Made by a program: the position numbers and the translations under genes
Notes under the pieces: model-generated
Databases searched by the model: none
What the model saw: the letters and a program-made list of their open reading frames with translations, nothing else
Told to the model about the DNA's origin: nothing
Shown: in pieces, positions 1 to 38,964 of the stretch
Layout of the letters: every line of letters starts with the position of its first letter
How positions within the stretch are numbered: position 1 is the stretch's first letter
Source of the DNA: a virus
Reading direction: 5' to 3' (one strand)
Virus genome (UHGV): UHGV-0287902
DNA length: 38,964 bases

Positions 1-9144: not shown

Positions 9145-9173
9145 GGCGGTGCGGTAACACCGCCCATTTTTTA
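9145..9173 (+). terminator. intrinsic terminator hairpin upstream of gemA
   Basis: GGCGGTG-cggtaa-CACCGCC followed by CATTTTTTAT. Confidence 0.55.
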
Positions 9174-9186
9174 TGGAGCCACGATA

Positions 9187-9699
9187 ATGAATCGCGCTTC
9201 CCTGATTACCTTAATACATGTCGCAAAACGCGATCTACAGCTTGACCATGATACCTATACATCCGCGCTGCTGGCAGCCACCGGCAAATCCAGTTGCCGT
9301 GATATGTCACCCGGTGAGTTATCCCGCGTGCTGGATGTTTTCAAAAAACGCGGTTTTAAAGTGCGTCAGAAGCCGGTTAACCGGGCCTTAAAACCGGGTA
9401 CGGTGACCGCCAAAATTCGCGCCATCTGGAAAGTGATGCACCGGCAGGGATTTATCTCTGATGGCGGGGAAACGGCCCTTAACCGCTGGGTGAAATCGCA
9501 GACGGCCGCGCAGAACGACGGCGAAGGTGTGGCTAACTGGCAGTGGCTGGAGCAACAACCCGCGCTGGCCTCTGATGTGCTGGAGCGTCTCAAACGCTGG
9601 CACCGCCGCAAAATGCTGGCAGCCCTGGATATGTCGGAACGTGCAGTGATGAGTTATGAGCGTGTTTGCAGGCTGTATGAAAAATCATTCCCCCGTTAA
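9187..9699 (+). CDS. gemA: GemA-like regulatory protein (Mu gp16 family)
   Basis: 170 aa; position before mor/C; RBS GGAG. Confidence 0.75.
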   Translation: MNRASLITLIHVAKRDLQLDHDTYTSALLAATGKSSCRDMSPGELSRVLDVFKKRGFKVRQKPVNRALKPGTVTAKIRAIWKVMHRQGFISDGGETALNRWVKSQTAAQNDGEGVANWQWLEQQPALASDVLERLKRWHRRKMLAALDMSERAVMSYERVCRLYEKSFPR

Positions 9700-9703
9700 C
9701 CCC

Positions 9704-9735
9704 AAATCCCGCCACAGCGCGGGATTTTTATTTTA
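9704..9735 (+). terminator. intrinsic terminator after gemA
   Basis: AAATCCCGC-cacagc-GCGGGATTT followed by TTATTTTAAA. Confidence 0.65.
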
Positions 9736-9769
9736 AACTTGCCCTGTGTAATGATGACCGGAGGCGGGT

Positions 9770-10192
9770 ATGGCTGAAACACAGATGAGCATGTTTGGTG
9801 ACAGCGAACAGCTGCACGCGCTGATTGACCGTCTGGATGATATTCCTGATGATGAGCTGAAAAAGAACTGGCCCGGCACGCTGCGGGACCTGGTTGATGT
9901 GATCAGTGCTGAACTGCACCGTCAGGGGATTGAACCTGCTCAGGCGGGAATGCTTGCCCGTAAGGTTGCAGCCGCACAGGCCGGGTACATGGGCGGGCGT
10001 GGTTATTATCTCCCGGTCGGTGAATCCCTTTTCACCGAACTGCGCAATAATGAAATTTTTTCCCGCTGGAGCCAGGGCGAAAAAATTGAAACCCTGCGCC
10101 GCCACTACCAGATGTCAGAGACGCAGATTTACTCCGTTATCCGCAACCAGCGTCGCCTGCATCAGGAACGCACGCAGCCACGGCTTTTCTGA
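9770..10192 (+). CDS. Mor/C-family transcription activator
   Basis: 140 aa; C-terminal HTH region GEKIETLRRHYQMSETQIYSVIRNQRR resembles Mor/C; GGAGG RBS; only copy seen. Confidence 0.8.
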   Translation: MAETQMSMFGDSEQLHALIDRLDDIPDDELKKNWPGTLRDLVDVISAELHRQGIEPAQAGMLARKVAAAQAGYMGGRGYYLPVGESLFTELRNNEIFSRWSQGEKIETLRRHYQMSETQIYSVIRNQRRLHQERTQPRLF

Positions 10193-10263
10193 TATTCCGC
10201 AAATCCTGCCCACTTTTTCCCACGGTTACGCTGACTCAGAGAACACCATGAGACAGCGTAACA

Positions 10264-10764
10264 ATGCCAAAACTCCCCGCACCCCTGCGTAAAAAGCTGA
10301 TTGCCCTTGTTCTGGCCGGAGCCGGGACGTTCACCATTGCCACGCACTACACCGGCTACTGGGAAGGGAAAGAAAACACCACGTACATTGATCCCACCGG
10401 CACCCCCACCATCTGTTACGGCCATACCGGCCCGGATGTGAAACCGGGGATGACAAAAACTGATGAAGAGTGTCTGGAGCTGCTGGAAAAGGACATGAAA
10501 TGGGCCTTTGCGGCTATCGATCGTCATGTTCAGGTGCCGCTTACCCGTGGTCAGACGGTGGCGCTGGCCTCCTGGATTTTCTGGGCCGGTGAAACGAACT
10601 TTCGCAACTCCACGCTCCTGCGCCTTATCAATGCCGGGCAGATGCCCGCGTCCTGTAAGCAGTATATCCGCTGGATTTATTCAAAGGGGGTAAAACTCCC
10701 CGGTCTTGAGGCCCGCCGTTCGGCGGATGAATGGTTATGTCGTTACGATTTGCCGAAAGTCTGA
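10264..10764 (+). CDS. lys: endolysin, T4-lysozyme-like (GH24) with N-terminal SAR-like segment
   Basis: 166 aa; catalytic E-D-T pattern YWEGKE...IDPTG...TICYGHT; Gly/Ala-rich hydrophobic N-terminus. Confidence 0.9.
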   Translation: MPKLPAPLRKKLIALVLAGAGTFTIATHYTGYWEGKENTTYIDPTGTPTICYGHTGPDVKPGMTKTDEECLELLEKDMKWAFAAIDRHVQVPLTRGQTVALASWIFWAGETNFRNSTLLRLINAGQMPASCKQYIRWIYSKGVKLPGLEARRSADEWLCRYDLPKV

Positions 10765-11227
10765 ACCGCTTCTGGCGACCGCTCATGATTGCGCTGCTGT
10801 GTGCCGTTGTGCTGCTGCGGGGTGTGCTGTGTCTGCGGTGAACAATCCCTTACCGGCCCTGATTGCCGGAGGCTGTATGGCGGCGCTGGGGGTGATGAGC
10901 GTACTGGCTGCCGTGGTATGGGGAATGCACCAGAAGACGCAGCGCCTTGAGGACAATAATCATGTGCTTGTGCGTGAACGGGACGAAGCCCGTCTGGTGC
11001 TGGCAAACCAGCAACGCACCCTGCAACTCATTTCACAAATCAGCAAGGCGGCCACGAATGAAAAACAGCAGAACATGCAGCACAGCGAGGAACAGCAGAG
11101 CATTGTCCGCCGGTCACTGGCAACGGTGCCTGCTGCCGCTGTGCCTGTGCCTGATGATGTGGCTGACCGGGTGCGGCGGGCCGTCTGTGAAATTCGTCCC
11201 TGTGCCGCCGGTGCCGATCCCCGCTGA
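10706..11227 (+). CDS. putative i-spanin (Rz-like); true start probably downstream
   Basis: Single TM segment LPALIAGGCMAALGVMSVLAAVVWGM then charged helical region; likely start GTG 10799/10838 or ATG 10877. Confidence 0.55.
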   Translation: MRPAVRRMNGYVVTICRKSEPLLATAHDCAAVCRCAAAGCAVSAVNNPLPALIAGGCMAALGVMSVLAAVVWGMHQKTQRLEDNNHVLVRERDEARLVLANQQRTLQLISQISKAATNEKQQNMQHSEEQQSIVRRSLATVPAAAVPVPDDVADRVRRAVCEIRPCAAGADPR

Positions 11228-11429
11228 ATGGCTGACTGACTGCCTGGTCCCTCCCGCGCCGCAGCCGTTCACGTTTGGTGCATCGGTCACTTACAACCTG
11301 CAACTGCTGGCGGTGATTAAAAACTGCAACGTGGACAAGGCCAGCATCCGCCGTCTGGAGACACAGCGACAGCATGAATTTACTGATATGGCCGGAACGA
11401 CTGCTGTTCCGGCAGGAAAGACGAAGTAA
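11058..11429 (+). CDS. putative o-spanin (Rz1-like lipoprotein) overlapping i-spanin in another frame
   Basis: Lipobox LTGC after hydrophobic stretch, proline-rich mature part; start ATG 11058 or TTG 11103. Confidence 0.5.
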   Translation: MKNSRTCSTARNSRALSAGHWQRCLLPLCLCLMMWLTGCGGPSVKFVPVPPVPIPAEWLTDCLVPPAPQPFTFGASVTYNLQLLAVIKNCNVDKASIRRLETQRQHEFTDMAGTTAVPAGKTK

Positions 11430-11439
11430 GGAAAAAGGT

Positions 11440-11667
11440 ATGGATGATTCAGATTGTGCTCAGGCAGTCATGGAGCGTGCAACAGAACGCGCCCTTTGTG
11501 ACCGGCTGACACGTAAGCGCCGGGTGGCGGAGACACCGGGCAGGCGTGTATGCGCGGACTGCGGGGGTGACATTCCGGCTGCCCGTCTGGTTGCCGTGCC
11601 GGATGCCATCCGTTGTGTGAACTGCCAGAACATCATGGAGGCCGGTCATGTGGGTCAGCATCGTTAA
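11440..11667 (+). CDS. TraR/DksA-family C4 zinc-finger protein
   Basis: 75 aa; CADCGG...17 aa...CVNCQ; RBS AAGGAAAAAGG. Confidence 0.75.
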   Translation: MDDSDCAQAVMERATERALCDRLTRKRRVAETPGRRVCADCGGDIPAARLVAVPDAIRCVNCQNIMEAGHVGQHR

Positions 11668-11959
11668 AGATTATGTCGTGCCGATCCTGTCGGCAACGGC
11701 CACAGCCGGGGGGATCTTCATGGCGCTGATGCGCAAAACCTTTGTCCCCCGCGAGGCCTTTGAAAAACTCTCCGACCGGGTTGAGCGGGTGGAGAGCCGG
11801 ATTTCCGGCCTGCCCACGCAGCAGGAGGTGAACAGACTCAATATCGAAATCACCACCCTGCGCGGTGAGCTTAAGGCCACCAATGCCACCCTGAAATCCG
11901 TCTCCCATCAGAACGAACTGCTGCTGGAGCAGGCTGTAAGGAAAAAACACAATGAGTGA
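11648..11959 (+). CDS. membrane protein, Mu gp25-like (possible releasin)
   Basis: 103 aa; N-terminal TM helix then coiled coil; lysis-cassette synteny. Confidence 0.65.
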   Translation: MWVSIVKDYVVPILSATATAGGIFMALMRKTFVPREAFEKLSDRVERVESRISGLPTQQEVNRLNIEITTLRGELKATNATLKSVSHQNELLLEQAVRKKHNE

Positions 11960-12242
11960 TTTCATTACTGAAGATCAGCGTCTTGTCATTCTGCGGTCGC
12001 TGGCGGATTACAACGGCGAACTGGGCGAATCCGTGCTTCAGGACTGCCTGGATGATTACGGCCACCGCGTGTCCCGCGACACCGTTCACACCCACATTGC
12101 CTGGCTTGCTGAGCAGGGACTGGTGCGTAAGCGCACGCTTGTTAACGGTTATTTCATCGCTGAACTGACCGGCCGGGGTCAGGATGTGGCGGAAGGTCGT
12201 GCCACCGTTCCGGGTGTGAAGAAACCACGCGCAAGGGGGTAA
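11952..12242 (+). CDS. Mu gp26-like protein
   Basis: 96 aa, synteny. Confidence 0.65.
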   Translation: MSDFITEDQRLVILRSLADYNGELGESVLQDCLDDYGHRVSRDTVHTHIAWLAEQGLVRKRTLVNGYFIAELTGRGQDVAEGRATVPGVKKPRARG

Positions 12243-12244
12243 CG

Positions 12245-12826
12245 ATGGATAAGCCGACGCGTGGCCGTGTACGCAAGGTGGATTTGCTCCCCGACAGCAT
12301 CCGTAAGCCGCTGCTGGAAATGCTGCGTGAAAAACGCCTGACGCAGGTCCAGATCCGCGAGGAAATCAACCGTCTGATCCGTGAGGCAGGCCTGCCGGAA
12401 GAGCAGCAGCTTTCACCGGCGGCCATCAGCCGGGAAGCCTCCCGTAATGAGCTGATTGCCCGTAATCTGCGTGATTTACGCGAGCAGACAAAAGCCATGA
12501 TGGCCGAACTGGGGGATAAGCCGACCGGTGAAACCACGGCACTGATTCTGGAGATGTCCCGTGCCCTGATGTACCGCCGTCTGCGTGCCGCCACCGAATC
12601 CCTGAACAGCGACAGCGATGTGGATATGCGCCTTATTAAGGACATCCTCCTGTCGGCACAGCGTGCGGAAAGTGCCGCCGAGCGCAGCATTAAGCGTGAA
12701 AAAGAAATCCGGGCCGCATTTGCTGAAGAGATGGCGAACGCCGTCACCGACGAGTTGCGCGGCGTGGATGGCATGAGCGAGCAGATAGAATTCCGTATCA
12801 GGCAGATGCTGCTTGGTAAGGCGTAG
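12245..12826 (+). CDS. Mu gp27-like protein, putative small terminase subunit
   Basis: 193 aa, directly upstream of TerL. Confidence 0.75.
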   Translation: MDKPTRGRVRKVDLLPDSIRKPLLEMLREKRLTQVQIREEINRLIREAGLPEEQQLSPAAISREASRNELIARNLRDLREQTKAMMAELGDKPTGETTALILEMSRALMYRRLRAATESLNSDSDVDMRLIKDILLSAQRAESAAERSIKREKEIRAAFAEEMANAVTDELRGVDGMSEQIEFRIRQMLLGKA

Positions 12827-12836
12827 GAGGTGAATC

Positions 12837-13085
12837 GTGGTAACAGATAACCGCTCACTGATGAGCAGTGCTCATCAGAAGGCATTCAGTCTTGCAACAC
12901 AGTTACCTCCTGAAACCATAAAAGCGTGTCGTGAGTTGACTGAACTCAGCATTGCCGGGGAAATATCCCTGGAACAACTGCATTCGCTGCTGGCAGGGGC
13001 TGTCACTGATGAGTTGAGTGGCGTGGACGTGATGACTGAAGAGCTTGAGTTCCGAATCAAAAGCATTCTGACAGGTAAAGCCTGA
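12837..13085 (+). CDS. small protein sharing the C-terminal 27 aa of gp27
   Basis: C-terminus AVTDELSGVDVMTEELEFRIKSILTGKA versus gp27 AVTDELRGVDGMSEQIEFRIRQMLLGKA; GTG start. Confidence 0.5.
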   Translation: MVTDNRSLMSSAHQKAFSLATQLPPETIKACRELTELSIAGEISLEQLHSLLAGAVTDELSGVDVMTEELEFRIKSILTGKA

Positions 13086-14749
13086 TGAACAAAGCCAAAG
13101 AAAAGTCTCCTTCACTGATACAAATGACACCTCCCCGCAAAATTGATCTGTCCGGTGAAAAAGCCCTGCTGGGCGTGGATGTGCCGGACAGCCTTGATTT
13201 GCCCGGTGATATGCCGGTGTTTCTGGATTATCAGGCCCGCTGGTTTGCAGATGAAAGTCAGGTCTGCATCGCGGAGAAATCCCGACGCACCGGGCTTACC
13301 TGGGCGGAAGCCGGGCGTAACGTCATTACCGCCGCAAAGCCTAAGCGTCGTGGTGGCCGTAATGTGTTTTATGTGGGGTCAAAACAGGAGATGGCGCTGG
13401 AATATATTTCTGCCTGCGCGCTGTTCTCCCGTGCCTTTAACCAGCTGGCAGATGCTGATGTGTATGAGCAGACATTCTGGGATCGGGATAAAAAAGAAGA
13501 AATTCTGACCTACATGATCCGCTTTCCGAACAGTGGATTCAAAATTCAGGCATTGTCTTCCCGTCCGTCAAACCTGCGCGGTCTTCAGGGGGATGTGGTG
13601 ATTGATGAAGCCGCGTTCCACGAGTCACTGGATGAGCTTCTCAAGGCGGCAATGGCGCTTACCATGTGGGGCGCACGCGTGCGCATTATTTCCACGCATA
13701 ACGGCGTCGATAATCTGTTTAATCAGTACATTCAGGAAGCCCGCGAGGGGCGCAAGGATTACAGCGTCCACCGCATAACCCTGGATGATGCCATTGCGGA
13801 CGGGCTGTACCGTCGTATCTGTTACGTCACCGATCAGGAATGGTCACCGGAAAGCGAGCAGAAATGGCGTGATGATCTCTACAAAAACGCCCCGACCCGT
13901 GAGGATGCCGACGAGGAATACGGCTGTATCCCGAAAAAATCCGGCGGTGCCTATATTCCTCACGCGCTTATTGAAATGGCGATGATTCGTGACATCCCGA
14001 TTCTGACGTTTGAAGCCCCGGACGACTTCATCAGCCGTGCCGCATGGCTGCGTGAATCGGAAGTTTTAACCTGGTGTGAAGAACATTTAAAACCGCTTAC
14101 AGAGAAATTAAATCCCCGTTCCCGCTTCAGCTTCGGGGAAGACTTTGCCCGCACCGGTGACCTGTCCTGCTTTGTGCTGCTGGAAATCACCGAACTCCTG
14201 GCAAAGCGCGAGGTGTTTCGCGTGGAGCTGCGCAACCTGCCGTATACCCAGCAGGAACAGGTGATGATGTACATCCTGACCCGCGTTCCGGCGCTGGTCG
14301 GTGCGGCGTTCGACGCCACCGGTAACGGCGGCTATCTGGCAGAGGCCGCACTGCTGGCCTTTGGCCCGGACATCATCGACTGCGTGATGTTGTCGCCGAA
14401 GTGGTACGGCGAGTGGATGCCAAAACTGAAAGCCGAGTTTGAAGATCAGAATATCCTCGTCGCCCGCCATCAGACCACGCTTGATGATTTGCGCCATGTG
14501 AAGGTGGTGAATGGTATCCCGCAAATCGACAAGGGGCGCACGAAGGACCAGAACGCAACGGCTGCGAACGCCCGCCGCCATGGTGATTTTGCCGTGGCAC
14601 TCTGTATGGCAAACCGGGCGTCATACATGGAGGGTTTCATCCTGGATGAATCAGCCTGTCAGGCGCTGCCGGAGCGGTCGCGGGCAATGGAGGGCGGTTA
14701 TCGTGATGACGATGAGGCATATCATGAATTTGATCGGGGGTGCTGGTAG
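13085..14749 (+). CDS. terminase large subunit (Mu gp28-like)
   Basis: 554 aa, position and size. Confidence 0.9.
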   Translation: MNKAKEKSPSLIQMTPPRKIDLSGEKALLGVDVPDSLDLPGDMPVFLDYQARWFADESQVCIAEKSRRTGLTWAEAGRNVITAAKPKRRGGRNVFYVGSKQEMALEYISACALFSRAFNQLADADVYEQTFWDRDKKEEILTYMIRFPNSGFKIQALSSRPSNLRGLQGDVVIDEAAFHESLDELLKAAMALTMWGARVRIISTHNGVDNLFNQYIQEAREGRKDYSVHRITLDDAIADGLYRRICYVTDQEWSPESEQKWRDDLYKNAPTREDADEEYGCIPKKSGGAYIPHALIEMAMIRDIPILTFEAPDDFISRAAWLRESEVLTWCEEHLKPLTEKLNPRSRFSFGEDFARTGDLSCFVLLEITELLAKREVFRVELRNLPYTQQEQVMMYILTRVPALVGAAFDATGNGGYLAEAALLAFGPDIIDCVMLSPKWYGEWMPKLKAEFEDQNILVARHQTTLDDLRHVKVVNGIPQIDKGRTKDQNATAANARRHGDFAVALCMANRASYMEGFILDESACQALPERSRAMEGGYRDDDEAYHEFDRGCW

Positions 14750-16338
14750 TGGGACGCATAATTGATCTTGACGGAAAACCTTTCTCCTTTGACCCGGAGA
14801 TGCAAAGTACCGCGCTGGATATTCCGCAGATTGCCAGCCGTTATGTTGAGCATCCCGCCTCGGGTATCACCCCGAACCGGGCGGCGCAGTGCCTTCGCGG
14901 GGCTGAACGTGGCGATCTGATTGCCCAGTCCGATCTGGCGGCTGACATTGAAGAAAAGGACACCCACCTTTTTGCGGAGCTGGGCAAGCGACGTCTTGCC
15001 ATTCAGGGGGTGCCATGGAGCATTGAGCCGCCACCGAACGCCAGCGCGAATGAGAAAAAGGACGCGGAAATGCTCGACGAATATCTGCATTCCGCCGACT
15101 GGTTTGATGCCATGTTATTTGATGCCACCGATGCCATCCTGAAGGGCTATTCCTGCATGGAGATTGAGCACGGGATGCTCGGTAAGATGCACATCATCCG
15201 CGCCATCCGATGGCGTGACAGCGGGCATTTCTGCCTTAACCCGGATGATTTGAGCGAACTGCGGCTGCGTGACGGCAGCCATGCCGGGGTGGCGTTTCAG
15301 CCCTTTGGCTGGATAGTGCATCAGTCGCGTTCACGCACCGGCTACGGTGGTGCGACGGGGCTTGTCAGAACGCTTATCTGGCCGTTCATTTTCAAAAACT
15401 ATTCCGTGCGCGATCTGGCGGAATTTCTGGAGGTGTACGGTCTGCCAATGAAGGTCGGGAAATACCCGTCCGGGGCAACACCGGAGCAGAAAAGTGCCCT
15501 GATGCGGGCGGTGATGGATATCGGGCGACGTACAGGCGGGATCATCCCGGCCGGGATGTCGCTGGAGTTTCAGGCGGCAGCGAACGGTCAGGCCGATCCG
15601 TTTGAAACCATGATTTCGTGGGGTGAGCGTTCCATCTCCAAAGCAATACTCGGCGGCACGCTGACCACAGAAGCCGGAGACAAAGGCGCGCGCTCGCTGG
15701 GTGAGGTGCATAACGAGGTGCGCCGGGAAATCAGGGATTCTGATTTACGCCAGCTGGCTGCAACCCTGAACCGCGATCTGGTGTATCCGCTGTATGCCCT
15801 GAACACCGCCCACGCCATTGATATCCGTCGCCTGCCGCGTATCTGTTTCCAGACCAAAGAACCGGGGGATATCACCAAAATAGCCAGTGCGGTGATGCAA
15901 CTCAGTGCGGGGATGGATATTCCTGATCCCTGGGTACGGGATCAGACCGGTATTCCACAGCCCACGCCCGGTGAAGCCATATTCCGTGTCCGTCAGAGCA
16001 GTAATGAACCGGCCATGCCTGACAGGGAAACGCTACCGGAAAAACAGGAAAAGACAGAACAGACGGCGCTTTCAGCCCGACTGCCGGAAGCGAAAAACAC
16101 GCCGCGTGATGAACTGGACGACATGGGGGACGCGGTGCCTGCCCGCCGCTTACAGGAGGCCATCGATCCGGTGCTGGAGCCGGTCATTGATGTCATCAGA
16201 ACGCGGGGGCTGGCGGAGGCACTGGCAGACCTGCCTGCCCTTTACCGTGAAATGGATGATTCCCGCCTGATGACGCTGCTCAGTGATGCCATGTTTGCTG
16301 CGGAAATGAAGGGGATGCTGGATGGCTCAGGGGATTGA
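14740..16338 (+). CDS. portal protein (Mu gp29-like)
   Basis: 532 aa; GTG start overlapping TerL stop. Confidence 0.9.
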   Translation: MLVVGRIIDLDGKPFSFDPEMQSTALDIPQIASRYVEHPASGITPNRAAQCLRGAERGDLIAQSDLAADIEEKDTHLFAELGKRRLAIQGVPWSIEPPPNASANEKKDAEMLDEYLHSADWFDAMLFDATDAILKGYSCMEIEHGMLGKMHIIRAIRWRDSGHFCLNPDDLSELRLRDGSHAGVAFQPFGWIVHQSRSRTGYGGATGLVRTLIWPFIFKNYSVRDLAEFLEVYGLPMKVGKYPSGATPEQKSALMRAVMDIGRRTGGIIPAGMSLEFQAAANGQADPFETMISWGERSISKAILGGTLTTEAGDKGARSLGEVHNEVRREIRDSDLRQLAATLNRDLVYPLYALNTAHAIDIRRLPRICFQTKEPGDITKIASAVMQLSAGMDIPDPWVRDQTGIPQPTPGEAIFRVRQSSNEPAMPDRETLPEKQEKTEQTALSARLPEAKNTPRDELDDMGDAVPARRLQEAIDPVLEPVIDVIRTRGLAEALADLPALYREMDDSRLMTLLSDAMFAAEMKGMLDGSGD

Positions 16339-17653
16339 TTTAGGTTATGCCGCCACGCTTCCCTCAAAAGAGACGGTGGCATACTTCCGCGCCAAAGGGG
16401 CGCATATCAGCTGGAACTGGTTCGAAACAGACGCGGATGTTCATGCCCGCTCATTCACGGCAGCAAAAACGGCACGGCTGGATGTGGTAACCACATTACA
16501 GGCCGAAGTGCAGCGGGCCATTGATGAGGGGATTTCACAGAAAGAATTTATCCGCACACTGACGCCACGCCTGCAAAAGCTGGGATGGTGGGGAAAGCAG
16601 ATTGTGGTGGACAGCGACGGTAACGCGGAAGAAGTGCAGCAGGGCAGTCCCCGTCGTCTGGCGCTGATTTACAACGTGAACACCCGTGTGGCTTACAATG
16701 CCGGGCGTTACACGCAGATGATGAACAACACGGACACGCATCCGTTCTGGCAGTATGTGGCGGTCATGGACAGCCGTACCCGCCCGTCGCATTCCGCCCT
16801 TAACGGTCTGGTATTCCGCTATGACGATCCGTTCTGGAAAACACACTACCCGCCCAATGGCTGGAACTGCCGCTGCCGTGTGCGGCCATTGTCTCAGGCC
16901 CGTCTGGATGCAATGGGGTTATCCGTTTCATCCGGTGAGGATCATCTCTCCACCCGCAATGTTGAGGCTGGCGTGGATAAACAGACCGGAGAAGTCAGAG
17001 AAATGCCGGTGACCACATATTCAGATGGCACCAGAACCATGACACCGGATGTGGGCTGGTCATATAACCCCGGCTCGGCAGCGTTCGGCACAGACCAGGC
17101 GCTGATCCGCAAACTGATCGAGGTGAAAAGCCCGGCGTTACGGGAAATGGTGGTTCAGGAGATGAACAACAGCCCGGAGCGGCAGCTGGCGTTCCGCATC
17201 TGGGCAAAAAACATCATGCAGACCCGGCGAGGTGGTAACGATATCCGCACGCTGGGCTTTATGACTGAAAGCATTGCGCAGGCAGTGGAAAGCCGGACGG
17301 GAACGCCACCGGCCCGCCTGCTGGCGATGAGCGGTAAAAATGTGCTCCATGCGGACAGTGTGAAACATCAGAATGACGGCATCGCTCTGACGCCGGAGGA
17401 CTTCGGGCGCTTACCGGCAATGCTGGCAAGGCCAAAAGCGGTACTGTGGGACAAACGGCACAACAATCTGATGTATATCGTGGAAAATCAGGATGGCAGT
17501 GTGCAGATTGCCATTAATGCACCGTACAGTCTGAAACGTCAGCCCGACAAACTGGATGTGATTGTGAATGCTTACCGGGTTATCAATATGGATAAGCTGA
17601 AATCGGATATCCGGGGCGGAATGCTTGAGGTGCTGGAAGGACAAATTGATTAA
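16322..17653 (+). CDS. F: head morphogenesis protein (Mu F-like)
   Basis: 443 aa, synteny after portal. Confidence 0.9.
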   Translation: MAQGIDLGYAATLPSKETVAYFRAKGAHISWNWFETDADVHARSFTAAKTARLDVVTTLQAEVQRAIDEGISQKEFIRTLTPRLQKLGWWGKQIVVDSDGNAEEVQQGSPRRLALIYNVNTRVAYNAGRYTQMMNNTDTHPFWQYVAVMDSRTRPSHSALNGLVFRYDDPFWKTHYPPNGWNCRCRVRPLSQARLDAMGLSVSSGEDHLSTRNVEAGVDKQTGEVREMPVTTYSDGTRTMTPDVGWSYNPGSAAFGTDQALIRKLIEVKSPALREMVVQEMNNSPERQLAFRIWAKNIMQTRRGGNDIRTLGFMTESIAQAVESRTGTPPARLLAMSGKNVLHADSVKHQNDGIALTPEDFGRLPAMLARPKAVLWDKRHNNLMYIVENQDGSVQIAINAPYSLKRQPDKLDVIVNAYRVINMDKLKSDIRGGMLEVLEGQID

Positions 17654-17655
17654 CG

Positions 17656-17735
17656 GTCAGTGGCGGGGGTCGAACCCGCATACATGATCCACCCGGAGGC
17701 AGGCACCGACTTTACCAGTTAAGCGTACACTGACC
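17656..17735 (-). other. tRNA-like structured element (T-arm plus 7-bp acceptor-like stem), not a canonical tRNA
   Basis: Minus strand: GTCAGTG ... GCGGG-TTCGACC-CCCGC-CACTGAC-C; no convincing D or anticodon arm. Confidence 0.3.
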
Positions 17736-17774
17736 GCCTGTTTATTTTATATTCATCCTTTATGCGGAGGCAAT

Positions 17775-18248
17775 ATGTCATCCATTGATGCAACTGTCGT
17801 TGTTGACGTTACGCGTCTCCAGCGAGTGTTTGCCCGGCTTCAGTTTGTGGGCGGCGGAAAAGACCTGGCCCGCAGTGTGGCGGCGAGTCTTCTGTCATCG
17901 TCAGAAATGGCGTTTGAGCAGGAAAAAGAGCCGGATGGTGAACGCTGGCATGACTGGTCAGATCCTTACCGTGAGTGGCGTACCCGTAAGGGATACACGC
18001 CCGGCAAAATCCTGACGCTGAACGGCGATCTGGCCCGCCGCCTGACCACGGATTATGGCGATACCTGGGCGCTGATTGGATCAAATGAACCTTATGCAGC
18101 CATTCATCAGTGGGGTGGCCTGCCTGGTATGCCACCGGGACCGGCGGCCATTGGCGCACGTCCGTATATGGGCTTTGATCAGGTGGCAGAACAGGAGATC
18201 ATGGACGAAATCAGAAAACGCTTTAAAAAGGCCACAGAAACGCCGTAA
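17775..18248 (+). CDS. G: virion morphogenesis protein (Mu G-like)
   Basis: 157 aa; GGAGG RBS; synteny. Confidence 0.8.
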   Translation: MSSIDATVVVDVTRLQRVFARLQFVGGGKDLARSVAASLLSSSEMAFEQEKEPDGERWHDWSDPYREWRTRKGYTPGKILTLNGDLARRLTTDYGDTWALIGSNEPYAAIHQWGGLPGMPPGPAAIGARPYMGFDQVAEQEIMDEIRKRFKKATETP

Positions 18249-18425
18249 TGGTTTAAGGTATGCAAACGTATTACCTTACCCCCTTCAGGCGCGTGTCGTG
18301 ATTTTCTAACCTGTATTTAACGGGCTTTAAAATCTGCGTGAAGCGCCTTTCTCATTCCCCCCCTGTCAGCACTTTCTGAAGTCCCGCAAAACCAGCCCCA
18401 AAAATACCCGGCTTATGCTGCCGGT

Positions 18426-19559
18426 ATGAAGACAGAAAATCACCCAAAAGACGCAAATCGCCCCTCCGGTTTAGCCGTGCTTTCAGCTTCGCTGACTGCA
18501 TCCGGCGACGGATGGTGTCAGTTACTGCCAGCCGGTCGGGTAAAGGCCCGTGACGGTCGCCCGGAAAAACCGACTGAAGGCTGGCTGATTAACGAATCCG
18601 CCTGTAACCGGATGAAAGCCGGGCTTTCCGCCCTGCATCAGCCGTTACTGATTGATTATGACCATCACTCCGTGAATGCGCAGAAAAACGGATTCAAGGC
18701 TATTGCTGCAGGATGGGTTAAGCCGGAAAACATCGAATGGCGTGAGGGTCAGGGGATTTTCATTAAACCTGAATGGACACCACAGGCACAAAAACATATT
18801 GATGACCGTGAATATGCCTATCTGTCTGCATATATGCATTATTTCGCTGACACCGGGGAACCCTACCTGTTGCGCATGGCTTCCCTGACGAATGATCCGG
18901 GTATTACGGGTATGAACCCTGTCGCGGCACTCAGTGCTGATGATCTCTATGTCGTTTCCCCTTCTCAGGAGCAATCCCCCATGAATGAGCAATTACGCCA
19001 GTTGCTGACGGCGCTCGGTCTGACCGTGGCTGACGGTGACGAATTTACACCGGAACTGGGCACGGCGGCGCTGTCTGCCCTTACCGGGATCAAAACCCGT
19101 GCGGATGCGCACGACACCCTGAAAACGCAGGTTGCCAGCCTGTCGGCAGAACTGGAAACCGCAAAAGGCACACCAACTGGCGGCACTATTGATCTGACGA
19201 AATATGTGCCCGTTGAGACGTATAACGCCCTGCGTACCGAATATGCCGCGCTGTCGGCACAACACGGCAGCACCACGCTGGAGCAGTTGCTGGATAAGGC
19301 CGAGTCCGAAGGACGCATTTTCAAAAGCGAACGCGGATACATGGAAGGACTCGGACAACAGATTGGCGTCGCGGCACTTTCTGCACAGCTTGACGCCCGC
19401 CAGCCGGTTGCGGCTCTGACCACTCTTCAGACCGACACCGTAACCGTGCCGGATAAAAAGACCGCCACCGCTGTGCTGTCGGCTGAAGATATCGCCGCCG
19501 CACGTCTGTTGGGTAAAACCGAAGCCGAGTTCCTGAAAATGAAAGAGGAAATGCAATAA
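18426..19559 (+). CDS. I: head maturation protease / scaffold (Mu I/Z-like)
   Basis: 377 aa; precedes major capsid gene; follows 177-bp non-coding gap. Confidence 0.85.
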   Translation: MKTENHPKDANRPSGLAVLSASLTASGDGWCQLLPAGRVKARDGRPEKPTEGWLINESACNRMKAGLSALHQPLLIDYDHHSVNAQKNGFKAIAAGWVKPENIEWREGQGIFIKPEWTPQAQKHIDDREYAYLSAYMHYFADTGEPYLLRMASLTNDPGITGMNPVAALSADDLYVVSPSQEQSPMNEQLRQLLTALGLTVADGDEFTPELGTAALSALTGIKTRADAHDTLKTQVASLSAELETAKGTPTGGTIDLTKYVPVETYNALRTEYAALSAQHGSTTLEQLLDKAESEGRIFKSERGYMEGLGQQIGVAALSAQLDARQPVAALTTLQTDTVTVPDKKTATAVLSAEDIAAARLLGKTEAEFLKMKEEMQ

Positions 19560-20506
19560 TGCCTACCCCGATTACACCGGCGATGATCACCGCCCTGATG
19601 ACGGGCTACCGTTCTGATTTTCAGGCCGGGATGTCCATGGCTCCGTCGCAGTACCAGAAAATTGCGATGACCGTGCCGTCCACCTCGAAATCCAACACCT
19701 ACGGCTGGCTGGGGCAGTTCCCGCAGTTCCGTGAGTGGATCGGCTCCCGCGTCATCGAGAAGATGAAAGCCTATGGCTACGCCATCGTGAACAAAACCTT
19801 TGAAGGCACCGTTGCCATTAGCCGCGATGACTTTGAAGACGACAATCTCGGCATCTACTCCCCGTTATTCCAGGAAATGGGTCGTGCCGCTGCGGCACAA
19901 CCGGATGAACTGGTCTTTGCTGCACTGCGTGATGGTCTGAATGCGGCCTGCTATGACGGCCAGAACTTCTTTGATACCGAACACCCTGTTTACCCCAAAG
20001 TGGATGGCTCCGGTGATGCACAGATGGTCAGCAATATGTTTGTGGCAAAAACCGGCTCTGTCGGTGCACAGGCGGATTACAGCGGCCCGGCCTGGTATCT
20101 GCTTGACTGCTCCCGCGCGGTAAAACCGCTGATTTATCAGGATCGCCGCAAAGCCGAACTGGTTGCCCAGACAAAAGTCGATGAAGGCCGTGCGTTTACT
20201 GATAACGAGTTTGTGTTCGGTGCTTCCGCCCGTCGCAATGTGGGCTACGGCTTCTGGCAGATGGCCTACATGATGCAGTCACCGCTGACGCTGGATGCGC
20301 TGTGGCACGGCTGGTCAGCCATGCGTGACTTTAAGGCTGACGGTGGCCGCAAACTCGGCATCAAACCCACCCATATTGTTGTCCCCACCTCGCTGGAAAA
20401 ACAGGCGGTGCAGCTGCTGGAGCGCGAGCTGTTCGCAGACGGTAACGCCACAGTCTCTAACGAGATGAAGGGCAAGCTGGAGCTGGTTGTCGCGGATTAT
20501 CTGTAA
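19559..20506 (+). CDS. T: major head subunit (Mu T-like)
   Basis: 315 aa; start overlaps I stop; stem-loop follows. Confidence 0.9.
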   Translation: MPTPITPAMITALMTGYRSDFQAGMSMAPSQYQKIAMTVPSTSKSNTYGWLGQFPQFREWIGSRVIEKMKAYGYAIVNKTFEGTVAISRDDFEDDNLGIYSPLFQEMGRAAAAQPDELVFAALRDGLNAACYDGQNFFDTEHPVYPKVDGSGDAQMVSNMFVAKTGSVGAQADYSGPAWYLLDCSRAVKPLIYQDRRKAELVAQTKVDEGRAFTDNEFVFGASARRNVGYGFWQMAYMMQSPLTLDALWHGWSAMRDFKADGGRKLGIKPTHIVVPTSLEKQAVQLLERELFADGNATVSNEMKGKLELVVADYL

Positions 20507-20549
20507 ACGGTGAGCCGGGCTTACGGCCCGGCCCCTGCGGAGGGCAAAT

Positions 20550-20909
20550 ATGAATGAACATCACACTGTGGCAGCAACAGATGATTCAGGCCTTCAGGTC
20601 AGTGGTGACAGTCCTGTCACGGTACTGGCAGAAGTGCGTTGCAGTCGTACGCATTTTCGTCGTGCGGGGTTCCTGTTCATGCGGGGACGCCAGCAGGTTG
20701 ACGTCACCCCGGAGCAGCTTGCCCGACTGGAAGCGGAGCCATGCCTCACTGTACGAATACTACAGACGCCTGGTGATGATGCGGGAGCCGTGGCGGGTGT
20801 GGTTCATGCAGAGACCGGTGCAGATTTAGCCGAAGCCGAAACCGTACAGGATGCTCCCCGGAAAAAGACCGGCAATAACGCCAGACAGGCGAAAAAGGCG
20901 CGCGCATGA
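20550..20909 (+). CDS. hypothetical head-module protein
   Basis: 119 aa; GGAGGG RBS. Confidence 0.65.
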   Translation: MNEHHTVAATDDSGLQVSGDSPVTVLAEVRCSRTHFRRAGFLFMRGRQQVDVTPEQLARLEAEPCLTVRILQTPGDDAGAVAGVVHAETGADLAEAETVQDAPRKKTGNNARQAKKARA

Positions 20910-21325
20910 ATTACGCCACCGAAACCGATATGCGGGCACGTTACCGCGAGGATTTGCTCAGGCCATTACTGGCCGTGCCCCGTTCGGATGAACCGGACAC
21001 GCGCAAGCTGAACCGGGCACTGACGGACGCGTCTGCCCTTATCGACAGCTATCTGTCTTCCCGTTACACGCTGCCGCTGGCGGTGGTTCCGGCGGTCCTT
21101 GTTCAGCATTGCTGCACGATTGCCTTTTATTACCTGTGCGATCAGCGGGCATCCGATCAGGCGCGTGACCGTTACCGTGAGGCGCTGGCCTGGCTGAAAG
21201 ATGTCATGAACGGTAACGTGCCGGTCGGCGTGGATACAGACGGTGCGGCCCCTGAATCCGGGGATTTACCGCAGGTGCAGTCTGATGCGGCGGTGTTCGG
21301 GCGCAACCAGAAGGGCTTTATATGA
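20906..21325 (+). CDS. Mu gp36-like head-tail protein
   Basis: 139 aa, overlapping starts, synteny. Confidence 0.75.
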   Translation: MNYATETDMRARYREDLLRPLLAVPRSDEPDTRKLNRALTDASALIDSYLSSRYTLPLAVVPAVLVQHCCTIAFYYLCDQRASDQARDRYREALAWLKDVMNGNVPVGVDTDGAAPESGDLPQVQSDAAVFGRNQKGFI

Positions 21326-21885
21326 TTACGGAAACCGAGCAGGCGTACATCGCCCGTATCCGTGAGTATTTCGGGAATGAACTGGTGTCTGTTGACACAC
21401 ATCCCGGCGACTGGAGCGACAGCGTACTGCGCACCATGCTGATTAACGCCCCGGCTATCTATGTTGCCTGGCTGGGTGCCGGTGAAGGGCGTACCCGTGG
21501 GCGTCTGGTCAGTCACTGGGTGTTCTACGTCATCGGCGACATGCTCAATGGCCGTGAGGTCAGCCGTCCCGGGCTTTATCAGATTGTGGCCCGCCTGATT
21601 ACCGTGCTGGACGGCTTCAGAGCAGAAAAAACCTCACCGCTTTACTTTGAAAAGGCGGTCAACGGTTACACCGAAACGCAGGCAGGCAGCGGTGCCGTGA
21701 TGTACGCCCTGTATTTCTCATGCGAGGAAATGATCGACCCGCTGACGGATATCAGCTCGCTGGATGATTTCCTGCGCCATTACGAAACCTTTACCGAACC
21801 GGAAGGCACGCCGGAATTTAAGGCACACATCCGTCTGCCTAGTGCAACTGCCGCCGGTGAAAACGCCGGACTGTCAGAGGAATAA
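21322..21885 (+). CDS. Mu gp37-like protein
   Basis: 187 aa, synteny. Confidence 0.75.
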   Translation: MITETEQAYIARIREYFGNELVSVDTHPGDWSDSVLRTMLINAPAIYVAWLGAGEGRTRGRLVSHWVFYVIGDMLNGREVSRPGLYQIVARLITVLDGFRAEKTSPLYFEKAVNGYTETQAGSGAVMYALYFSCEEMIDPLTDISSLDDFLRHYETFTEPEGTPEFKAHIRLPSATAAGENAGLSEE

Positions 21886-21888
21886 CAG

Positions 21889-22167
21889 ATGACAACCATT
21901 TTTATTAAACCTGCGCCGGGATGCCTGATCCGCGATCCCGACACGATGACTCCGCTCTCTCAGGACGGGGAAGAGAAACCCTTCACTCCGTTCTGGTGCC
22001 GCCGTCTTAATGATGGCGACGTCATTGTGGTGGATAAAACGGCGGAGCCTGCCCCGGCTGCCACAACTGCTAATACCGGCGCGGCGGCAAAACCAGCGGG
22101 AGCGGTAGCAGAAAAAACTGCGGCGGTGGCTGAAAAAACCGCAGCATCAGATAAGGGGACGTCCTGA
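21889..22167 (+). CDS. Mu gp38-like protein
   Basis: 92 aa, Ala-rich C-terminus, synteny. Confidence 0.6.
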   Translation: MTTIFIKPAPGCLIRDPDTMTPLSQDGEEKPFTPFWCRRLNDGDVIVVDKTAEPAPAATTANTGAAAKPAGAVAEKTAAVAEKTAASDKGTS

Positions 22168-23669
22168 TGATTAACTTTGATTATATCGGCGATAACAATC
22201 GCATTCCGCTGGTACAGATTGAAATCAATAATTCAATGGCCGTGACCGGCACTCCACCACAGCGTCAGGCGGTACTGTTGTTTGGTCAGGCTGCAATGAA
22301 AGACACTACCATTCAGGGGCGCGGTCAGCTTGATGTACCAGTACGTATTACCCGAGCTTCACAAGCAAGAGAACTCTGGGGGCGAGGTTCCATGATTGCA
22401 CTGATGGTAGAGGAATTTATCGCCATTAACCCTGACACAGAGTTATATGCCATTGCACAGGGGGCTGGAACAGGTCAGTCCAGGGCATGCGTGATGAATA
22501 TCATTGGAACAGCATTGGCAGACGGGGTGTTAAGTGTTTACATCGGCGGTCGCCGTTACCTCCTGCCCGTCAGTAAGGGGAAAAAAGGTAAAGAGCTTGT
22601 GGAAGAGCTGGCTAAGGTCATTAACGCTGACACTGATGCGCCATTCACTGCTATCGCAGCTGAAGTCAGTGGTGATAATGCTGAAGGACTTAAAGGCAGC
22701 ATGGGGGTTAACGCCCGCTTTATCGGTGAATGCTCAGCTCATGATTTACGGGTGAACTATTATGACGGTGAAACTACACCGGCCGGTCTTACGCTGGAGC
22801 TCGTCGCGCCAACACAGAAGGCAATAAACCCCGATATCACCCGTAGCGTCTCAGGGATGGGGAATCGTCAGTACAACTACATCGTCATGCCCTATAAGGA
22901 TGCGGCAAATCTCAAAATTCTGGCGGATGAACTGCTGAAACGCTGGGGACCGGTAAAAATGTCGGACGGTATGGTCTGGATGGCGCATACCGGCACCTTC
23001 GGTACGGCAACCAGTTTTGGTGAATCCCGTAATGACTTCCTGTTTACCTGCACTTCTATTCCTAAAGCACCAGAGCCGGATTATGTCTGGGCTGCCTCCA
23101 TTTGTGCGGTCTGTGCGCCCTCCCTGTCAACGGATCCGGCCCGACCATTACAGACACTGGCGCTGCCTGCCCGTATGGCACCTGAAGCACCGGATCGTCT
23201 GACGCGGGAAGAGCGAAACAGCCTGCTTTATACCGGCATGTCCACGGTGACCGTCGCGGCCGCGGATGTGGTGCAGATTGAACGTCAGGTGACGATGTAC
23301 CGTCAGAATGCATACGGCGAAATCGATCCCAGCTATCTGGATGTGGAAACCATCTACACCCTGTCATATCTGCGTTATTCCCTGCGCACCTTTATCACGC
23401 AGCGTTTTCCGCGCCATAAACTGGCTGATGACGGGACGCCCGTTCGTGCCGGTCAGAATATCGTGACACCGGAGATCATGAAACTTCAGTTAATTTCGCT
23501 GGGGGAAGAATGGGTGGATCTGGGACTGGTCGAAAATCTGGACACCTTTAAAAAGAATCTGCTCGTGGAGCGCAACACAAAAGACCGTAACCGTCTGGAT
23601 GTGATGTGTACACCGGATCTGGTTAACCAGTTCCGCTTCATGGCCGCGCAGATCCGTTTCATTTTGTGA
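22167..23669 (+). CDS. L: tail sheath protein (Mu L-like)
   Basis: 500 aa, precedes tube gene. Confidence 0.9.
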   Translation: MINFDYIGDNNRIPLVQIEINNSMAVTGTPPQRQAVLLFGQAAMKDTTIQGRGQLDVPVRITRASQARELWGRGSMIALMVEEFIAINPDTELYAIAQGAGTGQSRACVMNIIGTALADGVLSVYIGGRRYLLPVSKGKKGKELVEELAKVINADTDAPFTAIAAEVSGDNAEGLKGSMGVNARFIGECSAHDLRVNYYDGETTPAGLTLELVAPTQKAINPDITRSVSGMGNRQYNYIVMPYKDAANLKILADELLKRWGPVKMSDGMVWMAHTGTFGTATSFGESRNDFLFTCTSIPKAPEPDYVWAASICAVCAPSLSTDPARPLQTLALPARMAPEAPDRLTREERNSLLYTGMSTVTVAAADVVQIERQVTMYRQNAYGEIDPSYLDVETIYTLSYLRYSLRTFITQRFPRHKLADDGTPVRAGQNIVTPEIMKLQLISLGEEWVDLGLVENLDTFKKNLLVERNTKDRNRLDVMCTPDLVNQFRFMAAQIRFIL

Positions 23670-23677
23670 GGTAAGGC

Positions 23678-24043
23678 ATGAGCGGAAAACAGTATCAGGG
23701 CACGGCCACCATCCGTGTGAACGGGCAGGAGTACGACACCCTTGAGGGGGCCACGTTCTCCCCGTCCGGCTTTGAGCGTGAAGTGGTGAAAGGCGCGAAA
23801 GTTTACGGCTATCGCGAGAAACCCCGTGAGGCGACGCTGGACTGTAAATTCCCGGCGGGCGGAGAAGGTTCACCGGCTGCCGATGAAATCAACACCTGGA
23901 CTGCGGTCACGATTGAGTTCGTGGCCGATACCGGTGAAGTCCACATGATGACGAAGGCCTGGAGCAGTGAACCGGCCTCGCTTGACGGTGGTGGTGATAT
24001 CTCCGCGAAGTTCGCCAGCGCCACCAGTACCCGTGTCCAGTAA
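23678..24043 (+). CDS. M: tail tube protein (Mu M-like)
   Basis: 121 aa, synteny. Confidence 0.85.
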   Translation: MSGKQYQGTATIRVNGQEYDTLEGATFSPSGFEREVVKGAKVYGYREKPREATLDCKFPAGGEGSPAADEINTWTAVTIEFVADTGEVHMMTKAWSSEPASLDGGGDISAKFASATSTRVQ

Positions 24044-24057
24044 TCAGGAAAAATGTA

Positions 24058-24534
24058 ATGAGCACACGTAAGAAAAAAACGGCGGTTTCTGACGAGGCCG
24101 TGATGGAGGCTATCCGGGATGCACTTGAAGACGGCGATCCCCGCACCGCCGGGCTGGCTGAACAACTGGCGAACGGCTATGTGGATCTGCTCGACGGTCT
24201 GCCGTTCGGGGAATCCCGTGAATACCGCGTCACCTTCCGCGAACTGACGGCAAAAGACAGCATTGATGCGGAGAGCGAGGCCGAGCGTCTTATGGAAACC
24301 CGAAACGGTCCGGTTCTTGTGGCCTCACCGGCACTGCGCGGCATTGCGCTGCTGCGCCGTCAGATTGCCGCTGTCGGCCAGATTGAGGGGCCATTGTCTC
24401 CGCGTCAGATAGGACAGCTCAGCGAGCGCGATCTCTCCCGACTGATGGCGGCAGTAAGCCTGCTTGATTCCGCGATGGCCGGAAAGCTGGTCGCTGAACG
24501 GGGGCGACCAGATGCAGTGCCGGGATCAGATTGA
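24058..24534 (+). CDS. tail assembly chaperone (Mu gp41-like)
   Basis: 158 aa, directly upstream of tape measure. Confidence 0.7.
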   Translation: MSTRKKKTAVSDEAVMEAIRDALEDGDPRTAGLAEQLANGYVDLLDGLPFGESREYRVTFRELTAKDSIDAESEAERLMETRNGPVLVASPALRGIALLRRQIAAVGQIEGPLSPRQIGQLSERDLSRLMAAVSLLDSAMAGKLVAERGRPDAVPGSD

Positions 24535-24658
24535 AGAAGCCGCAATTGTGCTGGGGATGGTGACAAAAAGCGGCCCGGAGTGGGCGCTTAACCTCCCCTT
24601 ATCGCAGCTTTACCGGCACTGCCGACAGACCGAAAAAATTCTCAGAACGAAGCAGTAA
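24512..24658 (+). CDS. small ORF overlapping chaperone 3' end
   Basis: ATG 24512 with GGGGG RBS, in +1 frame relative to chaperone, ends 3 nt before TMP start. Confidence 0.35.
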   Translation: MQCRDQIEEAAIVLGMVTKSGPEWALNLPLSQLYRHCRQTEKILRTKQ

Positions 24659-24661
24659 CCC

Positions 24662-26719
24662 ATGGCAAAAAACCTGAAAGCCTCCCTGATTGTCGATTTA
24701 CTCGGCAATATTTCTGCCAAATCCCGCCAGTGGTCACAGGAGCTGGGGGCATTCTCCCGTTCCGGCAGGACGGGGCTGGGTGGTCTTGGAAATGCAGCAC
24801 GTCGTGCCGGTCAGGAGACAGAACTTGTCGGCTCCCGTATGCAGCGAACGCTTGCCGGTGTTCGTGGCAGTATCCGCACGGTGACATCAGATTTTGACCG
24901 CCTTCAGGGCAGCATTACCGGCACCATCGGGCGGATAAGCAACCTTTACGGGATGCTGGCGGGAGGGGCTGCGGTCTACGGGTTTAATAAAGCCTTTATC
25001 CGCCCGGCCGCAGAGATGGAGAACTATATTCTGCGTCTCAACGCCATTAATCATGGCGATACGGCAAAAACGGAAGCAGTGAAAGCCTGGGCGGTACAGA
25101 ACGCCAAAGACACCACCTGGGGGCTGGCGGGGGTTATGCAGGAATACGCCTCCAGTCGCGGGTTCGGTATGAGTGACAGGGAAGCCCGTCGCTTTATTAC
25201 CATGCTTCAGGATCAGGGCGGCTATCACGGCTGGTCACTGTCAGATGCACAGGGTGCGTCCCTGCAACTCAAACAGATGTTTGCCCGCCAGAGTATCCAG
25301 GCAGCGGACGCCAATATTCTGACCGGATACGGGATTAACGTTTACCAGTTGCTGGCCGATAAGCTGGGTGTAAACCAGAAGATCATCCGTGAGAAAGGCG
25401 AGAAAGGAAAACTGGGACCGGACAGCATTCGCCTGTTATTTCAGGTGATGGCCGAACAAGCAAAAGGTGCCCAGAAAAACGCCATGAATTCCTGGACGGG
25501 AATGACGTCCATGATGGGCGATGTCTGGGACGGATTTGCCCGCGAGGTGATGGCAAAGGGACCGTTTGACAGCCTGAAAAAGAGCCTGAAAGGCTTTCTG
25601 GATTATGCTGATGCGGCACAGAAAAGCGGCTTACAGGATAAGCTGGCCACACAGACGGCCTCAGCCCTGAATCAGGGATTTGAGTATGCCAGAGACGCTG
25701 CGACCGGCTTTTACCGGGTCATTCAGAAAGTCAGGGAAACGCTTCAGGCACTGCGCGACGCCGGTTATGGCGATGCGCTGGATCGCATTGGTCAGGGTGC
25801 GCAGACCGCCGCAAAGTACCTGATGTATATGTATCTCGCCTCCCGTGCGCTGAAGGTGCTCAGGTTTGCGGGGACGGGGGCATTACGTCTCGGCGCAACC
25901 CCCTTACGCTATGGCATGGCGATGACCTCCGTGCTGACGTCGCCCTTCCGCAAACCGCAGACCACTGTACCGGGAACGCAGCCCGGACGCGCTGGCCGGT
26001 TCCTGAATTTCCTTACCGGGGTAAATCCGGCTGCCGTTCAGCCCGTGCTGGTCACCAACTGGCCTGCGGGTGGCCTGGCCTCAGGTGGCGGGGATGTGGT
26101 GGTCAGCGGTGACGGCAAAACCGTGCGCGGCCGTAAAAAACGCGGCCCCGGACGTGGACGGGGTGTCACGACCGTCGTGACTGCCGGTGAGCAACTGGCG
26201 GAGAGTGCCGGTAAACAGGGCTTCTTCGGTCGTATGATGAGCCGTGCCGGTGGTCTGCTAACGGCGGCCGGAAACCGCATGGGGCTGGGGCGTTTTGCCG
26301 GGCTGTTCCGTGGTGCCGGTCGGCTGGGTGGTGGTGCCCTGTGGGCCGGTGCCATGGCGGCTCCTGTACTGCTGGACAGCAGCGCCAGTGCAGCCGATAA
26401 AGCCGGTGCCGTGGGTTCCCTTGCCGGAAGTATCGCCGGTGGCGCGCTGGGGGCGGCAGCTGGTCCGGTCGGGGTTGCCATTGGTTCCACGGTGGGCAGC
26501 TATCTCGGTGATTATCTGGGGGGCTGGCTGACGCAGGCCTGGCAGAAACTGCGTGGCGGCAGTGACGAAAACGGCGGACAGGCCACCGCGAAAACCGCCG
26601 CACGGGTGGAGCTTGTGGCCCCTGAAGGCTGGCGGGCGCGCAGTATTGATGTGGATGATACCGCACAGCATGGCCTGGATGTGAACGTCTGGAACGGAGG
26701 GAACTATGGCCTCTACTGA
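24662..26719 (+). CDS. tail tape measure protein
   Basis: 685 aa, Gly/Ala-rich C-terminal region. Confidence 0.9.
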   Translation: MAKNLKASLIVDLLGNISAKSRQWSQELGAFSRSGRTGLGGLGNAARRAGQETELVGSRMQRTLAGVRGSIRTVTSDFDRLQGSITGTIGRISNLYGMLAGGAAVYGFNKAFIRPAAEMENYILRLNAINHGDTAKTEAVKAWAVQNAKDTTWGLAGVMQEYASSRGFGMSDREARRFITMLQDQGGYHGWSLSDAQGASLQLKQMFARQSIQAADANILTGYGINVYQLLADKLGVNQKIIREKGEKGKLGPDSIRLLFQVMAEQAKGAQKNAMNSWTGMTSMMGDVWDGFAREVMAKGPFDSLKKSLKGFLDYADAAQKSGLQDKLATQTASALNQGFEYARDAATGFYRVIQKVRETLQALRDAGYGDALDRIGQGAQTAAKYLMYMYLASRALKVLRFAGTGALRLGATPLRYGMAMTSVLTSPFRKPQTTVPGTQPGRAGRFLNFLTGVNPAAVQPVLVTNWPAGGLASGGGDVVVSGDGKTVRGRKKRGPGRGRGVTTVVTAGEQLAESAGKQGFFGRMMSRAGGLLTAAGNRMGLGRFAGLFRGAGRLGGGALWAGAMAAPVLLDSSASAADKAGAVGSLAGSIAGGALGAAAGPVGVAIGSTVGSYLGDYLGGWLTQAWQKLRGGSDENGGQATAKTAARVELVAPEGWRARSIDVDDTAQHGLDVNVWNGGNYGLY

Positions 26720-28064
26720 CACGCCGGGGCGTGGCTCCTTTCGTGGCGTACCGTTCCTGGTTTATCAGGAGCAGCGGGAACGGGGCGGACGTAACATTGT
26801 GCGCCGTGAATACCCACTGCGTGAAAGCGGCGGTGCGGATGATCTGGGGCCAAAACTCCCGGAGTTCACATTCACGGTTCTGGTGACCGGAGACGATCTT
26901 CAGACACAGCGAAGCCGCCTGCGTGATGCGCTGCGTGCACCCGGTGCCGGTGAACTGATGCACCCGGATTACGGCACGTTAAACGTGCTGATAAACAGCT
27001 TTGAAAGCCGTTATAACGCCAGCGAGCAGGGAACGGTTGAGTTCACGATCAACGTGATCCCCGCCAGTGACGATACCGCCCCTGCGGTGGCAGAAGATAC
27101 GGCAGCTGCGCTGGAGCAGAAAAGCGGCTCAGCAATGAATCAGCTGTTTAACACGCTTTCAGACGGCTGGACGGTGATTTCAGACGGTCTGCATGATGTA
27201 CAGGCCATGACCGACACCATCAGCGATAAGATTGATGCACTGGAGAATGCCGTTTCGGGGATGGGGATTGTGCAGGATATCAGTGCCTTTACGGCCAGTT
27301 TTACTGCCCTGAAAGGCAATGCCGCCGCCCTGATTAATGCGCCCCGTCGCATGGCTGAATCGCTGGCCGGAATGTTTGCCGTGCTGACCGGGCTGCCCGG
27401 CGATCCTTCCCTGTCTCTGACCGGAAAAGCCGGAACGCCGTCCGGCAGCCTGACCACAAACCGTGACAGCATAGCAGAGCAGGCCATGCCGCAGCTGTAC
27501 CGCACACTTTCCTCCCTGCGTTACACCCTCAGCGAACAGGATGATCCACAGCGCCTGATTGGTCTGACGCCTGCGGCACAGAACAATATCCGTCTGCTGC
27601 GGAGCGTCATGCAGAGTGCAGCCCTGGTGTCGCAGGCGCAGACGGTCGGAAAACTGCTGGATCAGGTCATCCGGCAGAATACGACGCACGTTCAGGATAC
27701 TGACCGTGCGGGCGGACTGGCCTGGCTGGAAAGTTCTGCTGATGTGCAGCGTATCAACCGGGATTTGAGCGATGCCATGGAACAACAGGTGCTGGATCTG
27801 TCCGCACAGGGCCATACCGGCACCGCCCTTGCATTACGTGATGCAGGGCTTGCGCTGACAGAAGATTTAACCACGCGGAGCGTGCATCTTCCCGGTGCTT
27901 TTCAGGTCATGGTGCGAACCACCGAACCGGCACTGGTCACGCTGTACCGTGCCACCGGTAACAGCCGCCGCTGGCAGTATTTTGTCCGCAGAAACAATAT
28001 CCCCGATCCGGTTTTTGTTCCGGGTGGCCGCCGCGTGGAGGTGATCAGTGAGCAGCAGGATTGA
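26706..28064 (+). CDS. N: DNA circulation protein (Mu N-like)
   Basis: 452 aa, synteny. Confidence 0.8.
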   Translation: MASTDTPGRGSFRGVPFLVYQEQRERGGRNIVRREYPLRESGGADDLGPKLPEFTFTVLVTGDDLQTQRSRLRDALRAPGAGELMHPDYGTLNVLINSFESRYNASEQGTVEFTINVIPASDDTAPAVAEDTAAALEQKSGSAMNQLFNTLSDGWTVISDGLHDVQAMTDTISDKIDALENAVSGMGIVQDISAFTASFTALKGNAAALINAPRRMAESLAGMFAVLTGLPGDPSLSLTGKAGTPSGSLTTNRDSIAEQAMPQLYRTLSSLRYTLSEQDDPQRLIGLTPAAQNNIRLLRSVMQSAALVSQAQTVGKLLDQVIRQNTTHVQDTDRAGGLAWLESSADVQRINRDLSDAMEQQVLDLSAQGHTGTALALRDAGLALTEDLTTRSVHLPGAFQVMVRTTEPALVTLYRATGNSRRWQYFVRRNNIPDPVFVPGGRRVEVISEQQD

Positions 28065-29172
28065 ACTGTATATCGGCGGCAGTATTTTTTCCGGCTGGCT
28101 GACGGTCAGCGTCCGTCGCTCGCTGGAGCATCTGGCCGGGTCGTTTGAACTGGGGCTGATGCTGCCCGGTGAGCGCATCCCCTCAGCCCTGCGGACCGGT
28201 CAGTCCCTGACGCTCAGAATTAACGGGCAGACGGTCATCAGTGGCTGGCTGGATCAGGTCAGTCAGCGGATCAGTGCAACCCGTCATCAGATCAGCATCA
28301 GCGGTCGGGATAAAACCGGCGACCTGGTGGACTGTGCCGCCATCCATCCCGGCAGCCAGTGGCGCAACCGGACGCTGGCACAGATTGCCGCAGATTTATG
28401 TGCGCCCTTCGGGATAGCCGTGCGCTGGCAGGTTAACGACGACACGGCTGCACGCCCCTTCAGCTCTTTTACGCTGGAAAACTCAGAAACCGTGGCGGAT
28501 GCGCTGACCCGTGCTGCCCGGCATCGCGGGGTGCTGGTGACCAGTAATGCTGACGGCGATCTGGTGTTCACCCAGGCAGGAAGCCAGCAGACGGACAGAC
28601 TGGTGCTGGGAGATAACCTGCTTGATGCCGATTACAACACGGACTGGCGAGGACGATACAGCGAATACCGTGTCCGGGGACACGGGCGCGGTGGTGGCAA
28701 ACGGGGAGACAGCGAATCCGCCGCCCGTCTGGCAGCACCTGTGGGCGTCATCAGTGATGAGCAGATCGGCCGCTACCGGCCGAAAATCATCCTCGCCGAT
28801 CAACAGACAGACATCACCGGTGCACGGCAGCGTGCCCTGCGTGAAATGCGCCGTGCGATTGCCCGTTCAGAACGGTTTTCTGCCACCGTGCGTGGCTGGT
28901 TCCGGGATGATGGCCGGTTATGGGATGTCAATCTGCTGACCGGTGTTTCAGCCCTGCGTTTCGGTATAGAACAGACTGAACTGCTGGTCTGTCAGGTAGA
29001 GTTTTTACTTGATGAACATAACGGGGAAGTCACCCAGCTGGTACTGGCACCGCGTGACGGCTTTATCGTTCCGGCAGAGCCGGACAGTAAGGGCCGGGGT
29101 GGTTCCGGTGACGATGTTGATGCCTTTATTCGCCAGCAGATGAAAAAACAGGGGATCAGCTTTGATGAATGA
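28048..29172 (+). CDS. P: baseplate hub / tail protein (Mu P-like)
   Basis: 374 aa, synteny. Confidence 0.8.
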   Translation: MSSRIELYIGGSIFSGWLTVSVRRSLEHLAGSFELGLMLPGERIPSALRTGQSLTLRINGQTVISGWLDQVSQRISATRHQISISGRDKTGDLVDCAAIHPGSQWRNRTLAQIAADLCAPFGIAVRWQVNDDTAARPFSSFTLENSETVADALTRAARHRGVLVTSNADGDLVFTQAGSQQTDRLVLGDNLLDADYNTDWRGRYSEYRVRGHGRGGGKRGDSESAARLAAPVGVISDEQIGRYRPKIILADQQTDITGARQRALREMRRAIARSERFSATVRGWFRDDGRLWDVNLLTGVSALRFGIEQTELLVCQVEFLLDEHNGEVTQLVLAPRDGFIVPAEPDSKGRGGSGDDVDAFIRQQMKKQGISFDE

Positions 29173-29776
29173 TGAAGTGTTCAGCCGCCTGATTGCCCCG
29201 GTAACGCGCGGTATTCGCCTGTTGTTTGGCCGGGGCGTTCTGACCGGCACACATGACGAACTGAAAATGCAGAATGTGCAGCTCACCGGCATGGACGGCG
29301 AAACCTTTGATGATGTGGAGCGTCCCCAGCAGTACGGGCAGATCAGCGTTCCCCTGCCGGGTGCGGAAACCTTTTTTGCCTGTCTGGGCGGACAGCGGGA
29401 TCAGACTGTGGTGCTTGTGGTGGAAGACCGGCGCAGCCGCCCGACCGGACTCACAGCCGGAGATACGGGGGTGTATCACCATGAGGGGCACCGGATACGG
29501 TTAACAAAGGATGGTCGCATTATTGTGACATGCAAAATGCTGGAGATTTACGCCGATGAGGGGATGCGGGTGGATACGCCGGAGGCCACCTTTACGGGCA
29601 ATGTGACGGTGGATAAAAACCTGCATGTTAAGGGTAATTTCGTGCTTGATGGTACAGGTAAATCAGACGGGCTGTTCACGATGTCTGATGCCGTTATTGC
29701 CGGGATCACCTATTCCGGCCATGTGCATCAGGATAACGGCAAAGGCAGTAAGACAGGAGCGCCGGAGAATGGCTGA
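29162..29776 (+). CDS. baseplate spike/assembly protein (Mu gp45-like)
   Basis: 204 aa, synteny. Confidence 0.75.
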   Translation: MMNDEVFSRLIAPVTRGIRLLFGRGVLTGTHDELKMQNVQLTGMDGETFDDVERPQQYGQISVPLPGAETFFACLGGQRDQTVVLVVEDRRSRPTGLTAGDTGVYHHEGHRIRLTKDGRIIVTCKMLEIYADEGMRVDTPEATFTGNVTVDKNLHVKGNFVLDGTGKSDGLFTMSDAVIAGITYSGHVHQDNGKGSKTGAPENG

Positions 29777-30206
29777 TATTGCAATTGTATGGGATCAGGG
29801 GTGCGGTTCGCTGCAACTGAACGGTGCCGACCTGCTGACGGATGACAGTCTGCTGACGGCCGTTCTGATTTCGCTGTTTACTGACCGCCGGGCGCTGGCA
29901 TCGGATGAAATCCCTGACGGTACGCGTGACCGCCGGGGATGGTGGGGAGACAGTTTTCGCCCGCGTCCCATTGGCTCCCGTCTGTGGCTTCTCCGCCGGG
30001 AAAAAACGCTGGCCTCCGTGATAAGCCGTGCCCGTGCCTATGCGGATGAGGCGCTGGGCTGGCTCAGTCAGGATGGCGTGGCGTCATCCGTGGTCTGTCA
30101 TGCAGAACGTGTGGGGCACGCGCGGCTGGCGCTTTCGGTGCGCATAACCCTGCCTGATGGTTCAGTGAGGCCCATGATTTTTTATGCTGATCTTAAGGGG
30201 GAGTAA
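29769..30206 (+). CDS. baseplate protein (Mu gp46-like)
   Basis: ATG 29769 overlaps gp45 stop (ATGGCTGA); track ORF begins 29625. Confidence 0.7.
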   Translation: MADIAIVWDQGCGSLQLNGADLLTDDSLLTAVLISLFTDRRALASDEIPDGTRDRRGWWGDSFRPRPIGSRLWLLRREKTLASVISRARAYADEALGWLSQDGVASSVVCHAERVGHARLALSVRITLPDGSVRPMIFYADLKGE

Positions 30207-31288
30207 TGCCTTATCAGCCTTTACCGCTGGCACAGTTAATCACGCAGACACAGCAGGATATCAGCCAGCGCCTGCCCGGCTCGCAGCCGGGTGTGAATGA
30301 AACCACCCTGAATGCCATTGCTTACGCTCAGGCAGGGTTATCTGCTCAGGAGCATGAGCATCTGGCCTGGATTGCGCGTCAGATCATCCCGACCGAAGCC
30401 GATGAAGCCGAACTGCTGAAACACTGTGCATTCTGGGGCGTCATGCGTAAGCCTGCCTCTCGGGGGGACGGGCCGGTTCAGCTGATGCTGACCACGGATG
30501 CGGGGATCAAGGAAGGTGTGCTTCTCCAGCGAAGTGATGGCGTGGTTTACCGTATCACCACCTCACTGACCGGTAAGGCCGGTACGCTGAATGTCAGTGT
30601 GGAAGCCGAAAGTGCCGGTCGTGCGGGGAATGCCCCGGCAGGGACAAAACTGACATTTATCACACCGCAGGCGGGGATCAACCAGACGGCCACGGTGACA
30701 GGAACGGGGATCACCGGTGGTGCGGATGTGGAAACCGTGCCGGAGCTGCTTTCCCGTCTGGTTTTCCGGGTGCAGAATCCACCGTCCGGCGGCACGCAGT
30801 ATGATTTTGAACGCTGGGCGCGTGAAGTGCCGGGTGTGACGCGGGCATGGTGCCGCCCGGAATGGCCGCAGGCGGGCAGCGTGGGGGTAACGTTTGTTCA
30901 GGATAATAACCCGGATATTTTCCCCGGTGACGGTGATGTTCAGCGGGTGGCGGATTATATCCGCAGTCATGATGATCCGGCGACCGGCCAGCCTGTCGGA
31001 CAGCCTCTGGGGCCGACGGTGACCGTGTTTAAACTGACCAATAAGCCGGTGCCCTTCAGCATCAGGATCATCCCGAAAACACCGGAGAATCAGGCGGCCG
31101 TAAAACAGGCGCTGACCGACCTGTTATACAACGAATCCCGGCCCGGCGGTCTGGTTCTGCCGTCGTCTTTCTGGCGTGCTGTGGCGGGGGTGAAAAATCT
31201 GGAGGATTTTGAAGTGCGCAGTCCGCTGACGTCAGTTCAGGCGGGAGACAGTGAGCTGCTGACGGTGGGAGAAATCACATGGCTGTAA
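30206..31288 (+). CDS. baseplate J-like protein (Mu gp47-like)
   Basis: 360 aa, synteny. Confidence 0.85.
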   Translation: MPYQPLPLAQLITQTQQDISQRLPGSQPGVNETTLNAIAYAQAGLSAQEHEHLAWIARQIIPTEADEAELLKHCAFWGVMRKPASRGDGPVQLMLTTDAGIKEGVLLQRSDGVVYRITTSLTGKAGTLNVSVEAESAGRAGNAPAGTKLTFITPQAGINQTATVTGTGITGGADVETVPELLSRLVFRVQNPPSGGTQYDFERWAREVPGVTRAWCRPEWPQAGSVGVTFVQDNNPDIFPGDGDVQRVADYIRSHDDPATGQPVGQPLGPTVTVFKLTNKPVPFSIRIIPKTPENQAAVKQALTDLLYNESRPGGLVLPSSFWRAVAGVKNLEDFEVRSPLTSVQAGDSELLTVGEITWL

Positions 31289-31839
31289 CCCTGACCCCAC
31301 ATCAGCGCGCCCTGTTGCAGTTACTGCCTGACGGGCTGGCATGGGACAAGCGTCCGTCATCCGTACTGGCATCATTATGTCTGGGCCTCAGTCATTCGAC
31401 AGCGCGTGTATCCTGGACGGGTAAACAGCTGCTTGCCGAGCGTTTCCCTGACACGTCGCGCCTGCTGCTGGAAGACTGGGAGCGTTATCTCGGGCTTCCC
31501 GAGTGTGATATGGCCGGAGCCACCCTCACGGAGCGACAGCGTTATGCCGGCAATAAATACCGGATGAAGCCCTCGCTGAACCGTGAATTTTATATCCGGT
31601 TTGCGGCGGAGTTTGGTTATCAGATTGACATTCAGCCCTCACCGGATTCGCAGTGGGTCAGTATTGTCACGATTAACAGTGAAACCGGCTACCGGAATAT
31701 GAATGTGCTGGATGATATTCTCACGCCGCTGCGTATTTATGAAGGCGGTGCGCTGGAATGTATTCTGAACCGTTATAAGCCTGCATGGCAGACGTTTATT
31801 TACGTTTATGCAAACAGCCATGAAGAGGAGACTATTTAA
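31279..31839 (+). CDS. tail protein (Mu gp48-like)
   Basis: 186 aa, precedes tail fibre gene. Confidence 0.75.
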
Positions 31840-32720
31840 TGTTTCATGTTGATAATAATTCCGGCGTGGCGAATATGCCTGCGCTGGCACCGGCGCAGAG
31901 TAATACCACCACCTGGTTTACCGAAGGTGACGGACAAAAAGGTATCAGCTGGATTGGTCAGGACTGGCTGAATATTATCCAGGCCGAACTGCTGAATATT
32001 CTGGCTGAAGCCAGTATTCAGCCGGATAAGGCGCAGTTAAACCAGCTTACGCTGTCCATTAAAGCCATTATCGCTGCGAATGCCTTTTCCCGGAAAAATA
32101 ACCTGAAAGAAATTGCTGATGCCGGTGCGGAGGCCCAGCGTCTGGCCCGTGGTTATCTTGGTCTGGGGACGCTTGCCACAAAAAACAGTCTTGGTCCCGC
32201 TGACGTTAATGCCCTGGCGAAGGATCAGAATCTCGCCGACCTGGAGAATAAGGGAACCGCCCGTAATAATCTGGATGTTTACAGCAAAAGCGAAGGTGAT
32301 AACCGTTACCTGCGCAGGGAGCAGAACGGCGCAGACATTCCGGATAAAGGGGCTTTTATCGATAACGTCGGTTTACGGGAAACGGTGAATAAGGCGGCGA
32401 ATGCTCTGCCATCGTACGGAACGGCCGTTGCCGCGAACAGGCTGGCAAATGCCCACACAATTAATGGTGTTCCCTTTGACGGGACGCAGGATATCACTAT
32501 CTCATCAGGAACAGTAACCGCCATAAGACTGGGGTCGGTGACCGCACATATGCCCGGAACATGGGAAAGCTGGGATCTGAATCTGTGGGGCGGCAATGTT
32601 CTTACCGGAATTAAAGTACAGGATGTCGGTAAGAATACGGCAGATAACGTCGGCGGCGTGTATTACCGGTCGTTGCAGTATCTGTTAAATGGAGCATGGG
32701 TGACGGCTGCAAGTATATAA
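31839..32720 (+). CDS. S: tail fibre protein: constant part to about 32368 fused to variable C-terminal cassette in current orientation
   Basis: 293 aa; inversion crossover site lies in codon about 177. Confidence 0.85.
32356..32381 (+). other. gix-like recombination site, left
   Basis: TTATCGATAACG-TC-GGTTTACGGGAA, close to the Mu gix sequence as I recall it. Confidence 0.7.
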
Positions 32721-32729
32721 TGATATTCA

Positions 32730-32753
32730 GAAGGCCTTCCGGCCTTCTTTATT
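32730..32753. terminator. bidirectional hairpin between convergent fibre and fibre-assembly genes
   Basis: GAAGGCC-ttcc-GGCCTTC followed by TTTATT. Confidence 0.5.
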
Positions 32754-33273
32754 ACTGTGGCTGCTCAGGCCATTTAATGGCGTTAAATTCAGCTTCTGTT
32801 TTAATGGCGGGCAGTTCCATTTTCTTCACCTGACTGATGTATGCCATCCATTGGGTAAGTGCTGCTCTGTCTTCATCGCTGATGGTGTCCAGTTGTAGCT
32901 CCGTTCTCCAGTCATTAATTTTTTCATATGCCTGATTAAGATATGACTGGCGCATTGCTTCCAGTTTTCTTGCGTAGTTAACCGGAATACGGGAGATTAT
33001 GCCATTATCAAACTTCCAGTTTCCTGAAATATCCGTGCCTTCAGGGAGTTCATCGACCTCAACCACAGAAAACCCCGCAGGATACAGCGCCGAGGCGTCC
33101 TGTGATATTGAGCAGATAACGCCGCTGTCAGGTGTTATGCAAAGTTTATATTTTTTGGTGAATAATGGCAGGGATTCGTAGAAATCCTTACCATCTTCAC
33201 TCTGGAAATACTGAACATTATTACCATATGGCATATTTTCAGGATAATAACGGGTTATATTTTTTAGTTCCAT
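32752..33273 (-). CDS. tail fibre assembly protein (U'-type chaperone), silent orientation
   Basis: 173 aa; directly downstream of the minus-strand alternative fibre cassette. Confidence 0.8.
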   Translation of the reverse strand: MELKNITRYYPENMPYGNNVQYFQSEDGKDFYESLPLFTKKYKLCITPDSGVICSISQDASALYPAGFSVVEVDELPEGTDISGNWKFDNGIISRIPVNYARKLEAMRQSYLNQAYEKINDWRTELQLDTISDEDRAALTQWMAYISQVKKMELPAIKTEAEFNAIKWPEQPQ

Positions 33274-33324
33274 AAAATCCTCCTGGAAATAAATCTGTTT
33301 TAAAATATATTATTTACTGACTAT

Positions 33325-33686
33325 TTATAACTGAGATACCGTAATCCATGTACCTCCGACTAATTTTTGCAGGGGTCTGAATGCTATAAAATCGTTTGAA
33401 GCATCAACTTTACTGTCAATCTGCAGGCCTGCCATAACATTACCGTACGCAGAGTAATATGCCCCACCGTACATTACCTGCCTGTTCTCTGCTCCCAGCC
33501 TGATATCCTGGATATATCGGGAATCCGCATCCTGCTGTGTTATACCAGAAGTGATGTTTATGTCCTGCGTCCCGTCAAAGGGAACCCCATTAATATTTCT
33601 TGGGGTGGCGAGTCTATTCGCGGCAACGGCGGTGCCGTCCGATGGCAGAGCATTCGCCGCCCTGTTTACCGTTTCCCGTAAACCGA
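33325..33686 (-). CDS. alternative tail-fibre C-terminal cassette (Sv'), no own start
   Basis: Minus frame open from right gix site to TAA at 33325-33327; encodes ...[29 protein letters not shown]...[16 protein letters not shown]...VGGTWITVSQL; in frame with constant part after inversion. Confidence 0.6.
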
Positions 33687-33698
33687 GGTTTTCAGGAA
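33673..33698 (-). other. gix-like recombination site, right
   Basis: Plus strand TTCCCGTAAACC-GA-GGTTTTCAGGAA, inverted copy of left site. Confidence 0.7.
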
Positions 33699-33763
33699 AG
33701 CCAGGATTAACTCTGTTTTATTCCTCATGCGACAATTCCGGCTTTTTATAATAAGGAAATCGT

Positions 33764-34336
33764 ATGCTGATTGGGTATATCAGGGTGTCAACAAATGACC
33801 AGAATACGGCGCTACAAAGAAATGCGCTGGAATGTGCAGGATGTGAGCTGTTTTTCGAAGACAGAATAAGCGGTAAGACAAGGGAGCGTCCCGGACTTAA
33901 ACGCGCATTAAAGCGACTCCGGCCAGGGGATACCCTGCTGGTCTGGAAACTGGATCGCCTTGGACGCAGTATGCAGCACCTTGTCCTTTTAACAGAAGAA
34001 CTCCGGCAACGCGGCGTTAACTTCCGCAGCATTACGGACAATATTGATACATCCACTCCCATGGGACGTTTCTTTTTCCATATAATGGGCGCGCTGGCGG
34101 AAATGGAGCGGGAACTCATTATTGAACGTACACGCGCGGGTCTTGCTGCTGCCCGTGCTCAGGGGCGTCATGGCGGCAGACCTCAGAAACTGACAGAGAA
34201 AGAGCGGGAGCAAATCGCCCGTTTGCTGGCTAATGGCGAGTCCCGTAAACAAATCGCACTGATATTTGATATTGGCCTTTCCACCCTTTATCGTTATTTT
34301 CCTGCCTCACCAGCTCCGTCACCAAAAGTACCGTGA
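33764..34336 (+). CDS. gin: serine DNA invertase (Gin/Hin/Pin family)
   Basis: 190 aa; N-terminal GYIRVSTNDQ catalytic-serine motif; C-terminal HTH; RBS AAGGAAAT. Confidence 0.95.
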   Translation: MLIGYIRVSTNDQNTALQRNALECAGCELFFEDRISGKTRERPGLKRALKRLRPGDTLLVWKLDRLGRSMQHLVLLTEELRQRGVNFRSITDNIDTSTPMGRFFFHIMGALAEMERELIIERTRAGLAAARAQGRHGGRPQKLTEKEREQIARLLANGESRKQIALIFDIGLSTLYRYFPASPAPSPKVP

Positions 34337-34421
34337 CGCTTTTTTGAATTTCCGCAAAACACATATTTTTCAGCGGTCGCTATTCTGACTCTGTTTAATT
34401 CAGAAACAGGCAGAAAAGACG

Positions 34422-36476
34422 ATGTCAGACTCCAAGTGGAAAATGCTCTCCGCCATGCCCGGAGAGTTTTCAGTCAAGGTTGCCGGTGGCACGGTGGCAT
34501 TTATTGAAAGCCCTTTCCGCCCTTCGGGTAATAAAGGGGGGATCACCTTCGCAGACTGCGTGATCCGCTTCAGCACGAAAGAGCCATTATGGGTAATGCC
34601 GGTATCCGGTAATCCCAGTGCAGAAATCACCAGTTCAGGCGTGACTGGCATCATTCCAATCACATCTGACGTGGCCGGAACGCTCACGCCCTCCGACTGG
34701 AATGCACCGGATAACGCCGGGCCTTCCGGTAGCACGAATGGCAGCAGTTCAGAGCCGGAATATTACTTTGTTGTCATTCTCGCGGGTCAGTCAAATGGCA
34801 TGGCCTACGGCGAGGGGCTGCCGTTACCGGATTCGTTTGACCGCCCGGACCCACGCATTAAGCAACTGGCACGCCGCAGTACGGTAACGCCCAACGGTAC
34901 GTCGTGTACATACAACGACATCATTCCGGCAGACCACTGCCTGCATGATGTTCAGGATATGAGCGGGATAAACCACCCGAAAGCTGATCTGGCAAAAGGC
35001 CAGTACGGGACTGTCGGTCAGGGGTTGCATATTGCCAAAAAACTGCTTCCCTATATCCCACAGAATGCCGGGATACTTCTGGTGCCCTGTTGTCGTGGCG
35101 GGTCAGCATTCACCACTGGAGCCGACGGCTCATTCAGTGAGGCCAGCGGTGCTTCCGCTGATTCTTCACGCTGGGGGGCCGGTAAACCTCTGTATCAGGA
35201 CCTGGTAAGCCGCACCAAAGTCGCGCTGGCGAAAAACCCGAAAAACAAACTTCTGGCTGTGGTCTGGATGCAGGGAGAGGCAGACCTTGCCTCAGGAAGC
35301 CAGCAGCATAATAGTTTATTCACGGCCATGGTTCAGCAGTTCAGAACTGACCTGGCTCCGCTTGCTGCGCAGTGCGTGAGTGGAAATGCCACCACGGTGC
35401 CGTGGATTTGCGGTGATACCACGTATTACTGGAAAAACGCTGGCACCGATAAATATGAGGCAGTATACGGTGGCTACAAAGGCAAGGAAGCACAGAAAAT
35501 TTTCTTTGTACCGTTCCTGACGGATGAGAATGGACAGAGCACGCCAACGAATGCTCCGGCGGAAGACCCGGATATTGTGGCTGTCGGGTATTACGGTGCA
35601 GCATCCCGAACCCAGGGCAGTTTTGTTTCGACACAGCGTGACAGCCATTTCAGCTCATGGGCACGCAGGGGCGTCATTTCAGACCGTCTGGCCTCAGCTA
35701 TTATGCTCCATGCAGGGCGCACGGCTGAACTGATGCGCGGGCAGACCGTGACACCACCGGATGAGAAGCCGTCACCTGATACACCATCAAAACCGTCCAC
35801 GCCACCCGCAGACACCACGACGATGAGTACGCTATTTGCTTACCGGGCATCTGAGTCTGAAGGACGGTTGACACCACAGGGTTGGGCTGCCGGAGGTGGC
35901 AAGGCTCAAATCGTGGATGATGCCGGAGCCAGCGGGGGTAAGGCAATGAAACTGACCAAGGAAACAGGAAGAGCCCCCTGGTACCTTGAGCATGATGCTG
36001 GTAATGGTGCGGACCTGCTGGGTAAAGGTGGTCTTGTCAGTTGTCGTTTTAAACTCGATGGCGCGCTTACGGCTAATCAGTACGCACTGGCGCTGTACTG
36101 GCCGGTTTCTGCCCTGCCGCAAGGGGTTACTCTGGAAGGAAATGCCGGTCATAACCTGCTGGCATCGTTCTACGTACAGAGCGATGCCACAGACCTTAAC
36201 GTGATGTATCACAAAGGAAACACGGCGCAGAACACGAAGTTGGGGTCATTCGGCGCATTTAATAACGAATGGCATACGCTGGGCTTCCGTTTTGCCGGTA
36301 ACAACAGTATTGAGGTGACGCCGGTCATTGATGGTAAGGACGGGACACCATTCATGCTGTCGCAGTCTTCGGTCGGCACGTTTACGGCAGACAAGTTGCG
36401 CGTGACCGATATCACTAAAAATGCGACTTACCCGGTACTGATTGACAGTATCGTGGTGGAAGTGAATAACGCGTAA
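34422..36476 (+). CDS. SASA-domain carbohydrate O-acetylesterase (NanS-like) with C-terminal jelly-roll-like domain
   Basis: 684 aa; ILAGQSNGMAYGE motif, later RDSHF; Pro/Ser/Thr linker PPDEKPSPDTPSKPSTPPADTT; weak RBS. Confidence 0.8.
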   Translation: MSDSKWKMLSAMPGEFSVKVAGGTVAFIESPFRPSGNKGGITFADCVIRFSTKEPLWVMPVSGNPSAEITSSGVTGIIPITSDVAGTLTPSDWNAPDNAGPSGSTNGSSSEPEYYFVVILAGQSNGMAYGEGLPLPDSFDRPDPRIKQLARRSTVTPNGTSCTYNDIIPADHCLHDVQDMSGINHPKADLAKGQYGTVGQGLHIAKKLLPYIPQNAGILLVPCCRGGSAFTTGADGSFSEASGASADSSRWGAGKPLYQDLVSRTKVALAKNPKNKLLAVVWMQGEADLASGSQQHNSLFTAMVQQFRTDLAPLAAQCVSGNATTVPWICGDTTYYWKNAGTDKYEAVYGGYKGKEAQKIFFVPFLTDENGQSTPTNAPAEDPDIVAVGYYGAASRTQGSFVSTQRDSHFSSWARRGVISDRLASAIMLHAGRTAELMRGQTVTPPDEKPSPDTPSKPSTPPADTTTMSTLFAYRASESEGRLTPQGWAAGGGKAQIVDDAGASGGKAMKLTKETGRAPWYLEHDAGNGADLLGKGGLVSCRFKLDGALTANQYALALYWPVSALPQGVTLEGNAGHNLLASFYVQSDATDLNVMYHKGNTAQNTKLGSFGAFNNEWHTLGFRFAGNNSIEVTPVIDGKDGTPFMLSQSSVGTFTADKLRVTDITKNATYPVLIDSIVVEVNNA

Positions 36477-36482
36477 GCAGGA

Positions 36483-36525
36483 TAAAAAAATGCCGCCGGT
36501 AAGGGAAAACAAGAAACCGGCGGCA
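36483..36525 (-). terminator. hairpin terminator oriented for minus-strand transcripts
   Basis: 10-bp stem TGCCGCCGGT/ACCGGCGGCA, 15-nt loop; T-run only on minus strand. Confidence 0.45.
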
Positions 36526-36620
36526 AAAAGATCGTTATATCCAAAGCAAAAAATGCAGTGCACCTTTTTACCTAACAGATATTACCGGTGTCAACACCAT
36601 GTCAATAATTGGGAGGGATA

Positions 36621-36803
36621 ATGACATTTTTACAGCTTATTTTATTGTATTTCTGCACGGCAGTATGTGCGTTATATCTGGTGAGTGGTGGTTATAAGGC
36701 CATCAGAAATTATGTTCGCCGCAAAATTGAGGACGCAGCAGCTGAAAAACTCAGTAAAACAGCGCAGGCAACTCCGCTCCCAAAAGACCCGACCCAGCCC
36801 TGA
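36621..36803 (+). CDS. small membrane protein
   Basis: 60 aa from ATG 36621 with GGGAGGG RBS; one N-terminal TM helix. Confidence 0.55.
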   Translation: MTFLQLILLYFCTAVCALYLVSGGYKAIRNYVRRKIEDAAAEKLSKTAQATPLPKDPTQP

Positions 36804-36838
36804 TTGCAGGGCTTTATTCCCGCATAAGGAGGATATAC

Positions 36839-37093
36839 ATGCCAGAAATTAAAGGCACCGTCACTGAAGACCTGGTAAAACAGGCACTGTATTCCGGTGA
36901 AGTAAATAAGTTGCTGAAAGCGCAGGTCCGCAAGGATTTTGAGGCACAAATCGACACTTACGTTGATGAGGTGCTGGAAAAACTTATTGGGCCAGCAGCA
37001 GCGGCCAGTGATGCTGATAATGAACCGAAAACCGACGCGCAGCCAGAGCAACCAGAACCGGCTCAGCCCGGAACTGACAGCACCATGATGTAA
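36839..37093 (+). CDS. small acidic protein
   Basis: 84 aa; strong RBS AAGGAGGA; acidic Pro/Glu-rich C-terminus. Confidence 0.6.
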   Translation: MPEIKGTVTEDLVKQALYSGEVNKLLKAQVRKDFEAQIDTYVDEVLEKLIGPAAAASDADNEPKTDAQPEQPEPAQPGTDSTMM

Positions 37094-37100
37094 CAATACA

Positions 37101-37131
37101 AACCGGCAGTTTCTCCTGTCGGTTTTATTTT
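37101..37131 (+). terminator. intrinsic terminator after acidic protein gene
   Basis: AACCGGCAG-tttctc-CTGTCGGTT (one G-U) followed by TTATTTT. Confidence 0.55.
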
Positions 37132-37168
37132 CATGGGCGCTTTATATACCAATCAGAGGACAATAATC

Positions 37169-37369
37169 ATGGACAAGAATAAAAAGCAACCTGATACCAA
37201 AGGCCTGGAAAGATTAAGCGCGGAAATTATCAATGCGCTACGTTCAGGACTTGATGAAGATACATTACAGGATCGAAACTTCGCCACCGCAATGTGGATA
37301 GCTATGCAGATCCTGTGTACCCCAAGATGCGCTATTTTTGCGGTTCGCGAAGGTCAACTGACTCGCTGA
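37169..37369 (+). CDS. hypothetical small protein
   Basis: 66 aa from ATG 37169 with AGAGGA RBS; track ORF begins 37133. Confidence 0.45.
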   Translation: MDKNKKQPDTKGLERLSAEIINALRSGLDEDTLQDRNFATAMWIAMQILCTPRCAIFAVREGQLTR

Positions 37370-37538
37370 TTGCACGAATTACATCAGAAAAGCACGCGTT
37401 CCATAACTGCATAGCGGATGAATCACCTGCTGTATGAAAAGAGGTAAAGTTACCCCTGGTGGATGTCATTGCTGCAATTGTAATATCAGCTGCAATTCGC
37501 GCAGCCTGTAACTTTGGGTCTGTGGTTAGTTTATCCAT
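37332..37538 (-). CDS. hypothetical small protein, convergent with 37169-37369
   Basis: 68 aa; AGGA 3 nt upstream of ATG; 38-bp 3' overlap with plus ORF. Confidence 0.3.
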   Translation of the reverse strand: MDKLTTDPKLQAARIAADITIAAMTSTRGNFTSFHTAGDSSAMQLWNACFSDVIRAISESVDLREPQK

Positions 37539-37645
37539 TTTTCCTGCCTGAACAGATATATCTCTGCTTTACAGGAGACCGGGGAATATCATAGGATACG
37601 CCACGAGCTCGAAGTAAAGCATTGATGCAAGTTTTTACAGATTGA

Positions 37646-37684
37646 CCCAGCATAGTTCCAGCTATGCTGGGTTTCCCTTTTATG
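37646..37684 (+). terminator. strong intrinsic terminator upstream of com-mom control region
   Basis: 10-bp stem CCCAGCATAG/CTATGCTGGG, loop ttccag, then TTTCCCTTTTAT. Confidence 0.65.
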
Positions 37685-37719
37685 TAGTATCCTGTTGATT
37701 TGAAACATACTACATATGC

Positions 37720-38964: not shown

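What the first reader, a model, noticed from the sequence alone, without database searches (positions are those of the whole stretch)
9145..10263. Only one Mor/C-family activator, separated from gemA by a terminator
Mu uses two paralogous activators in cascade (Mor for the middle promoter, C for late promoters). I see only one such gene here, lying after a strong terminator and directly before lys; a second hairpin terminator precedes gemA. Either the cascade is compressed to one activator, or the second activator is a diverged protein elsewhere; the three-HTH 183-aa protein at 7591-8142 is a candidate.
Basis: partly seen in the sequence, partly recalled or inferred. Interest (0 to 1): 0.4.

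Follow-up and report, generated by a model that had tools for sequence, protein, structure and literature searches.

The report
Mu-like prophage with one late activator
This Mu-like prophage of E. coli really has a single Mor/C-type activator, a relative of Mu's late activator C sitting behind the terminator that ends the early genes; this is the usual arrangement in Mu-like phages, so it is ordinary, and only how the activator gene itself is switched on remains unknown.

Summary
Coordinates 9145-10263 hold a hairpin (9145-9164), gemA (9187-9699), a strong intrinsic terminator (9704-9727), one Mor/C-family gene (9770-10192) and then lys (10264).

A profile of 145 family members found no second Mor/C gene in any of the six frames of the whole prophage. 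The same procedure found both Mor and C in Mu. The protein is a C orthologue, not a Mor. Compared with Mu, mor and the middle genes gp18-20 are missing.

This layout is common. It occurs in 231 of 5,426 complete E. coli genomes, in Salmonella and in Citrobacter, and 34 of 48 phage records with a family hit have one copy. Only Mu's closest relatives have two.

The 183-aa protein is a SANT/Myb-type accessory regulator. Relatives with the same layout lack it, so it is not a hidden Mor.

A conserved late-promoter box precedes lys, I and a 684-aa esterase gene, but not the activator gene. That gene carries a conserved weak promoter-like element inside the terminator (GCCACA-17-TAAACT), which stays attached to it when foreign genes are inserted upstream.

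How this promoter is turned on is unresolved. Self-activation is not supported.

The parts
8877..9116 (-). Reverse-strand 79-aa ORF, the counterpart of Mu gp15. It travels together with hairpin 1.
   Evidence: ORF list. PHROG 32893, 1.3e-45. Mu has gp15 on the reverse strand at the same place. Where this gene is absent (L003, L004, L006), hairpin 1 is absent too and gemA overlaps the upstream gene.
9145..9164 (+). Hairpin 1: GGCGGTG-cggtaa-CACCGCC followed by caTTTTTTat, 22 nt before gemA. Possible partial terminator.
   Evidence: Terminator scan. Fold -13.3 kcal/mol but z = -1.3. Mu has the same stem with a different loop at 8193-8212.
9187..9699 (+). gemA, the last gene of the early operon.
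   Evidence: Pfam GemA 1.8e-28. PHROG 286. RefSeq 'gp16 family protein'.
9704..9727 (+). Hairpin 2: AAATCCCGC-cacagc-GCGGGATTT with a U tract at 9728-9737. Intrinsic terminator of the early operon and insulator of the activator gene.
   Evidence: -13.5 kcal/mol, z = -4.2. The stem is invariant and only loop positions 5-6 vary in the E. coli, Salmonella and Citrobacter loci, apart from single substitutions in L018/L021 and in the post-gemA copy of L040. L043 keeps the dyad through changes on both arms. The hairpin is duplicated on both sides of inserted genes in L004, L006, L020 and L026.
9711..9739 (+). Putative promoter of the activator gene (called PC here): -35-like GCCACA (9711-9716), 17-bp spacer, -10-like TAAACT (9734-9739). 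Predicted start near 9746.
   Evidence: GCCACA-N16-18-TAnnnT lies upstream of the activator gene in 38 of 44 loci. The -10 is TATAGT in Salmonella and TATATT in Citrobacter at the same offset. The block from GCCACA onwards stays with the gene in insertion variant L040. Only 7 of 12 consensus matches, so the promoter scan does not list it. Inferred, not mapped.
9747..9752 (+). Alternative -10-like hexamer TGTAAT. It would place the hairpin dyad centre at -43.5, the geometry of Mor and C sites.
   Evidence: Read from the sequence; geometry from PMC4287176. Not conserved in the O157-type relatives (ACCGGGAACGCGAG instead).
9770..10192 (+). The only Mor/C-family activator, an orthologue of Mu C. 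Shine-Dalgarno GGAGG at 9760-9764. Clamp-binding-like motifs QMSMF at the N terminus and QPRLF at the C terminus.
   Evidence: Pfam Mor 6.7e-31. Mu C 103 bits and 39.7% identity against Mu Mor 47 bits and 28%. PDB: C 2e-28, Mor 2.5e-11. Neighbour-joining clade with C. Motifs read from the translation and compared with PMC12867686.
10185..10232 (+). Late promoter Plys: box TTTTCTGATATTCCGCAAATCC (10185-10206) and -10 TACGCT (10227-10232). The box overlaps the activator's stop codon. No terminator lies between the activator gene and lys.
   Evidence: The box is conserved in L003, L009, L010 and L041 with the same spacing. Fold of 10185-10240: z = -0.74.
10264..10764 (+). lys (endolysin), the first late gene.
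   Evidence: ORF. Annotated lysozyme in relatives. Pfam Phage_lysozyme in L008 and L009.
18372..18419 (+). Late promoter PI: box CTTTCTGAAGTCCCGCAAAACC and -10 TATGCT (18414-18419), 6 nt before the ATG of gene I.
   Evidence: Conserved in L001. I homology to Mu I.
34340..34386 (+). Third late-type promoter: box TTTTTTGAATTTCCGCAAAACA and -10 TATTCT (34381-34386), in front of the 684-aa gene.
   Evidence: Found by the box scan: 2 mismatches in 18 positions, with the next best site in the window at 4. The gene has Pfam SASA esterase and DUF6645 domains.
7591..8142 (+). Accessory, not Mor/C.
   Evidence: Weak Pfam Myb and HTH hits. PHROG 323, 2e-52. RefSeq name. Distribution.

Best explanation
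The region is the early/late boundary of an E. coli Mu-like prophage that runs a two-tier programme instead of Mu's three tiers. This is the type I take to include Sp18 of O157 Sakai.

Shown:
- The early operon ends with gemA and an intrinsic terminator (9704-9727).
- The next gene (9770-10192) is the only Mor/C-family activator. It is the counterpart of Mu's late activator C.
- mor and the middle genes gp18-20 of Mu do not exist here.
- A conserved box, TTTTCTGA-N4-CCGCAAA, lies about 20 bp upstream of a TAnnnT -10 in front of lys, I and a 684-aa esterase gene.
- The activator gene has no such box.
- The activator gene keeps the terminator, or at least the part from GCCACA onwards, directly upstream, even when foreign genes are inserted between it and gemA.

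Inferred:
- The activator drives the boxed promoters as Mu C drives Mu's late promoters. The box centre is at about -44.5 if transcription starts 7 nt after the -10.
- The activator gene is its own transcription unit. The terminator insulates it from early and outside transcription, and it is read from a weak promoter with a good -10 and a poor -35 embedded in the terminator (GCCACA-17-TAAACT).
- Its transcripts continue into lys.

Most speculative step: the delay that Mor provides in Mu comes here from the weakness of this promoter and some terminator leak, combined with the rise in template number during replicative transposition. The beta-clamp dependence reported for Mu C may add to it, since the protein keeps both clamp-binding-like motifs.
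For: - One family member only: (Mu as positive control gives two).
- C orthology: and synteny with Mu.
- Terminator.
- No terminator between the activator gene and lys.
- The same gene order with a single activator occurs in 231 of 5,426 E. coli genomes, Salmonella (57), Citrobacter (70) and metagenome and viral contigs (60, 73, 75).
- Hairpin conservation and duplication around inserted genes.
- -10 conserved at a fixed offset from the hairpin.
- Late box: 3 sites with at most 2 mismatches in 18 positions, the next at 4. Box plus -10 gives 4 hits against 0.285 in shuffles. The box is conserved across relatives.
- No box at the activator gene: best site has 7 mismatches, which is background.
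- Function of the family: Sp18 of O157 Sakai is spontaneously induced, packaged and forms particles (PMC2669165). A relative sits inside an Stx phage flanked by a target duplication.
- Clamp requirement of Mu C and the family-wide motifs: PMC12867686.
Against: - No transcript has been mapped.
- The promoter is weak by consensus (7 of 12) and is not listed by the scan.
- Its -35-like hexamer is not kept in L043 or L009.
- A weak unregulated promoter reading into a late activator and lys would be risky in a lysogen, so some control I did not find is likely.
- The viability of the insertion variants is unknown. L016 is simply an IS insertion.
- Mu C supplied from a plasmid activates late promoters without phage replication (PMC2582627). 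Clamp or dosage gating therefore cannot be absolute.
- That Sp18 is the O157-type relative seen is inferred, not checked.
Confidence: 0.55

Rival explanations
1. Attenuation only. The activator gene has no promoter of its own. A small fraction of early transcripts reads through the terminator at 9704-9727 (and through hairpin 1), and this leak is the timer.
For: The gene lies 43 nt after the hairpin on the same strand as the early operon. The putative promoter is poor. Two hairpins in series would give a graded leak. In other one-activator phages the gene is part of the early operon, overlapping gemA (BcepMu; MuM16-1).
Against: In L004, L006, L020 and L026 a reverse-strand gene and a second full hairpin lie between gemA and the activator gene. 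Read-through would have to pass two terminators and convergent transcription. A TAnnnT hexamer is kept at a fixed offset from the hairpin from E. coli to Citrobacter while the surrounding sequence diverges. The Pasteurella relative has a 130-nt spacer with a perfect TATAAT.
Confidence: 0.25
2. Positive autoregulation. The hairpin dyad doubles as a binding site for the activator at a Pm-like promoter (-10 TGTAAT at 9747-9752, dyad centre at -43.5), so a little activator amplifies itself.
For: The geometry matches Mor at Pm and C at late promoters exactly (PMC4287176, PMC2582627; sequence). In Mu the Mor site (AGTAA-AGCCGG-TTAAT, 9173-9188) also overlaps the early terminator hairpin. The stem sequence, not just the pairing, is conserved. 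The left arm CAAATCCCGCCAC resembles CAAATCCTGCCCAC in Plys.
Against: TGTAAT is replaced by unrelated sequence in the O157-type relatives. The dyad (AAATCCCGC-N6-GCGGGATTT) is unlike the late box, and the best late-box match upstream of the gene is at background level (7 mismatches). Variant L040 keeps only the right arm in front of the gene. The shared CAAATCC motif sits 4 bp further from the conserved -10 than in the late promoters.
Confidence: 0.1
3. An unrelated early protein plays Mor's part and activates the promoter of the activator gene. Candidates are the 183-aa SANT/Myb protein (7591-8142), GemA, or the TraR/DksA-like zinc-finger protein.
For: A good -10 with a poor -35 is the signature of an activator-dependent promoter. 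The 183-aa protein is an early-region DNA-binding protein present in all E. coli loci that cover its position.
Against: The 183-aa gene is absent from L008, L009, L010, L040, L042 and L043, which have the same layout. No binding site can be named. The TraR/DksA gene lies downstream of lys, so it is late.
Confidence: 0.08
4. The prophage is a cripple that lost mor by deletion and cannot run its late programme.
For: Compared with Mu, about 1.2 kb (mor to gp20) is missing.
Against: The layout is shared by hundreds of genomes and by species as far apart as Salmonella and Citrobacter, with intact ORFs. Most Mu-like phage isolates have one copy. Sp18 forms particles (PMC2669165). Mor does not group with C as a recent duplicate in the family tree.
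Confidence: 0.02

Closest known systems
[quoted passage not shown]
   Same: Best sequence match (39.7% identity, 2e-27 to 5e-31). Same position directly upstream of lys. Conserved GG..Y.P.G linker and recognition helix. Both clamp-binding-like motifs (PMC12867686). Target promoters have a TAnnnT -10, no -35 and an imperfect dyad centred near -44 (PMC2582627).
   Different: In Mu, C is the last gene of a Mor-dependent middle operon and is followed by a terminator. Here it is a unit of its own with no terminator before lys. The box differs: CTGA-N4-CCGCAA here, TTAT-N5-6-ATAA in Mu (PMC12867686). No box was found before P or before com-mom, and one lies before an extra esterase gene.
Mu Mor, the middle promoter Pm and the early terminator after mor
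   Same: A terminator hairpin ends the early operon and overlaps the promoter of the next unit. That promoter has a recognisable -10 and no -35 (PMC4287176).
   Different: No Mor gene is present. There is no 5-6-5 dyad of the Mor type. The protein is only 28% identical to Mor. The downstream genes gp18-20 are absent.
One-activator Mu-like phages BcepMu (gp01) and Shewanella MuM16-1 (p13)
   Same: A single Mor/C-family gene next to gemA.
   Different: There the activator gene overlaps the end of gemA and so belongs to the early operon, in the position Mor has in Mu. Here it is cut off from gemA by a terminator, in the position C has. The Pasteurella phage Pmp9 resembles the window in having a separate unit.
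Sp18, the Mu-like prophage of E. coli O157:H7 Sakai
   Same: O157:H7 genomes carry the 84%-identical version of this region, with the same gemA-hairpin-activator-lys order. Sp18 is reported as intact, spontaneously induced, packaged and particle-forming (PMC2669165).
   Different: That the O157-type locus is Sp18 itself was not checked here. The O157 type lacks hairpin 1, the reverse-strand gene and the TGTAAT hexamer.

Membership tests
[quoted passage not shown] | Sequence match to the family profile above the curated threshold | tested here: met
   106.9 bits against a cut-off of 24.9, covering profile positions 2-107 of 107. Own 145-member HMM 8.8e-52.
[quoted passage not shown] | Small protein (about 100-150 aa) with the invariant linker residues G, G, Y, P, G (C residues 70, 71, 75, 77, 79) and a C-terminal helix-turn-helix (PMC2582627) | tested here: met
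   140 aa. G75, G76, Y80, P82 and G84 align with the invariant columns. The helix region SETQIYSVI aligns with SQPQIYQII of C.
[quoted passage not shown] | Clamp-binding motifs: N-terminal Qx[D/E][L/M]F and C-terminal QPDLF (PMC12867686) | tested here: inconclusive
   QMSMF at residues 5-9 (S where the family consensus has D/E; S is allowed in the general QL[SD]LF motif) and QPRLF at the very C terminus (R for D). Read from the translation. Binding was not testable.
[quoted passage not shown] | Binds an imperfect dyad centred near -43.5 of promoters that have a -10 but no -35, and activates them | not testable with these tools
   In silico only. Conserved boxes lie about -44.5 from the predicted starts at lys, I and the 684-aa gene.
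Orthologue of Mu C (late activator) rather than of Mor | Closer to C than to Mor in sequence and in a family tree | tested here: met
   103 against 47 bits. PDB 2e-28 against 2.5e-11. A clade of 7 of 145 sequences holds C and the window protein, and Mor joins only at a clade of 28 (rough neighbour-joining tree).
Orthologue of Mu C (late activator) rather than of Mor | Lies after the early terminator and immediately upstream of lys | tested here: met
Mu-type three-tier cascade (early > Mor > C > late) | Two Mor/C paralogues, one in the early operon and one in a middle operon | tested here: not met
   One hit in the window and two in Mu with the same search. No counterparts of gp18-20 lie between gemA and the activator gene.
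Mu-type three-tier cascade (early > Mor > C > late) | The promoter of the C gene depends on a different activator bound to its own dyad | tested here: inconclusive
   No Mor-type 5-6-5 dyad and no late-type box lie upstream of the gene. The hairpin dyad is conserved in sequence, but its binder, if any, is unknown.
Intrinsic (factor-independent) terminator | G+C-rich stem-loop followed directly by a U tract, more stable than chance | tested here: met
   Hairpin 2: 9-bp stem, 6-nt loop, UUUUUAUUUU, -13.5 kcal/mol, z = -4.2. Hairpin 1 meets the pattern but not the stability test (z = -1.3). Termination itself was not testable.

The most novel reading that the evidence does not exclude
The activator gene is read from a weak promoter built into the early terminator and needs no dedicated activator. 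The switch to late transcription is then timed by replication itself, through template amplification by replicative transposition and clamp loading, so that replication does the job that Mor does in Mu. The sequence-conserved hairpin serves three purposes: terminator, insulator and promoter core.
Probability: 0.2. Interest if true: 0.5.

Novelty: new member of a known kind. Interest (0 to 1): 0.27.

Why it matters
Mu's Mor-then-C cascade is the textbook model, but these data show it is the exception. Most Mu-like phages, including a prophage type found in about 4% of complete E. coli genomes and in O157:H7, manage with one activator.

The one open point is how a C-type activator gene that is walled off from the early operon gets switched on. 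An answer would show what the extra Mor tier adds. It could also connect to the recent finding that Mu C needs the replication clamp. This is a modest, testable question rather than a surprise.

Tried and rejected
- **Second Mor/C gene.** Searched with single sequences, with a 145-member profile over all six frames, and with Pfam on the early proteins. Nothing was found.
- **The 183-aa protein as a hidden Mor.** Rejected on family, distribution and absence from relatives.
- **Hairpin dyad as a Mor-like site with TGTAAT as the -10.** Attractive geometry, but the hexamer is not conserved.
  - I first took Mu's Mor site to be the terminator hairpin itself. Re-reading PMC4390567 and scanning Mu showed it is AGTAA-AGCCGG-TTAAT, which only overlaps the hairpin.
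- **Late-type box upstream of the activator gene.** The CAAATCC[C/T]GCC similarity to Plys looked promising. The full box is absent and its spacing to the conserved -10 differs by 4 bp.
- **A P promoter and a C box at com-mom.** Not found.
- **Repressor operator at the activator promoter.** No shared motif with the c-ner region.
- **Known RNA families in 8800-10400.** None reaches threshold.
- **Wider sampling through the species genome collection.** This gave only one locus. The viral contig collection gave 33.
- **L016 as a natural deletion of the left hairpin arm.** It turned out to be an IS insertion with inverted ends TAATGCCG/CGGCATTA and an 11-bp duplication, so it says nothing about promoter limits.
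- **Literature.** No statement about one-activator Mu-like phages was found in the held library.
Full report
**What the window is.** It is a complete Mu-like prophage, 100% identical over the query to E. coli JE86-ST05. The gene order is:
- repressor at 414-1127 on the reverse strand, then ner, transposase A and B, gam, and counterparts of Mu gp11 and gp12;
- a 183-aa protein at 7591-8142;
- gemA at 9187-9699, a Mor-family gene at 9770-10192, lys at 10264-10764;
- head and tail genes, gin, a 684-aa gene, com and mom.

Repeats like transposase binding sites lie near both ends of the window. A statement about the window is therefore a statement about the whole prophage.

- gemA and the Mor-family gene are clear Pfam matches (1.8e-28 and 6.7e-31).
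- The hairpin at 9704-9727 has a 9-bp stem and a 6-nt loop, followed by TTTTTATTTT. It is a canonical intrinsic terminator: -13.5 kcal/mol, z = -4.2, and none of 200 shuffles folds as well.
- The hairpin at 9145-9164 fits the terminator pattern but is no more stable than shuffles of its G+C-rich surroundings (z = -1.3).
- Mu has the same stem with another loop and a poorer T run before its own gemA.
- Hairpin 1 travels with a reverse-strand gene, the counterpart of Mu gp15. Where that gene is missing the hairpin is missing too, and gemA overlaps the gene before it.

**There is only one Mor/C gene.**
- I built a profile from 145 family members, including Mu Mor and Mu C, and searched all 916 stop-to-stop reading frames of 25 aa or more on both strands.
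- Only 9758-10189 matched (8.8e-52). The next best had E = 1.5.
- The same procedure on Mu found both C (1.8e-47) and Mor (5.1e-34).
- Searches with Mu Mor and Mu C alone agree.

**The single gene is the counterpart of C, not of Mor.**
- It scores 103 bits (39.7% identity) with C and 47 bits (28%) with Mor.
- Among solved structures the best matches are 'Late transcription activator C' (2e-28), ahead of 'Middle operon regulator' (2.5e-11).
- In a rough neighbour-joining tree it shares a clade of 7 of 145 sequences with C, and Mor sits outside.
- Mu's order is gemA, mor (overlapping gemA), terminator and Pm, gp18, gp19, gp20, C, terminator, lys. The window's order is gemA, terminator, C-like gene, lys. 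What is missing is Mor and the front of the middle operon.

**This layout is ordinary.**
- Of 48 phage records with a match to the protein, only 14 hold two copies. All 14 carry an identical C match (39.7%) and include Mu, D108 and SfMu. The other 34 have one copy.
- The gemA-hairpin-activator-lys arrangement occurs in 231 of 5,426 complete E. coli genomes, including many O157:H7 strains.
- It also occurs in Salmonella (activator 67% identical), in Citrobacter (66%), and in viral and metagenome contigs. Each of these loci has one family member.
- Sp18, the Mu-like prophage of O157 Sakai, is reported as intact, spontaneously induced, efficiently packaged and particle-forming (PMC2669165). I infer that it is the O157-type relative but did not check this.
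- A relative lies inside an Stx phage, flanked by a target duplication.
- One-activator phages come in two designs. In BcepMu and MuM16-1 the gene overlaps gemA and belongs to the early operon. Here and in Pasteurella phage Pmp9 it is a separate unit.

**The hairpin before the activator gene is conserved as a sequence.**
- Across E. coli variants that differ by up to 16% in this region, and in Salmonella and Citrobacter, the stem is essentially invariant. The only exceptions are single substitutions in two loci. Only loop positions 5-6 change.
- In L043 (56% identical activator) the outer stem is changed on both arms (CCCATCCCGC/GCGGGATGGG), which keeps the dyad.
- The gemA-activator junction is a hot spot for inserted genes. 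In L004/L020 and L006/L026 a reverse-strand cassette is flanked by two full copies of the hairpin. In L040 and L041 a full copy follows gemA and a partial or degenerate copy precedes the activator gene.
- The activator gene thus keeps a terminator, or at least the part from GCCACA onwards, directly upstream. This looks like insulation from any incoming transcription.
- Insulation makes sense because no terminator separates the activator gene from lys in this phage (z = -0.74). Mu and Citrobacter do have one there.

**Promoters.**
- Comparing the regions before lys and I gave a shared box, TTTTCTRAnnTnCCGCAAAnCC, 19-20 bp upstream of a TAnnnT hexamer.
- Scanning the window with it gave three sites with at most 2 mismatches in 18 positions: lys (0), I (1), and an independent third site at 34340 (2), in front of the 684-aa SASA-esterase/DUF6645 gene. 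The next best sites have 4.
- A looser core of the box, CTRA-N4-CCGYAA, plus a correctly spaced -10 gave 4 hits, all on the + strand, against 0.285 in shuffles.
- The box is kept with the same spacing before lys in the O157 type, Citrobacter, L041 and L009.
- If transcription starts 7 nt after the -10, the box centre is at about -44.5. C and Mor sites are centred at -43.5 (PMC2582627, PMC4287176).
- Upstream of the activator gene the best match to the box has 7 mismatches, which is background (154 such sites). Self-activation through a late-type site is therefore not supported.
- What is conserved there is GCCACA-N17-TAAACT (TATAGT in Salmonella, TATATT in Citrobacter), present in 38 of 44 loci. 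This is a weak element with a good -10 and a poor -35, with the -35 part inside the hairpin loop.
- A second hexamer, TGTAAT at 9747-9752, would give the hairpin dyad exactly the Mor/C geometry. It is not conserved in the O157 type.

**The 183-aa protein.**
- It has three SANT/Myb-like repeats and belongs to PHROG 323, 'transcriptional regulator' (2e-52).
- It has no Mu counterpart.
- It is absent from L008, L009, L010, L040, L042 and L043, which share the one-activator layout.
- It is an accessory gene of the E. coli lineage, not the missing Mor.

**Mechanism.**
- Shown: one C-type activator; a terminator between it and the early operon; a conserved box at three late units; no such box at its own gene.
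- Inferred: the gene is a separate, insulated unit with a weak promoter embedded in the terminator, and its transcripts run on into lys.
- Speculative: timing comes from the weak promoter and some terminator leak, combined with template amplification during replicative transposition. The clamp dependence described for Mu C may add to this (PMC12867686), since the protein keeps QMSMF and QPRLF at its two ends.
- Rivals: read-through alone, self-activation through the hairpin dyad, and an unrelated early activator. None is excluded without transcript mapping.

**Verdict.** The feature is real and correctly described, but it is the common state of Mu-like phages, not an anomaly. The residual interest lies in how the insulated activator gene is switched on.

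Noticed in passing
window 34340-36476: A third late-type promoter box (TTTTTTGAATTTCCGCAAAACA, -10 TATTCT at 34381-34386) precedes a 684-aa gene with SASA (sialate O-acetylesterase-like) and DUF6645 domains. The gene lies between gin and com-mom and has no counterpart in Mu. It may be a late-expressed virion enzyme.
   Followed up: partly
window 37840-37950: The region before com-mom keeps the GATC clusters seen in Mu but lacks Mu's C-binding site (TTATgccccaATAA). It has no match to this phage's own late box either, so mom control probably differs from Mu.
   Followed up: partly
window 18414-18428; L001 about 21660: The -10 of the I promoter (TATGCT) ends 6 nt before the ATG of gene I, and no Shine-Dalgarno sequence lies between them. 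The predicted mRNA is therefore leaderless. The arrangement is conserved in the O157-type relative.
   Followed up: partly
window 17655-17734 (- strand): A tRNA-like element lies between the F-like and G-like genes. It reaches the Rfam tRNA gathering score (31 against 29 bits, E = 5e-5) but has an oversized anticodon region, and ARAGORN does not call it.
   Followed up: partly
L004 1983-2698; L006 1983-2773; L040; L041: The gemA-activator junction is a hot spot for inserted reverse-strand genes. The terminator hairpin is duplicated, fully or in part, on both sides of the insert.
   Followed up: partly
L016 about 1500-2990: A 1.5-kb element with inverted ends TAATGCCG.../...CGGCATTA is inserted inside the terminator hairpin, flanked by an 11-bp direct duplication GCCACAGCGCG. 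It looks like an IS4-family insertion that targets the G+C-rich palindrome.
   Followed up: no
window 24712-24728: ATTTCTGCCAAATCCCGCC lies inside the tape-measure gene. It repeats the exact left arm of the terminator hairpin and part of the late box. It may be chance.
   Followed up: no
window 1106-1151: A long imperfect hairpin (TTACCCG...CGGGTAA) followed by CTTTTT lies just upstream of the ner ribosome-binding site, in the leader of the early operon.
   Followed up: no

What the first reader, a model, noticed from the sequence alone, without database searches (positions are those of the whole stretch)
12245..13085. C-terminal tail of the gp27-like protein duplicated on an adjacent small ORF
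The last 27 residues of the 193-aa gp27-like protein recur, slightly diverged, at the C-terminus of the next 82-aa ORF, immediately upstream of the large terminase. The shared tail may be a docking peptide, implying two proteins competing for the same partner; or the small ORF is a partial-duplication remnant.
Basis: seen in the sequence. Interest (0 to 1): 0.45.

Follow-up and report, generated by a model that had tools for sequence, protein, structure and literature searches.

The report
Small-terminase tail fused onto small ORF
In this Mu-like E. coli prophage, a small non-essential gene between the two DNA-packaging (terminase) genes ends with a diverged copy of the small terminase's highly conserved 27-residue C-terminal tail, most likely because recombination fused an older small gene to a foreign terminase gene end; it is a tidy example of phage mosaicism, and no function has been shown for it.

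Summary
The last 27 codons of gp27 (12743-12826) recur in frame at the end of the 82-codon ORF (13002-13085): 56/84 nt, 20/31 aa, BLASTP E 1e-12.

It is not a recent local duplication. Synonymous sites between the two tails are saturated, and tail B is closer to the gp27 tail of other Sp18-like prophages (67/84) than to its neighbour (56/84).

ORF82 residues 1-55 belong to a separate small-gene family. Tail-less members sit in the same slot in E. coli (ORF67) and Salmonella (ORF70). ORF82 is therefore best read as a chimera: an old small gene fused to the 3' end of a foreign gp27 gene that arrived with the TerL start and kept the ATGA stop/start overlap.

ORF82 is intact in 25 of 230 complete E. 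coli genomes that carry this prophage type and absent from the other ~205, from Mu, D108 and SfMu. It evolves almost neutrally (dN/dS 0.3-0.6, against <0.05 for gp27).

The tail is the most conserved part of Mu-family small terminases, so it is plausibly a TerL-docking peptide by analogy with lambda and P22. Tail B, however, carries four changes at positions invariant in the genuine gp27 proteins compared. Competition for TerL is untested. Interest is modest.

The parts
12245..12826 (+). gp27, the putative small terminase (TerS) of a Mu-like (Sp18-like) prophage, 193 aa
   Evidence: Pfam PF11985 Phage_Mu_Gp27 E 3e-33. PHROG 426 'terminase small subunit' E 9e-55. dN/dS 0-0.05 among ORF82-type prophages.
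12743..12826 (+). Tail A: the last 27 codons plus stop of gp27 (VTDELRGVDGMSEQIEFRIRQMLLGKA*)
   Evidence: It is the most conserved part of gp27 across Mu, Salmonella and Vibrio relatives. The amino-acid sequence is nearly identical in the type II-IV prophages examined (one R>K change in L009/L010). Its 3' half is unusually diverged from the rest of the family (27/42 nt vs type I).
12825..12832 (+). Shine-Dalgarno sequence AGGAGGTG for ORF82. It overlaps the gp27 stop codon (TAG 12824-12826) and ends 4 nt before the start codon.
   Evidence: Read directly from the sequence. Conserved in most alleles (GGGGTT in L009/L010). Retained in E. coli CI5, where it drives a 9-codon mini-ORF that overlaps the TerL start.
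12837..13085 (+). ORF82 (GTG start, 82 aa), a member of PHROG 30922 (unknown function) and a chimeric accessory gene
   Evidence: PHROG 30922 E 8e-57, full length. Intact at 82 codons in 25 complete E. coli genomes and in alleles down to 79% aa identity. NG86 dN/dS 0.3-0.6. 17 synonymous against 32 nonsynonymous variable-site changes.
12837..13001 (+). N-module of ORF82 (aa 1-55), predicted as three helices. Homologous to tail-less small ORFs in the same slot in other prophages. GC is 48%, against 58% in gp27.
   Evidence: ORF67 (P0132 / L014) matches PHROG 30922 positions 2-55 at E 3e-14. Salmonella ORF70 (L018) gives Smith-Waterman score 62, 0 of 5000 shuffles as good. Alignment. AF2 helices 5-22, 25-39, 45-60, mean pLDDT 70. 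GC content.
12858..12878 (.). Perfect 21-nt palindrome (CTGATGAGCA-G-TGCTCATCAG) inside ORF82 codons 8-14. Other alleles carry different palindromes at nearly the same place.
   Evidence: Significance unknown; partly eroded in L005, L007 and L009.
12903..12912 (+). Anti-SD-like TTACCTCCTG (codons Q-L-P-P), predicted to pair with the ORF82 SD and gp27 stop region (12824-12833)
   Evidence: RNAfold and RNAalifold give a 10-bp stem in all ORF82 alleles, with no covariation because both sides are nearly invariant. The stem is broken in the tail-less ORF67 allele.
13002..13085 (+). Tail B: the last 27 codons plus stop of ORF82 (VTDELSGVDVMTEELEFRIKSILTGKA*), derived from the 3' end of a gp27 gene of another lineage
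   Evidence: 56/84 nt to tail A, 67/84 to the type-I gp27 tail, 60/84 to Salmonella. Synonymous sites vs tail A are saturated; vs type I dS is 0.66 and omega 0.24. R>S, G>V, S>T and L>T at positions invariant in genuine gp27 are fixed in all ORF82 alleles.
13083..13087 (+). ATGA-type stop/start overlap (TGATG) between ORF82 and TerL, preceded by the SD-like AGGTAAAG that lies inside the last tail codons
   Evidence: The same junction (GGTAAAGCCTGATGAA) joins gp27 directly to TerL in type-I relatives.
13085..14749 (+). Large terminase (Mu gp28 homologue, 554 aa). The first ~17 residues are a hypervariable leader, followed by the conserved PPRKIDL...LLGVDVP motif.
   Evidence: PHROG 2 'terminase large subunit' E 8e-43. 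Only 39/60 nt identical to type I in the first 60 nt, against 54-60/60 elsewhere. Three leader alleles.

Best explanation
ORF82 is a chimeric, dispensable accessory gene made by recombination at the hypervariable junction between the small and large terminase genes of Sp18-like Mu-like prophages.

Origin. Its first 55 codons come from an older small gene that already occupied the slot just downstream of gp27; tail-less versions survive as ORF67 in E. coli and ORF70 in Salmonella. Its last 27 codons are the 3' end of a gp27 gene from a different Mu-like lineage. That end arrived together with the first ~17 codons of TerL and was joined in frame at a short A-x-A (GCN-NNN-GCN) microhomology.

Why the tail persists. 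The fusion kept the native gp27-TerL translation junction: an SD-like GGTAAAG inside the last tail codons, and the ATGA stop/start overlap. ORF82 now takes the place of gp27 as the cistron whose termination hands ribosomes to TerL. ORF82 is itself started from a strong SD that overlaps the gp27 stop codon. The duplicated tail is therefore mainly a scar of how the mosaic was stitched, kept in frame because TerL expression depends on it.

Likely activity. The product is probably made. It carries a degenerate copy of what is most likely the TerL-docking peptide of TerS, so it may bind TerL weakly. It is not needed for packaging.

Shown: the repeat, its age, the chimeric make-up, the distribution, the relaxed constraint and the junction anatomy. 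Inferred: translational coupling, the docking role of the tail, and any binding by ORF82.
For: 1) Repeat confirmed.
2) Not a local duplication. Upstream of 13002 the in-register identity to gp27 is random. A-B synonymous sites are saturated (14.3 of 17.8 synonymous sites differ), with differences 5/5/16 by codon position. Tail B matches the type-I tail at 67/84 and tail A at 56/84.
3) The N-module has tail-less homologues in the same slot. ORF67 in L014 matches PHROG 30922 positions 2-55 at E 3e-14. Salmonella ORF70 in L018 beats all 5000 shuffles. Both share a 4-residue segment and a collinear C-terminus that ORF82 lacks, so the tail-less form looks ancestral.
4) The patch of tail B plus the TerL leader is 75-77% identical to type I, against 91-95% in the flanks, and is AT-richer (48-51% and 40% GC against 58%).
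5) The junction GGTAAAGCCTGATGAA is the same as the gp27-TerL junction of type I. In CI5 the ORF82 SD and start are kept and drive a 9-codon ORF that overlaps the TerL start.
6) Dispensable and weakly constrained. Present in 25, absent from ~205, of 230 complete E. coli genomes with this prophage type. Absent from Mu, D108, SfMu and the Vibrio phage. Sp18, which lacks it, is predicted to be intact (PMC2669165). dN/dS is 0.3-0.6, against 0-0.05 for gp27 and 0.04-0.13 for TerL. By site counts the N-module is indistinguishable from neutral (p 0.37) and the tail only marginally constrained (p 0.03).
7) Tail B carries four changes at positions invariant in the genuine gp27 tails compared, from E. 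coli to Vibrio.
8) No promoter-like site or known RNA in the region, so the ORF sits inside the late operon.
Against: The ORF is exactly 82 codons with no stop or frameshift in every distinct allele examined from complete genomes, isolate assemblies and IMG/VR, down to 79% aa identity. The four tail-B-specific residues are themselves fixed. This could mean selection on the protein rather than only on an open frame. With about 49 variable-site changes and a 3.7% chance of a stop per random change, the absence of stops has a probability of only ~0.15 under neutrality, so it decides nothing.

The donor gp27 with a B-like tail was not found in 5426 complete E. coli genomes. The direction of change (tail-less to tail-bearing) rests on parsimony over three lineages. 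Translational coupling is inferred from sequence only. TerL also has a weak SD of its own, and the tail-less type III expresses TerL from a 119-nt spacer without coupling to the small ORF.
Confidence: 0.5

Rival explanations
1. ORF82 is a working TerL-binding protein. Its TerS-derived tail docks on the TerL N-terminal region, and the three-helix N-module adds a second activity. The protein would then compete with or complement gp27: as a regulator or chaperone of TerL, a brake on premature nuclease or ATPase activity, or a decoy against the TerS of co-resident Mu-like prophages.
For: The tail is the best-conserved part of Mu-family TerS (22/27 against 41% overall vs the Vibrio phage). The TerS C-terminus binds the TerL N-terminus in lambda and P22 (PMC9611059, PMC6739421). 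ORF82 has a near-ideal SD and is embedded between TerS and TerL. It is intact in all genome-derived alleles examined. Within tail B, synonymous and nonsynonymous changes are 7 to 7 against a neutral expectation of 76% nonsynonymous (p 0.03). AF2 predicts the same helix-loop-helix end in gp27 and ORF82. Tail B and the TerL leader are inherited as one block. Some genomes carry several Mu-like copies.
Against: Absent from ~89% of close relatives and from all isolated Mu-like phages in the collection. A tail-less allele occupies the same slot. The N-module evolves as if neutral, and overall dN/dS is 5-20 times that of the neighbouring genes. There are four changes at invariant tail positions. No fold, Pfam, NCBIfam or PADLOC match exists. 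A stoichiometric monomeric competitor of TerS would be expected to harm packaging. No binding was tested.
Confidence: 0.3
2. ORF82 is a recent in-situ partial tandem duplication of the gp27 3' end, or of a unit made of the tail plus the 5' end of TerL, now decaying.
For: The two tails lie 259 nt apart in tandem orientation. A weak pairwise similarity exists between ORF82 aa 9-46 and TerL aa 1-38 of this phage (tblastn E 0.011 within the window; Smith-Waterman shuffle p 0.002).
Against: Synonymous sites between the tails are saturated, and tail B is closer to other lineages' tails. Sequence upstream of the tail shows no in-register similarity to gp27. The TerL similarity disappears with other TerL and ORF alleles (p 0.07-0.98) and in the profile-profile comparison (hhalign probability 0.3%). 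The N-module has independent tail-less homologues.
Confidence: 0.04
3. ORF82 is not a gene at all: a chance open frame in a mosaic spacer, never translated. The conserved features would be RNA or DNA elements (the palindrome, the SD/anti-SD stem).
For: Evolution is near neutral at the amino-acid level. Palindromes recur at the same place with different sequences in different alleles. There is no known domain.
Against: A strong, correctly spaced SD is conserved and is reused in CI5. Length is a constant 82 codons in the genome-derived alleles. The frame is shared with a tail whose differences from gp27 tails fall mainly on third codon positions. PGAP annotates it as a CDS in all 25 genomes. It forms its own PHROG family.
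Confidence: 0.1

Closest known systems
C-terminal TerL-binding moiety of small terminases (lambda gpNu1 residues 100-181 with the gpA N-terminus; P22 gp3 residues 140-162 with TerL residues 1-58)
   Same: The duplicated segment is the extreme C-terminus of a putative TerS. It is predicted as a short terminal helix after a flexible G-x-D-G loop and is the most conserved part of the family. It lies next to the TerL N-terminus on the genome, and the two are inherited together as a mosaic block.
   Different: No binding data exist for Mu gp27, and there is no sequence similarity to lambda or P22 TerS. Here the peptide sits on a second, non-TerS protein that lacks the rest of gp27 (the putative DNA-binding and oligomerisation parts). 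The literature searches run here turned up no such case among those phages (PMC9611059).
Mosaic junctions and small accessory-gene ('moron') slots between conserved phage genes
   Same: The slot is hypervariable, with at least six arrangements. GC content is lower than in the flanks, the gene is dispensable, and the homology boundaries are sharp.
   Different: No promoter of its own was found, and no convincing terminator. The insert is woven into the operon by SD and stop-codon overlaps, and the junction created an in-frame fusion to a functional peptide of the neighbouring gene.
Phage assembly proteins that share a C-terminus so that both reach the same partner (from my own knowledge: Mu gpI protease / gpZ scaffold and lambda C / Nu3, made by nested in-frame starts)
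   Same: Two proteins from adjacent positions in the morphogenesis operon end with the same peptide.
   Different: In those cases the shared end is literally the same DNA read from an internal start, and its function is established. Here it is a second, diverged DNA copy, and co-targeting is unproven.
Satellite-encoded terminase-interference proteins (PICI Rpp; SaPI Ppi; PMC6739421)
   Same: They are small proteins that act on the TerS/TerL partnership. Rpp works by mimicking part of TerS.
   Different: Rpp mimics the TerS DNA-binding domain and binds TerS, and Ppi also binds TerS; both are encoded on satellites. ORF82 copies the opposite (C-terminal) end, sits in the phage's own late operon, has no detectable similarity to any defence or known family, and has no demonstrated activity.

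Membership tests
Phage_Mu_Gp27 / Mu-like small terminase (Pfam PF11985, PHROG 426), applied to gp27 (12245-12826) | Full-length match to the family profile above the curated threshold | tested here: met
   PF11985 at 116 bits against a 28-bit cut-off, residues 12-193 on profile positions 1-173 of 173. PHROG 426 E 9e-55.
Phage_Mu_Gp27 / Mu-like small terminase, applied to ORF82 | Full-length match to the family profile, including the N-terminal part and the long central helices | tested here: not met
   No Pfam hit at E < 0.1. Only residues 52-82 align to gp27. Residues 1-55 show no similarity to gp27. ORF82 is not a small terminase.
Small terminase (functional definition), applied to gp27 | N-terminal HTH DNA-binding domain, helical oligomerisation core, flexible C-terminal moiety that binds TerL | tested here: inconclusive
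   The AF2 secondary structure fits (short N-terminal helices, three long helices, a loop, a terminal helix), but mean pLDDT is only 58. No PDB sequence relative was found. DNA binding, oligomerisation and TerL binding cannot be tested with these tools.
PHROG 30922 (unknown function), applied to ORF82 | Full-length profile match | tested here: met
   E 7.6e-57, residues 1-82 on profile positions 1-82 of 82. This names the family but gives no function.
Translationally coupled cistron pair (ORF82 to TerL) | Upstream stop codon overlapping or abutting the downstream start, with only a weak independent RBS for the downstream gene | tested here: met
   TGATG overlap at 13083-13087, with only AGGTAAAG upstream. 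The same junction is used by gp27-TerL in type-I relatives. Actual coupling (dependence of TerL synthesis on ORF82 translation) cannot be tested here.
Moron (autonomous accessory gene cassette) | Own promoter and terminator flanking the inserted gene; atypical base composition | tested here: not met
   No sigma-70-like promoter in 11500-13600. The only terminator-like hit inside the ORF is on the minus strand and is the palindrome. Composition is atypical (48% against 58% GC), but the gene is read as part of the late operon.
Recent tandem duplication | High nucleotide identity between copies, similarity extending over the whole repeat unit, copies closest to each other | tested here: not met
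   Identity is 56/84 nt with saturated synonymous sites. Similarity is confined to 84 of the 259 nt. Tail B is closest to another lineage's tail.
Known anti-phage defence or packaging-interference proteins (PADLOC; Rpp/Ppi-like) | Profile match to a catalogued defence or interference family; encoded on a satellite or expressed from the prophage state | tested here: not met
   No PADLOC, Pfam or NCBIfam match. Foldseek against viral structures found nothing with E < 0.7. The gene lies in the late morphogenesis operon.

The most novel reading that the evidence does not exclude
ORF82 is a phage-encoded mimic of the TerS tail. It is a small protein that uses a captured, retuned copy of the small terminase's TerL-docking peptide to sit on the TerL N-terminus. 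There it would modulate terminase assembly, for example by holding TerL inactive until TerS-pac complexes form, or by blocking the TerS of rival co-resident Mu-like prophages. The four fixed changes at otherwise invariant tail positions would then be specificity retuning rather than decay.
Probability: 0.15. Interest if true: 0.6.

Novelty: new variant of a known kind. Interest (0 to 1): 0.33.

Why it matters
If the reading is right, the locus is a clean natural example of how phage mosaicism makes new genes. A non-homologous join inside an operon is tolerated because it preserves the translation hand-over to an essential downstream gene, and as a by-product it transfers a functional peptide from one protein to another.

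It also points to the last 27 residues of Mu-family gp27, together with the adjacent TerL N-terminus, as the likely TerS-TerL contact in a phage family whose terminase has never been studied structurally. It supplies a natural variant (tail B: R>S, G>V, S>T, L>T) for testing which residues matter.

If ORF82 does bind TerL, it would be a phage-internal regulator or decoy of terminase assembly, a type the searches run here did not find described. If it does not, the finding is ordinary mosaic debris.

Tried and rejected
1) In-register (259-nt offset) comparison of ORF82 with gp27: random-level identity upstream of 13002, so this is no extended duplication.

2) The idea that the ORF82 N-module is a duplicated TerL N-terminus. 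There is a weak hit within the window (tblastn E 0.011; shuffle p 0.002). It is not reproduced with other alleles (p 0.07-0.98), and hhalign gives probability 0.3%. Rejected.

3) The idea that the Salmonella ORF87 (L020) also ends in a decayed gp27 tail: Smith-Waterman against its own gp27 is not significant (p 0.57). Not claimed.

4) Function by homology. Pfam, NCBIfam and PADLOC gave nothing. PHROGs gives only an unknown-function family. Foldseek of the AF2 model against BFVD gave nothing better than E 0.7. PDB sequence searches for gp27 and TerL were empty.

5) Remote relatives of ORF82. A profile search of 1.84 billion representatives found only its own cluster, fragments, the tail-less ORF67 and two spurious repeat proteins. 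IMG/VR gave 8 near-identical loci. The scan of species-representative genomes found none.

7) The gp27 AF2 model came out at pLDDT 58, too poor for a fold search, so none was run.

8) Rfam and the promoter scan found nothing of note.

9) A donor gp27 with a B-like tail: none in the 5426 complete E. coli genomes. Identities are strictly bimodal, 25 genomes at >=90% and 206 records at 75-77%.
Full report
**What is there.** The window is a Mu-like prophage of the Sp18 type from E. coli. Around the finding the order is:
- DUF2730 (Mu gp25-like)
- a winged-helix gp26-like gene
- gp27 (12245-12826; Pfam PF11985 E 3e-33; PHROG 426 'terminase small subunit')
- an 82-codon ORF (12837-13085)
- the large terminase (13085-14749; PHROG 2)
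- the portal

ORF82 starts at GTG in this copy and at ATG in most alleles. The start lies 10 nt after the gp27 stop, behind a strong Shine-Dalgarno sequence (AGGAGGTG, 12825-12832) that overlaps that stop. The ORF82 TGA overlaps the TerL ATG.

**Check of the observation.** The repeat is real.
- BLASTP of gp27 against ORF82 aligns residues 163-193 with 52-82: 20/31 identical, 26/31 positive, no gaps, E 1e-12.
- The ORF82 family profile (PHROG 30922) hits the gp27 tail at E 6e-8.
- At DNA level the similarity begins sharply at 13002 / 12743. Just upstream, in-register identity is 3-7 of 15, which is random.
- Over the 84-nt tails identity is 56/84, with differences distributed 5/5/16 over codon positions.

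**The tail is special in the gp27 family.** I aligned gp27 from this phage, a type-I relative, two Salmonella prophages, Mu and a Vibrio phage. The last ~50 residues, and above all the last 27, are the best-conserved part. Against the Vibrio protein, identity is 41% overall and 22/27 in the tail. About 120 close E. coli and Salmonella homologues follow the pattern AVT[DE]ELRG.DGMSE.LE.RI..[VI]L[LM]GKA with only occasional exceptions.

In lambda and P22 the TerS C-terminus is the element that binds the TerL N-terminus (PMC9611059; PMC6739421). A docking role for this tail is therefore a reasonable inference, but nothing here tests it.

AF2 predicts the same end in both proteins: the end of a long helix, a G-x-D-G loop and a short terminal helix. 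Confidence is moderate to low (ORF82 pLDDT 70, gp27 pLDDT 58).

**Distribution.** Of 5426 complete E. coli genomes, 230 carry this prophage type.
- 25 have ORF82, at 100-90.9% nucleotide identity, always annotated as a CDS.
- About 205 lack exactly 259 bp and join gp27 directly to TerL by an ATGA overlap.
- Mu, D108, SfMu, the Yersinia Mu-like phages and a Vibrio phage also lack it.
- Sp18 of O157 Sakai, which lacks it, is judged intact in silico (PMC2669165).

ORF82 is therefore dispensable. A search of 5.8 billion proteins and a profile search of 1.84 billion representatives found the family only in E. coli. IMG/VR holds 8 near-identical loci, of which seven were checked and carry an intact 82-codon ORF.

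**The junction is a hypervariable slot.** I found these arrangements:
- Type I: gp27-TerL with no ORF.
- Type II: this window.
- Type III (L014): the same gp27 and the same SD, then a 67-codon ORF whose first ~59 residues are homologous to ORF82 residues 1-55. It has no gp27-like tail. A 119-nt spacer follows, then a TerL with a different N-terminal leader.
- Type IV (E. coli CI5): the same SD and first four codons, then a 9-codon ORF overlapping the TerL start.
- Salmonella L018/L019: a 70-codon ORF clearly homologous to the ORF82 N-module (Smith-Waterman 62, 0 of 5000 shuffles as good), again tail-less, with a 166-codon minus-strand ORF inserted behind it.
- Salmonella L020/L021: an unrelated 87-codon ORF that also overlaps the TerL start.

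**Origin of ORF82.** Three facts argue against a local duplication of the neighbouring tail.
- Synonymous sites between tails A and B are saturated: 14.3 of 17.8 synonymous sites differ.
- Tail B is closer to the type-I tail (67/84) and about as close to the Salmonella tail (60/84) as to tail A (56/84).
- The patch made of tail B plus the first ~17 TerL codons is 75-77% identical to type I while the flanks are 91-95%, and it is AT-richer.

The two tail-less homologues, ORF67 and Salmonella ORF70, share a four-residue segment and a collinear C-terminus that ORF82 lacks. The tail-less form is therefore the more likely ancestor.

The switch from ORF67-like sequence to gp27-like sequence falls at an A-x-A motif present in all three: ORF67 GCG-CAC-GCT, gp27 GCG-AAC-GCC, ORF82 GCA-GGG-GCT.

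The simplest history is an illegitimate or microhomology-guided crossover. One parent carried gp27 followed by the small gene. The other contributed a gp27 3' end plus TerL. The product is an in-frame chimera.

**Why the tail persists.** The last tail codons contain the only SD-like sequence ahead of TerL (AGGTAAAG), and the stop/start overlap is identical to the gp27-TerL junction of type I. An out-of-frame join would have ended the small ORF early and uncoupled TerL. CI5 shows that the small ORF's SD and start are kept even when almost all of its coding sequence is gone, again ending on top of the TerL start. I infer that selection acts mainly on an open, translated frame that delivers ribosomes to TerL.

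**Constraint on the protein.** Among seven distinct alleles:
- NG86 dN/dS for ORF82 is 0.3-0.6, against 0-0.05 for gp27 and 0.04-0.13 for TerL.
- Counting variable sites gives 17 synonymous and 32 nonsynonymous changes, against a neutral expectation of 75% nonsynonymous (p 0.07).
- The N-module alone is neutral-like (p 0.37). The tail is marginally constrained (7 to 7, p 0.03).
- With ~49 changes and 3.7% of random changes giving a stop, an intact frame has a probability of ~0.15 under neutrality, so intactness alone proves little.
- A few altered copies exist in databases: two in-frame deletion variants, one frameshifted copy, and truncated calls starting at an internal TTG.
- Tail B has R>S, G>V, S>T and L>T at positions that are invariant in the genuine gp27 tails compared, from E. 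coli to Vibrio. These four changes are fixed in all ORF82 alleles.

This pattern fits decay, or selection against competition with TerS. It could also be retuning of specificity.

**Verdict.** The shared tail is very probably a functional TerS peptide in gp27. In ORF82, though, it is best explained as a recombination scar kept for translational reasons on a chimeric, non-essential, fast-evolving small gene. A real TerL-binding role, as competitor, modulator or decoy, is not excluded (about 0.3). It could be tested directly by complex prediction, two-hybrid and the stop-codon and tail mutants described under next steps.

**Comparison with what is known.**
- ORF82 is not a small terminase: the membership test failed.
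- It is not a classical moron: it has no promoter and no convincing terminator of its own.
- It is not a catalogued defence or interference protein.
- It belongs to PHROG 30922, unknown function.

The closest analogies are three. One is phage mosaic junctions in general. Another is the principle of two assembly proteins sharing a C-terminus, as in Mu I/Z and lambda C/Nu3 (from my own knowledge). The third, more distant, is satellite proteins that mimic part of TerS, such as Rpp (PMC6739421).

I rate it a new variant of a known kind, with modest interest.

Noticed in passing
window 12858-12878; L014 about 3019-3039; L018 about 3115-3133: A perfect 21-nt palindrome (CTGATGAGCA-G-TGCTCATCAG) lies in ORF82 codons 8-14. 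Other alleles of the small ORF carry different palindromes at nearly the same place (GGGCGCTGAT-T-ATCAGCGCCC in ORF67; GGGCGCT-AATAATC-AGCGCCC in L004/L008; GGCGCTG-TTTGC-CAGCGCC in Salmonella). Some alleles (L005, L007, L009) have eroded it. It could be a conserved hairpin or a protein-binding site; this is unexplained.
   Followed up: partly
window 12824-12833 paired with 12903-12912: The ORF82 Shine-Dalgarno and gp27 stop region is predicted to pair over 10 bp with a CCUCCU-containing stretch 70 nt downstream (codons Q-L-P-P). The stem is present in all ORF82 alleles and broken in the tail-less ORF67 allele. It would sequester the SD unless ribosomes finishing gp27 open it. There is no covariation, so it is unproven.
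   Followed up: partly
window 13085-13135 (TerL residues 1-17); L001 2728-2780; L003 2580-2645: The first 17-21 residues of the large terminase are hypervariable, with at least three alleles in E. coli and more in Salmonella. From PPRKIDL onward the protein is 95% conserved. The leader alleles travel with the junction type, so the TerS tail end and the TerL leader form one exchangeable block.
   Followed up: partly
L003 (E. coli CI5) 2548-2590: The small ORF is reduced to 9 codons (MATDWFSYE*) but keeps the SD and start, and its stop lies just past the TerL ATG. It looks like a minimal leader cistron for TerL.
   Followed up: partly
L018/L019 3148-3648 (minus strand); L020 3093-3356: Salmonella Mu-like prophages carry other cargo in the same gp27-TerL slot. 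One is a 166-aa ORF on the opposite strand with no Pfam or PADLOC match. The other is an unrelated 87-aa ORF that also overlaps the TerL start.
   Followed up: partly
L011 371-613 (P0011); P0013: A short Logan contig fuses the first 24 codons of ORF82 to DNA upstream of the baseplate gene (Mu gp44-like); this is either a large internal prophage deletion or an assembly chimera. Separately, P0013 (291 aa) is a read-through fusion of gp26 and gp27.
   Followed up: no
E. coli JE86-ST05 (NZ_AP022815.1), JE86-ST02, strain 48 (NZ_CP166879.1): Some genomes hold 2-4 copies of this Mu-like prophage region, including three copies of the ORF82-type region in JE86-ST05. This suggests recent transposition or repeated lysogeny, and hence that ORF82-type phages are active.
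   Followed up: no
window 13085-14749: The Mu-type large terminase has no Pfam-A or NCBIfam hit at E < 0.1 and no PDB sequence relative; only PHROGs recognises it. gp27 likewise has no solved relative.
   Followed up: no

What the first reader, a model, noticed from the sequence alone, without database searches (positions are those of the whole stretch)
17654..17774. tRNA-like structured element between F and G
On the minus strand an 8-bp closing stem (GGTCAGTG/CACTGACC) encloses about 64 nt containing a perfect T-arm-like stem-loop GCGGG-TTCGACC-CCCGC, followed on the + strand by TTTATTTTAT. I could not build D or anticodon arms, so this is not a canonical tRNA; it may be a tRNA remnant, a structured terminator for the F operon, or an RNA processing signal.
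Basis: seen in the sequence. Interest (0 to 1): 0.35.

Follow-up and report, generated by a model that had tools for sequence, protein, structure and literature searches.

The report
Anticodon-less tRNA-shaped RNA gene in Mu-like prophages
Between two head-assembly genes of this Mu-like prophage, on the opposite strand and with its own promoter, sits a conserved gene for a tRNA-shaped RNA that cannot decode because its anticodon arm is replaced by a capped, highly variable hairpin; its function is unknown.

Summary
Window 17656-17734 (minus strand) encodes a 79-nt cloverleaf-like RNA with acceptor, D and T arms. Where an anticodon arm should be there is a 23-nt hairpin capped by a UCCG tetraloop.

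It is not a remnant. Across 37 distinct relatives, 95.7% of base-pair cells are paired (43-52% in slid controls) and 16 of 19 pairs show compensatory changes. G.U outnumbers A.C cells 40 to 2, so the RNA is read from the minus strand. Every lineage keeps a -10-like hexamer 7-14 nt upstream, and one lineage adds an intrinsic terminator.

The gene lies antisense between F and G in 28 of 80 Mu-like loci, but not in Mu-type D108 or JBD30. It also occurs in 2-3-copy arrays in Mor-bearing islands beside candidate defence genes. The closing helix is 8-9 bp or longer, CCA is not encoded and the discriminator varies, so it is not a working tRNA. RefSeq labels it "tRNA-OTHER". I found no description of it.

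Best reading: a stand-alone, non-decoding tRNA mimic acting in trans, possibly in phage-host conflict (inferred). A terminator role and CRISPR-repeat mimicry were tested and not supported.

The parts
17656..17734 (-). Body of the tRNA-like RNA (positions 1-72 in tRNA numbering, 79 nt)
   Evidence: Own covariance model R1 scores it 75.1 bits, E = 4e-21. Rfam tRNA scores 31 bits with permissive filters. PGAP annotates the identical sequence as tRNA-OTHER on the minus strand.
17728..17734 (-). Acceptor-stem 5' strand GUCAGUG
   Evidence: All 7 acceptor pairs show compensatory changes across the family. The inner three pairs (GUG/CAC) are nearly invariant.
17656..17662 (-). Acceptor-stem 3' strand CACUGAC
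   Evidence: Pairs with 17728-17734; helix 97.7% paired over 37 sequences.
17735..17738 (-). 5' extension of the closing helix (positions -1 to -4, GGCG); the predicted transcription start (about 17737) falls here
   Evidence: The -1:73 pair forms in 19 of 19 variants with 5 pair types, and -2:74 in 16 of 19. Extension length tracks the distance to the -10 hexamer.
17652..17655 (-). 3' extension of the closing helix (positions 73-76, CGUU); overlaps the F stop codon on the other strand
   Evidence: (the MFE closes an 11-bp stem).
17709..17724 (-). D arm GCUU-AACUGGUA-AAGU
   Evidence: D-loop G18G19, A14 and A21 are conserved in nearly all members. D-stem covariation seen as GAAU/AUUC and CCCG/CGGG in divergent lineages.
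17684..17706 (-). Variable arm replacing the anticodon arm: basal GUG/CAU, 1x2 internal loop, CUGCC/GGUGG, UCCG tetraloop
   Evidence: The basal 3 bp covary (GUG/CAU, GCA/UGU, AC/GU, GCG/UGC). The distal part is always paired but differs in sequence and length, arms about 19-48 nt.
17663..17679 (-). T arm GCGGG-UUCGACC-CCCGC
   Evidence: Canonical T-loop. Stem pairs 49:65, 50:64 and 51:63 covary; G52-C62 and G53-C61 are invariant.
17744..17749 (-). -10 promoter hexamer TAAAAT
   Evidence: The only sigma70-like site in 17300-18500. A -10-like hexamer is kept 7-14 nt upstream of position 1 in every lineage, although its sequence changes.
17768..17773 (-). -35 hexamer TTGCCT; overlaps the G Shine-Dalgarno sequence (GGAGG, 17766-17770, + strand)
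   Evidence: sequence read.
17395..17755 (.). Approximate extent of the mosaic cassette (3' end of F, RNA gene and promoter) exchanged between otherwise near-identical phages
   Evidence: Sliding identity drops to 55-75% inside the block against 94-100% outside for same-clade, different-type pairs. The F C-terminal tail tracks RNA type.
16322..17653 (+). F (Phage_Mu_F + MuF_C head morphogenesis protein); its stop codon lies 2 nt from the RNA's acceptor 3' strand
   Evidence: Pfam; ORF.
17775..18248 (+). G (virion morphogenesis protein, Phage_tail_S family)
   Evidence: Pfam; ORF.

Best explanation
SHOWN. This is a real, separately transcribed gene for a tRNA-shaped non-coding RNA of about 80 nt, read from the minus strand against the late operon. 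The tRNA body (acceptor helix, D arm, T arm and the D-loop/T-loop nucleotides that form the tRNA elbow) is under strong purifying selection. The anticodon arm has been replaced by a hairpin that is always base-paired, usually capped by a 3-4-nt loop (often UNCG), and otherwise free to vary in sequence and length. The RNA therefore cannot decode a codon. Its closing helix is 8-9 bp or longer, with position 73 paired. No CCA is encoded, and the outer acceptor pairs and position 73, where synthetase identity elements usually lie, vary between members. A conserved aminoacylation identity is therefore unlikely. It is an accessory module of one subclade of Mu-like transposable prophages. It is absent from Mu-type D108, where F and G overlap. 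It is also carried, singly or as 2-3 tandem copies with different arms, by Mor-bearing islands next to candidate defence genes. It moves as a cassette: phages 94-100% identical elsewhere carry different arm types, and the same types recur in phage clades whose G proteins are only about 72% identical.

INFERRED MECHANISM. The tRNA body lets the transcript use the host tRNA maturation and stability pathway (RNase P at the 5' end, which the internal copies of the polycistronic arrays would require). It also presents a tRNA-like surface. The RNA then acts in trans as a non-decoding tRNA mimic. [quoted passage not shown] I put about 0.9 on 'genuine non-decoding tRNA-like RNA gene', about 0.6 on 'acts in trans through its tRNA-like body', and about 0.3 on the specific pseudo-substrate or counter-defence role.
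For: Structure: (94-96% of cells paired against 42-56% in slid controls; 8, 10 and 16 pairs with two-sided changes; 0 of 500 shuffles). Strand: (40 G.U against 2 A.C). Independent transcription: the promoter is the only sigma70-like site in 1.2 kb; a -10 hexamer is conserved in position but not sequence in all lineages; an intrinsic terminator GCCCCG-UUAUU-CGGGGC-UUUG directly follows the RNA in L227-L233. Non-decoding: no 7-nt anticodon loop in any member; ARAGORN finds none; Rfam tRNA is borderline or absent. Extended closing helix. Distribution and synteny: (28 of 80 G-centred loci); absence from D108, vB_YpM_23, YO098_1, JBD30 and Kp4852-3. Not a copy of a host tRNA. Accessory contexts. 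Cassette exchange. Trans rather than cis action: the RNA also occurs where there is no F-G transcript to oppose (L002, L144, L183, L186, L189, L191). Precedent for defences that cut anticodon stems, with arm-determined resistance, and for activation by RecBCD inhibition: PMC12445682. This prophage encodes a Gam-family protein.
Against: There are no expression, processing or binding data, so promoter activity and RNA ends are predictions. Conserved synteny down to about 41% G identity suggests an old, integrated role, not a fast-turnover counter-defence gene. Small capped hairpins look like structural plugs more than specificity elements, so arm diversity could be neutral drift plus recombination. 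A decoy would have to compete with a very large tRNA pool unless it binds much more tightly. The paired 5' end and paired position 73 are unfavourable for standard RNase P/CCA maturation. No tRNA-targeting partner gene is present in the prophage. The association with defence candidates rests on three contexts only.
Confidence: 0.55

Rival explanations
1. Cis-antisense regulator. The minus-strand promoter sits on the G ribosome-binding site and fires against the late transcript. Convergent transcription, or RNase III cleavage of the 80-bp duplex formed with the F-G mRNA, would tune or uncouple F and G expression or silence leaky late transcription in lysogens. The tRNA shape would only stabilise the antisense RNA.
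For: The orientation and position between F and G hold in every Mu-like member. The -35 hexamer overlaps the G Shine-Dalgarno sequence. The transcript must run antisense into the F 3' end, because most lineages have no terminator. RNA and target are the same DNA, so they would necessarily be exchanged together as a cassette. Mu-type phages without the RNA have F and G translationally overlapped.
Against: The same RNA occurs in islands with no F or G nearby, including tandem arrays. A simple antisense RNA needs none of the conserved tRNA tertiary nucleotides (U8, A14, G18G19, U54-U55-C56, A58). One lineage terminates immediately after the tRNA-like part, giving almost no antisense overlap with F.
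Confidence: 0.2
2. DNA-level or relic explanation. The element is a tRNA pseudogene, or an attP/attB-type tRNA fragment left by or used for site-specific integration of another element such as a satellite.
For: tRNA-like sequences in phages are often att sites (phage L/P22 example, PMC8022706). Copies lie at the edges of islands. About half of E. coli copies carry a T-loop substitution, and six IMG/VR loci carry A58C.
Against: Full-length cloverleaf with compensatory changes in all helices. Strand-specific G.U bias. Own promoter and, in one lineage, own terminator. No integrase nearby, and Mu-like phages transpose rather than integrate. No similarity to any host tRNA gene. The common T-loop change G57A is purine for purine.
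Confidence: 0.05
3. A functional decoding or suppressor tRNA with an unusual or interrupted anticodon arm (PGAP calls one relative tRNA-Tyr).
For: PGAP annotates tRNA-OTHER and, for L002a, tRNA-Tyr. Rfam tRNA scores 31-35 bits for some members.
Against: No member has a 5-bp stem with a 7-nt loop. Loops are 3-4 nt caps or 6-14 nt with no conserved U33 or purine-37 context. Arm length varies from about 19 to 48 nt. Position 73 is paired, CCA is not encoded and acceptor identity positions vary. ARAGORN rejects all members tested.
Confidence: 0.03
4. + strand feature of the late mRNA: an intrinsic terminator or processing structure between F and G.
For: On the + strand in this window, the closing stem is followed by TTTATTTTAT.
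Against: The + strand fold is weaker (z = -0.97) and would turn 40 G.U cells into A.C mismatches. The T-run is not conserved where the -10 hexamer differs. The scan finds no terminator-like site on the + strand.
Confidence: 0.03
5. A tRNA-scaffolded RNA anti-CRISPR: the variable arm mimics host CRISPR repeat hairpins and titrates Cas proteins.
For: Racrs are promoter-proximal repeat mimics in phages (PMC10651486). Mu-like Pseudomonas phages keep their anti-CRISPR locus one gene away from this position. By eye, L002a's hairpin resembles the E. coli I-F repeat hairpin.
Against: Tested against authentic I-F and I-E repeats. The best shared substring or local alignment is matched by 146-225 of 1000 (I-F) and 525-629 of 1000 (I-E) shuffled repeats, and reversed or complemented controls score the same.
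Confidence: 0.03

Closest known systems
Canonical bacterial and phage tRNA genes (Rfam RF00005)
   Same: Acceptor, D and T arms; U8, A14, G18G19, A21 and the U54-U55-C56-R57-A58 T-loop; invariant G53-C61; 4-nt variable loop; about 80 nt; sigma70 promoter close upstream; tandem arrays with short spacers in some elements.
   Different: No anticodon stem-loop. Closing helix of 8-9 bp or more with position 73 paired. An extra nucleotide after position 9. No encoded CCA. Variable identity positions. Borderline or failing covariance-model scores.
Engineered 'tRNA scaffold' RNAs, in which a cargo RNA is inserted in place of the anticodon stem-loop so that E. coli processes and stabilises it as a tRNA (Ponchon and Dardel 2007, recalled from memory)
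   Same: Identical architecture: a conserved tRNA body with an arbitrary structured insert replacing the anticodon arm.
   Different: This is a natural gene family. The inserts are short capped hairpins with no recognised cargo function. The acceptor end is extended and not a free NCCA.
Non-decoding tRNA-like RNAs: the tmRNA tRNA-like domain, the Bacillus cereus pseudo-tRNA 'tRNA-Other', and the tRNA-like domain of bacterial Y RNA YrlA (from memory)
   Same: They use a tRNA-like top half and elbow without decoding. L143 weakly matches the ends of the tmRNA model (17.6 bits).
   Different: No G3:U70 and no mRNA-like module, so not tmRNA. The ends lie in the acceptor helix and there is no rsr neighbour, so not YrlA. 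Different sequence and context from B. cereus tRNA-Other.
Phage tRNAs that counter tRNA-targeting defences (T5 tRNA-Lys against PARIS; phage tRNA-Thr against P2-OLD, PMC12445682; T6 tRNA-Tyr against Septu, PMC13096335)
   Same: A phage-encoded tRNA-shaped RNA in a conflict context. For OLD, resistance is determined by changes in the anticodon arm.
   Different: Those are functional decoding tRNAs that replace the cleaved host species. This RNA cannot decode, so it could only act as a decoy or inhibitor.
RNase P-processed phage immunity RNAs (P1/P7 C4 and P4 CI, Rfam RF01695; from memory)
   Same: Phage RNAs of about 77-80 nt matured by tRNA-processing enzymes, whose variable region sets specificity types.
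   Different: No Rfam match. No convincing complementary target elsewhere in the prophage. The variable region here is a closed, capped hairpin.

Membership tests
Canonical tRNA | Anticodon arm: 5-bp stem with a 7-nt loop carrying U33 and the anticodon | tested here: not met
   The window arm is 3 bp, a 1x2 loop, 5 bp and a UCCG tetraloop. No member has a 7-nt anticodon loop. The Rfam alignment skips the region.
Canonical tRNA | 7-bp acceptor stem with unpaired discriminator 73 and a 3' CCA (encoded in E. coli tRNA genes) | tested here: not met
   The -1:73 pair forms in 19 of 19 variants and -2:74 in 16 of 19. No CCA follows position 73 in any member.
Canonical tRNA | D arm and T arm with the conserved tertiary nucleotides | tested here: met
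   A14, G18G19, A21, the UUCRA T-loop and G53-C61 are conserved in nearly all members.
Canonical tRNA | Detected by tRNA gene finders or covariance models at curated thresholds | tested here: inconclusive
   ARAGORN finds none. Rfam with default filters finds none. With permissive filters it scores 31 bits against a gathering score of 29. L002a, L002b and L139 score 32-35 bits, while L003, L005, L143, L138 and L144 do not match. PGAP labels it tRNA-OTHER.
Canonical tRNA | Aminoacylation and use in translation | not testable with these tools
   Needs acid-gel or periodate assays and ribosome association data.
tmRNA (one- or two-piece) | G3:U70 alanine identity pair plus an mRNA-like tag reading frame | tested here: not met
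   Position 3:70 is C-G, U-A, A-U or G-C. ARAGORN reports no tmRNA. The Rfam tmRNA score is at most 17.6 bits against a gathering score of 47.
Intrinsic terminator of the late operon (+ strand) | G+C-rich hairpin immediately followed by a conserved U-tract on the mRNA strand | tested here: not met
   No + strand terminator-like site. The T-run is not conserved. The pairing bias favours the minus strand.
RNA anti-CRISPR (Racr / solitary repeat unit) | Sequence and structure similarity to a host CRISPR repeat | tested here: not met
   Similarity to authentic E. coli I-F and I-E repeats is no better than to shuffled or reversed repeats.
attP/attB-type tRNA fragment | Partial tRNA identical to a host tRNA 3' part, next to an integrase | tested here: not met
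   Full-length structure. No host tRNA similarity. No integrase nearby; this is a transposable prophage with MuA and MuB homologues.
C4/CI-type antisense immunity RNA | Exposed variable loop complementary to a target in the phage's own transcripts | tested here: inconclusive
   No Rfam C4 hit. The best trans duplex is -45.1 kcal/mol against a null of -37.1, sd 1.9, minimum -43.7 (n = 30), but it is discontinuous and lies in a baseplate gene. The longest exact complement is 11 nt, which I estimate is about what chance gives.

The most novel reading that the evidence does not exclude
A natural 'tRNA scaffold' family. Mu-like transposable phages and their Mor-bearing satellites encode tRNA-bodied RNAs whose swapped-in arm makes them uncleavable pseudo-substrates, or inhibitors, of immune nucleases that recognise tRNA shape and cut the anticodon arm. 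Arm types would be kept polymorphic by an arms race, exchanged as cassettes, and stacked three to an array in satellites. This would be an RNA-only counter-defence against tRNA-targeting immunity.
Probability: 0.25. Interest if true: 0.85.

Novelty: new variant of a known kind. Interest (0 to 1): 0.6.

Why it matters
Phage tRNA genes are usually explained by codon supply or, more recently, by replacement of host tRNAs destroyed by defence nucleases. This family cannot decode, yet its tRNA fold has been preserved by selection across deeply diverged transposable phages. The arm that normally carries the anticodon, meanwhile, has become a variable module that is exchanged between near-identical phages and stacked in arrays in related islands beside candidate defence genes. 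So the tRNA shape itself is the selected property. If the RNA is a mimic or decoy, it would add an RNA-only strategy to the conflict over tRNA-targeting immunity and would be a natural counterpart of the engineered tRNA scaffold. Practically, about 230 of 5426 complete E. coli genomes carry this F-G region. RefSeq labels many of the RNA copies with the uninformative name tRNA-OTHER, and leaves copies that differ by one T-loop base unannotated. A dedicated covariance model separates the family cleanly (39-75 bits for all but the most divergent member, 26.7 bits, against 35 for a genuine tRNA and under 22 for everything else).

Tried and rejected
1. **ARAGORN and Rfam at gathering threshold** gave no hit. 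Only the permissive Rfam scan matched tRNA.
2. **First viral pattern scan** (GGTARAG...GGGTTCRACCCCC) was too loose and mostly returned ordinary tRNAs. Of the genome-contig hits to the D-arm pattern, all but the Shewanella one were coding sequence or unrelated.
3. **MAFFT on full-length sequences** put the acceptor stems of the divergent group out of register (A2). It was replaced by scaffold-only alignments (A3, A6) and a model-fitted alignment (A8).
4. **Terminator or conserved structure in the 3' trailer** (antisense to the F tail): none found in the E. coli-type lineages. The co-variation of the F tail with RNA type is therefore attributed to linkage.
5. **Trans antisense target of the variable arm** within the prophage: not convincing.
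6. **CRISPR-repeat mimicry (Racr-like):** rejected statistically.
7. **P2-OLD's paired CNG motif in the arms:** checked by eye only. It is present in L002a (CAG/CUG) but not in the window arm, so it is not used as evidence.
8. **Partner gene in the prophage:** the gene map shows none. DUF6645 has no PADLOC hit.
9. **Literature:** eight searches found no description of this RNA.
10. An L195 scaffold typing error in A5 was corrected in A6. A5 was not used.
Full report
**What is at the coordinates.** The window is essentially one complete Mu-like transposable prophage, inserted in an sgrR-family gene. It runs from repressor, MuA/MuB-type transposition genes, Gam and Mor through lysis, terminase, portal, F, G, protease, major head and tail genes to a Gin-like invertase and Com/Mom. 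This comes from the RefSeq annotation of a 99.8%-identical copy. F (16322-17653; Pfam Phage_Mu_F and MuF_C) and G (17775-18248; Phage_tail_S family) are on the + strand. The finding lies in the 121-nt gap between them. On the minus strand, 17656-17734 can be written as a tRNA: acceptor GUCAGUG/CACUGAC, U8-A9, one extra C, D arm GCUU-AACUGGUA-AAGU, T arm GCGGG-UUCGACC-CCCGC and a 4-nt variable loop GUAU. The anticodon arm is not canonical. It is a 23-nt hairpin made of GUG/CAU, a 1x2 internal loop, CUGCC/GGUGG and a UCCG tetraloop.

**Is it more than chance?** As a single sequence, no. The fold has z = -1.76, ARAGORN finds nothing and Rfam at its gathering threshold finds nothing. With permissive filters the Rfam tRNA model matches at 31.0 bits against a gathering score of 29, and it skips the anticodon region. 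The comparative evidence settles the question. I collected relatives in four ways: from E. coli genomes, from IMG/VR and metagenome pattern scans, from one Shewanella genome contig, and, without sequence bias toward the RNA, from 80 viral loci fetched through the neighbouring G protein. On a scaffold alignment not fitted to any structure model (A6, 19 variants), 94.0% of pair cells are standard pairs against 43-55% when partners are slid. Ten pairs change on both sides, and none of 500 column shuffles reaches the observed values (earlier version). On a model-fitted alignment of 37 distinct sequences (A8), 95.7% are paired and 16 of 19 pairs show compensatory changes. That includes all seven acceptor pairs, all four D-stem pairs and the three basal pairs of the variable arm. 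Only the two universal G-C pairs of the T stem never vary. A covariance model built from the scaffold scores the family at 39-75 bits (26.7 for the most divergent member, in L232). A genuine tRNA scores 35 and everything else scores under 22.

**Which strand, and is it a gene?** There are 40 G.U cells against 2 A.C cells, so the helices work on the minus (tRNA-sense) strand. On the late-mRNA strand pairing would fall to 84%. The only sigma70-like promoter in 17300-18500 is on the minus strand: TTGCCT, an 18-nt spacer, then TAAAAT, with the -10 hexamer at 17749-17744, 9 nt before position 1. A -10-like hexamer sits 7-14 nt upstream of position 1 in every lineage, although its sequence changes (TAAAAT, TATACT, TATGCT, TATATT, TATAAT, TACTAT), and some have a TGn extension. 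In the L227-L233 lineage the RNA is followed within a few nucleotides by a textbook intrinsic terminator, GCCCCG-UUAUU-CGGGGC-UUUG. So this is a stand-alone transcription unit pointing against the late operon.

**How it departs from a tRNA.**
- **No anticodon loop.** No member has a 5-bp stem with a 7-nt loop. The arm has a covarying basal stem of 2-5 bp, usually an asymmetric internal loop, then a distal stem of 3-8 bp closed by a 3-4-nt cap (UCCG, UUCG, GUAC, UCAG and others). In one type the loop is 6-14 nt. Total arm length ranges from about 19 to 48 nt.
- **Longer closing helix.** The helix is longer than 7 bp. The -1:73 pair forms in 19 of 19 variants with five pair types, and -2:74 forms in 16 of 19. 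The extension is 2, 4, 7 or 8 bp depending on the lineage, and the distance from the -10 hexamer grows with it. The predicted start site therefore falls at or within 2 nt of the outermost paired base in most lineages (with my correction recorded in the notebook). There are only about six independent lineages, so this is suggestive and not proven.
- **No conserved charging signals.** No CCA is encoded. Position 73 and the four outer acceptor pairs, where synthetase identity elements usually lie, vary freely.
- **Borderline detection.** Rfam's tRNA model scores some members at 32-35 bits and fails on others. PGAP calls the gene "tRNA-OTHER" and calls one relative "tRNA-Tyr" because GUA happens to sit in its loop. 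Copies differing by a single T-loop base (G57A, about half of E. coli copies) are left unannotated.

No host tRNA gene resembles it at E <= 1e-3.

**Distribution and context.** In E. coli, 230 of 5426 complete genomes carry the F-G region. The RNA lies antisense between F and G even where F is about 44% identical and G about 41-47% identical. Of the 80 G-centred viral loci, 28 have it. All 13 loci with G at 72% identity or more have it, and a patchwork of those below do. It is absent from Mu-type D108 and Yersinia vB_YpM_23, where F and G overlap by 4 nt. It is also absent from Ralstonia YO098_1, Klebsiella Kp4852-3 and Pseudomonas JBD30, where F and G abut and the accessory anti-CRISPR locus sits one gene downstream, between G and the protease gene. 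So it is an accessory module of one subclade, not core Mu-like content.

It also occurs outside Mu-like prophages:
- Two- or three-copy tandem arrays with 24-nt spacers lie downstream of a Mor gene at the edge of islands (L002, L183, L186, L189, L191). In L191 the array is followed by a Bro-N protein that matches the PADLOC candidate PDC-S13.
- A single copy lies 218 nt upstream of a DUF2971/PDC-S31 candidate, with a full-length PDC-S06 AAA_13 ATPase, a Mor gene and a Mu-like gpT capsid gene nearby (L144, L129).

Internal copies of the arrays must be released endonucleolytically, which points to tRNA-type processing. That is an inference.

**Arm types move as cassettes.** At least five arm and junction types can be distinguished: A (the window), B, C, D and E. 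Types A, B and C each occur in two phage clades whose G proteins are about 72% identical. Within a clade, phages that are 94-100% identical across F and G fall to 55-75% identity over about 350 nt. That block covers the last 20-65 codons of F, the RNA gene and its promoter. Same-type pairs from different clades peak at 96-99% over the RNA body. The last ~20 residues of F follow the RNA type. I attribute this to linkage, because the trailers show no conserved structure and type B tails and arms do not co-vary consistently. The three copies in the island arrays correspond to types C, B and A, in that order.

**Mechanism: shown and inferred.** Shown: selection preserves the tRNA body, including the elbow nucleotides, but not the anticodon arm's sequence or length. 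The gene is autonomous. It travels as an accessory cassette. From this I infer that the RNA works through its tRNA-like body. That body would give entry to the tRNA maturation and stability pathway and would be recognised by a factor that binds tRNA shape. The architecture is the same as engineered tRNA scaffolds, in which a cargo replaces the anticodon stem-loop (recalled from memory). Because the RNA also occurs where no F-G transcript exists, action in trans is more likely than a purely cis-antisense role.

My preferred specific mechanism, at about 0.3 probability, is a pseudo-substrate or decoy for an enzyme that docks on tRNA and acts on the anticodon arm. Prophage-encoded P2-OLD is an example. 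[quoted passage not shown] This prophage encodes a Gam-family protein that PGAP annotates as a host-nuclease inhibitor. Septu likewise cleaves tRNA-Tyr (PMC13096335). This is reasoning by analogy and association, not evidence.

**Rivals.**
- **Cis-antisense regulator (0.2).** The -35 hexamer overlaps the G ribosome-binding site and transcription converges on the late operon. However, this does not explain the conserved tertiary nucleotides or the copies outside F-G.
- **Relic or att site (0.05).** Contradicted by the covariation, the strand bias and the promoter.
- **Decoding tRNA (0.03).** Contradicted by the arm and the acceptor end.
- **+ strand terminator (0.03).** Contradicted as described above.
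- **tRNA-scaffolded anti-CRISPR (0.03).** I tested the resemblance that L002a's hairpin bears to the E. coli I-F repeat, using authentic I-F and I-E repeats. It is no better than with shuffled or reversed repeats.
- **Trans antisense target.** A search for a target of the arm elsewhere in the prophage gave only a borderline, discontinuous duplex.

**Novelty and verdict.** The gene is visible in RefSeq as "tRNA-OTHER", so its existence is not new. Eight full-text searches found no description of a conserved anticodon-less tRNA-like RNA in Mu-like phages. Rfam 15 has no family for it beyond the borderline tRNA match. I classify it as a new variant of a known kind (phage-encoded tRNA-like RNA) and a real feature. 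It has a well-supported structure and an unresolved function, and the function is directly testable.

Noticed in passing
window ~17395-17755 (compared with L003, L077, L044, L132, L134): A discrete mosaic block: phages 94-100% identical across F and G drop to 55-75% over the last 20-65 codons of F, the RNA gene and its promoter. The same three RNA types recur in two phage clades whose G proteins are about 72% identical.
   Followed up: yes
L191:1132-2664; L002:3996-4296; L183, L186, L189: Mor-bearing islands that are not Mu-like prophages carry 2-3 tandem tRNA-like copies with different arm types (order C-B-A, 24-nt spacers) at the island edge. In L191 a Bro-N protein matching PADLOC candidate PDC-S13 follows the array. 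Some first copies are chimeric, which suggests unequal recombination.
   Followed up: partly
L144:2294-8306 (same element in L129): A mosaic element with Mor, a Mu-like gpT capsid gene, a full-length PDC-S06 AAA_13 ATPase (E = 2e-180) and a DUF2971/PDC-S31 gene 218 nt downstream of a tRNA-like copy. It may be a satellite of Mu-like phages carrying defence cargo.
   Followed up: partly
L181:1206-1620; L232:2129-2434: Two Mu-like contigs carry two different tRNA-like genes in tandem upstream of G. In L181 the whole unit (F tail, RNA, promoter, G start) appears duplicated, with two different arm types.
   Followed up: partly
window 18249-18425 (G-protease intergenic region): A 177-nt gap with two terminator-like hairpins on the minus strand (18424-18408 and 18466-18446). 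The equivalent slot holds acrF1/aca1 in Pseudomonas phage JBD30 and, from memory, the late promoter and strong gyrase site region of Mu.
   Followed up: no
window ~34422-36476: A 684-aa DUF6645 protein gene between the Gin-like recombinase and com/mom. It looks like accessory cargo. It has no match in PADLOC.
   Followed up: partly
window 17669 (T-loop position 57) in relatives such as L006, L131, L133; position 58 in L127, L128 and others: About half of E. coli copies carry G57A (purine for purine), and PGAP does not annotate those copies. Six IMG/VR loci carry A58C, which should break the T54-A58 pair and may mark inactive copies.
   Followed up: partly
window ends (~1-440 and ~38700-38964): The window spans a whole Mu-like prophage plus short flanks of a split sgrR-family regulator gene, consistent with insertion by transposition.
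   Followed up: partly

What the first reader, a model, noticed from the sequence alone, without database searches (positions are those of the whole stretch)
32356..33698. Gin-invertible tail-fibre segment with only one chaperone gene
Two inverted 26-bp gix-like sites flank a 1.3 kb segment next to a serine invertase gene. My translation shows inversion would fuse the constant fibre part in frame to a different C-terminal tip on the minus strand, followed by its chaperone. In the current orientation the expressed tip has no co-directional chaperone, unlike the symmetric Sv-U / U'-Sv' layout of the Mu G segment. The first ~45 residues after the crossover are homologous in both cassettes, then the tips diverge.
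Basis: partly seen in the sequence, partly recalled or inferred. Interest (0 to 1): 0.6.

Follow-up and report, generated by a model that had tools for sequence, protein, structure and literature searches.

The report
Invertible phage tail-fibre switch, one chaperone
A Mu-like prophage of E. coli carries a DNA segment that flips to swap the tip of its tail fibre, as in phage Mu, but the segment holds one fibre-folding chaperone gene instead of two, a layout shared by hundreds of sequenced E. coli prophages and not yet explained.

Summary
Two gix-like 26-bp sites (32356-32381, 33673-33698) lie in inverted orientation inside 150-bp inverted repeats. They flank a 1.3-kb segment beside a Gin-type serine invertase (75% identical to SfMu Gin). 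Inversion fuses the constant fibre part in frame to a second tip that is followed by the only Tfa chaperone gene in the 39-kb window.

Flipping happens in nature. Two copies of the element in E. coli DLI.5a differ by exactly this inversion, with 0 mismatches over 2371 nt.

The one-chaperone layout is a conserved design, not an accident. All 31 relatives with these tip types have one Tfa, whereas Mu/SfMu-type relatives have two. The tip without a co-directional chaperone is always the same type. It is under strong purifying selection (dN/dS about 0.07-0.12). Its homologues in P2-like, P1-like and CR8 phages all have an adjacent Tfa.

The best reading is that one promiscuous Tfa serves both tips. 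How it would be expressed in the present orientation is unresolved, because I found no promoter.

The invertible region of the relative Sp18 was noted in 2009, but that paper's text does not discuss the asymmetry. I rate this a new variant of a known kind, of moderate interest.

The parts
31839..32367 (+). Sc: constant N-terminal part (codons 1-176) of the tail-fibre gene S. The whole S ORF in the present orientation is 31839-32720 (293 aa).
   Evidence: ORF. PHROG 1833 tail fibre protein, E 5e-139. It follows the baseplate J and Mu gp48 homologues.
32356..32381 (.). Left crossover site (gixL-like), central dinucleotide TC at 32368-32369.
   Evidence: Sequence. It matches SfMu gixL at 23/26. 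The core pattern is unique in the window.
32361..32509 (.). Left arm of the extended inverted repeat. It encodes the first ~47 residues after the crossover, shared by both cassettes.
   Evidence: I1 and I2. Arms aligned.
32368..32720 (+). Sv cassette, now fused to Sc: a B-type tip (...[26 protein letters not shown]) with no co-directional chaperone.
   Evidence: Homologous to tips of P2-like H, P1-like S, SfMu S' and the phiTE/CR8 fibre. dN/dS is 0.07-0.14.
32729..32748 (.). G+C-rich hairpin between the convergent stop codons of Sv and Tfa. It is the likely end of the late transcript in either orientation.
   Evidence: Terminator-like site. Palindrome I7.
32752..33273 (-). The only tail-fibre assembly (Tfa, Mu U-like) gene, 173 aa.
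   Evidence: Pfam Caudo_TAP, 68.3 bits against a cut-off of 22.1. PHROG 136. Homologous to Mu Tfa U, PDB 5YVQ_B, E 3.6e-16. It is the only Tfa hit in the window.
33274..33324 (-). AT-rich 51-nt spacer between the Sv' stop codon and the Tfa start codon, with its own AGGAGG ribosome-binding site.
   Evidence: The equivalent gap is 1-6 nt in SfMu, P2-like, P1-like and CR8.
33325..33686 (-). Sv' cassette: a silent alternative tip with no promoter and no start codon (A-type, ...FIAFRPLQKLVGGTWITVSQL).
   Evidence: Translation, in-frame fusion. Homologous to the Mu S C-terminal domain, PDB 5YVQ_A residues 435-502.
33545..33693 (.). Right arm of the extended inverted repeat.
33673..33698 (.). Right crossover site (gixR-like), central dinucleotide GA at 33685-33686.
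   Evidence: (21/26 to SfMu gixR).
33764..34336 (+). gin: serine DNA invertase of the Gin/Cin/Pin/Hin group, outside the segment and reading away from it.
   Evidence: Pfam Resolvase 1.6e-51 and HTH_7 4.9e-15. 75% identity to SfMu Gin.

Best explanation
This is a working Gin/gix-type host-range switch in a Mu-like E. coli prophage.

How the switch works. The invertase cuts at the central dinucleotides of the two 26-bp sites (32368-9 and 33685-6) and turns the 1319-bp segment. The constant fibre part Sc is then joined in frame either to the B-type tip Sv (present state) or to the A-type tip Sv'. A central hairpin ends the late transcript in both states.

How it differs from Mu. The segment carries a single Tfa gene, next to Sv'. 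I propose that this one Tfa is a promiscuous chaperone that serves both tips. In the flipped state it is co-transcribed with the fibre gene. In the present state it would have to be made from its own, still unidentified, start site in the unusually long spacer or in the silent Sv' cassette.

Shown: the anatomy, the in-frame fusions, natural isomers of both orientations, conservation of the one-Tfa layout, and strong selection on the tip that lacks a co-directional Tfa.

Inferred: that the B-type tip needs a Tfa, that the single Tfa binds both tips, and that it is expressed in both orientations.
For: Anatomy.

Natural inversion:
- In E. coli DLI.5a, one copy (L010) equals the in-silico inversion at the core of the other copy (L011), with 0 mismatches over 2371 nt. 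The nearest informative SNP lies 36 nt inside the core.
- The predicted flipped junction of the window is found at 100% identity in 3 genomes.
- Both orientations occur in the window's allele family (about 18 as in the window, 2 flipped) and in the O157/O111 family (about 175 against 26).
- 11 window-like viral contigs end inside the repeat.

Conserved design: 31 window-like loci have exactly one Tfa and none has two, whereas 11 Mu/SfMu-type loci have two. The tip opposite the Tfa is always B-type.

The B-type tip is functional: median dN/dS is 0.07 (96-aa form) and 0.12 (86-aa form), with dS above 1.

The B-type tip probably needs a Tfa: homologous tips in a P2-like phage (62% identical to the O157-family B tip), a P1-like phage, CR8 and Citrobacter braakii all have a Tfa downstream, 1-6 nt away in the three phages and 69 nt away in C. 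braakii.

Promiscuity:
- Tfa type and adjacent-tip type are shuffled between loci.
- The N-terminal, fibre-binding domain of this Tfa is 38-40% identical to the CR8/phiTE Tfa, whose partner tip is B-type, and 56% identical to the phage 186 Tfa, whose partner is a third tip type.
- C. braakii has three tip cassettes and one Tfa.

Other support: a lineage that lost Sv' and gin keeps an intact convergent Tfa. The Tfa has its own strong ribosome-binding site after a 51-95 nt spacer, against 1-6 nt in other phages.
Against: I found no convincing promoter on the Tfa strand.
- The sigma-70 scan gives no minus-strand site in 31700-34500.
- My looser scan gives only chance-level, non-conserved hits.
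- The 10-mer YCCGCAAAWC lies upstream of the lysis, protease/scaffold and esterase genes and may mark late promoters. It is absent upstream of Tfa.

The spacers of the three A-tip types are not homologous, so there is no conserved footprint.

The locked lineage is weak evidence. Its junction is young (K 0.03-0.06) while its Tfa alleles differ by dS 0.1-0.43. The low dN/dS of Tfa there may therefore predate locking.

No binding or expression data exist. Partner Tfas of B-type tips elsewhere have several different N-domain types, so the CR8 link is suggestive only.
Confidence: 0.5

Rival explanations
1. The B-type tip folds without any Tfa. The switch then alternates between a chaperone-independent fibre and a chaperone-dependent one that may carry Tfa at its tip.
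For: The layout without a co-directional Tfa has persisted across dS above 1 while the tip stayed under strong selection. No promoter was found for the convergent Tfa. The orientation that expresses the B-type tip predominates in assemblies. That fits the idea that particles made in this state are the ones that lysogenise E. coli.
Against: Close homologues of the tip (up to 62% identity) in P2-like, P1-like, CR8 and C. braakii contexts are all followed by a Tfa. Established genetics of Mu U, P2 G and lambda Tfa says such fibres need it (background knowledge). The tip is only about 115 aa and has no intramolecular chaperone domain.
Confidence: 0.2
2. The B-type tip uses a Tfa supplied in trans, either by other prophages in the host or by a second copy of the element in the opposite orientation.
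For: The N-domain of the Rac-SA53 Tfa is 61% identical to this one. Genomes often hold several copies of the element (median 2 places, up to 7). DLI.5a and TOE17 each hold one copy in each orientation. Tfa and tip pairings are loose.
Against: Dependence on whatever the host happens to carry is hard to reconcile with strong, long-term selection on the tip across many hosts. Nothing here shows that foreign Tfas act on this fibre.
Confidence: 0.15
3. The present orientation is an OFF or decayed state. The fibre misfolds without its lost chaperone, and only the flipped state gives infective phage.
For: No co-directional chaperone and no promoter for the convergent one.
Against: The B-type tip is under strong purifying selection (dN/dS 0.07-0.12 at dS up to above 1) and is intact in every locus. 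It is the expressed tip in most assemblies and in a widespread lineage that can no longer flip.
Confidence: 0.07
4. The orientation differences between genomes arise by general homologous recombination or gene conversion between the 150-bp inverted repeats, not by the invertase.
For: In NCCP 13983 (L001), three SNPs 19-24 nt inside the core stayed with their side and three more were homogenised. The O157-family pair L005/L006 shows a similar pattern for one cassette. Both DLI.5a copies carry a frameshifted gin.
Against: The DLI.5a pair is an exact reciprocal inversion, with the exchange confined to 32368-32404. The sites match gix at 21-23 of 26 positions with the same central dinucleotide, and they sit beside an intact gin in the window. 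The identical stretches in the repeat are only about 20 nt, which is poor substrate for RecA. Gene conversion after Gin-mediated flipping explains the SNP mosaics equally well.
Confidence: 0.1

Closest known systems
G segment of phage Mu and SfMu (Sc-[Sv U | U' Sv']-gin), and the C segment of P1
   Same: A constant fibre part lies outside the segment and alternative tips lie inside, fused in frame at 26-bp crossover sites. The invertase gene sits just outside and reads away from the segment. Gin is 75% identical to SfMu Gin, the sites match SfMu gix at 21-23 of 26 positions, and the Tfa is homologous to Mu U.
   Different: There is one Tfa instead of two, and the B-type tip ends 9 nt before a central hairpin with no chaperone behind it. 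The fibre is much shorter (293 aa, against 488 aa in SfMu). The Sv'-Tfa gap is 51 nt rather than 1-2 nt. The inverted repeat extends to about 150 bp.
Prophage Sp18 of E. coli O157:H7 Sakai and its relatives in O111/O157 strains
   Same: Same prophage family and the same one-Tfa invertible layout, with the same B-type tip opposite the Tfa. [quoted passage not shown]
   Different: It is a different allele set: tips are 54-58% identical and Tfa is 62% identical. One representative of this family, strain 2014C-3011 (L006; its B tip also occurs in O157-type loci), has a 1-bp deletion in the outer half of gixR. The single-chaperone asymmetry is not discussed in the passages of that paper I read.
Multiple-inversion systems (Min of p15B) and the three-cassette segment of a Citrobacter braakii Mu-like prophage (L007/L054)
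   Same: Several alternative tips share fewer chaperone genes than there are tips. In C. braakii, three tips and three gix-like sites go with one Tfa.
   Different: The window has only two sites and two tips. In C. braakii the B-type tip is the one next to the Tfa. The p15B comparison rests on memory and was not tested here.
TfaMu-type tail-fibre assembly proteins (North et al. 2019, as summarised in PMC9608196)
   Same: Two-domain Tfa with a variable N-domain that binds the fibre tip and a conserved C-domain. Pfam Caudo_TAP and a PDB 5YVQ_B match.
   Different: Here one Tfa is positioned to serve, or to fail to serve, two tips that are only 34% identical. In one orientation the Tfa gene is antisense to the fibre operon.

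Membership tests
Gin/Cin/Pin/Hin (Din) DNA inversion systems | Small serine recombinase with an N-terminal catalytic domain (active-site Ser in YxRVST) and a C-terminal helix-turn-helix | tested here: met
   Pfam Resolvase 1.6e-51 and HTH_7 4.9e-15. The sequence begins MLIGYIRVSTNDQ. 75% identity to SfMu Gin.
Gin/Cin/Pin/Hin (Din) DNA inversion systems | Two 26-bp imperfectly palindromic crossover sites in inverted orientation with the same central dinucleotide | tested here: met
   32356-32381 and 33673-33698, with central TC and GA (the same dinucleotide read in inverted orientation). 23/26 and 21/26 matches to SfMu gix. Only these two sites occur in the window.
Gin/Cin/Pin/Hin (Din) DNA inversion systems | Fis-dependent recombinational enhancer (sis) within the 5' part of the invertase gene | not tested
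   Fis sites are too degenerate to call from sequence with these tools. The position of gin relative to gixR (66 nt) is as in SfMu.
Gin/Cin/Pin/Hin (Din) DNA inversion systems | Both inversion isomers occur, with exchange at the crossover site | tested here: met
   The two DLI.5a copies differ by an exact inversion, 0 mismatches in 2371 nt, with the exchange confined to 32368-32404. Other genomes show extra gene-conversion mosaics near the site. That the invertase is the catalyst is inferred.
Mu G / P1 C segment layout (Sv-U / U'-Sv') | Constant 5' fibre part outside the segment, alternative 3' parts inside it, joined in frame | tested here: met
Mu G / P1 C segment layout (Sv-U / U'-Sv') | Each alternative tip is followed by its own co-directional assembly gene (U and U') | tested here: not met
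   One Tfa in the window and in 31 related loci. SfMu, the Yersinia Mu-like phages and 11 Mu-type contigs have two.
Caudo_TAP / TfaMu tail-fibre assembly proteins | Profile match above the curated cut-off and homology to the solved Mu Tfa | tested here: met
   PF02413, 68.3 bits against a cut-off of 22.1. 5YVQ_B, E 3.6e-16.
Caudo_TAP / TfaMu tail-fibre assembly proteins | Encoded immediately downstream of, and co-transcribed with, the fibre gene it serves | tested here: inconclusive
   True for Sv' after inversion, though with a 51-nt gap. Not true for the Sv tip expressed now, for which the Tfa gene is convergent.
Fibres with a C-terminal intramolecular chaperone (Peptidase_S74 type) | Self-cleaving chaperone domain of about 150 aa at the C-terminus of the fibre | tested here: not met
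   No Pfam family matches the 293-aa S protein. The tip after the shared region is only about 70 aa.

The most novel reading that the evidence does not exclude
Inversion here toggles two things at once: the fibre tip, and whether a Tfa is made with it. In Mu, the Tfa stays on the mature fibre and helps bind the host (North et al., as summarised in PMC9608196). One orientation would then give Tfa-capped fibres and the other bare, self-folding B-type fibres. That would make the B-type tip a natural example of a P2/Mu-class fibre tip that folds without its chaperone. Alternatively, an orientation-independent internal promoter keeps one chaperone available to both tips. Either outcome would revise the accepted pairing of one chaperone per tip.
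Probability: 0.25. Interest if true: 0.55.

Novelty: new variant of a known kind. Interest (0 to 1): 0.35.

Why it matters
Tail-fibre tips and their Tfa chaperones are the parts exchanged when phages and tailocins are re-targeted. The working rule is that each tip travels with its own chaperone. This widespread family of E. coli prophages, which includes Sp18 of O157:H7, has kept a strongly selected tip without a co-directional chaperone over long divergence.

Finding out whether that tip shares the neighbour's Tfa, folds alone, or borrows a host prophage's Tfa would show how specific these chaperones really are. It would also show whether a chaperone can be omitted or shared in engineered fibres.

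The experiments are simple. The system sits in ordinary E. coli, and natural locked variants already exist.

Tried and rejected
1. A missed + strand chaperone. A Tfa profile on all six-frame fragments found one hit only. The + strand ORFs in the segment are 66 aa or shorter.

2. An intramolecular chaperone domain in S. There is no Pfam hit and the tip is too short.

3. A promoter for the convergent Tfa.
- The sigma-70 scan gave no minus-strand site.
- A looser scan gave chance-level, non-conserved hits.
- An extended -10-like TGGTATAAC at 33539-33547 (-) exists only in this tip allele, so I did not rely on it.
- A candidate late-promoter box, YCCGCAAAWC, is absent upstream of Tfa.

4. The locked lineage as proof that a convergent Tfa is under selection. 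dN/dS is 0.10-0.23. However, the locked junction is much younger (K 0.03-0.06) than the Tfa divergence (dS 0.1-0.43). The signal may therefore predate locking or come from recombination, so I downgraded it.

5. A strict cognate link between this Tfa's N-domain and B-type tips. The CR8/phiTE link holds, but B-type tips elsewhere pair with other N-domain types, and the closest N-domain (phage 186) pairs with a third tip type. This supports promiscuity, not cognate pairing.

6. A genome-contig scan with the single Sc sequence gave only 2 loci. A profile scan of viral contigs gave 71.

7. North and Davidson 2021 (PMC7811200) is not in the library. Sp18 infectivity was not determined in PMC2669165.

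8. The phiTE virion structure does not resolve the tip of its short tail fibre (the fibre whose tip matches the B type), so it does not show whether a Tfa is bound there.

9. Structure prediction was not run. Only monomers are allowed, and the question concerns a trimer-chaperone complex.
Full report
**Context**

The window is an essentially complete Mu-like prophage of E. coli. It holds transposase-sized ORFs at the left end (1416-3506 and 3578-4510), followed by these genes:
- GemA and a Mor-family activator
- lysozyme
- Mu gp27, the I protease/scaffold and the gp41 tail assembly protein
- baseplate J and gp48
- the 293-aa fibre gene S (31839-32720, PHROG 1833)
- the segment in question, then gin
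- a 684-aa esterase-like gene, and further right a Mom homologue

Near-identical DNA (99% or more) occurs in about 18 complete E. coli genomes.

**Check of the observation**

- Inverted repeats of 86 nt (87%) and 50 nt (84%) flank a 1.3-kb segment.
- At their outer ends lie the 26-mers TTATCGATAACGTCGGTTTACGGGAA (32356-32381) and TTCCCGTAAACCGAGGTTTTCAGGAA (33673-33698).
- These match the gix sites read from phage SfMu at 23/26 and 21/26 positions.
- They are the only two such sites in the window, against 0.06 expected by chance.
- The neighbouring gene (33764-34336) is a serine recombinase with a C-terminal helix-turn-helix. It is 75% identical to SfMu Gin.
- The central dinucleotides fall on codon positions 2-3 in both frames.
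- Inverting 32368-33686 in silico gives an intact 296-aa fibre. After a 51-nt gap comes the 173-aa Tfa gene 32752-33273.
- That gene is Caudo_TAP (68 bits against a cut-off of 22) and is homologous to Mu Tfa U in PDB 5YVQ.
- A Tfa profile run over every six-frame fragment finds no second copy anywhere in the window.

So in the present orientation the expressed tip has no co-directional chaperone.

**Does the segment flip?**

Yes, in nature.
- Strain NCCP 13983 carries the same element with the segment turned and the Tfa co-directional.
- The O157/O111 allele family is found in both states as well. Roughly 26 complete genomes have the Tfa co-directional and about 175 have it convergent.
- The cleanest case is E. 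coli DLI.5a, which holds two copies. One copy equals the in-silico inversion of the other with 0 mismatches over 2371 nt. The nearest informative SNP places the exchange between 32368 and 32404.
- The exact flipped left junction predicted from the window occurs at 100% identity in three genomes.
- Eleven window-like viral contigs end inside the repeat, as expected when a sequenced culture is mixed. This is suggestive only.

Two cautions apply.
- In NCCP 13983, and for one cassette of the O157-family pair, SNPs 19-55 nt inside the core stayed with their side or were homogenised. Gene conversion or homologous exchange within the 150-bp repeat therefore also occurs.
- Both DLI.5a copies have a frameshifted gin. 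Catalysis by this particular invertase is inferred, not shown.

**The asymmetry is a family design**

I scanned viral contigs with a profile of the constant fibre part. I then scanned the 71 loci with profiles for Sc, tips, Tfa and Gin.
- Mu/SfMu-type loci (Sc about 48% identical) are symmetric, tip-Tfa / Tfa-tip-gin, in 11 loci.
- Window-type loci always have one Tfa, in 31 loci. Of these, 15 are convergent with a second tip present, 5 are co-directional with a second tip present, 2 more are co-directional with no second tip in range (one of them at a contig end), and 9 are convergent with no second tip. Seven of those 9 are locked variants and 2 are truncated loci.
- In all of them the tip opposite the Tfa is one type, here called B. 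It ends ...ADN[VI]GGVYYR[PS][LV]Q...W.T..S[IV] and comes in 86-aa and 96-aa forms.
- The tip next to the Tfa is one of three unrelated-looking A types.
- A Citrobacter braakii relative has three tip cassettes, three gix-like sites and one Tfa.
- A 70%-Sc relative (L045) is symmetric but uses a different chaperone family. The asymmetry therefore belongs to the B/A cassette set, not to every relative.

**Is the chaperone-less tip functional, and does it need a chaperone?**

- B-type tips are under strong purifying selection. Median dN/dS is 0.07 for the 96-aa form and 0.12 for the 86-aa form, at dS up to above 1. This rules out a decayed cassette.
- The tip has no intramolecular chaperone domain.
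- Its homologues are tips of a P2-like H protein (62% identical to the O157-family B tip), a P1-like S protein, SfMu S' and the CR8/phiTE fibre. In those phages I inspected (the P2-like and P1-like phages, SfMu and CR8) a Tfa gene follows within 1-6 nt. In C. braakii the B-type tip is the one next to the Tfa.
- By homology, the B-type tip most likely needs a Tfa.

**Can the single Tfa serve both tips?**

- The two tips are homologous throughout and share the C-terminal Y[YF]RP.Q...NG.W.T pattern.
- Sv' aligns to the C-terminal region of Mu S (5YVQ_A residues 435-502), the region to which the Mu Tfa binds according to North et al. as summarised in PMC9608196.
- Tfa type and adjacent-tip type are reshuffled between loci. 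The A3 tip occurs with two Tfas that are 62% identical. Nearly identical Tfas sit beside A1 or A3.
- The fibre-binding N-domain of this Tfa is 38-40% identical to the Tfa of CR8/phiTE (partner tip B-type), 56% to the phage 186 Tfa (a third tip type) and 61% to a Rac-type Tfa.

These facts point to a promiscuous chaperone.

**The gap in the model: expression**

In the present orientation the Tfa gene is antisense to the late operon, behind a hairpin (32729-32748).
- The tool's sigma-70 scan gave no minus-strand site.
- My looser scan gave only chance-level, non-conserved hits.
- The 10-mer YCCGCAAAWC lies upstream of the lysozyme (10196), protease/scaffold (18383) and esterase (34351) genes. 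It is absent upstream of Tfa.
- What is unusual is the 51-95 nt AT-rich spacer with its own strong ribosome-binding site between the A tip and Tfa. In Mu-type, P2-like, P1-like and CR8 phages that gap is 1-6 nt.

**The locked lineage**

One lineage has had 33280-34269 (Sv' and most of gin) removed, leaving only a short Sv' remnant and spacer (about 145 nt with no match in this window) upstream of Tfa. It is locked with the B tip expressed and an intact convergent Tfa. All members share the same endpoints, so the event happened once.

Tfa dN/dS within this lineage is 0.10-0.23. However, the junction is much younger (K 0.03-0.06) than the Tfa divergence. I do not count this as proof of selection after locking.

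**Verdict**

It is a Gin/gix host-range switch that works like the Mu G segment. It fails one defining feature of that layout, namely two assembly genes.

My best explanation, at confidence 0.5, is a single promiscuous Tfa shared by both tips and expressed in the present orientation from an unidentified internal start. The rivals are:
- a chaperone-independent B tip (0.2)
- Tfa supplied in trans (0.15)
- an OFF state (0.07)

**Prior knowledge and score**

Asadulghani et al. [quoted passage not shown] Genome annotation pipelines label the genes. In the papers I searched and read I found no discussion of the single-chaperone asymmetry.

I therefore class it as a new variant of a known kind, with interest 0.35.

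Noticed in passing
window 34422-36476 (+), with the upstream box at 34351-34360: Between gin and the mom region lies a 684-aa protein with a sialate O-acetylesterase-type (SASA) domain and a C-terminal DUF6645 domain (PHROG 143, unknown function). It is preceded by the same TCCGCAAAAC box found upstream of the lysis and protease/scaffold genes. It may therefore be a late, possibly virion-associated, receptor-modifying enzyme. In C. braakii a collagen-repeat fibre-like gene occupies this position.
   Followed up: partly
window 10196-10205, 18383-18392, 34351-34360 (also 7516 and 14518), + strand: The 10-mer YCCGCAAAWC occurs upstream of the lysozyme, I protease/scaffold and esterase genes. With up to one mismatch there are 25 matches against 13.4 expected by chance. 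It is a candidate binding box for the single Mor/C-family activator (9770-10192). Only one such activator gene was seen, whereas Mu has two.
   Followed up: partly
L010 and L011 (E. coli DLI.5a, NZ_CP103972.1): One genome holds two deleted copies of the element with the segment in opposite orientations. Both copies carry the same frameshift in gin. Either the inversion preceded the frameshift and the duplication, or another invertase acted in trans.
   Followed up: partly
L003, L014-L016, L020, L031, L033, L036 (equivalent to window 33280-34269): A widespread 'locked' lineage lacks Sv' and most of gin, with identical endpoints in all members. It keeps the B tip expressed and an intact convergent Tfa, and it carries two different B-tip forms. 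This points to one deletion followed by recombination. The sequence retained upstream of Tfa is the spacer of the A3-type cassette.
   Followed up: yes
L007 / L054 (Citrobacter braakii), 5819-8223: The segment has three tip cassettes and three gix-like sites but one 229-aa Tfa. Its C-terminal half resembles a different chaperone family. The third cassette ends right at the second site, so the Tfa would lie about 650 nt downstream after inversion.
   Followed up: partly
L006 (E. coli 2014C-3011), right crossover site; O157-family counts: This representative has a 1-bp deletion in the outer half of gixR (CCCTGAAA-CCTCGG) and a truncated esterase gene. About 175 of roughly 200 genomes of this allele family share the convergent-Tfa orientation. 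That could reflect clonal descent or a disabled switch.
   Followed up: no
window 32387-32423 and mirror positions 33631-33667; L001: SNPs in the first ~55 nt inside the crossover sites assort independently of cassette and of side between genomes. The repeat arms appear to undergo gene conversion in addition to site-specific exchange.
   Followed up: partly
L045 5001-8524: A relative with 70% identical Sc has a symmetric layout, fibre-chaperone / chaperone-tip. Its chaperones are of another family (196 and 244 aa) and one tip is of the tail-collar type. This shows how freely these modules are swapped.
   Followed up: no
L017, L023, L032, L037-L042, L048, L056: Eleven of the window-like viral contigs end within 700 nt of the start of S, that is, inside the inverted repeat. 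This is as expected if the sequenced cultures held both orientations.
   Followed up: partly
window 38099-38836 (+): A Mom-family gene lies about 3.7 kb to the right of gin. It is separated from gin by the esterase gene and by two minus-strand ORFs (36710-37096 and 37531-37830) of unknown function. In Mu and SfMu, com-mom follow gin directly.
   Followed up: no
L086 (phage 186) 909-934: The non-invertible fibre gene K of phage 186 carries an annotated vestigial 'Mu-like inversion crossover site'. Its Tfa has the N-domain closest to the window's Tfa among isolated phages outside the lambdoid group (56%).
   Followed up: no

What the first reader, a model, noticed from the sequence alone, without database searches (positions are those of the whole stretch)
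34422..37684. Accessory island between gin and com-mom: NanS-like O-acetylesterase plus small ORFs
In canonical Mu, as I recall it, gin is followed almost directly by com-mom. Here about 3.5 kb intervene: a 684-aa protein with the SASA hallmark GQSN motif, a Pro/Ser/Thr linker and a C-terminal beta-rich domain, then three small + ORFs with good RBSs, a possible convergent minus ORF and hairpin terminators. Such esterases are known from lambdoid prophages of enteric pathogens; placement as cargo in a Mu-like prophage suggests lysogenic conversion (glycan de-O-acetylation) or a virion receptor-modifying enzyme. The small ORFs match nothing I recognise.
Basis: partly seen in the sequence, partly recalled or inferred. 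Interest (0 to 1): 0.65.

Follow-up and report, generated by a model that had tools for sequence, protein, structure and literature searches.

The report
NanS-p sialate esterase cassette in Mu-like prophage
The 3.6-kb block between gin and com-mom is the well-known prophage sialic-acid O-acetylesterase cassette (NanS-p plus DUF1378 and DUF826) of lambdoid E. coli phages; it is a standard part of a common E. coli Mu-like prophage lineage, and its only unusual feature is a different N-terminal domain where the lambdoid enzymes carry their capsid anchor.

Summary
The 684-aa ORF (34422-36476) is a NanS-p-family sialate O-acetylesterase. Residues 110-428 match NanS (PDB 3PT5, E=1.8e-117) and 469-683 match the NanS-p lectin-like C-domain (6YP6, E=1e-96). 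All four SGNH blocks and the four sugar-site aromatics are conserved. Two of the "unrecognised" small ORFs are DUF1378 and DUF826, the usual neighbours of nanS-p in Stx and other lambdoid phages.

The block is not rare. Two diverged alleles (28 and 205 genomes) together match the 233 of 5,426 complete E. coli genomes that carry this lineage's com-mom end, O157:H7 included. RefSeq annotates it as "DUF6645 domain-containing protein"; nr calls it "sialate O-acetylesterase".

What differs is the N-terminus. Instead of DUF1737, recently reported as the phi24B capsid anchor, Mu-like copies carry an orphan ~90-aa all-beta domain found only in Mu-like prophage esterases. A ~1.8-kb tract of the esterase body is 85-100% identical to a lambdoid allele, so the body recombines between phage types while the N-domain stays carrier-specific. 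Whether that domain anchors the enzyme to the Mu-like virion is untested. Verdict: new variant of a known kind, modest interest.

The parts
33764..34336 (+). gin-type DNA invertase (left flank of the island)
   Evidence: Pfam Resolvase 1.6e-51 plus HTH_7; phrog_125 DNA invertase.
34422..34700 (+). Esterase residues 1-93: an orphan all-beta N-terminal domain specific to Mu-like carriers. It sits where lambdoid and P2-like NanS-p proteins have DUF1737.
   Evidence: No Pfam hit. Only 3 hits among 1.84 billion representatives, all starts of esterases. About 60% identical to the O157/L003 Mu-like allele and 30% to a Salmonella Mu-like allele. dN is 0.27 with dS saturated. AF2 model has pLDDT of about 80-89 over residues 1-80 and is all-beta. 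No significant fold match.
34701..34754 (+). Ser/Gly/Pro-rich linker (residues 94-111). The junction of the N-domain swap lies at its end.
   Evidence: In alignment A6, similarity to DUF1737-type proteins begins at PEYYF, about residue 112. pLDDT is below 50.
34755..35729 (+). SGNH/SASA catalytic domain (residues 112-436)
   Evidence: PDB 3PT5 NanS, E=1.8e-117 over residues 110-428. Pfam SASA 1.5e-13. Blocks GQSN122, RGGS225, QGE284 and RDSH406 are present. dN/dS is 0.09.
35730..35825 (+). Pro/Ser/Thr-rich interdomain linker (residues 437-468)
   Evidence: Read directly from the sequence. Poorly conserved; dN/dS is 0.72.
35826..36476 (+). C-terminal lectin-like jelly-roll domain (DUF6645), residues 469-684, plus the stop codon
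   Evidence: PDB 6YP6 NanS-p C-domain, E=1.1e-96. Pfam DUF6645 4e-67. Aromatics Y554, Y559, Y584 and F654 are conserved.
34920..36660 (.). Tract that is 85-100% identical at the DNA level to the nanS-p cassette of a lambdoid prophage (L011). It marks an inter-phage recombination tract.
   Evidence: Sliding identity profile. The carrier is lambdoid: NinE/X/F, RusA, Q, holin, lysozyme, Rz.
36491..36525 (.). GC-rich 10-bp hairpin downstream of the esterase stop codon. The U-tail is present only on the minus strand.
   Evidence: -20 kcal/mol, z -4.3 (plus strand) and -5.0 (minus strand). It lies inside the tract shared with the lambdoid cassette.
36621..36803 (+). DUF1378 small protein (60 aa) with one N-terminal hydrophobic helix
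   Evidence: Pfam DUF1378 1.2e-32; phrog_494. Hydropathy about 2 over the first ~25 residues. 52% identical to the 933W counterpart and 73% to the L003 counterpart.
36839..37093 (+). DUF826 small acidic protein (84 aa)
   Evidence: Pfam DUF826 3.9e-15; phrog_311 1e-28. 17 acidic against 8 basic residues. 41% identical to the 933W counterpart.
37100..37133 (+). Intrinsic terminator that closes the three-gene cassette
   Evidence: 10-bp stem plus UUUUAUUUU.
37169..37369 (+). 66-aa ORF of unknown function, inside a segment (37130-37540) that the O157-type prophage lacks
   Evidence: RefSeq calls it WP_001388991 / WP_001536755. No family hit. The segment occurs in 17 of 5,426 genomes and is absent from L009.
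37531..37830 (-). 5' part of a degraded minus-strand gene (phrog_26524). It is an intact 154-aa ORF in the O157-type prophage.
   Evidence: phrog_26524 1.3e-43. RefSeq flags it as a pseudogene. The intact homolog is at L009 6461..6925.
37644..37685 (+). 13-bp hairpin plus U-rich tail upstream of the com-mom control region; a possible insulator or terminator
   Evidence: -21.7 kcal/mol, z -5.5. It lies in a region 99% identical to the O157-type prophage.
37945..38836 (+). com (37945..38145) and mom (38099..38836), the right flank
   Evidence: Pfam Zn_ribbon_Com 2e-12; Mom 2.4e-77.

Best explanation
The island is the NanS-p cassette (nanS-p, DUF1378, DUF826), closed by its own terminator and followed by a small hypervariable slot. 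It is a long-standing component of an E. coli, Shigella and Salmonella Mu-like prophage lineage.

The 684-aa protein is a three-part enzyme:
1. An SGNH/SASA catalytic domain. It uses the Ser of GQSN (S124) and the His of RDSH (H409) to remove O-acetyl groups from 9-O-acetylated sialic acids (Neu5,9Ac2) and O-acetylated mucin glycans.
2. A C-terminal lectin-like jelly-roll domain that targets the enzyme to glycans.
3. An N-terminal module that is specific to the type of carrier phage. It is DUF1737 in lambdoid and P2-like phages and an unrelated ~90-aa beta domain in Mu-like phages.

The esterase body is exchanged between Mu-like and lambdoid prophages by homologous recombination. The N-terminal module stays with its phage type.

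Shown here: domain identities, conservation of catalytic and sugar-site residues, purifying selection, cassette synteny, prevalence, and the recombination tract.

Inferred from characterised homologs at 65-90% identity: the substrate. De-O-acetylation would make host sialic acids usable by the lysogen population and/or modify the mucus that the phage meets.

Not determined: the timing and promoter of expression, whether the enzyme rides on the virion, and what DUF1378 and DUF826 do.
For: - Domains: NanS 3PT5 E=1.8e-117; NanS-p C-domain 6YP6 E=1.1e-96. SASA plus DUF6645. phrog_143 E=1.9e-296.
- Residues: SGNH blocks and sugar-site aromatics are conserved (block and residue definitions from PMC10462455).
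- Selection: dN/dS is 0.09 in the catalytic domain and 0.17 in the C-domain; the N-domain has dN 0.27 with saturated dS.
- Cassette partners: DUF1378 and DUF826 hits. The same trio occurs in 933W upstream of holin S and in a non-Stx lambdoid prophage.
- Mu-like synteny: seen in three diverged Mu-like prophages, L003, L009/L014 and Salmonella L007.
- Prevalence: 28 + 205 genomes against 233 with this com-mom end.
- N-domain by carrier: DUF1737 in 933W and a P2-like phage; the orphan domain occurs only in Mu-like esterases.
- Same body with either N-domain: the junction is at about residue 112, and the shared tract is 85-100% identical over 34920-36660.
- Homolog function: NanS-p enzymes cleave Neu5,9Ac2 and mucin O-acetyl groups and support growth on Neu5,9Ac2 (review PMC8065619).
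Against: - No activity data exist for this allele or for any Mu-like allele.
- The defining DUF1737 N-domain of NanS-p is absent.
- The gene is not next to lysis genes here; these lie at about 10.2-11.4 kb in the window. The lambdoid expression logic (Q-dependent late transcript, release at lysis) therefore cannot simply be transferred.
- No convincing promoter was found upstream. The only sigma-70-like match is 9/12, inside the 3' end of gin, and the number of such matches is not above chance.
- DUF1378 and DUF826 have no known function, so their role in the mechanism is unknown.
Confidence: 0.8

Rival explanations
1. Virion-borne enzyme. The Mu-type N-terminal domain is a virion-attachment module, the functional counterpart of DUF1737. 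The esterase is displayed on the capsid or tail of the Mu-like particle, where it binds and de-O-acetylates mucus sialoglycans, and it may later be released by proteolysis in the linkers.
For: - In phi24B the DUF1737 domain of NanS-p sits as a hexamer in capsid hexon centres, and the esterase is a processed virion protein (bioRxiv 10.64898/2026.04.10.717836).
- The N-domain correlates strictly with carrier type, while the body recombines freely.
- The N-domain is under purifying selection and is conserved down to 30% identity in a distant Salmonella Mu-like prophage at the same locus.
- A flexible Ser/Gly-rich linker follows it.
- The gene lies next to the tail-fibre/G-segment module.
Against: - The N-domain shows no sequence or fold similarity to any known virion protein, decoration protein or tail adaptor, and it has no paralog in the prophage.
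- Its predicted all-beta fold differs from DUF1737, which is a helix plus three strands.
- The major capsid protein is 98% identical between the two Mu-like alleles while the N-domain is only ~60% identical, so the two have not co-diverged.
- No virion proteomics are available for this lineage.
Confidence: 0.3
2. Soluble public-good or lysogenic-conversion enzyme. The protein is not structural. It is made in the lysogen (for example by read-through from gin) or late in induction and released by lysis. It makes Neu5,9Ac2 available as a carbon source to sibling cells. The N-domain would then be an extra glycan-binding or oligomerisation module.
For: - This is the role proposed and partly demonstrated for lambdoid NanS-p alleles (PMC8065619).
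- There is no plus-strand terminator between gin and the esterase, so low constitutive co-transcription with gin is possible.
- There is no signal peptide, which is consistent with release by lysis.
Against: - It does not explain why the N-terminal module tracks the phage type so strictly.
- The DUF1737 precedent argues that N-domains in this family are virion anchors.
- No promoter has been identified.
Confidence: 0.4
3. Receptor-access enzyme. The esterase removes O-acetyl groups from bacterial surface glycans (O-antigen, capsule or colanic acid) to help adsorption, or to block superinfection. Host mucin sialic acids would not be the target.
For: - The idea has been raised for NanS-p in the literature (PMC8065619).
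- PHROG tail and tail-fibre families give weak hits to the SGNH region (phrog_25867 at 1.2e-6, phrog_4201 at 0.017).
- A distant homolog is annotated as a minor tail protein in an Arthrobacter phage.
- The gene lies next to the tail-fibre region.
Against: - The catalytic domain is closely related to the sialate-specific chromosomal NanS (E=1.8e-117), and the sugar-site aromatics of the NanS-p lectin domain are all retained. The specificity of characterised homologs therefore probably applies.
- The N-terminus has no tailspike or adaptor-like features.
Confidence: 0.08
4. Decaying cargo: a non-functional remnant that the prophage carries passively.
For: - The slot just downstream (37130-37830) does show decay and replacement.
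- The region contains a hairpin oriented as a minus-strand terminator.
Against: - The ORF is full-length and intact in more than 230 genomes.
- There is strong purifying selection (dN/dS 0.09-0.17).
- All catalytic motifs are intact.
Confidence: 0.02

Closest known systems
NanS-p (933W L0105/z1466; phi24B vb_24B_21/gp84), the prophage-borne sialate O-acetylesterase of lambdoid Stx and non-Stx prophages
   Same: - The catalytic SGNH/SASA domain is 70% identical to 933W, and up to about 90% identical to some lambdoid alleles.
- The C-terminal lectin-like DUF6645 domain matches 6YP6.
- The four SGNH blocks and the four sugar-site aromatics are the same.
- DUF1378 and DUF826 follow it, as in lambdoid phages.
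   Different: - The N-terminal DUF1737 capsid-binding domain is replaced by an unrelated ~90-aa all-beta domain.
- The carrier is a transposable Mu-like myovirus.
- The location is between gin and com-mom rather than between Q/stx and the S-R-Rz lysis genes.

Chromosomal NanS (YjhS) of E. coli, PDB 3PT5
   Same: The catalytic domain is closely related over residues 110-428 (E=1.8e-117), with the same motif variants.
   Different: In the solved chain, NanS is essentially the catalytic domain alone (337 residues, aligned 16-331). The window protein adds an N-terminal domain, two linkers and a lectin-like C-domain, and it is phage-borne.
Canonical Mu, D108 and SfMu right end (gin-com-mom)
   Same: The order is the same: G-segment, gin, com and mom, then the right end. 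Mom is about 71% identical at the DNA level.
   Different: Mu has 94 bp between gin and com. This lineage has 3.6 kb carrying the esterase cassette. The rest of the prophage is only about 70% identical to Mu at the DNA level.
O157:H7-type Mu-like prophage (example: strain F1273, inserted in gsiA; from memory, the Sp18-type prophage of strain Sakai) and the Mu-like element inserted in Stx2c phage LC727881
   Same: The layout is identical: gin, a 679-680-aa esterase with the same type of N-domain, DUF1378, DUF826, a minus-strand ORF, then com and mom.
   Different: - It is a different allele. The esterase is 66% identical overall (N-domain ~60%), with saturated dS.
- Its esterase body is closer to 933W (80-81%).
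- The minus-strand ORF is an intact 154-aa ORF.
- It lacks the window segment 37130-37540.

Membership tests
NanS-p (prophage sialate O-acetylesterase) | SGNH/SASA catalytic domain homologous to NanS, with blocks I-IV (GQSN, RGGS, QGE, RxSH) | tested here: met
   3PT5 E=1.8e-117. SASA 1.5e-13. GQSN122, RGGS225, QGE284 and RDSH406 are present. Block IV is defined as RSSH/RASH in PMC10462455.
NanS-p (prophage sialate O-acetylesterase) | C-terminal lectin-like jelly-roll domain (DUF6645) with conserved aromatic sugar-site residues | tested here: met
   6YP6 E=1.1e-96. DUF6645 4e-67. Y554, Y559, Y584 and F654 align with Y510, Y515, Y540 and F611.
NanS-p (prophage sialate O-acetylesterase) | N-terminal DUF1737 domain | tested here: not met
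   No DUF1737 hit even at E up to 0.1, whereas 933W (4e-18) and a P2-like homolog (7e-7) do hit. Residues 1-93 are an unrelated all-beta domain.
NanS-p (prophage sialate O-acetylesterase) | Followed by the DUF1378 and DUF826 small genes | tested here: met
   (1.2e-32 and 3.9e-15). The same order is seen in 933W and L011.
NanS-p (prophage sialate O-acetylesterase) | Located in the late region of a lambdoid prophage, downstream of Q/stx and upstream of S-R-Rz | tested here: not met
   The carrier is a Mu-like prophage. The gene lies between gin and com-mom, about 24 kb from the lysis genes.
NanS-p (prophage sialate O-acetylesterase) | Esterase activity on Neu5,9Ac2 and O-acetylated mucin glycans | not testable with these tools
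   Inferred only from characterised homologs (PMC8065619).
DUF1737-type capsid-decoration domain (phi24B gp84 N-domain) | Small alpha/beta fold (one helix plus three antiparallel strands) that forms hexamers in hexon centres | tested here: not met
   The predicted N-domain is all-beta with five strands and a pLDDT of about 80-89 over residues 1-80. It has no sequence similarity to DUF1737. Binding to virions could not be tested.
SGNH-esterase tailspikes and tail fibres (phage receptor-modifying deacetylases) | N-terminal particle-binding adaptor or trimeric fibre/spike architecture homologous to tail proteins | tested here: not met
   The only tail-family hits are weak PHROG matches to the SGNH core itself. 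The N-domain has no significant match in PDB or BFVD.
Muvirus-type right end (gin immediately followed by com-mom) | gin and com separated only by the roughly 100-bp mom control region | tested here: not met
   94 bp in Mu against 3,608 bp here. The expanded layout is the norm within this prophage lineage.

The most novel reading that the evidence does not exclude
NanS-p would be a modular plug-in virion-decoration enzyme. The conserved esterase-lectin body moves between unrelated phage types (lambdoid, P2-like, Mu-like) by homologous recombination. A short N-terminal module specific to each phage type docks it onto that phage's particle. On this reading, the orphan ~90-aa beta domain (residues 1-93) is a previously unrecognised Mu-type virion anchor that replaces DUF1737. 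DUF1378 and DUF826 would be conserved helpers for its assembly, processing or release.
Probability: 0.3. Interest if true: 0.55.

Novelty: new variant of a known kind. Interest (0 to 1): 0.33.

Why it matters
NanS-p esterases are thought to help pathogenic E. coli feed on O-acetylated sialic acids in gut mucus. A 2026 preprint reports that one of them is a capsid-decorating protein, attached through its DUF1737 domain.

This locus shows that the same enzyme body is also a fixed component of a common Mu-like prophage lineage, present in about 4% of complete E. coli genomes and in many STEC. There it carries a different, carrier-specific N-terminal module. That gives a clean natural experiment on what the N-domain does: virion docking, or something else. 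It also documents recombination of a fitness cassette between unrelated temperate phage families. Finally, nanS-p copy-number surveys that look only at lambdoid prophages or at DUF1737 proteins will undercount.

This refines a known system. It is not a new one.

Tried and rejected
- Full-length AF2 from a single sequence gave pLDDT 32 and was unusable. It was replaced by an N-domain model built with 5 sequences.
- Searches for N-domain relatives found only esterase N-termini from E. coli, Shigella and Salmonella. These were the word-indexed search, the exhaustive HMMER search over 1.84 billion representatives and a profile search. A genome-contig scan with the N-domain profile found nothing.
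- No paralog of the N-domain exists in the window.
- A Mu C-activator box (TTAT-N6-ATAA) was tried as a sign of late regulation. There is one exact match, at 36814-36827, which is not above chance (25% of shuffles). It is badly placed, and the motif does not mark this phage's lys or head operons. The idea was dropped.
- The sigma-70 promoter scan gave nothing above background.
- A defence-system role for the small ORFs was checked: no PADLOC hits and no meaningful NCBIfam hits.
- Rfam and tRNA scans of the window were empty.
- Co-divergence of the N-domain with the major capsid protein was tested and not seen: the capsid protein is 98% identical and the N-domain ~60%.
- Literature searches for a Mu-like nanS-p description found none in the held library. 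Rangel et al. 2016 (J Bacteriol 198:2803) could not be read, so prior description there cannot be excluded.

Full report
**1. Observation**

The window is a complete Mu-like prophage. It runs from repressor, Ner-like HTH, transposase A/B, Gam and a Mor/C-family activator, through lysis, head, tail and baseplate genes, to the G-segment, gin, and com-mom. In near-identical copies it is inserted in a fimbrial usher gene.

gin (33764..34336) and com (37945..38145) are separated by 3,608 bp. In phage Mu the same two genes are 94 bp apart.
- The 684-aa ORF at 34422..36476 with GQSN, a Pro/Ser/Thr linker and a beta-rich C-domain.
- Three small plus-strand ORFs with Shine-Dalgarno sequences: 36621..36803, 36839..37093 and 37169..37369.
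- Minus-strand ORFs: 37531..37830 and 37332..37538.
- Three stable hairpins.

**2. What the big protein is**

Residues 110-428 align with chromosomal NanS/YjhS (PDB 3PT5, E=1.8e-117). Residues 469-683 align with the crystallised C-terminal domain of NanS-p (PDB 6YP6, E=1.1e-96). Pfam gives SASA plus DUF6645, and PHROGs gives phrog_143 at E=1.9e-296.

The four SGNH blocks are intact: GQSN122, RGGS225, QGE284 and RDSH406. Block IV is RSSH/RASH in NanS and NanS-p according to PMC10462455. The four aromatic residues proposed to bind sugar in the phi24B protein are conserved as Y554, Y559, Y584 and F654. dN/dS against the other Mu-like allele is 0.09 for the catalytic domain and 0.17 for the C-domain.

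Homologs at 65-90% identity are experimentally active Neu5,9Ac2 and mucin O-acetylesterases (review PMC8065619). The esterase assignment is therefore secure at the family level. Activity of this particular allele is inferred.

**3. The 'unrecognised' small ORFs**

36621..36803 is DUF1378 (E=1.2e-32). It is a 60-aa protein with one N-terminal hydrophobic helix. 36839..37093 is DUF826 (E=3.9e-15), an acidic 84-aa protein.

In 933W the order is stx2AB, nanS-p, a DUF1378 ORF, a DUF826 ORF (hidden inside an annotated 148-aa ORF), then holin S. A non-Stx lambdoid prophage has the order Q, methyltransferase, nanS-p, DUF1378, a DUF826-like ORF, holin, lysozyme, Rz. PMC10462455 also notes DUF826 and DUF1378 ORFs between nanS-p and S.

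The island is therefore the known three-gene cassette, and an intrinsic terminator closes it at 37100-37133.

Downstream, 37130-37830 is a variable slot:
- In the window, a 66-aa ORF of unknown function plus a degraded phrog_26524 gene.
- In the O157-type prophage, an intact 154-aa ORF of that phrog_26524 family.
- In strain JKHS016, a different 86-aa ORF.

**4. Distribution**

The layout gin, esterase, DUF1378, DUF826, com-mom recurs in:
- The Mu-like element inserted in Stx2c phage LC727881.
- The Mu-like prophage of O157:H7 strain F1273.
- In part, a distant Salmonella enterica Mu-like prophage, which has gin, two other small ORFs, and then the start of the esterase at a contig end.

Among 5,426 complete E. 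coli genomes:
- The window-type N-domain allele covers at least 80% of the query in 28 genomes.
- The O157-type allele is in 205 genomes.
- This lineage's com-mom end is in 233 genomes.

28 + 205 = 233, so the cassette is essentially universal in the lineage. This compares totals, not a per-genome cross-check. RefSeq names the protein "DUF6645 domain-containing protein", and nr calls it "sialate O-acetylesterase".

**5. What is different: the N-terminus**

Lambdoid (933W) and P2-like carriers have DUF1737 at the N-terminus. The window protein has no DUF1737.

Residues 1-93 form a domain with these properties:
- It is ~60% identical to the O157/L003 allele and 30% identical to the Salmonella allele.
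- It is under purifying selection: dN is 0.27 and dS is saturated.
- It has no other relative among 1.84 billion representative proteins.
- It has no paralog in the prophage.

This matters because a 2026 preprint reports that the DUF1737 domain of phi24B gp84 (a NanS-p) binds as a hexamer in capsid hexon centres. The same preprint reports that the esterase is a processed virion protein.

**6. Mosaicism**

- The O157/L003-type esterase body is closer to 933W (80-81%) than to the window's body (69-74%).
- Conversely, some DUF1737-type lambdoid proteins are 87-90% identical to the window protein from about residue 112 to the end.
- At the DNA level, the window is 85-100% identical to such a lambdoid locus from about 34920 to 36660. 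That tract includes the intergenic hairpin and the 5' half of DUF1378. Identity is below 60-65% on both sides.
- So the esterase body is exchanged by recombination between Mu-like and lambdoid prophages, while the N-terminal module remains carrier-specific.
- Between the two Mu-like alleles, gin (81%), esterase (66%), DUF1378 (76%) and DUF826 (71%) are all diverged. MuA, the major capsid protein and mom are 98-99% identical.
- The N-domain does not co-diverge with the capsid protein. That is mild evidence against a tightly co-evolving capsid contact.

**7. Mechanism**

Most likely (confidence 0.8): the protein is a NanS-p-type sialate O-acetylesterase with a lectin-like targeting domain, acting on O-acetylated host sialoglycans.

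Its mode of deployment is open:
- Soluble enzyme released at lysis or expressed at a low level with gin (about 0.4). There is no terminator between gin and the esterase, and no signal peptide.
- Virion-displayed through the Mu-type N-domain, by analogy with DUF1737 (about 0.3).
- Action on bacterial surface glycans (about 0.08).
- A decaying remnant is excluded by the conservation data.

No promoter could be assigned. The sigma-70 scan was at background, and a Mu C-box search was uninformative.

**8. Novelty and verdict**

The family, its function, its cassette partners and its presence in prophages are all known, and the block is common and already annotated.

I did not find the Mu-like carriage or the replacement of DUF1737 by a distinct carrier-specific domain described in the searchable literature. 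One key paper (Rangel et al. 2016) could not be read.

I rate this a new variant of a known kind, with interest of about 0.33. Interest would rise to about 0.55 if the N-domain proves to be a Mu-type virion anchor.

Noticed in passing
window 37750-37905: The region upstream of com is rich in GATC sites. It includes a 25-bp palindrome, AATCGATCGTTTTTGTCGATCGATT (37877-37901), and TGATCATTTTATGATCG (about 37758-37775). From memory, this resembles the Dam-methylation/OxyR-controlled mom promoter region of Mu, but the Mu C-box (TTATGCCCCAATAA) is absent.
   Followed up: partly
window 36814-36827: A perfect TTAT-N6-ATAA dyad (TTATTCCCGCATAA) lies in the DUF1378-DUF826 spacer. It is the only exact match in the window and resembles the Mu C-protein site. 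It is not statistically unusual (25% of shuffles) and lies only 12 nt from the DUF826 ATG.
   Followed up: partly
window 36491-36525: The strong hairpin after the esterase stop codon has an A-run before it and its U-run only on the minus strand, so it looks like a terminator for antisense transcription. It is conserved within the tract shared with a lambdoid prophage.
   Followed up: partly
window 37644-37685: A 13-bp perfect hairpin with a U-rich tail lies on the plus strand, inside the remnant minus-strand ORF. It is 99% conserved with the O157-type prophage. It could insulate com-mom from upstream read-through.
   Followed up: no
window 31839-33760 (G-segment): The invertible tail-fibre region is short and asymmetric: a 293-aa fibre gene, one tail-fibre assembly gene on the minus strand, and a truncated S'-type fibre fragment that RefSeq calls a pseudogene. 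The constant part (31600-32400) is 94-100% identical to the O157-type prophage, while the variable part is only 44-75% identical.
   Followed up: partly
window about 17656-17735 (minus strand): In FORC_069, RefSeq annotates a 'tRNA-OTHER' between the head-morphogenesis and virion-morphogenesis genes. ARAGORN and Rfam find no tRNA or other RNA family anywhere in the window.
   Followed up: yes
whole window compared with L008 (FORC_069) and L014 (O157:H7 F1273): The window is a mosaic. It is 99.9% identical to FORC_069 over 33700-38900 but only about 92-96% over the rest. Its early region (339-6508) is 98% identical to the O157-type prophage, while the stretch from the protease gene through the sheath, tape-measure and baseplate genes (18893-32511) is only about 80% identical. 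No genome examined matches it end to end.
   Followed up: partly
L007 7426-7910 (Salmonella enterica Mu-like prophage): This distant Mu-like prophage has two different small ORFs between gin and its esterase: 58 aa (phrog_6330) and 87 aa (phrog_20491, with weak Xre-like HTH matches). It could be a small regulatory or toxin-antitoxin-like pair. The contig ends inside the esterase, so the downstream genes are unknown.
   Followed up: partly
L005 4905-5397 (phage 933W): The RefSeq 933W record annotates a single 148-aa 'hypothetical protein' (ST933Wp43) downstream of nanS-p. The sequence is better explained as separate genes: a 59-aa DUF1378 ORF (4905..5084) and a DUF826-type gene whose product starts at MSEITS inside the 148-aa reading frame.
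   Followed up: partly
window linkers: esterase residues 94-111 and 437-468: The phi24B preprint proposes self-processing at SSP-containing motifs in both linkers. The O157/L003 Mu-like allele has SSSP at the first linker. The window allele has SSSEP there and no SSP in the second linker (PSPDTPSKPSTPP). Processing may therefore differ between alleles.
   Followed up: no
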